A stretch of DNA of 34,998 bases from an uncultured Ktedonobacterales bacterium (GCA_964416775.1 CAYQFU010000007.1:1420-36417), one strand, 5' to 3'; shown: positions 1 to 34,998, counted from the first letter of the stretch. A program made the numbers and translations. The notes: a model not told the origin generated them from the sequence alone.

Positions 1-108
1 ACGCCGATCGGCAACAGTGCCGTCCTGGCCGTCGCCTGGTGCGCTGGCCTCACCCTGGTCGGATTCCTGTGGGCGCGAGCAGTCTACAACCACGATCCCG
101 TACGGTAG
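1..108 (+). CDS. ABC-2 type transporter permease, 3' end (partial)
   Basis: Frame 1 reads TPIGNSAVLAVAWCAGLTLVGFLWARAVYNHDPVR*, resembling the last TM helix of DrrB-like ABC-2 permeases; TAG at 106-108. Confidence 0.7.
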   Translation, partial: TPIGNSAVLAVAWCAGLTLVGFLWARAVYNHDPVR

Positions 109-179
109 GCAAGTGGAACGGGCCGCAGGTCGCAGCCAGGTGCAGCGCCTGAGTGAACCGCGTAGGTGCATCAGGTGGG

Positions 180-611
180 TCAGGACGGCCGGCGGTGCGT
201 GCCGTCGGGGTGCTGGTGGCGTCGCCAAAACTCATCAGGTGTCGCCACGATCACCCCCAGGCGATCGCGGTACCGCAGCAGGTGGTCGTCGTTGGAGATC
301 AGCGTGGCACCGGCGGCGTGGGCCAGGGCGGCAAACTTGCGGTCATCCGGATCCGGGATCTCCGCGAACTGCTCGGGATAGGTTGCGTCGGCGAAGCGGT
401 CCAAGGGATGGAAGAGGTCCGCAATGGCGTGTGTGCGGAGGGGCGGGATTTGCCGCACGATCCGTTCGGTCTCCCGGCGGGTGGCATCGTTCCACACCAT
501 CCGTAGCTGGCCCCGCTTCACGGCATCCACAATCCGCGCGGATGCGCTGCGGGGGTTGAACCCGGCCGCGACAAAGACATTCGTATCCAACACCACAGGC
601 GGCGCTGGCAT
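180..611 (-). CDS. PIN-domain protein (putative TA toxin / ribonuclease)
   Basis: N-terminal VVLDTNVFVAA, later DPDDRKFAALA and LISNDDHLL (PIN acidic motifs); AAGGAG RBS upstream. Confidence 0.85.
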   Translation of the reverse strand: MPAPPVVLDTNVFVAAGFNPRSASARIVDAVKRGQLRMVWNDATRRETERIVRQIPPLRTHAIADLFHPLDRFADATYPEQFAEIPDPDDRKFAALAHAAGATLISNDDHLLRYRDRLGVIVATPDEFWRRHQHPDGTHRRPS

Positions 612-935
612 GCGACCGCTCCTTCTGCAACTGCCACTCCCTCGGGCTATGCGACTATTCTATCGCCCGGACCAGCGGCAAGACGCGCACCGCCGAACTC
701 ACCTCGAACGGTTCAGGAGAGCATGTTACTCACAGCCGCGTTCCACGTACATATGAAGCGAGTGGCGTCTCATCCTGGCATGACACTTGCCCGGTGAGAG
801 AGCCAAAAACGCAGGCCCATCTTCTGAAGCCGCGCTTCGTCAGCGCCAGACGTGCGGCACTGATGGTCTGCCCGTGGGCAATGCTGCCAGCAAGTGAACC
901 GGCATCTCCAGTGCCGGATGCGAGTAGCCACCGCT

Positions 936-1655
936 ATGAATCGCGAGTATCATCGCTGGCTCAGCCCATCCCTCGGGCGGGATATGGAGCTTCTGGTCTT
1001 CGGCCACGCGGGCGCTCGGGTGCTCGCCTTTCCCACGTCGCAGGGACGCTTCTACCAGTGGGAAGACTTCGGCATGGTCGGCGCCCTGCGCGAGCACCTG
1101 GACCGGGGCTGGATCCAGCTGTTCTGCGTGGACAGCGTGGACAGTGAAAGCTGGTACGCGCGACACCTGGCGCCTGAGGATCGCGCCCGCCGGAATACGC
1201 AGTACGACCGCTACCTCGAGGTCGAGGTGCTGCCATTCACGGCCGGCCGCAATGCCAACCCGTTCTTGATCACAACCGGGCCGAGCTTCGGCGCCTATCA
1301 TGCCGTCAACTTCGCCTTCCGCCATCCGCAGCTCGTCAATCGAGTCATCGGCATGAGCGGGATCTATGACATCAGCCGCTTCGCCGGTGGCCGTACAGAC
1401 GGCGAGATCTACTTCCACAACCCCTGCGCCTACATGGCCGGCGAACAGGACCCAGAACGGCTAGCAGCCCTGCGCCGCCAGGATATCATCCTGGCCGTCG
1501 GGCGTACCGATCAGGCGAGCGCCAGTAACGAACAGCTCTCCGGGCTCCTCTGGAGCAAAGACATCTGGCATGCCCTGCGCATGTGGGACGGCTGGGCGCA
1601 CGATTGGCAGTACTGGCAGCGCATGATCCAGCTCTACATCGGCGGCCACGATTAA
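936..1655 (+). CDS. Alpha/beta-hydrolase, esterase family
   Basis: MNREYHRWLSPSLGRDMELLVFGHAG start; nucleophile elbow GPSFG; C-terminal AHDW catalytic His. Confidence 0.85.
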   Translation: MNREYHRWLSPSLGRDMELLVFGHAGARVLAFPTSQGRFYQWEDFGMVGALREHLDRGWIQLFCVDSVDSESWYARHLAPEDRARRNTQYDRYLEVEVLPFTAGRNANPFLITTGPSFGAYHAVNFAFRHPQLVNRVIGMSGIYDISRFAGGRTDGEIYFHNPCAYMAGEQDPERLAALRRQDIILAVGRTDQASASNEQLSGLLWSKDIWHALRMWDGWAHDWQYWQRMIQLYIGGHD

Positions 1656-1697
1656 CGCAGCCGAGCAGGCAGACAGGCAGAGAGTGAGGGCGCACCC

Positions 1698-2678
1698 ATG
1701 ACGGCGAAGGTAGGACTGATCGTCGGACGAGAGTGGTCGTTTCCTCCCGCGTTTATCGAGGAGGTCAATCGGCGAGACGAGGGTGTGGTGGCCGAATATG
1801 CCCAGCTGGGCGGCACACGCATGGACGAGCCCTGCCCGTACGCCGTACTCATCGACCGCATCTCACATGAGGTGCCCTATTACCGGTCCTACTTGAAATA
1901 CGCCGTGCTGCAGGGCGTAACGGTGGTCAATAATCCGTTCATGTGGACGGCAGATGACAAGTTCTTCGAGGCGGCGCTGGCGACCAAGCTGGGCGTGGCC
2001 AGCCCGAAGACGGTCGTCCTGCCGAACAAAGACTACGTGCCAGGGATCATCCATCCGGACAGCCTGCGCAACCTGATCTACCCCATCGACTGGCAGGGCA
2101 TCGTCGACTATGTTGGCCTACCGTGCATCTTGAAGGATGCCCATGGCGGCGGCTGGAAGGAGGTCCACGTCTGCCGCACGCTGGACGAGCTGCTCGAACG
2201 GTACAACCAGTCAGGACTGCTGACGATGATCGTCCAGGAATACATCGAGTGGGAACATTTCGTCCGCTGCATCTGTCTGGGCCAGGAGGAAGTCCTGCCC
2301 ATCAAATACGATCCGCGCGCGCGCACTTATCATGTCGAGCATCAGCATCTGACGCCAGAGCTGGGCGCGCGCATCGTGGCGGGCTCGCTCAAGCTCGTCC
2401 GCGCGCTGGGCTACGACATGAACTCCATCGAGTGGGCCATCCGCGACGGCATCCCCTATGCCATCGACTTCATGAATCCCGCTCCGGACATGGACATCAA
2501 CTCGTTGACCCCTGTCTACTTCGACTGGGCCGTCAAACACATGGCAGATATGGCGATTCGGCTGGCCAAGCATCCACGCCCCCAGCTGCAGGAGCTGCGC
2601 TGGGCAAGCGTCCTGACGGCTGGGCGGCACGATGAGACGCCATCAGCCAGTCCGGTGGAGGCGAGCACAGCGCCGTGA
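1698..2678 (+). CDS. RimK/glutathione-synthetase-like ATP-grasp ligase
   Basis: DDKFF, ILKDAHGGGWKEV, IVQEYI and AIDFMNPAP ATP-grasp motifs; GAGGG RBS. Confidence 0.85.
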   Translation: MTAKVGLIVGREWSFPPAFIEEVNRRDEGVVAEYAQLGGTRMDEPCPYAVLIDRISHEVPYYRSYLKYAVLQGVTVVNNPFMWTADDKFFEAALATKLGVASPKTVVLPNKDYVPGIIHPDSLRNLIYPIDWQGIVDYVGLPCILKDAHGGGWKEVHVCRTLDELLERYNQSGLLTMIVQEYIEWEHFVRCICLGQEEVLPIKYDPRARTYHVEHQHLTPELGARIVAGSLKLVRALGYDMNSIEWAIRDGIPYAIDFMNPAPDMDINSLTPVYFDWAVKHMADMAIRLAKHPRPQLQELRWASVLTAGRHDETPSASPVEASTAP

Positions 2679-2744
2679 CGGACCGGATTCGTACCACTCC
2701 CATTCGATGATCGTGGCTTGTCTGCCCGCCGCTGGAGGTACACC

Positions 2745-4109
2745 ATGACTGGCCTGGGGGACGCGATCGAAACGTATCATGGGCTGCTGAGTGATCAGTT
2801 GGCGGCCGACAGTTGGGCGCAGCTCAACGAGCAACAGCAGCGGCGCGGACTGCGGTTTGGAGAGCGACCGCTGTGCACCGTGCTGCGCCCGCGCTTTATG
2901 TCCCCCGAGCAGTATCGGTTCCTGCAGCGACGCGTCGCGATCGTGTTGGGCGCGCTGGCCAAGGTGCACCGTCGCGCCATGGCCGATCCCGCCTTCCGCG
3001 CGCCATTTGGCCTGTGCGAGTGGGAGGAGGCGCTCATCCAGGTGGATCGCGGGTTCCACGCCCCCAGCCCCACGTCGCGGCTGGACACGTTTCTGCTCCC
3101 CGACCGCGACGACTTCGCCATCACCGAGTACAACGCCGAGACGCCCGCCGCCCAAGCGTACAATGACGTGCTCTCGGACGTGTTCGTCACACTGCCCGTG
3201 ATGCGCGCGTTTCTGCGTCGCTACCAGGCGCGTCCGCTGCTCGCGCGCTATCGGCTGCTGAACGCGCTGTTAGATAGCTTCCAGGAGTGGTCGGGGCAGT
3301 CGCATCATGCCCCATCCATTGCGATCCTCGACTGGCGTGAGGTGCCCACCTACAGCGAGCATCTCCTCTTCCAGGACTATTTCCGGTCGCATGGCCTGCG
3401 GTGCATCACGGCCGACCCTCGCGAGGTGGAATACCGGGACGGGCGGCTGGTAGCGGGCGACTTCCACATCACCCTGATCTACAAGCGCGTGCTCCTTAGC
3501 GAGCTCATCGACCGGGGCGGGCTGGACCACCCTGTGGTCCGCGCGGTCCGCGATGGGGCCGTCTGTATGGTCAATCCCTTCGCGTGCAAGATTCTGCACA
3601 AGAAGGCGAGCCTGGGCGTGCTCAGCGATGAGCGTAATGCCGAGCTCTTCACGGCCGAGGAGCGCCAGGCGATTGCCCAGCACGTTCCCTGGACGCGACG
3701 GGTGGAGGAACGCTGGACGCGCTTTGGGGACCAGACGATCGACCTGATGCCCTTCATCCTGGAGCAGCGCGAGCGCCTGGTGCTGAAAGCCAACGACGAA
3801 TATGGCGGCAAAGGCATCGTGCTGGGCTGGCTAACGGCACCCGCGGACTGGGAGCGCGCCGCACGGACAGCCCTTGCCGAGCCCTTCGTCGTGCAGGAGC
3901 GCATCACCATCCCGAGCGAAGCGTATCCGAGTCTGCGCGACGGCCGGTTGGAGCTGCATGAGCGCATCATGGATACGGCACCATTCATCTATGACGGCGT
4001 TGTTATGGACGGCTGCCTGACGCGCCTCTCGACGGACCCGTTGGTGAACGTGACGGCGGGTGGAGGCTCGACGGTGCCGACGTTTGTGGTGGAGCCGCTC
4101 GAGCGGTAA
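2745..4109 (+). CDS. Circularly permuted ATP-grasp ligase (type 2-like)
   Basis: SRLD...EYNAETPA precede VLKANDEYGGKGIVLG, VVQER and VNVTAGG (permuted motif order); GGAGG RBS before ATG 2745. Confidence 0.8.
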   Translation: MTGLGDAIETYHGLLSDQLAADSWAQLNEQQQRRGLRFGERPLCTVLRPRFMSPEQYRFLQRRVAIVLGALAKVHRRAMADPAFRAPFGLCEWEEALIQVDRGFHAPSPTSRLDTFLLPDRDDFAITEYNAETPAAQAYNDVLSDVFVTLPVMRAFLRRYQARPLLARYRLLNALLDSFQEWSGQSHHAPSIAILDWREVPTYSEHLLFQDYFRSHGLRCITADPREVEYRDGRLVAGDFHITLIYKRVLLSELIDRGGLDHPVVRAVRDGAVCMVNPFACKILHKKASLGVLSDERNAELFTAEERQAIAQHVPWTRRVEERWTRFGDQTIDLMPFILEQRERLVLKANDEYGGKGIVLGWLTAPADWERAARTALAEPFVVQERITIPSEAYPSLRDGRLELHERIMDTAPFIYDGVVMDGCLTRLSTDPLVNVTAGGGSTVPTFVVEPLER

Positions 4110-4208
4110 TGACGGCATCGAGAGCGCGCGCAACCCGAGCAGCGCGCACGACACACCCCGCTATAGACCGCGGAACGCGTTCGACATCGTGGGAAGCAGG
4201 TGACAAGC

Positions 4209-5321
4209 ATGAACGCCCCAACGCTGACGATCGGCATCGAGGAAGAGTATCAGATCATCGATCCGGAGACGCGGGAGCTGCGCTCGTACATCACGGAGAT
4301 GCTGCAGGAGGGCGAGCTCGTCCTGCACGAGCAGATCAAGCCCGAGCTGCACCAATCCATGGTCGAGGTCGGCAGCCATGTGTGTCAAACGCCGGCAGAG
4401 CTGCGTGCGGAGCTCGTGCGCTTGCGCCGGACGCTCATGGAGCTGGCGGCAAAGCAAGGCTTGAAGATCGTGGCCGCGGGCACGCATCCCTTTTCCTCCT
4501 GGCTCAAGCAGGAGATCACGCCGTACGAGCGCTATCTGGGCGTGCGCAAAGACATGCAGCAGCTCGCCGAGCAGCTGCTCATCTTCGGTACCCACGTCCA
4601 TATCGGCATCGAGGATCGCGAGTTCTTGATCGACGTGATGAACGTCGCGCGCTACATGCTGCCGCACCTGCTCTGCCTCTCCTCCAGCTCCCCATTCTGG
4701 ATGGGACGGGACACCGGCCTGAAGTCATACCGCAGCGTCATCTGGCGTAACTTTCCCCGGACGGGCATCCCGCGCGTATTCGACTCCTGGGCGGACCTAT
4801 CGGGGCTGGTCGATATGATGGTGGTGACGAACTGTATCCAGGATGGCACCAAGCTCTGGTGGGACCTGCGCCCGAATTGGAAATTCCCCACGCTGGAGTT
4901 CCGCATCTGCGATGTCTGCACGCGTGTGGACGAGGCCGTCTGTCTGGTCGCGATCCTGCAGGCCATCGTCGCCAAGCTCTGGAAGCTGCGACGCGATAAC
5001 CTCACGTTTCGCGTGTACCCGACTGATTGGATCGAAGAGAACAAGTGGCGCGCCGTGCGGTTCGGCCTCGACGGCAAGCTCATCGATTTCGGCAAGCGGG
5101 AGGAGCTGCCCACGCGAGACCTCATCCGCGAGCTGATCGAGTGGTTCCTGGATGACGTGCTGGACGACCTGGGCAGCCGGCAGGAGGTCGCGTACGCCTA
5201 CCGCATCCTGGACGAGGGCTCCAGCGCTGACCGCCAGCTCGCGACGTTCCGGCGCACGGGCAATCTCAGCGACGTGGTGGACCAGCTCATCCGCGAAACC
5301 GCCGAGGGCCTGGAAGCGTGA
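4209..5321 (+). CDS. ybdK: Carboxylate-amine ligase, GCS2/YbdK family (glutamate-cysteine ligase 2-like)
   Basis: TIGIEEEYQ, AAGTHPF, FGTHVHIG, WWDLRP, TLEFRICD, ENKWRAVRFGLDG. Alternative GTG start at 4200. Confidence 0.9.
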   Translation: MNAPTLTIGIEEEYQIIDPETRELRSYITEMLQEGELVLHEQIKPELHQSMVEVGSHVCQTPAELRAELVRLRRTLMELAAKQGLKIVAAGTHPFSSWLKQEITPYERYLGVRKDMQQLAEQLLIFGTHVHIGIEDREFLIDVMNVARYMLPHLLCLSSSSPFWMGRDTGLKSYRSVIWRNFPRTGIPRVFDSWADLSGLVDMMVVTNCIQDGTKLWWDLRPNWKFPTLEFRICDVCTRVDEAVCLVAILQAIVAKLWKLRRDNLTFRVYPTDWIEENKWRAVRFGLDGKLIDFGKREELPTRDLIRELIEWFLDDVLDDLGSRQEVAYAYRILDEGSSADRQLATFRRTGNLSDVVDQLIRETAEGLEA

Positions 5322-5408
5322 ATCCGGCGACCTCAAGTCCCGCTCGCCGCGCGCGACGTAAGCAGCCGCGGTGGCGGTCTGTCGCCTACGCGTAGTACTA
5401 AGCTAACG

Positions 5409-5912
5409 GTGTATGTTATGTTGTTCCTAAGCCTCCTCTTCTGGGGATTTCTGGCGTCATTCGTCATTCACATCCTCGACGAGGCGCTGCTCAACGGCGG
5501 GTTTGTGCAGTGGATCGTAGACAACTTCTGGCCTACCTATCGCATGCGGATGTTCTTTTGGTTCAACGCCGCGGCGATTGGAGCGATCGCGGTCAGCAAC
5601 ATTCTCTTTGACAGTTTCGGCGGCCACTGGGTCATCCTGCCACTGATCTGGGTGGCAGGATTCGTCACCCACGCTCTGACCGTCCACGTGTATTGGACGA
5701 TGCGTCGCAACACCTACTCGCCGGGCTTGCTCACGAGCCTCCTCTATGTAATCGTCTTCTACCTCGTGATCCGATATGGCGTCGGCCGCCATCTCATTAC
5801 CGGTGCGGATTTCGCGATCGGGACGACGGTGGGCGTTGTGACGGTGGGGACGTTCTTGACCATGGGGCCGACCGTGCTCTTCCCCAGGCTTACACGTCAG
5901 CGTCGCTCGTGA
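5409..5912 (+). CDS. HXXEE-family membrane protein
   Basis: About 5 hydrophobic segments, HILDE (HxxEE variant) and YSPGLLTS motif; start may be 5418. Confidence 0.7.
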   Translation: MYVMLFLSLLFWGFLASFVIHILDEALLNGGFVQWIVDNFWPTYRMRMFFWFNAAAIGAIAVSNILFDSFGGHWVILPLIWVAGFVTHALTVHVYWTMRRNTYSPGLLTSLLYVIVFYLVIRYGVGRHLITGADFAIGTTVGVVTVGTFLTMGPTVLFPRLTRQRRS

Positions 5913-6115
5913 TACAGCAGCAAATGGGAGCATCCTCAGCGCATGCCGCAGTCACGCCGCCGCCATTCTGCCGAGCTCCAACCACATAGGTTAGCGGCTC
6001 TCGCTTGGCGCAATCCCAGGAATCCTGGGCAACTGCTGCTTGAGTAGTCGGCGTGCCACGGTCTGGGTGCGGACGCGAGGCTGAAGCTAGCCTCGCCCGC
6101 TCGCTTGTGTCTGTC

Positions 6116-6124
6116 TGCTAGACT
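6116..6124 (+). promoter_or_regulatory. Candidate extended -10 (TGCTAGACT)
   Basis: TGn-TAnnnT about 50 nt before the esterase start; the same TGCTAnnnT pattern recurs at 16085 and 26884. Confidence 0.35.
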
Positions 6125-6176
6125 GATATGGAGAGGATGCGGGGTCGACGTGTGGGCGGGGTGTGAAGGAGGAGGA

Positions 6177-7226
6177 GTGCACACGAATCTGGTTGAACGT
6201 GCGTTGCGCGAGGGCACACCACTACTCGATGGCGAAATGGCCACATTTGTCTGGTCCGGTGATTGGGCTCCACGACTGATCGGCGATTTCAACCGCTGGG
6301 GGGCGGAGCCGGCGCTCGAGCTGCGTCCGGTGGCGCCGGGCCTCTGGGCACGCACCCTCTCGTTGCCGCGCGATGCCTACATCGAGTATGCCTATACACA
6401 GGATGGCGGGCGCCTGTCCGATCCCTTCAATCCGCGCAACGTCGGCAATGGTCTGGGCGCCCGCAATCACTACTTCTTCATGCCGGATGCCGCTCCAGCG
6501 CCCTGGATCGGCCGTGAGCGCGGCCGGACGCATGGCAGGCTGACACGGCATGTCGTGCACGCCGACCACGTCATGGTGGGTGGCGAGCGCATGGTGTACC
6601 TGTATCGTCCGCCCGTCTCCGGTCAGTATCCGTTGCTGATCGTGCTGGACGGCCCGGACTATTTGCGGCGCGCTCGGCTGGCACGGATGGTGGACACCCT
6701 GATCGCGCACGGGCGCATCCGTCCCCTGGCGCTGGCCATGGTGGCCAATGGCGGTCAGGCGCGCTACGTCGAATATGCCAGCAATGACAGCACGGTCGCG
6801 TTCCTGCTCAGTTGTGTCCTGCCGCTGGCGCGCGAGCGGCTGAACCTGCTCGACCTGGCCGCCCACCCAGGGGCACACGGCCTGCTCGGGGCGTCGATGG
6901 GCGGGCTCGGCGCGCTCTACACGGCGCTGCGCGCCCCTGAGGTGTTTGGGCATGCCATCAGCCAGTCCGGAGCATTCGCCCTCGGTGCCCTGGGGAAAGA
7001 TCCGGTCGTCTTCGACCTCATTCGTCACACGCCGCGCCAGCCGGTAAAGGTATGGATGGACGTCGGCACCTACGAGCAGCTGCTCCCGGCCAACCGGCGT
7101 ATGCATGCGCTGCTGCGTGAGCGGGGCTACGACGTCACGTACCGAGAATATCACGGTGGACACAACTACTCGGCGTGGCGCGATGACGTGTGGCGCGGTC
7201 TGGAAGCCGTGTACGGCGCAGGCTGA
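6177..7226 (+). CDS. Fes/enterochelin-esterase-like hydrolase with N-terminal E-set (CBM48-like) domain
   Basis: LIGDFNRW...EYAY...DPFNP N-domain; LDGPDY, GASMGG nucleophile, SQSGAF, GGHNY; GTG start after AAGGAGGA. Confidence 0.85.
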   Translation: MHTNLVERALREGTPLLDGEMATFVWSGDWAPRLIGDFNRWGAEPALELRPVAPGLWARTLSLPRDAYIEYAYTQDGGRLSDPFNPRNVGNGLGARNHYFFMPDAAPAPWIGRERGRTHGRLTRHVVHADHVMVGGERMVYLYRPPVSGQYPLLIVLDGPDYLRRARLARMVDTLIAHGRIRPLALAMVANGGQARYVEYASNDSTVAFLLSCVLPLARERLNLLDLAAHPGAHGLLGASMGGLGALYTALRAPEVFGHAISQSGAFALGALGKDPVVFDLIRHTPRQPVKVWMDVGTYEQLLPANRRMHALLRERGYDVTYREYHGGHNYSAWRDDVWRGLEAVYGAG

Positions 7227-7362
7227 GCGCCCATCCGATGGCTTATGGGCATGAGAGCATCGCCGGGCGTCACCAACCGATGCGGCATGTGGCATCCTTG
7301 GACCGTCCGACTGGTATACGCGGTCGAGCCCGGTCCTGCCTTGTGCTCCAATGGACAGCCGC

Positions 7363-8613
7363 TCACGCCTGATCGGCGGCAGCGGCGCCTCCGCCGGACG
7401 TGTCACGGAAGACGGAGAGGTCGGTGGCAGGCGGCAAGCTCGCAAAGAAGTCGGCCGCGAAGCGGCGGCTGTAGTCGTCGAGCAACGCCTGGATACGCTC
7501 AGGATCCTGGGCTGCCAGCACAAAGCCCGCGTGCTGGCGCCGGTCCAGTCGATGGACGATCTCGGGATCCTGGTAGGCTGACGTGTCGGGATACTCCTGC
7601 CGCGCGAGCGTGATGATGACGCCGCCGTACTGGTCTCGGCGCGCCGGTAGGTGATATGCGTCGTCGGGTTGCGCAAGCTCGATCCTGGCCCATTCGCGCC
7701 ACAGGTTGATGCCGGTCGCGGCTTCGACCATCTCGGCGATATTCGCCCCGCCGACGCGAGCCCCAACTTCGAGAAAGTACATGCGGCCGTCCTCGCGGCC
7801 CTTGATGAATTCCATGTGGGCCGCCCCGTGGTCCATCCCCAATGCCTGGATGACCCGCTGGCAGAGCTCTTTCAGCGTGCGCTCGTCTTCGGAGCCGCGC
7901 GGCAGGGTGCGGGTGATGGCGATGCCGCCTTCGTGGAAGACGTCCAGGGGCGGGCGGCCGTACTGATGGGCCTCCGCGAAGATGACCGCCCCCTCGACGA
8001 TCAGCGCGTCGACGTGGTACACGCCGCCTGGGATGTAGCGCTCTAGCAGATGGAAGGATTGCCGGTCGCCTAGCTCGTCGAGGCGCGGCCAGAGCTCGTC
8101 TTGAGAGCTGATCCTGGTGATGCCGACCGTGGAGGCCTCGCCGCGCGGCTTGAGCACCCACGGTGCGGGCACGCGTGCCATGAACTCCTTGATCTCATCA
8201 TAGTTGACGACGCGGACGAAGTCCGGCACCGGAATGCCGGCTTCTCTGGCCTGGACACGCATCGCCAACTTGTCGTGAACGTAGCGCGCGGCGCTCGCGC
8301 CCATGCCGGGCATGCGCAGATGCTCCCGCAGGGCCGCCGCGGTCTCCACATCCGAGTCGTCCAGCGCCACGATGTGGTCGATGGCGCGCGTGCGGGCCAG
8401 ATAGCTGACGGCGCGAATGACCTCGTCCACGCGATGCAGGTCCGGCATATAGAACAGCTCGTCGATGCTCTCCCGAGGCCAGGCCGCATGCTCCAGGGCG
8501 ACCACGGTCAGCAGGATCACATGAGCGCCCTCGCGTTTGCATTCGCGGATGAACTCATGGCCCTTCTCGAAACTGGCGAGGCATAGCACGGTGCGCGGCG
8601 GGCGCGTCTCCAT
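7363..8613 (-). CDS. ATP-grasp domain ligase (L-amino-acid ligase/carboxylase-like)
   Basis: HDKLAMR, WVLKPR, LERYIPG, HMEF, FLEVGARVGG; AGGAG RBS. Confidence 0.85.
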   Translation of the reverse strand: METRPPRTVLCLASFEKGHEFIRECKREGAHVILLTVVALEHAAWPRESIDELFYMPDLHRVDEVIRAVSYLARTRAIDHIVALDDSDVETAAALREHLRMPGMGASAARYVHDKLAMRVQAREAGIPVPDFVRVVNYDEIKEFMARVPAPWVLKPRGEASTVGITRISSQDELWPRLDELGDRQSFHLLERYIPGGVYHVDALIVEGAVIFAEAHQYGRPPLDVFHEGGIAITRTLPRGSEDERTLKELCQRVIQALGMDHGAAHMEFIKGREDGRMYFLEVGARVGGANIAEMVEAATGINLWREWARIELAQPDDAYHLPARRDQYGGVIITLARQEYPDTSAYQDPEIVHRLDRRQHAGFVLAAQDPERIQALLDDYSRRFAADFFASLPPATDLSVFRDTSGGGAAAADQA

Positions 8614-8663
8614 GGTCGAGCTCCTGACGCTGCTGAACGAGGAAACGTCCTCGGGGCAGTCCT

Positions 8664-8680
8664 ATTGTACCCCTGGTACA
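8664..8680 (-). promoter_or_regulatory. -10 TACAAT overlapped by palindrome TGTACC-N3-GGTACA
   Basis: TACAAT (minus strand, 8669-8664) about 50 nt upstream of the ATP-grasp ATG; perfect 6-bp inverted repeat at 8666-8680. Confidence 0.35.
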
Positions 8681-8721
8681 TCCGACACCGCCGCCTCAGC
8701 GTGAGCATGTGAGGCAGGCAG

Positions 8722-10116
8722 TCAGTCACTCCAGGCTGGAGCATGAGTGCCAAGCGGGATCGACGGCAGGTCCCAGTGAGGGGGTGTCTCGCTCATGCGT
8801 GCCGCATGGCGCACGGCGAGCAGGCGTCCCCAACCGCTTGGGGATTCCTCCAGGAGATCGGCCATCTCCTGGATCGTTGGGTCGGCACAGGCGAATCCAT
8901 GCTCCACGCGTCCCAATGCGCGCAGCCAGCGGCCCGTCCGCGCGAGTGAGACCTGCGCGTGCCAGCTGCCTCCTTCTGTGGCGCGGCGGAAGAGGGCGGC
9001 CAGCGCGCCAAGCGCCATCAGATAGCCCGAAGCGTGATCCAGCGCCTGGCAGGGTAGCGGCTTCGGCTCAGTCGTCCCAGCCGCGAGCGCCTCGGCATCG
9101 TTCAAGCCGCTGGTGGTTTGCACGATGGAGTCGAAGCCGCGACGAGCCGCCCACGGCCCGCGCTGGCCGTACGCGGTGAGCGAGACGTAGACGATGCCCG
9201 GTCGCAGTGCCGCCGCCTCGTCTGGGCCGAAGCCATGCGACGCGAGGGCGCCGGGGCGGTAGGACTGAACGAAGATGTCGGCGCCGGCGAGGAGCCGGGC
9301 GAGCGTCTGCCGGCCATCCGCTGCGCGCAAGTCTACGAACGTCGCGCGCTTGCCACGCCCGGTGTCGACGACGAGCGGCTCCAGCGAGGGCAGATGCGCC
9401 GCACTGACGACCAATACGTCCGCGCCGTGGGCCGCCAGGACGCGACCGCAGACGGGGCCGGCCACGACGCGTGTGAGATCGAGCACGCGCATGCCTGAGA
9501 GCGGGCGGTCGGCGCCGTCAGGCAACGGACGCGGCGGTGCATCGCCAATTCTGGTCAGCGCGACCACAGGCAATGCCGCGACGCTGCGCCCCTGAGGGTG
9601 CGCGTCCCACTCCGCAACGGATCGCATCATGGCCGCGACCAGACCGGCCTTCGCCGCGGCGTGCTCGAAGGCCTGCGCGTCCCAGGTACGCAATGCGCTG
9701 GCAACCGAATCGCGACTGTGCTCGCAGCCGAGCAGGCGGAGGATGCCGTCGCGGTGGTGCGGAAAGTTGGCGTGAATGCGGACCCAGCGACCGTCTCCGC
9801 ACTGGTAGGCGCCCGTGATGGGGTCCCACACGTCGAGCGATGGCCCGCCGTTCACCCGCAGGTAGCGCTCGCTGCGGAATTCGGCGGCGGCATGGCGCAT
9901 GTCCACGCTGACGCGCTGGAGTCGTCCGGTACGCGACTGCCAGATGGCGTTGGCAGCGCAGGCAACGGCGGCAATGGAGACTTGCGCCGCCGTGCCGACA
10001 CGGAACGACGAGGGCAATGCTGGATCGCGGCCGGGAAGCTCGATCTGGTCGAGCGGCTCAGTAGGCAGCCCGACGAGGTTCCACAGATCGGCGAGAATTG
10101 CATGTGCGCTGTTCAG
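8722..10116 (-). CDS. CoA-transferase family III (CaiB/BaiF), probable CTG start
   Basis: RPLSGMRVLDLTRVVAGPVCGRVLAAHGADV, DTGRGKR, YRPGAL, RRGFDSIVQ. Frame extends 33 codons above TTG 10017 to a CTG preceded by AGAGGAGGAG. Confidence 0.85.
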   Translation of the reverse strand: MNSAHAILADLWNLVGLPTEPLDQIELPGRDPALPSSFRVGTAAQVSIAAVACAANAIWQSRTGRLQRVSVDMRHAAAEFRSERYLRVNGGPSLDVWDPITGAYQCGDGRWVRIHANFPHHRDGILRLLGCEHSRDSVASALRTWDAQAFEHAAAKAGLVAAMMRSVAEWDAHPQGRSVAALPVVALTRIGDAPPRPLPDGADRPLSGMRVLDLTRVVAGPVCGRVLAAHGADVLVVSAAHLPSLEPLVVDTGRGKRATFVDLRAADGRQTLARLLAGADIFVQSYRPGALASHGFGPDEAAALRPGIVYVSLTAYGQRGPWAARRGFDSIVQTTSGLNDAEALAAGTTEPKPLPCQALDHASGYLMALGALAALFRRATEGGSWHAQVSLARTGRWLRALGRVEHGFACADPTIQEMADLLEESPSGWGRLLAVRHAARMSETPPHWDLPSIPLGTHAPAWSD

Positions 10117-10254
10117 GGCTCCTCCTCTCGCTCCTGCTCATTGGACAAGGTGAGCCAGGGGACACCACACCAGCCCGCGCCGGCTCCCCCGCATGGGAAC
10201 CTTGCGAACACGCCCGCGGATCAGGCCAGCGAGCCAGAATTCCACGACGCTGGG

Positions 10255-10608
10255 CTAACGTGACTGGGATTGTCGCTCGCGCCAACCACTCGAAGCGGGG
10301 AGCACCACGCGAGTTGGGGTGAAGGTCCAGGCGTCGCCATGCTGCGCGAGCTGCCCGTAGAACAGCACGTAGCGCTCATTCGCCACCTGCGGATCGTAGC
10401 GCAGCAGAGTCAGCGATGTCTGACTCTCACTATGGGCGGAGCTGGCCGGTGGGTGCCGCGGGGCGGGGAGGGTGTAGCGGTGCTCCGTCCGATCGAAGCT
10501 GAAGGGCAGCGGGAGTGTGACCGGGTAGCCGTCGCGGCCCACATAGCTGAGCGCGGCGCGGCTGAAGGAGTCGATTTGTCCCAAGAGGTCAGCCGTCCAG
10601 TCGATCAT
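10255..10608 (-). CDS. Small divergent split-barrel (PNPOx-like) protein
   Basis: MIDWTADLLGQIDSFSRAALSYVGRDGYP, resembling the PNPOx 'L(S/A)xxxxDGxP' motif; ATGA overlap with upstream stop; GGAGG RBS. Confidence 0.6.
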   Translation of the reverse strand: MIDWTADLLGQIDSFSRAALSYVGRDGYPVTLPLPFSFDRTEHRYTLPAPRHPPASSAHSESQTSLTLLRYDPQVANERYVLFYGQLAQHGDAWTFTPTRVVLPASSGWRERQSQSR

Positions 10609-11102
10609 GGGTTCACCTCCACGACTTCTGGAGCGCTCTGCATGTCGCCTGCCGGCCAGCCCACCAAGCGCACCGGTCGGACACGGATGATCGCGCGCTG
10701 GACGTATCCAGGCATCACCTGGCGCATCCTGGCGAGGTTTTCGCGCGAGGGAGGGTGGCGCCGTGCCCAGCCGGCGAAGTAGCGCTTCCATCCATTCTCG
10801 GGATCGGAATCGTCTATCTCCGCCTGGCCCTGCACCAGCAAGACGTGCGGCGGCTCGGCCTTGCCTGCGCCAACGGGCGAGAAGAGCAGCGCCACCTTGG
10901 GCTGGCGGCGGATGTTCGCGACGCGCTTCATTGCCATGGGCGAGGAGACGATCAGTGTCCCGGTATCGGGGTCGAAATGATTGAGAATCACCGGGAGGGC
11001 AACGGGAGTGCCGCGTTCCGTCATGCTGGTGAACTGACAGGTAGACGACTCTTCGATGGCGTGATACATCCAATCGGGCAGGAGCTGGATGCGCTGTACC
11101 AT
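10605..11102 (-). CDS. Pyridoxamine 5'-phosphate oxidase-like (flavin/F420 split-barrel) protein
   Basis: FTSMTERGTP, KRVANIRRQPKVALLF, LLVQGQAEI, IIRVRPVRL. Confidence 0.8.
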   Translation of the reverse strand: MVQRIQLLPDWMYHAIEESSTCQFTSMTERGTPVALPVILNHFDPDTGTLIVSSPMAMKRVANIRRQPKVALLFSPVGAGKAEPPHVLLVQGQAEIDDSDPENGWKRYFAGWARRHPPSRENLARMRQVMPGYVQRAIIRVRPVRLVGWPAGDMQSAPEVVEVNP

Positions 11103-11224
11103 GCGTATCGCACCTTTCGCACCGGTGCATCAATCGAGGGGCCTTTGATTGCACAGGCACAACCGAAGGCACACGCCACTCGCCGCGTGACCGGATTGCT
11201 GCTACGGCGTATGTCAGGAGTATG

Positions 11225-12091
11225 TCACACGTGCGCGAGCTTGTCCGGGTTGGCGATGATGCGAACGCTGCGGATCCGCTGCGCCTCCACTTCGATGGTG
11301 ATGACGAGGTAGGCGCGTTCTTCGCCGCGAATGACGATGGCCGGCTCGCGATTGACGTCCTCCACCTCGACGCGAGAGCCCGGGGGCAAGAAGCGCCGGG
11401 TGGCACCAATGCTGAAGCGGGCCACGGCGAGACTGCCAGATACGGGGCGTGTGGCCGCTCCCTTGACCTTGCCGCCGCCATCGGCCCACAGGGTCACGTC
11501 CGCGCTCAGGATGTCCATCAGCGCGGCCATGTCGCCGCCCTGGGACGCGCGCGCGAAGCTGAGGAGCATCTGTCGATGGCTCTCGGGAGAGGCGGGGAAG
11601 CGGGGGCGATGCTCGCCGAGATGCTTCCTGGCGCGGCTGAACGCCTGGCGGCAGGCCATCTCGGACTTGCCGAGGAAGGTGGCGATCTCCGTGTAGTCGT
11701 AGTCGAAGACTTCGCGCAGCAGGAAGACGGCGCGCTCGAAGGGCTTCAGCTGCTCTAGCAGCACCAGAAACGCCAGTGACACCGACTCCGCTCGGTCGAC
11801 ACGGTCCTCGGGGTTCGCCGTCTCGAGCGCCTCCGCATTGCCGATGGGCTCGGGGAGCCAGGGTCCCAGATAGGTCTCACGCTGGCGCCGCGCCAGGTGG
11901 AGCTGATCCATGCAGAGGCGCGTGAGGATGGTGGTCAAGAAGGCTTTGGGGGACGCGATGGCTTCTGGTGGCGTCGCCCGGTAGCGCAGGTAGGTCTCCT
12001 GCACCATATCCTCGGCATCCATGGCGGTACCGAGCATGCGATAGGCGATAGAGAAGAGGTACGGCCGGTAGGTTTCGAAGGAGTCTACCAT
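11225..12091 (-). CDS. sigJ: ECF41-type RNA polymerase sigma factor (SigJ-like) with SnoaL-like C-terminal extension
   Basis: AYRMLGTAMDAEDMVQETY, linker YLGPWLPEP, ERAVFLLREVF, WADGGGK and terminal NPDKL, the diagnostic ECF41 motifs. Confidence 0.92.
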   Translation of the reverse strand: MVDSFETYRPYLFSIAYRMLGTAMDAEDMVQETYLRYRATPPEAIASPKAFLTTILTRLCMDQLHLARRQRETYLGPWLPEPIGNAEALETANPEDRVDRAESVSLAFLVLLEQLKPFERAVFLLREVFDYDYTEIATFLGKSEMACRQAFSRARKHLGEHRPRFPASPESHRQMLLSFARASQGGDMAALMDILSADVTLWADGGGKVKGAATRPVSGSLAVARFSIGATRRFLPPGSRVEVEDVNREPAIVIRGEERAYLVITIEVEAQRIRSVRIIANPDKLAHV

Positions 12092-12106
12092 GGCGATCCT
12101 CCTACG

Positions 12107-13048
12107 TTACCGAGACGCGATCTCGTCATCCCACCACTGGCGAATCGCGGTGGCGACCCCTGTGGGGTCGTATTCCTGGGGAAAGTGGTGGCAGCCCGCG
12201 AAAATGACGGCGCGATGCCGCGGAAAGATCCGCTCGAGGCGCGTAAGCCACCCTATCCGGACCAGGCCATCCGTCTCGCCGAAGATCAGCAGCGCGGGCA
12301 TCCCATCGAGGAGGCGCAATCGCTGGCTCAAGTCGGCGAGATAATCGCGACTGCGTACGGCACTGGCAAAGAGGTCGTGCGGGTGGCGGCGGACGGCGCG
12401 GTCGAGCATGGGTCCGCGGTAGGCCAGCTTCTCACGAGCGGAGAAGCGCTGGTGGGGCCCGCGGGTGACGTTCCTCAGATAATACTCCAAGAAAAAGTTG
12501 GTGGTGACACCGAAGAAGCGGGCGACAGGTGAGCCGATCAGCCTGACCATACGCGCGATGCCCGGATACTCCTGCAACGGCCAGGCGAACGCGGGGCCGA
12601 CGATCACCGCGCGGAACCACTCAGGCCGCCGCGCGACGACACCCAGTCCAATCGATGCCGTGATGTCCTGCGAGAAGAGCGCGACATCGCGCAGGCCGAG
12701 CGCCTGGATGAATCGCTCGATCAGCAGAGAGTCGCCAGTCAGGGTATGGCGGTAACCGGGCGCGGCGGCGGAAAGGCCAAATCCCGGCAGGTCGAGCGCG
12801 ACACAACGGAATCGGCCACGCAGATCTTTGACGACGTCGCGGAAGGTGAACGACCAGCCGACACCAGGGTGGAGGAACAGGAGCGTGGGACCGGTTCCTT
12901 CGTCGATGTAGTGCAGACGATGGCCGTCGATCTCCACGAACCGGCTCTGGAAGGGATAGAGGCCTTCGTCGAGCCATCGCGGGCGTGCCAGCGTGCCAAG
13001 TACGGCGGCAGTGGCGCCCGCAACCTCAGGAGAGCGTGCGAGAGACAT
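12107..13048 (-). CDS. Alpha/beta hydrolase, haloalkane-dehalogenase-like
   Basis: YPFQSRF, LHYIDEGTG, ALDLPGFGLS, Asp nucleophile in SQDIT, HHFPQEYDP. Confidence 0.85.
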   Translation of the reverse strand: MSLARSPEVAGATAAVLGTLARPRWLDEGLYPFQSRFVEIDGHRLHYIDEGTGPTLLFLHPGVGWSFTFRDVVKDLRGRFRCVALDLPGFGLSAAAPGYRHTLTGDSLLIERFIQALGLRDVALFSQDITASIGLGVVARRPEWFRAVIVGPAFAWPLQEYPGIARMVRLIGSPVARFFGVTTNFFLEYYLRNVTRGPHQRFSAREKLAYRGPMLDRAVRRHPHDLFASAVRSRDYLADLSQRLRLLDGMPALLIFGETDGLVRIGWLTRLERIFPRHRAVIFAGCHHFPQEYDPTGVATAIRQWWDDEIASR

Positions 13049-13088
13049 GGGTAAACCTCACTGACCGGTAGGGATGGGTGGCTGATCG

Positions 13089-13682
13089 TCACGACTGGTG
13101 GTCGTCAACAGAAAGAGGGTCGACGTGACGCAGTTGTGACAGAGGGTTGGAAAGCGGCGACGCTTCCTGGCCGGTCACCCACGCGCGAGGACTCGTGCTG
13201 ACGTTGCCGGTGGGATCATTCCCTCCTGCCGCGGCATGCCGGAGCTGAACAAATCGCGGGATGCCGATTAGTGGCACCAGGGCCCGCTCCGCAGGACGGA
13301 ACGCTGGGCAGGCGGTTGCCCAGTCTACGACCACGGGGTCAACGACCGGGTAGTCAACTCCATTCCAGCGGATAACGCCCCCACCCGCCGCGCGCAGATT
13401 CTGGAACCAATCCGCGCTCTCACCAAAGGTCAGTGCAATCACGAAGCCGGTGGGCGTCGGCCGCGCGGCCACTGGCGTGGCGTAGGCGCGACCGGAACGA
13501 CGACCGCGGTGGTGGATGACACCGAAAAATTGCACATGCCGCCTCCCGGCAAGGGCGAGTATGAGCGGATTCAGTAGACGCCGGCCGACGTCGATGGTGG
13601 CCCGGAGGACCGGATTCGGGATTCCCGATGAAGGGAGCGAGGCGCCGCCCGATTGACTCGATACCGGACGTGTGGCTGACAT
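13089..13682 (-). CDS. Nitroreductase-family deazaflavin (F420)-dependent oxidoreductase
   Basis: IHHRGRRSGRAYATPV and TFGESADWFQNLRAAGG; GAGGAGG RBS before ATG 13682. Confidence 0.85.
   Translation of the reverse strand: MSATRPVSSQSGGASLPSSGIPNPVLRATIDVGRRLLNPLILALAGRRHVQFFGVIHHRGRRSGRAYATPVAARPTPTGFVIALTFGESADWFQNLRAAGGGVIRWNGVDYPVVDPVVVDWATACPAFRPAERALVPLIGIPRFVQLRHAAAGGNDPTGNVSTSPRAWVTGQEASPLSNPLSQLRHVDPLSVDDHQS
13114..13141 (-). promoter_or_regulatory. Candidate ECF41 promoter, copy 2
   Basis: Minus strand TGTCACA ACTGCGTCACG TCGAC CCTCT, about 65 nt upstream of the hydrolase-sigJ genes. Confidence 0.65.
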
Positions 13683-13751
13683 GTGATCCTCCTCGCGCTG
13701 CAATTGGTCGATGGACTCGGTACGGCGGTCCGTGGGCGCTGGACCAGTGAG

Positions 13752-14213
13752 CTAGCTCGCGCCTGGCATCCCGGTCGTCTGGCCGACTTCGATGAGATGG
13801 CCGTCGGGGTCGCGCAGATAACAGCGGATCTCGGATTCGTGCACTTTGGGCGGAGTGAGGAACTCCGCGCCGCGCTCGCGCCAGCGCGCATATACCTCGT
13901 TGATGTCGGCCACGCGCAGGTTGAGGGCGCTGGTGAGCGTTCGCCCGTCTCGCGGCGCAACGGCGACGACGTCGGGTTTGTCGTCGGTGGGGCCGCCTTC
14001 CTGGGAGAGGACCAACCAACTGTTATGGAAGCGCAGAATGGAAGGTGGACCCTCCATCAGGACGTGCGCGCCCAGGACATTCGCGTAGAAGTCGCGGGAG
14101 CGGGCGACATCGCGCACGATGAGCAGGTGCGTGACGGCGATGCCTTGCCGCGGCCGGGGCCACTCCGCGTCGGCTGCCGAGCCGTCGATCTCAGCATTCG
14201 GTTGCTGATTCAT
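13752..14213 (-). CDS. VOC/glyoxalase family protein
   Basis: THLLIVRDVARSRDFY, LNLRVADI, CYLRDPDGHLIEV; AAGGAG RBS. Confidence 0.9.
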   Translation of the reverse strand: MNQQPNAEIDGSAADAEWPRPRQGIAVTHLLIVRDVARSRDFYANVLGAHVLMEGPPSILRFHNSWLVLSQEGGPTDDKPDVVAVAPRDGRTLTSALNLRVADINEVYARWRERGAEFLTPPKVHESEIRCYLRDPDGHLIEVGQTTGMPGAS

Positions 14214-14327
14214 CTCTGTCTCCTTCTTGGGACTGTCGTTCGATGCCGAGTGATGCGCCGGCCAGTGCCACCTCGCCGTCGTACGGATGCGTACGTACCT
14301 GCAGCGCGGCGGCCTGGCGATCACCAA

Positions 14328-14627
14328 TTAGCTGGCGGCCTGGAACAGGCGGGTGAGGCCGATGAAAGGCGCCAGCGGGATCAGATCGAAGTCGATCAGG
14401 TGCAATTGCGCGAACGGGAGCGTCGCAAGCGCGTCTCTGGCGGCCTCAACGCTCGCGCATTCGAATATCAAGACCACCCTGCCAGGCTCGGCCGCGCGCA
14501 CATAGAACTCACGACAAATACCTTGCGCATACAGGTCCCACACGGCGCGAATCTCAGCGTCCGCATGCTCTTGCAGCGCCTGCGGGGGCACACCTACGCG
14601 CGGCTTGGGCAATACCAGGATCTTCAT
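14328..14627 (-). CDS. Muconolactone-isomerase-like dimeric alpha/beta barrel protein
   Basis: AEIRAVWDLYAQG...VVLIFECASVEAARDALATLPF...FDLIPLAPF. Confidence 0.65.
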   Translation of the reverse strand: MKILVLPKPRVGVPPQALQEHADAEIRAVWDLYAQGICREFYVRAAEPGRVVLIFECASVEAARDALATLPFAQLHLIDFDLIPLAPFIGLTRLFQAAS

Positions 14628-14747
14628 CTGACTTGTCCCTCGATTCCATTGCGGCGGGGCTTCGTGGCGCCGCCGCTTGCGGCCGGGCCATCGGCCTTGG
14701 CTACTGTTTGCTCGCACTACGAGCCTGAGCCCAACGTACTCGGCGAA

Positions 14748-15305
14748 TCACATGGCGGAGAGCGGCGCGGAGGCCACGCTCTCGCGTACGGGCGTGACGC
14801 ACACGTCGGCGCTGAGGGCGACCGAGTCGCCGATCATCGCCGGCAGCAGCGCTCGCAGCACCGCATTGCGCGGAATCCCGAACGCCGAGCGAGGCAGCGC
14901 GCCGATGACGTGAACCCGCCGCGCGCGGTCCGGCTCCGCATCTGGATCGAGCACGGCGTCGAGCGTTATCGGATGCTCCCGTCCGTGCAGGCGCAGCACG
15001 CCATGGATGGTGTAGCGATTCGGCTCGATCCGCTCGACGTACTGGCTATGGTAGGTGATCGTGGGATAGCGGCGGGCGTCCAGAAAGCTCGCGGACTTCA
15101 GGTGCAGGTCGCGAGCCGAGAGACCCGTGCGCAGACTGCCAGCGGAGATGGTGACCTCGAGCGCATGGGGGCAGCCCTGTTCGTCCGCCGTGCCGGTGCC
15201 GACGATGCGGGTGAACTCACCCTGGGTGCGGAGGAGGCCAGGGACAACGAACGAAAGCCTGGTGCGAGCGGAGTCAATGGCGAAGGTCTGCATGGCGTGC
15301 TCCAT
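14748..15305 (-). CDS. YceI-family lipid/polyisoprenoid-binding protein (no signal peptide)
   Basis: FAIDSARTRLSF, SLRTGLSARDLHLKSASFLD..RYPTITY, GVLRLHG, RSAFGI; start 15305 or 15293. Confidence 0.85.
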   Translation of the reverse strand: MEHAMQTFAIDSARTRLSFVVPGLLRTQGEFTRIVGTGTADEQGCPHALEVTISAGSLRTGLSARDLHLKSASFLDARRYPTITYHSQYVERIEPNRYTIHGVLRLHGREHPITLDAVLDPDAEPDRARRVHVIGALPRSAFGIPRNAVLRALLPAMIGDSVALSADVCVTPVRESVASAPLSAM

Positions 15306-15347
15306 TCGTCGTCCTACACACTTTCCTTTGTGAAGCTTCGCACTGGT

Positions 15348-15375
15348 AGTGGGTCGAGGGGTGGATTTTGTGACA
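15348..15375 (-). promoter_or_regulatory. Candidate ECF41 promoter, copy 1
   Basis: Minus strand TGTCACA AAATCCACCCC TCGAC CCACT, about 45 nt upstream of the first gene (yceI-like) of the operon. Confidence 0.65.
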
Positions 15376-15584
15376 GTCCGTGCGCGTGTCTCCTCAATCC
15401 GACTCCGGATGCATGGGTGCCGGTGCGCCGGGCGGCCGCATCTCCATGCGCCCCCGACGGAGTGGGCGAAGAGATCACCAGAGTCCACTATCAGTGACTG
15501 ATGGGGGCATGGACGACGCGCGCAGGCGGTCACGGGAGTCGGCGCGGCCTGCACGAGCGGCAAGACGGACTGGCATGCGTTGGC

Positions 15585-15614
15585 TGGCCTGATTGGCCTG
15601 ATTGGCCTGATTGG
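15585..15614. repeat. 9-bp tandem repeat (TGGCCTGAT)x3.3
   Basis: Read directly: TGGCCTGAT TGGCCTGAT TGGCCTGAT TGG. Confidence 0.9.
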
Positions 15615-16063
15615 AACAGGGGCCGAGCCATGCTGGGCTCAGCAGCGGGCGAGCGTCGTGGGCGTCCCGGTGGCAAGTCTTTTGCACGACTCTTAGACTG
15701 ACCGGGGCATGGCGATCCCGGCCGCGATGTGCCCAAGAAGTCGCGTGGACGGTGCAGGCCGTGGGACTCGGACCGGGACGCATCGCCTCTACAGGCGACG
15801 ATGCGTCATCCACCGAAGGAGAGGGTGGCCAGCGCGCGGGGGAGCGCGAACAGCAGGCCGAGGACTGACACACGCGCAAACCGCCACGGCCTACCACCGC
15901 ATTGAGCCAGGCGTTCGCCAAGTGCGAGGTCACGACCGGCGACCAGCCCACGCAACGTGCGCGCAGCAGGCGTTCACGCCGCGCGCCCCCTGCGTTGCGG
16001 TGAGTGAGGCCAGGCCGATGCGCGCGCACGGGACGCCGGTATGAACCGCGTGCCGAATGCGTG

Positions 16064-16093
16064 ATGCCAGGTCTGGTCGAAGCGTGCTATGAT
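16064..16093 (+). promoter_or_regulatory. Candidate housekeeping promoter for the cyd operon
   Basis: Extended -10 TGCTATGAT (16085-16093) with ATGCCA 18 nt upstream of TATGAT. Confidence 0.35.
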
Positions 16094-16319
16094 CGTTTGA
16101 TGGGCAGGCGGCGCGCCCGAATGGACGCCCCTCACTTCGGGAGCGACTGGCCAGGCCTGGCATGAGCATGACACGGATCGGCGAGCGACACCCTCGAATG
16201 CTGTGTCTGGCAGCCTGGCCACGACAGTGCGGGGGGCAAGCGCTGCCGTGGGTGCGACGGCACCTACTAAACGGTGATGGCGCGGCGAGACGAGGTGGTG
16301 GCATGGCGGGAATCGCGAG

Positions 16320-18083
16320 ATGAACGCGCAGCTCGTACGGCACGTGGCAGCTGTCCGTGGCGCACTGCTGGTCACGGTCACACTGGGTATCCTCAGCACA
16401 GGGGCAATGTTGGCGCAGATGGGGCTGCTCAGCAGCATCGTGAGCCGCGTCTTCCTAGATCGGGCAGGTCTGCCCGCGGTCTGGCCGGCGCTCGTGCTGC
16501 TGCTGGGCGCGGGCGTGGCGCGGGCGATACTCAACGGCGGGCGCGAGGTTGCTGCCCAGCGGGCGGCAGTGCGCGTCAAGTCCGCGATGCGAGCGCAGCT
16601 CTTCGCGCATCTCTTGCGGCTCGGTCCCGCGCACAGCCGCGACGGCGGAACAGGAGAGCTGGTTACGACGGCGGTCGAGGGCATCGAGCGCCTCGACGCG
16701 TACGTCAGCCGGTACCTGCCGCAGATGGCCCTGAGCGTGCTCATACCGCTCACCATCGCCGGCGTGCTGATACCCATCGACCTCACCAGCGCGGCGCTGT
16801 TGCTGTGCACGGCGCCGATCATCCCCTTGCTCATGGTCGTGGTGGGCACTCATGCCGAGCAGCACATCCAGCGCCAGTGGACCGCGCTCACGCGCCTGGG
16901 AGCGTACTTCCTCGACGCGGTGCAAGGGTTGCCTACGCTCCAGCTCTATGGGCGCGCGGAGGCGGAAAGCGACCGCGTCGGGCGCGTCAGCGAGCGCTTT
17001 CGCGAGCGGACGCTGAGCGTGCTGCGCATGGCCTTCCTCTCTGGTCTGGTGCTCGAGTTCTTGACGCTCGGCGCCATCGGCGTGGTCGCCGTGACGCTGG
17101 GGGTGCGCCTGCTCGACGGCAACATCAGCTTCGCACGCGCGTTCTTCGTGCTGCTGGTGACGCCCGAGTTCTACCGGCCGCTGCGCGATCTGGGTGTCCA
17201 GCGCCATGCCGGCATGGAAGGCAAAGTCGCGATGGACCAGATCGGCGCGATACTCGCACTGACGCCGCCGGTCGCCGACCACGCATCCATGGACGGTGTG
17301 GCCGCACCGACGGCACAGCAGCAAGCGCCGCTCACGATCCGGCTGTGCGACGTGACCTACACGTACCCCGGCAGCGATCACCCCGCACTGGACGGCATCA
17401 CCCTCACGCTGCAGCCGGGAACACGGACCGCGGTGGTGGGACGCAGCGGGGCAGGCAAGAGCACGCTCATCGACCTGCTCCTGCGGTTCCGCGACGTCCA
17501 GGGCGGCACGATCACGGTCAATGATCTCCCGCTGGAGCAGTTGCCGCCAGAGGTCTGGCGCGAACAGGTGGCGCTCGTGCCCCAGCGGCCGTACCTGTTT
17601 GCCGGCAGCGTGCGGGAGAACCTGCTGCTTGCCCGGCCGGACGCGGCCGACGCGGAGCTGCTGCGGGCGTGCGAGCTTGCCGGACTGGCGGACGTCGTCG
17701 CGGGGCTGCCGCACGGACTCGACACGCCGCTTGGCGAGCGGAGCACCGGCGTGAGCGCTGGACAGGCGCAGCGGTTGGCCATCGCCCGCGCTTTCCTCAA
17801 AGATAGTCCGTTGCTGATCCTCGACGAGCCAACGTCGAGTCTGGATCCCGAAAGTGAGGCGCTGATCCGGAGGGCGCTGGGGGTGCTGATGCAGGGAAGG
17901 ACGGTGCTCGTGGTGGCTCACCGGCTGAATACGGTGATAGCGGCGGAGCAAATCGTCGTCCTCGAGCGAGGTCGCATCGCCGAGGTCGGCACGCACGCCG
18001 ACCTGTTGCGACGCGGCGGGGCATACGCGCGGCTCATCGAAGCGGGGAGCCGCAGCGGCACGGCGGTGGAGGTGCCTGGATGA
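16320..18083 (+). CDS. cydD: Thiol reductant/heme ABC exporter subunit CydD
   Basis: LDAYVSRYLPQ, VLRMAFLSGLVLEF, PEFYRPLRDLG, Walker A GRSGAGKS, VSAGQAQR, LILDEPT. Confidence 0.92.
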   Translation: MNAQLVRHVAAVRGALLVTVTLGILSTGAMLAQMGLLSSIVSRVFLDRAGLPAVWPALVLLLGAGVARAILNGGREVAAQRAAVRVKSAMRAQLFAHLLRLGPAHSRDGGTGELVTTAVEGIERLDAYVSRYLPQMALSVLIPLTIAGVLIPIDLTSAALLLCTAPIIPLLMVVVGTHAEQHIQRQWTALTRLGAYFLDAVQGLPTLQLYGRAEAESDRVGRVSERFRERTLSVLRMAFLSGLVLEFLTLGAIGVVAVTLGVRLLDGNISFARAFFVLLVTPEFYRPLRDLGVQRHAGMEGKVAMDQIGAILALTPPVADHASMDGVAAPTAQQQAPLTIRLCDVTYTYPGSDHPALDGITLTLQPGTRTAVVGRSGAGKSTLIDLLLRFRDVQGGTITVNDLPLEQLPPEVWREQVALVPQRPYLFAGSVRENLLLARPDAADAELLRACELAGLADVVAGLPHGLDTPLGERSTGVSAGQAQRLAIARAFLKDSPLLILDEPTSSLDPESEALIRRALGVLMQGRTVLVVAHRLNTVIAAEQIVVLERGRIAEVGTHADLLRRGGAYARLIEAGSRSGTAVEVPG

Positions 18084-19885
18084 GCACATTGGCCACTCTG
18101 CTGCGCTGGCTCATGCCGTTCCGCTGGCAAGTAGCGCTCGCCGCGGTGCTCGGCGCCATCATGATCGCATGCAACATCGGGCTGCTCGGCATGGCAGCGT
18201 ACCTGATCGCCGACGCGGCGCTGCGGCCGCTCCTGTTGACCCTCACCTTGCCAATCTATCTGGTGCGTTTCGCCGGCGTGGCCCGGGCGGGCGCACGTTA
18301 CGCGGAGCGCCTGGTCGGCCACAACGTCACCTTTCGCCTGCTAGCACGGCTGCGCGCCCAGGTCTATCGCCGGCTGGCGCGCATGGCGCCGGGGCAACTG
18401 CTGGCCTATCGCAGCGGCGACCTGCTGGCGCGCCTGGTCGCGGACGTCGACGAGCTGCAGCACATCTATCTGCGCGTTGTGGGGCCGTTCCTCGTGGCCG
18501 GGCTCATCGCGCTGTTGACTTCAGGCGTGCTGGCAGTCTTCAGTCCGGTGCTGGCCTGGGCGGCGCTCGCGTTCCTGGGAATCGCGGGGATCGGTATCCC
18601 GCTGCTGGCGGGGCGACTCGGCCGCCACCTGGGAGAGCAACAGCCCGCGGCGCGAGCCGAGCTCAATACGCAGCTCGTGGATGGTATTCAGGGCGTGCGA
18701 GACATCCTCGCGTTCGGACGGGAGCATGACTACCAGGAGCACATCCGCGCCCGGGATGGTGTGCTGGCGCAGCTGCAGCGGAGAATGGCGCTCGTCAGCG
18801 GACTGGAGCAGGGGCTCAACGAGGTCACACAGTCAGTCGCGGTGTGGACGGTGCTTGTGCTGGCCATTCCGCTGGTTCGCGACCAGCGCATCGGCGGTGT
18901 GTACCTGGCCTTCCTGGCGTTGGTGATGCTGGCAAGCTTCGAGGCCGTGCAGCCCCTGGCGCCGGCGCTGCAGCACCTCGGTCGCGCCCTGACCTCGGGG
19001 CAGCGCGTACGGGCCGTTCTGGAGGCTGCGCCGGGGCTGGTGGAGAGCGGAGAGACGTTCTCGGCGCTCGCCAGCCATGAGGAGGCTCAGCATGCTGAGC
19101 CGAGGGGGGATCATGCGCCAGAGCTGGCGTTCGAGGACGTATCCTTCACGTACGCCGCTGAGGACCGGCCCGCCCTGACGGACATCAGCTTCACGGTGCC
19201 TTCCGGCGGGCGGATCGCCATCGTGGGACCAAGCGGTGCCGGCAAGAGCACGCTCGCGCGCCTGGCGCTGCGGCTGGAGGACCGCACCAGCGGTACCATC
19301 CGCCTCGACGGCGACGATATCCGCCACTGCGCGTTTCGCGACCTGCGGGCGCGGATCGGCCTCGTCGCCCAGGATAGCCACATGTTCAACACGACTCTGC
19401 GGGCAAACCTGCAAGTGGCCAGGCCAAACGCGGCGGATGAAGAGTTGATCGAGGCACTGGAACTGGCACAACTCGGCGAGTGGGTGCGAGAGCTCCCCGA
19501 CGGACTGGGCACCTGGATCGGCGAGCAAGGGCAGCGGCTCTCGGGCGGCGAGCGCCAGCGAGTCGCGCTGGCCCGCGCACTCCTCTATGACGCCCCACTG
19601 CTGCTGCTGGATGAGCCAACCGCCAACCTGGATACCATTACCGAACGCGCGTTGCTGGATGCCATCGAGCCTGTCATGTGCCAGCGCACGACGGTCGTGA
19701 TTACGCATCGGTTGTGCCGCATGGAGCGGATGGATGAGATCGTCGTGTTGGATGGGGGTCGGATCGTCGAGCGAGGCACGCACGTGCAGCTCCTCGCGGC
19801 GGACGGACTGTATCGGCGCATGTTCGATCTCCAGAGCGGCATGCTGACACTAGACGCAGACCAGACGGAGGCCACGCATGGATGA
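18080..19885 (+). CDS. cydC: Thiol reductant/heme ABC exporter subunit CydC
   Basis: RYAERLVGHNVTFRLLARLR, GDLLARLVADVDELQ, GPSGAGKS, LSGGERQR; ATGA overlap with cydD. Confidence 0.92.
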   Translation: MSTLATLLRWLMPFRWQVALAAVLGAIMIACNIGLLGMAAYLIADAALRPLLLTLTLPIYLVRFAGVARAGARYAERLVGHNVTFRLLARLRAQVYRRLARMAPGQLLAYRSGDLLARLVADVDELQHIYLRVVGPFLVAGLIALLTSGVLAVFSPVLAWAALAFLGIAGIGIPLLAGRLGRHLGEQQPAARAELNTQLVDGIQGVRDILAFGREHDYQEHIRARDGVLAQLQRRMALVSGLEQGLNEVTQSVAVWTVLVLAIPLVRDQRIGGVYLAFLALVMLASFEAVQPLAPALQHLGRALTSGQRVRAVLEAAPGLVESGETFSALASHEEAQHAEPRGDHAPELAFEDVSFTYAAEDRPALTDISFTVPSGGRIAIVGPSGAGKSTLARLALRLEDRTSGTIRLDGDDIRHCAFRDLRARIGLVAQDSHMFNTTLRANLQVARPNAADEELIEALELAQLGEWVRELPDGLGTWIGEQGQRLSGGERQRVALARALLYDAPLLLLDEPTANLDTITERALLDAIEPVMCQRTTVVITHRLCRMERMDEIVVLDGGRIVERGTHVQLLAADGLYRRMFDLQSGMLTLDADQTEATHG

Positions 19886-21260
19886 CCCGACAATCCTCTC
19901 GCGATTGCAATTCGCCTTCACGGCGGGGTTTCACTATCTCTTTCCTCAGCTGACGATGGGCCTCGCGCTGCTGATTGTGGTGTTGAAGACGCTCTACTTG
20001 CGGCGCAAGAACGAGCTGTACAACGCCGCCGCGCACTTCTGGGGGCGCCTGTTCGCCATCACGTTCGTCACGGGCGCGGTGACTGGCATTCCGCTGGAGT
20101 TTCAGTTCGGCACCAACTGGGCGCGCTTCTCGGTTGCTGCCGGCGGCATCATCGGCCAGACGCTGGCGATGGAGGGCGCCTTCGGTTTTTTCCTGGAATC
20201 GGCGTTCCTCGGTATCTTCCTATTCGGCGAGCAGGTCTTTGGCCAGAGGCTCCACTGGCTCTCGGCGGTTTTGGTGTGGCTCGGGACCTGGGCATCCGGG
20301 TACTTCATCATCGCCTCGAATGCCTGGATGCAGCATCCGGTGGGATATACCGTCAGCTCGGACGGGCGTTTCAATCTCACGAACTATTGGGCGGTGGTCT
20401 TCAACTCGTGGATCGGGCCGCAGTTCCTCCACACCATGGGCGGCGCCGTGCTGACGGGATCCTTCGCGATGGCCGGACTCGGCGCGTACTATCTGCTCGC
20501 GCGGCAGCACACCGACTTCGGGCGGCTGTTCGTCACACTGGGCGTGACCGCCGGGCTCATCGCTGGCGTGGTGCAGCTGTGGCCGAGCGGCGACCTGGAA
20601 GGACAGCAGGTGACCGTTAACCAGCCGACAAAGCTGGCGGCAATGGAGGGGCTGTTCCACACCGAGAGCGGCGCTGGGATCGTAATACTGGGCCAGCCGG
20701 ACCCGACGACGGGTACGCTCGACAATCCGCTCATCGTGCCAGATGCCTTGAGCTTCTTGACGTATCGGCAGTGGACGGCCAAGGTCAAGGGGCTCGACGC
20801 ATTCCCCGCCGACCAGCGGCCCGACAGCGTGGCGCTGCTTTACTACAGCTACCATATCATGGTCGGGCTGGGCACGATCTTCATCGCCATCATGGGTCTC
20901 GCGGGGTTGCTGCTGTGGCGACGCAAGCTCTTCGATCCGCGCTGGCGTTGGATGCTGTGGGTGCTGTTTCTGGCGATGCCGTTCCCGTTCATCGCCAACA
21001 CGGCAGGTTGGTTCACGGCCGAGGTTGGGCGCCAACCGTGGGTCGCCTTCGGACTACTGAGGACCGTGCAGGGCAATTCCCCAGCCGTCTCGGCGGGCAA
21101 CGTGCTGTTCACCGTGCTGGGCTTTGCTGGCATGTATCTCCTGCTTGGTCTGCTGTATGTCGTGTTGGTGGTGCAAGAGTCATTTGAGGGGCCCAAGCTC
21201 CAGAAAGCGGAACCGGAGACGCAGACACCCACAGTGGCGTCCGATCCACTGCTCGACTAG
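19878..21260 (+). CDS. cydA: Cytochrome bd ubiquinol oxidase subunit I
   Basis: SRLQFAFTAGFHYLF, EFQFGTNW, NAWMQHP, QPTKLAAMEG, YHIMVG, EVGRQPW; short Q-loop. Confidence 0.96.
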   Translation: MDDPTILSRLQFAFTAGFHYLFPQLTMGLALLIVVLKTLYLRRKNELYNAAAHFWGRLFAITFVTGAVTGIPLEFQFGTNWARFSVAAGGIIGQTLAMEGAFGFFLESAFLGIFLFGEQVFGQRLHWLSAVLVWLGTWASGYFIIASNAWMQHPVGYTVSSDGRFNLTNYWAVVFNSWIGPQFLHTMGGAVLTGSFAMAGLGAYYLLARQHTDFGRLFVTLGVTAGLIAGVVQLWPSGDLEGQQVTVNQPTKLAAMEGLFHTESGAGIVILGQPDPTTGTLDNPLIVPDALSFLTYRQWTAKVKGLDAFPADQRPDSVALLYYSYHIMVGLGTIFIAIMGLAGLLLWRRKLFDPRWRWMLWVLFLAMPFPFIANTAGWFTAEVGRQPWVAFGLLRTVQGNSPAVSAGNVLFTVLGFAGMYLLLGLLYVVLVVQESFEGPKLQKAEPETQTPTVASDPLLD

Positions 21261-21358
21261 TGAGCCCAGTTACGAGCACCGTCGTGGCGGCAGAGGCACT
21301 TGAGCAGATCTGCCTCGATCGCGCGACACGGGGAACACGGAAGACAAGGGAGCCTATC

Positions 21359-22402
21359 ATGCAGACGCTCTGGTTCATCCTGGTGGCACTTATGCTCACC
21401 ATGTACGTCCTGTTGGACGGCTTCGACCTGGGCGCCGGAGTCATACACCTGGTGGTCGCACGGAACGACGCGGAGCGACGTACGCTCCTGCAGGCGATCG
21501 GGCCCGTGTGGGACGGGAACGAGGTCTGGCTCATCGCGGCGGCAGGGACATTGTTCTTCAGCTTTCCAGTACTCTATGCCTCCAGCTTCAGCGGCTTTTA
21601 TCTGCCGCTGATGATCGTGCTGTGGCTGCTGATTCTGCGCGGTATCGCCATCGAGCTACGGGGGACCATCGCGAATCCGGTCTGGACCTCGTTCTGGGAT
21701 GGCGTCTTCTTCTTCGGCAGTGCGCTGCTCGCCATTTTCTTTGGGGCGGCGGCCGGCAACGTGGTGCGGGGCGTGCCGCTCGGCGCGAACGGTACGTTCT
21801 TTGAGGCGCTCTGGACGGACTTCAACCCGCGCAGCGCCCAGCCCGGCATTCTCGACTGGTACACCGTGCTGATTGGTCTGCTAGCGCTGGCAGCGCTCAC
21901 GGCGCATGGGGCGAACTACGTGGCCCTCAAGACGGAAGGGATCGTCAACGCCCGCGCGCGACGTATGGCTCGCCAGGCGTGGGTCGCGACGATCGTACTG
22001 GCGGTCCTCAGCACCATTGCAACGTTCGCCGTGCAGCCGGCGATGCAGGCCGGATTCGCGGCCCGCCCGTGGGGCGCGATCTTTCCGCTCATCGCGCTGG
22101 GCGGGCTGATCGGCATGGGCTACTACAACTGGACGCAGCGCGACGTGGCCGCATGGTTGGCGTCGGGGGCCTTTCTCCTTGGAATGCTGGGGAGCGCGGC
22201 CGTTGGCCTCTATCCGCTCTTGTTGCCAGCGGTGCACCCGGCCAATAGTCTGACGATCTTCAACGCGTCGTCCTCAGCATACACACAGACTGTCGGGCTC
22301 ATCTGGTGGCTGATCGGCATAGCCCTTGCCATCATTTACTTTGTCTTCACGTACCGCCTCTTTTGGGGCAAGGTACAGGTACGGGGAGGTGAGGGATACT
22401 AG
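21359..22402 (+). CDS. cydB: Cytochrome bd ubiquinol oxidase subunit II
   Basis: YVLLDGFDLGAG, IGPVWDGNEVWL, LRGIAIELR, SLTIFNASSS; AGGGAG RBS before ATG 21359. Confidence 0.96.
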   Translation: MQTLWFILVALMLTMYVLLDGFDLGAGVIHLVVARNDAERRTLLQAIGPVWDGNEVWLIAAAGTLFFSFPVLYASSFSGFYLPLMIVLWLLILRGIAIELRGTIANPVWTSFWDGVFFFGSALLAIFFGAAAGNVVRGVPLGANGTFFEALWTDFNPRSAQPGILDWYTVLIGLLALAALTAHGANYVALKTEGIVNARARRMARQAWVATIVLAVLSTIATFAVQPAMQAGFAARPWGAIFPLIALGGLIGMGYYNWTQRDVAAWLASGAFLLGMLGSAAVGLYPLLLPAVHPANSLTIFNASSSAYTQTVGLIWWLIGIALAIIYFVFTYRLFWGKVQVRGGEGY

Positions 22403-22488
22403 GCATGGATGCCAGGTGATCAACACGCGCCGCATTGTTGTTGCCAGTTGGATGTCGGCAGTGCGTGCGCCGGGAGGTCAAGGCGGAC

Positions 22489-23736
22489 ATGAGCGCGACG
22501 ATACCCGAACGGCCGCGAACGAGCGAGAGCAATGAACGGTGGGCGCGCGCGCGAGATATTGGGCTGAGCATTCTGGCGTGGCTGGTGGTCATCGGGGTGG
22601 TTGGCTGGGCGCTGGGGCATATCGCGCGTGCACTGATGGTCCTCGTGTTGGCGTCGCTGCTGGCATTCGTCGTCACGCCCGCGGTGCGCCGGCTGAGTCG
22701 CTGGATGCCGAGGTGGCTGGCGACGGCGATCGTCTACCTGATGGCGCTCGCGTTCATCGCGGGCCTGGGCATGATGATCTTCGCGACAGCGGTATCGCAG
22801 CTGACTTCGTTGGCCAAGAGTCTGCCATCTCTTTTGCAACCGGGTACGCCCGGGCATCCTTCGGCCATCGGCCGTTTAGTTCAGTCGTTCGGGGTGAGCG
22901 AGGCGCAAGTGAACGCAGCCCGCCAGCAGGTACTGGGCTACGTGCAACACACGGCGGGCACCATGGCGACGAATGCGCTGCCGATCATCACCGAGGTCGC
23001 CAACACGCTGCTGGATACCGTACTGGTCTTCGTGCTGAGCATCTACCTGGTGGCGGACGGCCCGAGGGTGGTGAACTGGATCCGGACGGCGCCGCCGACC
23101 AGGCTGCGGAGGCGGGCATTGTTCTTTGTGGATGTGGTGCAGCGGAACGTGGGCGGCTACATCCGCGGGCAGTTCCTGCTCTCAGTGCTGATCGGAGTGC
23201 TGGTGGGCCTGGGCATGGCGGCATTCCAGGTGCCATACGCCTTGCTGCTGGGCGTGCTGGCGTTCGTGCTGGAATTCATCCCCATCCTGGGCACGCTGGT
23301 GTCCGGGGCGATCTGCGTCCTCATCGCGCTGCCGACGCGTGGCGTGCTGATCGCCGTAGGGGTGCTGGCATATTTCGTCATCGTCCACGTCATCGAGGGA
23401 GACGTGGTGGGGCCGCGCATCGTCGGCCGGGTGCTGGGGCTGCACCCGGTGATAGCTATCATCGCGCTGCTGATCGGCAGCGAGCTGTTCGGCATCTGGG
23501 GAGCGCTCTTCGCCTCGCCGGTGGCGGGGGTGATCCAGACCATCGTGGTGGCGGCGTGGCGCGAATGGAAGGAGATGGAAGAGGGCCACACGCCAGCAAC
23601 TCCCCGTTCTGATGCTTACCGCCAGCAGGCCCCACGTGGACCATGGGCCGGCAGGAAGCGGTATCCGGCCGTCGACGCCCCAGCGGAAGATCAGTCAACC
23701 GACGTGGATGAGCAGCGGCAGCCCGGCACAGCGTAG
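22489..23736 (+). CDS. AI-2E family transporter
   Basis: YLVADG, GGYIRGQ, EFIPILG, EGDVVGPRIVG..LGLHP, FGIWGALFASP. Confidence 0.9.
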   Translation: MSATIPERPRTSESNERWARARDIGLSILAWLVVIGVVGWALGHIARALMVLVLASLLAFVVTPAVRRLSRWMPRWLATAIVYLMALAFIAGLGMMIFATAVSQLTSLAKSLPSLLQPGTPGHPSAIGRLVQSFGVSEAQVNAARQQVLGYVQHTAGTMATNALPIITEVANTLLDTVLVFVLSIYLVADGPRVVNWIRTAPPTRLRRRALFFVDVVQRNVGGYIRGQFLLSVLIGVLVGLGMAAFQVPYALLLGVLAFVLEFIPILGTLVSGAICVLIALPTRGVLIAVGVLAYFVIVHVIEGDVVGPRIVGRVLGLHPVIAIIALLIGSELFGIWGALFASPVAGVIQTIVVAAWREWKEMEEGHTPATPRSDAYRQQAPRGPWAGRKRYPAVDAPAEDQSTDVDEQRQPGTA

Positions 23737-23801
23737 TCCCTCCACTCCGCACCTGCAGCCGTGGGTGAGGGGATGACTGAGGAGCGGGCACCAACGCGAC
23801 G

Positions 23802-25829
23802 TCATGCCGACGCCTCGCGATTGGCCTGGGGACTGAGAACGTATTGTGCCAGGCGTGCACCGTCCTCTGTCTCGACGATCGTGGCCTCTGGCAAATCGGC
23901 CAGGCTCGTTGGCTGATCTTCAGTGGCTTCCATGAGCACGATGTCTGGCTGGACCACGCGCAGTGCGTGGGCGATCACTTCTGGCCCGCCCACACGGTAG
24001 ACGAAATACGTCGGCTTGACGCCCTTGCGGTGGCACAGATGCGCGGCTTCAGAAAAGAGGCGCTGCGCATGCTCGTCATAGAGGTAGGGATCGGCGAACT
24101 GCAGCAGCCGAATGTGTTCGATCTTTGCCTTCGCATTGTAGAGGAAGACCATGGGCCGTCCGTGTGCGAGCTCACACGCGGCCGCAACGAGCTGCTCGTA
24201 GTGACGAGTGTCGGGCGAGAGCACGACCAATAGTGAGTTGGGAATGCGGCGGACCAGGATCGTCGGGAAGATAGGCCGGCGCCCTTTGCGGTGCTGATAC
24301 CGATAGTAGATGACGGAGATGGCGACACCCAACACTGTGACCGTGCCGCCGAACTCGGTTGCCAGCGGTTTGGTCTTGAGGTTGGTGAGCCAGGCAATGG
24401 CGACCAGGATGGTCGTGACAATCCCAAGGTAGAAATTCACGTGCGCCCACAAGCGGCTACGAACGCTCGGCGCTCCTCGCGCACGTGCGCCTGCCATTTC
24501 GCGCGACTCAGCGGCAGTGTTTCGCTCGTGGCCGGCGTCATGGTCCGCGTCCTCCTTGATGGGTGCATGGCCATGGCGCTCGCGCCATCGAATCACATCC
24601 AGCGAGAGGCTGGTCAGCGAAAACGCGCCCAACAGCCCAAACGCGTACATGTCGCCAAGTGTGTTGACGTTGCCACTGACCAACGCCAGGACGAAAATGG
24701 GGATCACAGTGACGAGGGCGATAGCCGCGGACGGTGTGCCCCGCCACCGGCTCCGGCGCTGGATGATGCGGGGAAAGAAGCCCATACGAGCGAGCGCGAC
24801 ACAGACATGATAGGCGCCGATGATGGCCGTGTTGCTGGCGAACACGAGCAAGGCCGACGCCGCAATCGCCGTCACGATTTCCAGGAAGCGACCAAAGCTC
24901 GTGCCTCCGGCGACGGCGGCCAGCTCCGAAATGAACTTGTTGGGGTCCGCCTGCGGATGCTGCCCCGCCACAGCAGCGTGCCACACCTGCACCGAGCAGG
25001 TGGTGAAGTGTGGGGTGCAGGCGGTGAGGAGTGTGGTGGAGAAGATGGTGAGCAATGGGCTGGTGATCCCGACCGTGACCACCACGAATCCCAACGCGAG
25101 TGTGACGGTTCGTCGGCGGGGCACGCGCATGGATGGGGAGATCTGCGAGATGCTCTCCAGGCCGGAGAACGCAAGGAACGAGCCCGCGAAGCCGGTCAGC
25201 AGCGTCAGCGGCCTGAGTGGGGTGGAGAACATCAAGGTAAAGGCCTGACCGAGCGCGTGGAGGGGAACATTCAGCGGCAGCGCCACCAGAATAGCGATGT
25301 CGGTAACGAGCGCGACCATGGCCGCGACGGCGCTGACCTCTGCGCTATCTTTGATGCCCCACCAATTGAGCACCCCCAGCAGGGCGATCACCACCACGGA
25401 GAGGAGCAGCACGACTGGAGCGATGCTCTGGAATACGGCGCTCAGATACTGCAGTCCGGAGTCGGCGCTGATGGCGGCGGTCAGGAAATAATCCACCAGG
25501 ATAAGCATGCCGCCAACGTCACCAGCCCAGGGATTGAAGGCGTGAGCAGCGACCGTCACCACTCCCCCGCCCTGCGGAAAGCGCACGCTCACTTCGGCAT
25601 ACTTGAGAGTGAGCAGGAGAAACACCGCGAGCGTCATCGAGACAAACAGACCCGCGAGCAAGCCAACCTGGTTGTAGAGGATCCCAGGGGTGTAGTACAC
25701 GGACGTGCCAATATCCGCGAAGACGACGGCCCAGCACAGAAACGGTCCCAGTTGCGACCGAGGGCGCTCTGAGGCTTCTGATCGCTGTGGAGATGCCGGT
25801 CTCGATGGACTGGGCGGGCTGTGCCCCAT
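23802..25829 (-). CDS. APC-family permease with cytoplasmic C-terminal domain (KimA/KUP-like)
   Basis: VVFADIGTSVYY, FPQGGG, LVDYFLTAAIS, AFSGLESIS, MYAFG; about 12 TM segments, then a soluble USP-like tail. Confidence 0.85.
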   Translation of the reverse strand: MGHSPPSPSRPASPQRSEASERPRSQLGPFLCWAVVFADIGTSVYYTPGILYNQVGLLAGLFVSMTLAVFLLLTLKYAEVSVRFPQGGGVVTVAAHAFNPWAGDVGGMLILVDYFLTAAISADSGLQYLSAVFQSIAPVVLLLSVVVIALLGVLNWWGIKDSAEVSAVAAMVALVTDIAILVALPLNVPLHALGQAFTLMFSTPLRPLTLLTGFAGSFLAFSGLESISQISPSMRVPRRRTVTLALGFVVVTVGITSPLLTIFSTTLLTACTPHFTTCSVQVWHAAVAGQHPQADPNKFISELAAVAGGTSFGRFLEIVTAIAASALLVFASNTAIIGAYHVCVALARMGFFPRIIQRRSRWRGTPSAAIALVTVIPIFVLALVSGNVNTLGDMYAFGLLGAFSLTSLSLDVIRWRERHGHAPIKEDADHDAGHERNTAAESREMAGARARGAPSVRSRLWAHVNFYLGIVTTILVAIAWLTNLKTKPLATEFGGTVTVLGVAISVIYYRYQHRKGRRPIFPTILVRRIPNSLLVVLSPDTRHYEQLVAAACELAHGRPMVFLYNAKAKIEHIRLLQFADPYLYDEHAQRLFSEAAHLCHRKGVKPTYFVYRVGGPEVIAHALRVVQPDIVLMEATEDQPTSLADLPEATIVETEDGARLAQYVLSPQANREASA

Positions 25830-26227
25830 AGGAATCGCTCCGTCTCACTCCGAATGCGGACGAACCGGCGCGCCCACATCGGCTGGGCGTCTGCCAGGCG
25901 CCCCCCACGACGCTCCGCGGGAGCGCTGGGCACGCGTCCGCGGGTTTCCCTCCAGAAAGTAGAAGCTGGGATCAGAATCGGGCGTTCGTGGCGAGTCTGG
26001 GCAGCAGGTGGCCACTATACATGCGCACACGGTCAGTACAGTCTTGAGCGCATGGGCAACACGCGGGGCACGCATACCCTCAGCATGCGACACGAGTGTA
26101 GAGCGAGCGTAATCGAAATCCGCGCGCCCACCCGATGCCGTGCATACGCCACACCCCTGGTCATAAAGCATCAAGCCACGGGCCAAAGTCAACAGGGTGC
26201 GCGGAACCGTCAACGAAGCCCTTCACG

Positions 26228-26629
26228 CTAATAGATCACTCTGCCCAGCACCTGGTCGGCGCGCTCGGCATCGCGACACTCGAAGGTAAGTTGCACGCCC
26301 TGGGCAGGATCAGTAGAGACAACATAGACGCCGTCGATATTGATGCCAGCTTCAGCCAGAGCTTCGCAGGCTTTGAGCAATGCCCCTGGGCGGTTGGGCA
26401 GCCAGGCCACAACCACCTCGACCTGTTGAGGGGAGAATCCTGCCTTCTGGAGGGCGTCCGCGGCGGCGGCCAGATCACTGGGGAGGATTTCGACGACACT
26501 GGACTGCGCGCTGGCCACACCCGCCACGGCATGGATGTTGACACTCGCCTGGGCAATGGGACGGAGCGCTTTGGCCAGCTCTCCAGGGTGGTTGGCCAGC
26601 TCGAGGCGGAGCGCACTCAGGATGGACAT
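26228..26629 (-). CDS. Tandem ACT-domain protein
   Basis: LANHPGELAKAL..IAQASVNI and LPNRPGALLKACEALAEAGINI repeats; GAAAGG RBS. Confidence 0.88.
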   Translation of the reverse strand: MSILSALRLELANHPGELAKALRPIAQASVNIHAVAGVASAQSSVVEILPSDLAAAADALQKAGFSPQQVEVVVAWLPNRPGALLKACEALAEAGINIDGVYVVSTDPAQGVQLTFECRDAERADQVLGRVIY

Positions 26630-26875
26630 AGAACCCGGCACCTTTCATCTGCCACAGATGCGCTACACACCTCTCATTTGCCCGCGGCCACGTGTGACAG
26701 ACGTAGGGGCACCGCCGATGTGACCAAGGTACGTGGTTGACGGTTGGCCAGCGCCAGCGGCCAGCGTGGGCGGCCAAGTCGAGCGTCCGTGCCACAAAGT
26801 GTTCCGCATGTTCAGCCCCAAGGCGATGCGGCCTGTCTCGAGTGGGTGGATTCTGGCCGCACTTGACTGTAAGCC

Positions 26876-26884
26876 AGTGTAGCA
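26876..26884 (-). promoter_or_regulatory. Candidate extended -10 (TGCTACACT)
   Basis: TGn-TAnnnT on the minus strand in the divergent gap, pointing at the ACT gene. Confidence 0.25.
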
Positions 26885-27135
26885 TGGCGAGGTCTGGCAG
26901 TTCTGTTCGCCAGCGAACAGACGCACGCATGACACGCACGTACACTGCCCTAGAGCACACCCGCCGCATGGTGGGTGCCTGCCGGAGCGCGCGGTTTGAG
27001 GTGGCGCACCGTGGCGGCACACAGCGCGCACGGAGACGACCGCGGTCGGAGACGGGAACGGCCTCTCGCGGCCGCGAAGCGGGTTGCAGTGCGACAGCTG
27101 GGGCAGGCCAGCAAGGAGCAGGGAGCATACAACGT

Positions 27136-28020
27136 ATGGGAGTTGCGCAGCTCGTAGCCATGGCGGTGAGCGTCAGCGATTTGATCTGGCTCATCATCCT
27201 CATTTCGGCGCTGCAGCCCGCTATGCAGAGGTATTACCTCGTGTCCAGGCGCCTGCAGATGATTCGGCGGATCGAGCGCAAGCGGGGTAGCCGGGTGATC
27301 GCGCTGATCCATCGGCAAGAGACGATGAGCCTGTTCGGCTTTCCTATCGTGCGCTACATCGACATTCAGGACGCTGAGGAAGTGCTGCGTGCCATCCCGG
27401 CTCACGCCGCCGGACATGCCGATTGACGTCATCCTGCACACGCCTGGGGGCTCGTCCTCGCGGCCGAGCAGATCGCGCAGGCGCTCGTCCACCGGACTGG
27501 ACGTGTCACCGCCATGGTGCCGCACTACGCCATGTCCGAAGGCACGCTGATCGCCATGGCAGCGGACGAAATCCTGATGGCTCCAAGCGCGGTGCTGGGA
27601 CCCGTCGATCCCCAGCTTGGCGAGTACCCCGCCGCATCGATTCTGGCGGCGGTGGACCGGAAGCCGGTGGCGGAGGTGGACGACAAGACGCTGATTCTCG
27701 CCGATGTCGGGGGCAAGGCGCTGCGCCAGGTCGGCGACACGGTGCAGCAGATTCTACAGACCAACGGGCTCAGCCCGGAGCAAGCGAAGGCCATCTCCGA
27801 CCAGCTGAGCACGGGGAAGTGGACGCATGACTACCCACTCCATGTGGAAATGCTCAAGAAGCTTGGGCTGCCGGTGAGTGATGCGCTGACGAACGAGGTG
27901 TTCGACCTGATGGCGCTATATCCGCAGCCGATGCATGGGCAGCCATCCGTTCAGTACGTCCCACTCCCATACGACCAGCCCGCGCGACGCGCGGAGCCAA
28001 ACCAGTCAAAGCGCGACTAG
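27136..28020 (+). pseudogene. ClpP-class (SDH_sah) membrane-anchored serine protease, interrupted by +1 and -1 frameshifts (or sequencing errors)
   Basis: Corrected read: RGSRVIALIHRQE...EVLRAI/RLTPPDMPIDVILHTPG/LVLAAEQIA...VPHYAMSEGT...GPVDPQ...WTHDYP. Extra C at 27396-27398, missing base at 27446-27450, in-frame TGA at 27424-27426. Confidence 0.85.
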
Positions 28021-28028
28021 CGGGCGTT

Positions 28029-28058
28029 GCCCGAACCCGCCGCGCGGCGGGTTTGGGC
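28029..28058. terminator. GC-rich hairpin between convergent genes
   Basis: GCCCGAACCCGCCG-CG-CGGCGGGTTTGGGC, 14-bp arms with one G-T pair, 8 nt after the protease stop; no U-tract. Confidence 0.55.
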
Positions 28059-28191
28059 GCATGGCATCGGGCTCAAGCCGTACATCTAAAGGTGGCATGA
28101 CACAGCCGCGGCGCACGCATCAGAACGTTAGATCGCGAGCGATGCGTGAGCAGGTTGGCATGTGGGTGTCGAGCACTGCTGCTGGCGGTTT

Positions 28192-28506
28192 TTACGTCGC
28201 GCCGTGCAGCAGCGGATCGCCAGCCTCTTTAGTTCCGGCGGGCTCGATACTGACCTGGCCGTCGGTCTCCACCAGTGGAAGGCCGCGGCGGCGGCAGAAG
28301 CGCTCCAGCGAGTCGAACTCCGCGTAATAGCCAGTTTGTGGCCGGTGCTCGTGGGCAAAGAAGCGCTCCACACGCCCATTCGCCAGATTCACGACTTTTT
28401 CGTCGGGCGCGATCATGGGCGCGAAGTAGACGTTGACGCCTTCATTTTGCAATTCGTGCGGCGTTTGGACGCCGAAATTATTCTCCGCCCATTCGAATCC
28501 TTGCAT
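28192..28506 (-). CDS. Hypothetical protein (104 aa)
   Basis: MQGFEWAENNFGVQ...; GAGAGG RBS; protein-like composition (F/Y/N/E rich), unlike shadow ORFs. Confidence 0.65.
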   Translation of the reverse strand: MQGFEWAENNFGVQTPHELQNEGVNVYFAPMIAPDEKVVNLANGRVERFFAHEHRPQTGYYAEFDSLERFCRRRGLPLVETDGQVSIEPAGTKEAGDPLLHGAT

Positions 28507-28844
28507 GTGCCTCTCGTTTCCCCGAGCGGCGCGGCTGGGAACCCGCGTCGCGGCCGACGCACCGTTTGTGGACGTGGTGGGGTGGCCGCAGAAAACATAC
28601 CACTGAGTCACTGGATGAGCAACTGGGCGACGACGCCGATGGGGTCAGCGGCCCCGCTAGCGGCGGTTGTGTTCGGTAGTGAACAGACGGCAGTGCAAGA
28701 TGCGCGTACACTTGTTTGTGCGCGCTCAGGCGCAGGGCTACGCATGGCGCGGAGCAGGACCAAGGAGGACGAAGCGACGCCGTAAGACCTGCTGGAGAGT
28801 GATCGCCCTCGCCGACGCAAGCAGCCGAGGAACGTCATAGACAG

Positions 28845-28885
28845 GACGCGACAGTCAAGACGCGACAGTCAAGACGCGACAGTCA
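28845..28885. repeat. 14-bp tandem repeat (GACGCGACAGTCAA)x~3
   Basis: Copies begin at 28845, 28859 and 28873; the array abuts the GGGGAGGA RBS of the BON gene. Confidence 0.92.
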
Positions 28886-28899
28886 GGGGAGGATTGGCC

Positions 28900-29577
28900 A
28901 TGGCCGCACCAACGATGCCTCGCACCGACGAGCAGATCCAGCGCGATGTGCTGGATGAGTTGAAGTGGGATGCCCGCGTGCAGCCCAACGAGATTGGCGT
29001 CGCCGTCAAAGATGGTATCGTGACCCTGACCGGCTGGGTGGATTCCTTGATCAAGAAGTGGGCGGCGGAGGAGGCGGCCCTCCGGGTGCGCGGCGTGAAG
29101 GCCGTGGCCAACGACATCGAGGTCCGCCTGCCCATTACGGCGGAGCGTACCGATGCCGACATCGCCGCTACGGTGCTGCGGGCACTGGAATGGGACGCTT
29201 ACGTGCCCCTCGATCGGATCAAGGTCACAGTCTCGAAGGGGTGGGTCACGCTCGAAGGCGACGTGGACTGGCAGTTCCAGCGGGACGACGCCGAGCGCGT
29301 CGTGCGCCGCTTGACGGGGGTACGTGGGGTCACCAACCTGATTACGGTCCGCCCGCGAGTCAAGCCCTCGCCAGAAGAGCTGCAGCGGAAGATCGAGGCG
29401 GCGCTGACGCGCAGCGCCGTGATGGACGCCGAGCGCATTCAGGTGGAGGTGCAGGGCACCAGGGTGATCTTGCGAGGGACCGTGCGCTCGTGGGCAGAGA
29501 AACAGGAGGCGGAGCAGGTTGCCTGGTCCTCGCCGGGCGTCACGCAGGTCGACAATTACCTCACGATCAGCCCCTGA
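28900..29577 (+). CDS. Triple BON-domain protein (OsmY-like, no signal peptide)
   Basis: Three repeats of IxVxV..G.VTLxGxV...AE......GV..VxNx(I/L). Confidence 0.92.
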
Positions 29578-29992
29578 TTATGAGCTCCTGGAGCACGGCC
29601 ACGCGTGAATCCACAGCGAGGGGCCTACGCCTTCCATATCCGCCTATGCGCGGTACGGTTCAGTTAGTGGGGGCAAGGTGGCCAGCGAAGTGGCCGGCGG
29701 TTGCAAGCGCGCCGGGATGGCCGCGGCCGCGAAGCCCGCCTGCACGGATCGGGACAGCAGGTGATCGCAGTTGAGGTGCGCCGGTCGGGTCTCCCTCACG
29801 TGCATGGTATTGCGACGACCAGGACTGCCGCGTAGTGGCAGACGAACACGACGGGGACCGTTTCGTACCCGTACGCCGGCCAGCCGGTGGAAATGCCGAT
29901 ACGGCGGGCACAAGCATCTATCATCGTGTAGAAGGCTAGCATCGCGTCTGGCAGCCCTCTCTGGACCAGACGCAGACGAAGGGAGTCGGTTC

Positions 29993-30538
29993 GTGCAGCA
30001 GACCGCATCGGATCACGAGGCAGATTACAAGAGCCAGACTGAGCCTTCGCAGGCGCTCGCGGCGGGAACACGGGGACCCGACTTCACACTGCACTCCACG
30101 CCGGACCAAACGGTCTCGCTCTCGGATTTCCGTGGGCAGCCAGTGATCCTGGCATTCTATCCCGCCGATTGGAGTCCCGTCTGTGGCGACGAGGTGACGC
30201 TGCTCAACGAGGTCCTGCCTGAGTTCAAACGCTTCCGCGCGGAGCTCATGGGACTCTCGGTGGACGGTGCGTGGTGCCATCTCGCCTTCGCCCACGACCA
30301 CAAGCTGCGCTTTCCGCTGCTGGCGGATTTCGAGCCGAAGGGCGCGGTCGCGCGGCAATACGGGGTCTACCGCAGGCAGGACGGCATTGCCGAGCGGGCG
30401 CTCTTCGTCCTGGACGACGAGGGGATCATTCGCTGGAGTTACGTTTCTCCAATCGGCGTCAATCCGGGGGCGGACGGCATCCTGAATGCGCTGGAATCAC
30501 TGCCCAACCAGCAGCCGGCCGCGTCGGGGAGTCATTAG
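29993..30538 (+). CDS. Peroxiredoxin / AhpC-TSA redoxin (AhpE-like)
   Basis: PDFTL, FYPADWSPVCGDE, LLADFEPKGAVARQYG, ERALFVLD; GTG after AAGGGAG. Confidence 0.9.
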   Translation: MQQTASDHEADYKSQTEPSQALAAGTRGPDFTLHSTPDQTVSLSDFRGQPVILAFYPADWSPVCGDEVTLLNEVLPEFKRFRAELMGLSVDGAWCHLAFAHDHKLRFPLLADFEPKGAVARQYGVYRRQDGIAERALFVLDDEGIIRWSYVSPIGVNPGADGILNALESLPNQQPAASGSH

Positions 30539-30632
30539 CGCAGACGGGCAAGCATGAGGGGCGGCGAAGCCGGCGCGAGTCGGAGCGCTTTGCCGCGTGC
30601 AGGATCAATCAGGTTGGGAAGGAGCAGCGACG

Positions 30633-31181
30633 ATGGCACGGCTCGCGGTGCCGGTCAGTGAGCGAGACCATATTCAGGGGAACCCGAATGCGCCTCTGAC
30701 GCTCCTGGAGTATGGCGACTTTGAATGTCCATATTGCGGCGCGGCATATCCGATCGTGAAACAGGTGCAGAGGCACCTGGGAGACCGCTTGCGCTTCGTC
30801 TTCCGTCATTTCCCCCTCCCGCAAGCACACCCGCACGCCGAGCATGCGGCCGAGGCTGCTGAGGCGGCGGGAGCGCAGGGCATGTTCTGGGAGATGCACG
30901 ACATGCTGTTCGAGCATCAGCATGCCCTCGACGATCTCCACCTCGTTCAGTACGCGGCAAGCCTCGGTCTCGACGTGGCCTGGTTCGAACGGGACATGGC
31001 GACACACGCCTACGCTGAGCGCGTCCGGGAGGACTTCCTGAGCGGGGTGCGCAGCGGGGTGAATGGCACGCCGACCTTCTTCATCAACGGGCGACGCCAC
31101 GACGGCCCGTTCGACTTTGCCACCCTGGTGGCAGCGCTGGAGGCCGCGTTGGAGGAAGGCAGGATGATGCGGGCGCCGTAG
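30633..31181 (+). CDS. DsbA-family thioredoxin-fold oxidoreductase (no signal peptide)
   Basis: EYGDFECPYCG, FRHFPL, GVNGTPTFFING; AAGGAG RBS. Confidence 0.92.
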   Translation: MARLAVPVSERDHIQGNPNAPLTLLEYGDFECPYCGAAYPIVKQVQRHLGDRLRFVFRHFPLPQAHPHAEHAAEAAEAAGAQGMFWEMHDMLFEHQHALDDLHLVQYAASLGLDVAWFERDMATHAYAERVREDFLSGVRSGVNGTPTFFINGRRHDGPFDFATLVAALEAALEEGRMMRAP

Positions 31182-31320
31182 GGACGCCAGCATGCCGCGA
31201 TGGCCGGGCGGCAGCTCGACGAACGCCGCGACTCGACCTGGCCGGTTGGCCGACGAGCGGGAAGGGACCATTCTCAGTGCCTAGATGCGGAACTGGCTGG
31301 AGGACGGAGGAGAAGCGACT

Positions 31321-32277
31321 ATGGCGATGACGGGCCCGGAGGCGTCTTCGCGGCCAATGTCGGAGGTGCCGAACTGGCAACGCGTACTGGCGGTCGGTGT
31401 CGCGCTCTGGATAGCCTCTATCCTCGTGACGGCGATCACCGGCAACGTGAACCTGATTCCTACGGTGGTGCTGCTGGGCAGCTTCCTCGTGCCGGTAACG
31501 GCTATCGTCTGGTACCTGGACCACTATCGCAGCCAGACGCTGACGCCGCAACTGGTGCTCTACGCGTTCGTCGTAGGCGGCGTGCTCGGAGTACTGGGAG
31601 CTTCGATCCTGGAATCCTGGCTGCTGAGCGACGGGCTGCTGGTCTATCTTGGGGTGGGCTTCATCGAGGAGCTGTGCAAGCTCGCGGTGCTCATCTTCAT
31701 CGCGTGGCGGATGCCCCGCTACGCGATGCGCGATGGCATCGTGCTGGGGGCGGCCGTCGGGTTTGGGTTTGGTGCGCTGGAGAATAGTGGCTATGCACTC
31801 AACGCCCTGATCGTCCGAGTTGGGCCCGGCGTCGCGCTGTCGCTGGGCAACCTGGTGAATACGGAGTTCCTTCGTGGCGTGCTGACGCCGGTGGGGCACG
31901 GCTTGTGGACGGCAATCCTTGGGGGTGTGCTCTTCAGGGCGAGCCGTGACGCGCGGCACCCGCGCATCACCGTAGGGGTCGTCGTCGCGTACGTGCTCGT
32001 GTCCTTGCTGCACGCGCTGTGGGACTCGATGCGCGGCATCGCCCTCGTGCTGACGGAGCTGTTGACCGGCACAGCGCCGCAACAGATCGCGCTGGGCGGC
32101 GGCGTGCTTGCGCCGCCGACCGCGGCACAGGTGGACGTATTTCTGGCGCTCCAGTGGGGTGGGCTGGCCGTCATCTCGATTGCCGGGTTCTTATGGCTTC
32201 GCTCGCTCTGGCTAGCGGCACCGCAGACGCAACCGACATCGCACGTATCAGGCTCAGGTGCCGTGCCTACGCTATAG
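31321..32277 (+). CDS. PrsW-family glutamic-type intramembrane protease
   Basis: GFIEELCK, GFGALEN, GHGLWT, LHALWD; GGAGGAG RBS. Confidence 0.9.
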   Translation: MAMTGPEASSRPMSEVPNWQRVLAVGVALWIASILVTAITGNVNLIPTVVLLGSFLVPVTAIVWYLDHYRSQTLTPQLVLYAFVVGGVLGVLGASILESWLLSDGLLVYLGVGFIEELCKLAVLIFIAWRMPRYAMRDGIVLGAAVGFGFGALENSGYALNALIVRVGPGVALSLGNLVNTEFLRGVLTPVGHGLWTAILGGVLFRASRDARHPRITVGVVVAYVLVSLLHALWDSMRGIALVLTELLTGTAPQQIALGGGVLAPPTAAQVDVFLALQWGGLAVISIAGFLWLRSLWLAAPQTQPTSHVSGSGAVPTL

Positions 32278-32318
32278 GTGGCACGAGCGCTTCCCAGCGG
32301 AGAGTGAGGAGTAACACG

Positions 32319-32900
32319 ATGGTGCTTGTCGCGCGCAGCTGGTGGGCGATCTTGATTCGGGGAATCGCCGCGGTATTGTTTGGCATTCTCGCGCTGGCGC
32401 TGCCGCGGCTCACTCTGCTGGTGCTCGTCGCGCTCTTTGGCGCCTACGCGCTGGTAGATGGCATTTTCGCCATCGCCGCGGTGGTGCGGGGGTTCGAGCG
32501 ACGCCGTGCCAATTCCTGGTGGCTGCTGGTCGAGGGCATCGCGGGCATCATCGCAGGTCTCGTCGCGTTCTTCTGGCCGGGCATCACCGCGCTGGTGCTG
32601 CTCTACATCATCGCGGCCTGGGCCATCGTGACGGGCATTCTGGAGATCGTGCAGGCGGTCGAGATGCGGCGGGTCATTCGCAACGATTGGCTGCTCATCC
32701 TGAGCGGCGTGGCCTCGGTAATCTTTGGTATCCTGCTGTTCCTGTTCCCCGGAGCCGGTGCGCTTACAGTCGTGTGGCTCATCGGCATCTACGCGATCGT
32801 CTTCGGCGCGCTGGTGATCGGGCTGAGCCTATGGCTGCGTCGCATGCAGCGCTCCGTCGAGGCACCAATGGACGGGCGTACCAGGGCGCCGGCTTACTAG
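32319..32900 (+). CDS. HdeD/DUF308-family acid-resistance membrane protein
   Basis: WWAILIRGIAAVLFG, FGAYALVDG, FWPGITAL, AWAIVTGILEI, WLIGIYAIVFG; GAGGAG RBS. Confidence 0.88.
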   Translation: MVLVARSWWAILIRGIAAVLFGILALALPRLTLLVLVALFGAYALVDGIFAIAAVVRGFERRRANSWWLLVEGIAGIIAGLVAFFWPGITALVLLYIIAAWAIVTGILEIVQAVEMRRVIRNDWLLILSGVASVIFGILLFLFPGAGALTVVWLIGIYAIVFGALVIGLSLWLRRMQRSVEAPMDGRTRAPAY

Positions 32901-33053
32901 ATGCGTGTCAGGGGCACGCCGGGCCTTGCGCAGGGGCTCGCCGCCAACGTCCGCACGGAGAGCGAGCACTGATGCTTCAGAACCGGGTCCTCAGGCGCAT
33001 CGGCCTGGATGTGAGACGAACGGGTAAGCAGGCTTTGGAGGAGGCAGCCCACT

Positions 33054-34970
33054 ATGCTATTGACCGGCGAACATATCCGAGGCCTGGATGCGATGATGGC
33101 GAGCGAAGCGGCTGGCCACGCGGCGCACGCGGTGGCCGCGGACGAGATCGAAATCTACCGCGTGCTGGAGCTGCAGGGGCTGGCCCGTCCGGATATCGGC
33201 CAGGCCTATGTGCTGACGTACGAGGGTCGCGAGGCGCTGCGGCTGCTGGGAGAGATGCGCCAGCGGGGACTGATTCCTCCCGCTGACCAGACAGAGCGCG
33301 ATTGGCGCTTTCTCGGCTCGGAAGTGCTGGCCGCGCTGGCGGCCGCGGGCCGGGCCGGGGACCGGGTGGGACCGCTGGCGGAGGAGCTGCTGCGGGAGCG
33401 GGGGCTTGCCGAGACGTTCCGCGATCCTGACAGGAAAACGACCTACGCACGCCTCACTACGCATGGATCGGCATGGCTGGAATTCGCCCAGCGCTACCTG
33501 CCGCGGCTGGAGATCACGGGCGACCTCGCCAACAGCATCCACCGCATGCTCCCGGCGTATGCCGATCCGCACACACTGGACATCCCGGCCGGCCACCGCG
33601 CCCAGTTGGAGGCGATGCGCCTATTGGTGTGGTCGGTCCCCGATCGAGATGTCTTCACGTTTACGGCGCTGGGAAGGGCGGTATACGACGCGCTGCGCAA
33701 GGGAGGATTCCCAGTCGCCGATGTAGTGCTGGACGATGCGATCCTGGACTTGCTGGCAACAGTGGCGGACAAGGGAGCCAGCGCGCTCCCGCCGGAGCGG
33801 CTCGCGGACGTGCAGATCCTCGGCTACGTGGGGGCAGACGGCTCGTTGCTCCCTGGCGGCCAGGCCGCGCTGCGCGCGCGCCGGTTGCGGAACGCGCGAT
33901 TCAAGCGACCGCCAGCCACCATCGCCATCAGCCGGCATGAAGCCGAGTTGCTGAGTGTCGTGCACGAGCTCTCGGAGGGCAAGGACAAGCCGGCACAGCC
34001 GACTACGAAGCATGCTCTGCACAAGGCCCTGGTGGACGGTCTGGAGCGTCGCCTCCAGGCATTTCAGGGCAAATACGGCCGGAAAATCAACGAGGTCCCG
34101 GCGAGGAAGCGCCAGGAACAGGAGATGGTCGCGGAGCTGCGCGACCGGGACCGCGCATTTGGCGATCCCAATAGCCTGGATGAGCTGCTGATTCACCTGG
34201 AGTCGTTCGAGCTGGTGCGCGGCGAGGGCGAGGGTCAGTTGACGGTGTACCGGCTCACGCCAAACGGTCTACGAGTGATCAGGGAGCAGGGCAAGTCGCC
34301 GCGCGCGATCACGGCCATGGGTGTCAAGGCGATCACGATCACTACGATGGCGGGCCATTACTATGCTCCGGTGGCGCTGTGGGTCGAGCGTGCGCGCGAG
34401 GAAGAGCTGATCGGGCCGGGCGGGATCACAGAGGCCGGCATTCTCTACGCGTGGCTGGCGGAGTACGCCGAGCGCTGGCCGGCGCTGTCGCGCCAGGAGG
34501 CGCGCATGCTGCTCAACCTGCCGCAGGCCGAGGCGCTACGCGACCACCGTCTGATGGGTCGTGGCGACACGGAGGACGAGAACGAACAGGAGCGCACGCT
34601 GGATCAGCTGGAGGCGGGTGGCCTGATCGAGCGGATGGTTGATGCTCACATCCTGCGGACGGAGGCTGGGCAGTTGCTCACACGCGCGATGGCCGGCGCA
34701 CTGGAGCTTGCTCATCCTGTGTCTCCCGCGATCGTGCGCTTGCTGTCTGCCGTGCGCCAGGTCGGCCAGAGCCTGTATGTGAAAGAAGAGAAGGTGCGTA
34801 TCGCGCCAGAACAGTGGGATGAGGTGGAGCGGTTGACGGGGCTCGGGCCAGACGAGTTCAACGAGACCGTGCATCTGGCCAAGCTCGGCAGGTATCTCGG
34901 CGATGCCGGTCTTACCGAGGCGGGGTTGGATGTGCTGGAGGCGCTGGCGAAACTCAATTGGCGGGGGTGA
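33054..34970 (+). CDS. DUF505-like protein with repeated winged-helix-like motifs
   Basis: 638 aa, GGAGGAGG RBS; LELQGL and WRFLGSEVLAAL recall DUF505 (from memory); eight (L/F/I)TxxG-type wing motifs. Confidence 0.65.
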   Translation: MLLTGEHIRGLDAMMASEAAGHAAHAVAADEIEIYRVLELQGLARPDIGQAYVLTYEGREALRLLGEMRQRGLIPPADQTERDWRFLGSEVLAALAAAGRAGDRVGPLAEELLRERGLAETFRDPDRKTTYARLTTHGSAWLEFAQRYLPRLEITGDLANSIHRMLPAYADPHTLDIPAGHRAQLEAMRLLVWSVPDRDVFTFTALGRAVYDALRKGGFPVADVVLDDAILDLLATVADKGASALPPERLADVQILGYVGADGSLLPGGQAALRARRLRNARFKRPPATIAISRHEAELLSVVHELSEGKDKPAQPTTKHALHKALVDGLERRLQAFQGKYGRKINEVPARKRQEQEMVAELRDRDRAFGDPNSLDELLIHLESFELVRGEGEGQLTVYRLTPNGLRVIREQGKSPRAITAMGVKAITITTMAGHYYAPVALWVERAREEELIGPGGITEAGILYAWLAEYAERWPALSRQEARMLLNLPQAEALRDHRLMGRGDTEDENEQERTLDQLEAGGLIERMVDAHILRTEAGQLLTRAMAGALELAHPVSPAIVRLLSAVRQVGQSLYVKEEKVRIAPEQWDEVERLTGLGPDEFNETVHLAKLGRYLGDAGLTEAGLDVLEALAKLNWRG

Positions 34971-34998
34971 TCCGCGACGCCTGCATGTGGGTGACCGC

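Follow-up and report, generated by a model that had tools for sequence, protein, structure and literature searches.

A predicted operon of amide-bond ligases, common to soil bacteria of several phyla, for the probable synthesis of a small glutathione-like peptide

A peptide-synthesis neighborhood around the domain CP_ATPgrasp_2 (Pfam PF14403) was reportedly predicted by Iyer, Abhiman, Burroughs, and Aravind in 2009 (Mol Biosyst), and the operon described here is one that we take to match it. The Pfam description of PF14403 names a GCS2-like COOH-NH2 ligase, an alpha/beta-hydrolase, and amidohydrolase or peptidase accessories, and to our knowledge there is no product on record for such a neighborhood. 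Peptide-like products of discrete ligases have been described elsewhere. According to PMC12568646, the E-64 ligase Cp1B couples an amino acid with a dicarboxylic acid, and the authors liken it to homoglutathione synthetases. According to PMC13674229, thiohistidine-glutamate dipeptides are made from free amino acids by RimK-like and YbdK-like ligases, which in the thioglutine pathway are the RimK-like TgiB and the YbdK-like TgiB-II.

The locus was examined in a window, the whole stretch of DNA that was analyzed (34,998 nt), from an uncultured Ktedonobacterales bacterium (GCA_964416775.1 CAYQFU010000007.1:1420-36417). The first-pass annotation had placed seven genes with intact catalytic motifs between positions 936 and 8613; all seven were recovered (Table 1) and look catalytically intact, with catalytic residues invariant throughout the families of the first four. 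These four (positions 936 to 5321) are predicted from sequence to form a core operon that is common to soil bacteria of several phyla and that encodes three ligases using ATP to form amide bonds, as well as a serine hydrolase; the carriers, judged from record titles, are mostly soil MAGs. The seven genes are contiguous, five of them are co-directional with short gaps, and AG3 is convergent. The true start of the GCS2 gene may be an ATG at 4209, and an alternative TTG start at 2718 is possible for cpAG.

Table 1. Genes of the locus, with predicted products and Pfam scores (cut-offs in parentheses)
Gene or product	Position	Strand	Features
est1, esterase-family Ser hydrolase	936-1655	+	239 aa; PF00756, 31.4 bits (22); core operon gene 1
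RimK/LysX/ArgX-like ATP-grasp ligase	1698-2678	+	326 aa; core; assigned by fold matches
cpAG, circularly permuted ATP-grasp ligase	2745-4109	+	454 aa; core; assigned by fold
GCS2/YbdK-family carboxylate-amine ligase	4200-5321	+	373 aa; core; PF04107, 203.7 bits (21)
HXXEE-family membrane protein	5409-5912	+	PF13787, 36.2 bits; outside the conserved system
est2, enterochelin-esterase-like PF00756 hydrolase	6105-7226	+	extra N-terminal region; PF00756, 92.4 bits (22)
AG3, L-amino-acid-ligase-type ATP-grasp	7363-8613	- (convergent)	416 aa; PF13535, 36.9 bits (27); facultative accessory

A pattern search of species genomes gave 599 matches, of which 585 were confirmed as relatives of cpAG, and gene order was compared across these; 80 loci were kept for neighborhood counts, and upstream and downstream neighbors were counted over the loci with room for them (63, 65, or 56). 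The RimK-like gene was directly upstream of cpAG in 60 of 63 such loci (63 to 80% identity), and GCS2 was directly downstream in 56 of 65. The est1 gene was co-directional and upstream in 41 of 56 (56 to 71% identity) and lay within 6.5 kb on either strand in 35 of 40 loci. With GCS2 and est1 at these frequencies, a PF14403-type neighborhood is present. The complete co-directional set of four was found in 26 of 44 loci, with core-gene identities of 56 to 80% over Chloroflexota, Gemmatimonadota, and other phyla. Around more distant cpAG homologues (35 to 55% identity; 10 loci), at least three core genes were detected in six loci and all four in four. Four of five close relatives carried all four core genes, and the fifth locus was interrupted by a contig end. 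This synteny indicated that the clustering of the first four genes is far beyond chance, which is not so for HXXEE or est2.

The gene set of the first-pass annotation thus divided when co-occurrence was examined: est1, the RimK-like gene, cpAG, and GCS2 were syntenic over phyla, whereas HXXEE was detected by tblastn in 0 of 80 related loci, est2 recurred near the core only as paralogues of 27 to 32% identity (10 of 80 loci), and AG3 orthologues (52 to 61% identity) adjoined the core in 12 of 80. The system is therefore a four-gene core with optional modules rather than a fixed six- or seven-gene unit. HXXEE, also found beside the core in none of the five close relatives, was rejected as a component and is a bystander. 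In 10 of the 12 loci with AG3, this gene was on the same strand directly after GCS2, and the labels were all Anaerolineae, Anaerolineales, or Chloroflexota. AG3 is predicted to be of the L-amino acid ligase (ATP-grasp_4) type, matching the L-amino acid ligase 4wd3 (E, 5.7e-22 over residues 51 to 313), 3vot (E, 2e-11), BacD (E, 1e-8), and also Ddl. The est2 protein has a G-A-S-M-G motif and scored 106 bits, below the cut-off, against NF007758. As a distant paralogue, it possibly fills the role of the "second esterase," an esterase cluster of 280 aa that adjoins the operon in 23 of 80 loci. Peptidase C26 directly followed GCS2 in 27 of 80 loci, as might be expected if a gamma-glutamyl bond were made and then broken; an S9 peptidase was present in the neighborhood of 10 of 80.

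Of the core enzymes, GCS2 also exceeded the curated cut-offs of NF010039 (YbdK type; 520.9 versus 371 bits) and TIGR02050 (286.5 versus 176.4 bits) and matched the PDB YbdK structure 1r8g with an E value of 1e-39. Residues E14 to E16, E56, H132, H134, E233, and R235 were invariant in 36 orthologues, and this was the sole GCS2 gene found in the source genome. It is predicted by HMM to be a carboxylate-amine ligase of the YbdK family and is a candidate gamma-glutamyl ligase for cysteine or another amine. In est1, the triad of Ser117 (in G-x-S-F-G), Asp192, and His222 was invariant in 38 orthologues. Its nearest solved relatives are feruloyl-type, esterase-D-type, and other "esterase family" proteins (5vol; E, 9e-10) and not peptidases, and hence a role on an amide product is questionable.

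The RimK-like ATP-grasp had no match in Pfam, RimK included. Against TIGR00768 it scored 36.4 bits (E, 3.5e-9; residues 49 to 199 only) versus a cut-off of 143.4, and the cut-off of TIGR02144 was also missed. A model of this protein (pLDDT, 84) was compared by VIA-align. The best matches were ArgX 3vpb (Z, 21.9; rmsd of 2.8 over 259 aligned residues), LysX/ArgX 5k2m (Z, 21.9), and RimK 4iwx (Z, 21.8), followed by a match at 19.7. The ATP-site Lys146, the GGG loop at 150 to 152, and Asp257/Asn260 were invariant in 41 sequences. The earlier label "RimK-like" is accordingly apt for the fold class but not for membership of the RimK family. The enzymes that it most resembles act in poly-alpha-glutamylation of S6 (RimK) or on the LysW carrier (LysX/ArgX); in contrast to them, the 326-aa protein is only 16 to 17% identical and lacks an S6-linked or LysW-like context. 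ArgX, LysX, and RimK work on the C terminus of a protein and not on a free metabolite, an observation that counts against a metabolite as the product.

The cpAG protein scored 28.8 bits against PF14403, slightly below the gathering cut-off of 32. This domain was matched by 41 of 42 cpAG orthologues at an E value of ≤10 (best, 1e-9). A precomputed PF14403.12 label is present on many close homologues, and a more distant operon-linked homologue (46% identity) scored 46.2 bits. Among 8000 candidates scored, 5374 were homologues at an E value of ≤0.001. Foldseek comparison of a cpAG model (pLDDT, 92.5) gave the human, soybean, potato, and yeast glutathione or homoglutathione synthetases as top matches (TM, 0.64 to 0.70), followed by 3n6x, YgiC/YjfC, GspS, and Cp1B. 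The top matches were all permuted ATP-grasps, and the model clearly places cpAG in this circularly permuted fold; the characterized fold neighbors were all small-molecule ligases. Profile links were detected to 3n6x and weakly to YjfC, YgiC, and Cp1B, and PF03738 (GSP_synth) was touched by 19 of 42 orthologues. PF03917, the HMM of eukaryotic glutathione synthetase, was matched by only 1 of 42 (E, 0.29), so it is the fold that carries a glutathione-like reading of cpAG. The closeness of the cpAG model to eukaryotic glutathione and homoglutathione synthetases is a new observation.

The operon resembles the PF14403 neighborhood in that a circularly permuted ATP-grasp adjoins a GCS2-like ligase with alpha/beta-hydrolase and peptidase accessories. 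It differs in a cpAG that is under the Pfam cut-off and in the synteny counts, which document a constant RimK/LysX-like ATP-grasp and an optional L-amino acid ligase. As in glutathione biosynthesis, a GCS2-family ligase stands beside an ATP-grasp with the glutathione/homoglutathione synthetase fold, and both steps would proceed via acyl-phosphates. Unlike that pathway, there is no PF03917 match at the HMM level, and the two enzymes have a hydrolase and a further ligase as obligatory partners. At least one genome with the operon also encodes a canonical GshB (167 bits), and the product there is thus not simply a substitute for glutathione. The permuted fold, weak profile links, and pairing of a ligase with a hydrolase for the same bond type are shared with glutathionylspermidine synthetase/amidase and the Escherichia coli peptide-spermidine ligases YgiC and YjfC, but the TM values of cpAG to this class (0.54 to 0.60) are below those to glutathione synthetases, and the hydrolase, in place of a fused Cys amidase, is a separate protein of the Ser esterase family. 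The BacD, RizA, Cp1B, and TgiB/TgiB-II pathways are similar in that discrete ligases form amides stepwise from free acids and amines, independently of NRPS; AG3 matches RizA and BacD, and cpAG matches Cp1B. Unlike the E-64 and thioglutine pathways, the operon has no warhead-forming or sulfoxide-synthase gene, and its phyletic breadth and conservation are more like those of primary metabolism than of an antibiotic cluster.

Overall, the four-gene operon probably builds a small glutathione-like peptide. The fold of cpAG and the adjacent GCS2 suggest the two-step logic of glutathione synthesis, lengthened by a third ligase. We consider there to be about an even chance that the product of the core is a small cytoplasmic peptide-like metabolite, assembled through three ATP-dependent acyl-phosphate ligations in succession, whose order we infer throughout. 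GCS2 would couple glutamate, through its gamma-carboxyl, to an amine or an amino acid, with the chemistry of gamma-glutamylcysteine synthesis; cpAG, in the manner of glutathione/homoglutathione synthetases or glutathionylspermidine-type ligases, would lengthen the new C-terminal carboxylate with an amino acid or polyamine; and the RimK/LysX-like ATP-grasp would put one more residue, most likely glutamate, on a glutamyl carboxylate. The est1 hydrolase may act on the product, or on its S- or O-acyl form, in trimming, recycling, or proofreading. Lineages add optional modules: AG3, which is in the window and could supply a dipeptide unit, a C26 gamma-glutamyl hydrolase, the second esterase, or an S9 peptidase. 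The NRPS-independent multiligase assembly line of the first-pass annotation remains the best reading for a small gamma-glutamyl or thiol-type peptide and is strengthened by the top fold matches of cpAG, although not as one six- or seven-gene unit. Its expectation of an intracellular product, drawn from the lack of an exporter, is consistent with the absence of any recurring transporter beside the operon in the 80 loci, with an ABC ATPase cluster in 5 only. Two points count against a metabolite: a hydrolase and ligases in one operon would create a futile cycle unless regulated, and an identity of 63 to 80% over phyla is unusual for secondary metabolism.

Among the alternatives, it is unlikely, but deserves most weight, that the operon makes and mobilizes an oligo- or poly-amino acid for storage or stress protection (similar to cyanophycin or poly-glutamate) or an osmolyte peptide, with the RimK-like enzyme polymerizing glutamate iteratively, cpAG and GCS2 decorating carboxylates, and the hydrolases releasing units on demand. 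The hydrolases near the operon (est1, C26, the second esterase, and the S9 peptidase) are unusually many, RimK is among the top fold matches, the carriers are mostly from soil, and the pairing of synthetase and hydrolase resembles that of cyanophycin synthetase and cyanophycinase. However, the fold relatives of cpAG and GCS2 act on small substrates to form single bonds, the neighborhood clusters of the 80 loci had no recurrent primer, carrier, or granule-associated protein, and the domain search detected no Mur-ligase-type domain as in cyanophycin synthetase.

Slightly less probable is a reversible tag: the ligases would act on a protein or small carrier, modifying carboxylates at its C terminus or in side chains in the manner of RimK on S6 and LysX/ArgX on LysW, and the hydrolases would be erasers. 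Writers and erasers would then share one operon, the very strong conservation over phyla would suit a conserved protein substrate, and the best folds of the RimK-like enzyme (LysW-bound ArgX, LysX/ArgX, and RimK) have Z scores about 2 above the next. Against this, no small ORF, LysW-like or other, was conserved in or beside the operon in the loci examined, those relatives of cpAG and GCS2 that have been characterized ligate metabolites, and no fusion indicating a target recurred; only two longer proteins were found, one of which, in a distant subfamily, is fused to a dehydrogenase.

It is improbable that all seven genes form one dedicated pathway in this organism, in which HXXEE would be a partner in the membrane and est2 would serve for release. 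Their contiguity and mostly shared direction and the recurrence of a second esterase and third ATP-grasp by the core in other lineages would fit, but HXXEE is missing from all 80 loci, est2 has distant paralogues only, and in the five close relatives the core had none of HXXEE, est2, or AG3 next to it; AG3 was found in one of these genomes, on another contig without est2 or HXXEE beside it. Least probable is salvage or catabolism, in which esterases would liberate a carboxylate or amine from an ester or peptide of the environment, and ligases would gamma-glutamylate or conjugate it for detoxification or assimilation (compare amine gamma-glutamylation). The feruloyl-type relatives of est1 and the PuuA/PuuD-like pairing of C26 with a gamma-glutamyl ligase would fit, but three ligases exceed the needs of such routes, and the operon had no recurrent oxidoreductase, transporter, or regulator with it in the 80 loci.

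A narrower form of the peptide-like metabolite, about which we are doubtful, is a low-molecular-weight thiol or gamma-glutamyl tri- or tetrapeptide cofactor not described before, in which GCS2 would make gamma-Glu-X, the glutathione-synthetase-like cpAG would add a second residue or a polyamine, the RimK/LysX-like enzyme would add glutamate, and the esterase-D-like est1 would be a thioester hydrolase. Among 401 Chloroflexota genomes sampled, BshC was found in none and a strong GshB in about 11. If this reading is true, users of the compound would number hundreds of soil species, from phyla in which no glutathione synthetase or bacillithiol genes were found.

All seven genes that the first-pass annotation had listed between positions 936 and 8613 were confirmed. 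The source genome bin, G000, comprises 5.65 Mb and is 72% complete. As the upstream neighbor is a divergent PIN-domain gene and the downstream neighbor a family III CoA-transferase gene on the minus strand, the operon start was placed at about position 936. Small ORFs at 520 to 960 were unconvincing as a precursor or carrier gene and were rejected, and a scan of positions 1 to 12000 with Rfam E-values for a riboswitch or RNA leader returned only a chance miRNA match.

Genes of the 936-8613 region and its flanks
Feature	Position	Strand	Match or remark
PIN_3-domain protein, putative toxin of a toxin-antitoxin pair, divergent from the operon	180-611	-	Upstream boundary marker
est1	936-1655	+	PF00756, 31.4 bits
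RimK-like ATP-grasp, 326 aa	1698-2678	+	No Pfam match; TIGR00768 rimK_fam, E 3.5e-9, far under cut-off
cpAG, circularly permuted ATP-grasp, 454 aa	2745-4109	+	PF14403, 28.8 bits (cut-off 32)
GCS2, YbdK/GCS2 ligase	4200-5321	+	PF04107, 203.7 bits; NF010039, 520.9 bits (cut-off 371)
HXXEE membrane protein	5409-5912	+	Name-motif region is H-I-L-D-E
est2, enterochelin-esterase-like	6105-7226	+	PF00756, 92.4 bits
AG3, third ATP-grasp, convergent	7363-8613	-	Closest solved relative is L-amino acid ligase 4wd3 (RizA), E 5.7e-22
Family III CoA-transferase, downstream neighbor	8722-10017	-	Pfam match from residue 173 onward only

In the HXXEE protein, Asp replaces the first Glu of the motif for which the family is named. 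The CoA-transferase ORF sits in the most GC-rich kilobase of the window (0.708) and may have been given a TTG start too far upstream or may carry an unexplained N-terminal extension. Elsewhere in the window, an SDH-type ClpP-like serine protease family (PF01972) was spread over two consecutive ORFs, at 26737-27426 (profile positions 9 to 86) and 27514-28020 (positions 125 to 280), which may reflect a frameshift, gene disruption or faulty assembly. A 638-aa protein at 33054-34970 gave a full-length DUF505 match of 583 bits.

Conservation of the operon was examined by a scan for cpAG loci in one genome per species, which produced at least 599 pattern matches, 585 of them encoding a cpAG relative. 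The best 80 loci were kept and searched by tblastn with the proteins of the window, and counts were limited to loci with enough flank. The RimK-like gene was directly 5' of cpAG on the same strand in 60 of 63 loci (63 to 80% identity to the window's protein; median, 74%), and GCS2 was directly 3' in 56 of 65 (62 to 80%; median, 73%). Upstream of cpAG, est1 was found on the same strand in 41 of 56 loci (56 to 71%; median, 62%), and it was within 6.5 kb on any strand in 35 of 40. The trio of RimK-like, cpAG and GCS2 genes was present in 36 of 44 loci, and all four core genes were co-directional in 26 of 44. Among five close relatives from the same family or order, four carried the whole core and the fifth locus ended at a contig edge. 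Ten loci from the Chloroflexota sample encoding distant cpAG homologues (35 to 55% identity) had at least three core genes in six cases, and all four in four; the rest had the RimK-like gene and cpAG alone (one locus) or cpAG by itself (three loci).

The first-pass annotation had read the entire 936-8613 region as one candidate NRPS-independent peptide or glutamylation system. As a conserved grouping this held for est1, the RimK-like gene, cpAG and GCS2, which were syntenic, but not for the remaining three genes. Across all 80 loci the HXXEE gene had no tblastn match, est2 had matches of just 27 to 32% identity in 10 of 80, and AG3 was optional, with orthologues of 52 to 61% identity adjoining the core in 12 of 80. 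In 10 of those 12, AG3 directly followed GCS2 on the same strand, and every one of these 10 loci was labelled Anaerolineae, Anaerolineales or Chloroflexota. In the five close relatives none of the three genes adjoined the core, and AG3 was found in only one of them, on a separate contig with neither est2 nor HXXEE next to it.

Clustering of all ORFs of the best 80 loci was used to count accessory genes. A peptidase C26 gene was directly 3' of GCS2 in 27 loci, a 280-aa second esterase was present in 23, an S9 prolyl-oligopeptidase-type peptidase in 10, and pairs of extra ATP-grasp paralogues in six Gemmatimonadales-type loci. Across these 80 loci there was no recurrent transporter (an ABC ATPase cluster occurred in 5), regulator (an ArsR-type cluster occurred in 5) or small-ORF cluster, and no recurrent carrier-protein or precursor-peptide gene next to the core. 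Overall, the synteny counts indicated a system composed of a four-gene core plus optional additional ligases and hydrolases. A C26 peptidase of G000 (C129:7549-8190) was unlinked and only 38% identical to an operon-linked C26 protein and was not counted as a partner. Located 8 kb from the operon, at window positions 16320-22402, are two CydDC-like ABC transporter genes, in which a membrane domain is fused to an ATPase domain; the genes for subunits I and II of cytochrome bd oxidase come next. In E. coli, CydDC is an exporter of cysteine and glutathione; no linkage of these genes to the operon was seen in other loci.

The cpAG family is large and well conserved: 5374 proteins had an E-value of ≤0.001 among 8000 candidates scored, with best matches in other phyla of 65 to 70% identity. 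A tree of 76 cpAG rows mostly followed phyla (7 label changes versus a minimum of 6) and had very short deep branches, which indicated slow evolution with few transfers. This pattern of cpAG is nearer to that of primary metabolism than to that of a typical antibiotic cluster. One locus, L065 (also G396:C24), contained the cpAG-GCS2 pair twice, at 4637-7100 and 8283-10746, spaced approximately 3.6 kb; the copies were almost identical (tree branch lengths of 0.002 and 0.005), and the pair was either duplicated in tandem recently or doubled artefactually during assembly. Some Chloroflexota genomes had a second cpAG paralogue of 35 to 38% identity (loci L092 and L095, from genomes G387 and G277) with operon partners absent nearby, a gene context that points to a separate, likewise uncharacterised, use of this ligase family. 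Two longer cpAG forms were found, with no recurrent fusion; the extra length of P0108 (609 aa), a candidate fusion, was an internal N-terminal repeat and not an added domain.

A structural model of cpAG, built from 42 orthologues, had a pLDDT of 92.5 and a pTM of 0.90. Its top Foldseek matches were eukaryotic-type glutathione and homoglutathione synthetases (human 8fbz, E 4.7e-16), with TM scores of 0.70 for soybean 3kal, 0.67 for potato 5oes and human 2hgs, and 0.66 for yeast 1m0w. The CP_ATPgrasp_1 structure 3n6x, E. coli YgiC and YjfC, glutathionylspermidine synthetase and trypanothione synthetase followed, and the fungal E-64 ligase Cp1B was also in this second tier (TM 0.65). The sequence profile was significant for 3n6x only (E 4.9e-8) and marginal for YjfC, YgiC and Cp1B; PF03738 (GSP_synth) was touched by 19 of the 42 orthologues, and PF03917 was essentially unmatched among them. 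In all of the characterised fold neighbors, the carboxylate that is coupled to an amino acid or polyamine belongs to a dicarboxylic acid or a small peptide. Cp1B joins epoxysuccinate and an amino acid, and its authors likened it to homoglutathione synthetases (PMC12568646). A complex prediction for cpAG and GCS2 (score 0.00; mark 0.32) counts neither for nor against their association.

For the RimK-like ligase (model pLDDT, 84), Foldseek did not separate the ATP-grasp subfamilies, whereas a VIA-align search of 48,161 representative chains did. ArgX with LysW (3vpb) was the top match (Z 21.9, rmsd 2.8, 259 residues aligned), together with LysX/ArgX 5k2m (Z 21.9) and RimK 4iwx (Z 21.8); synapsin, Ddl and others were about two Z units lower, and bacterial GshB had a Z of 17.9. 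By its sequence profiles, GCS2 is a clear YbdK-type ligase. The est1 triad, Ser117-Asp192-His222, was invariant. Since the closest solved relatives of est1 by profile were feruloyl-type and other "esterase family" proteins (5vol, E 9e-10) and S-formylglutathione hydrolase was a marginal match, a peptidase label is not justified; a search of the ESM Atlas gave "esterase family protein" clusters only.

The position of GCS2 next to an enzyme with a glutathione-synthetase-like fold, the frequent location of a C26 gamma-glutamyl hydrolase 3' of GCS2 and the small-molecule chemistry of the cpAG neighbors suggested a pathway, of which the step order and every substrate are inferred. GCS2 would form a gamma-glutamyl amide, cpAG would lengthen it at the C-terminal carboxylate, the RimK/LysX-like enzyme would attach another residue at a glutamyl carboxylate, and est1 would edit or turn over the product; in loci with AG3, this ligase would either provide a dipeptide unit or attach one. 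The numerous hydrolases in the neighborhood fit a make-and-break cycle (for example, of a peptide used for storage or as an osmolyte) or a reversible tag as well as they do editing. Against a small-peptide product, the three best structural matches of the RimK-like enzyme all act on protein C-termini; despite these matches, no carrier ORF was conserved at the operon loci. A RimK-type fold need not mean a protein substrate, as RimK-like ligases and one YbdK-like ligase of other clusters were shown in a 2026 report to convert free amino acids to thiohistidine-glutamate dipeptides (PMC13674229). The present operon is not accompanied by a sulfoxide synthase.

A thiol product was examined by the distribution of known pathways. 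G000, at its 72% completeness, had no GshB, GshA or BshC match, and its sole GCS2 was that of the operon. Among 401 Chloroflexota genomes, cpAG was present in 79, PF02955 was above cut-off in 28, and about 11 had a strong GshB (PF02955 of ≥44 bits in frames of 199 to 402 aa), just one of which (G232) also had cpAG; BshC (PF10079) was detected in none of the 401. A strong canonical GshB was found in one of five operon-bearing genomes of other phyla, a Rhodothermota-type carrier. With these frequencies, the operon is neither universal nor complementary to known thiol pathways, and as the phylum lacks both pathways whether the operon is present or absent, the phyletic test does not discriminate. 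For most of the sampled Chloroflexota, the GshB and BshC pathways do not explain the main low-molecular-weight thiol.

Iyer et al. in 2009 reportedly described a neighborhood in which a permuted ATP-grasp lies with a ligase resembling GCS2, amidohydrolases and an alpha/beta-hydrolase, and predicted small-peptide synthesis; the Pfam entry for PF14403 describes the same kind of neighborhood, with the same prediction. No product for the four-gene operon was found in the literature, judged mainly from titles and abstract openings. The operon of the window thus joins a predicted, still uncharacterised system, and beyond one more instance the window itself adds little except to show which neighbors are optional. 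The core/accessory boundary with locus counts, the predicted glutathione-synthetase-like fold of cpAG, the modelled ArgX/LysX/RimK-like fold of the 326-aa ligase and the negative phyletic test are added by the present analysis. Three discrete ligases and a hydrolase that are conserved at 56 to 80% identity across several phyla, in 585 species genomes or more, and that have no known product represent an unusually big gap in bacterial metabolism. Soil is rich in Chloroflexota and Gemmatimonadota, the carrier phyla, and little is known about the redox and stress chemistry of their small molecules. The core enzymes, encoded by short genes, would be new NRPS-independent amide-bond catalysts.
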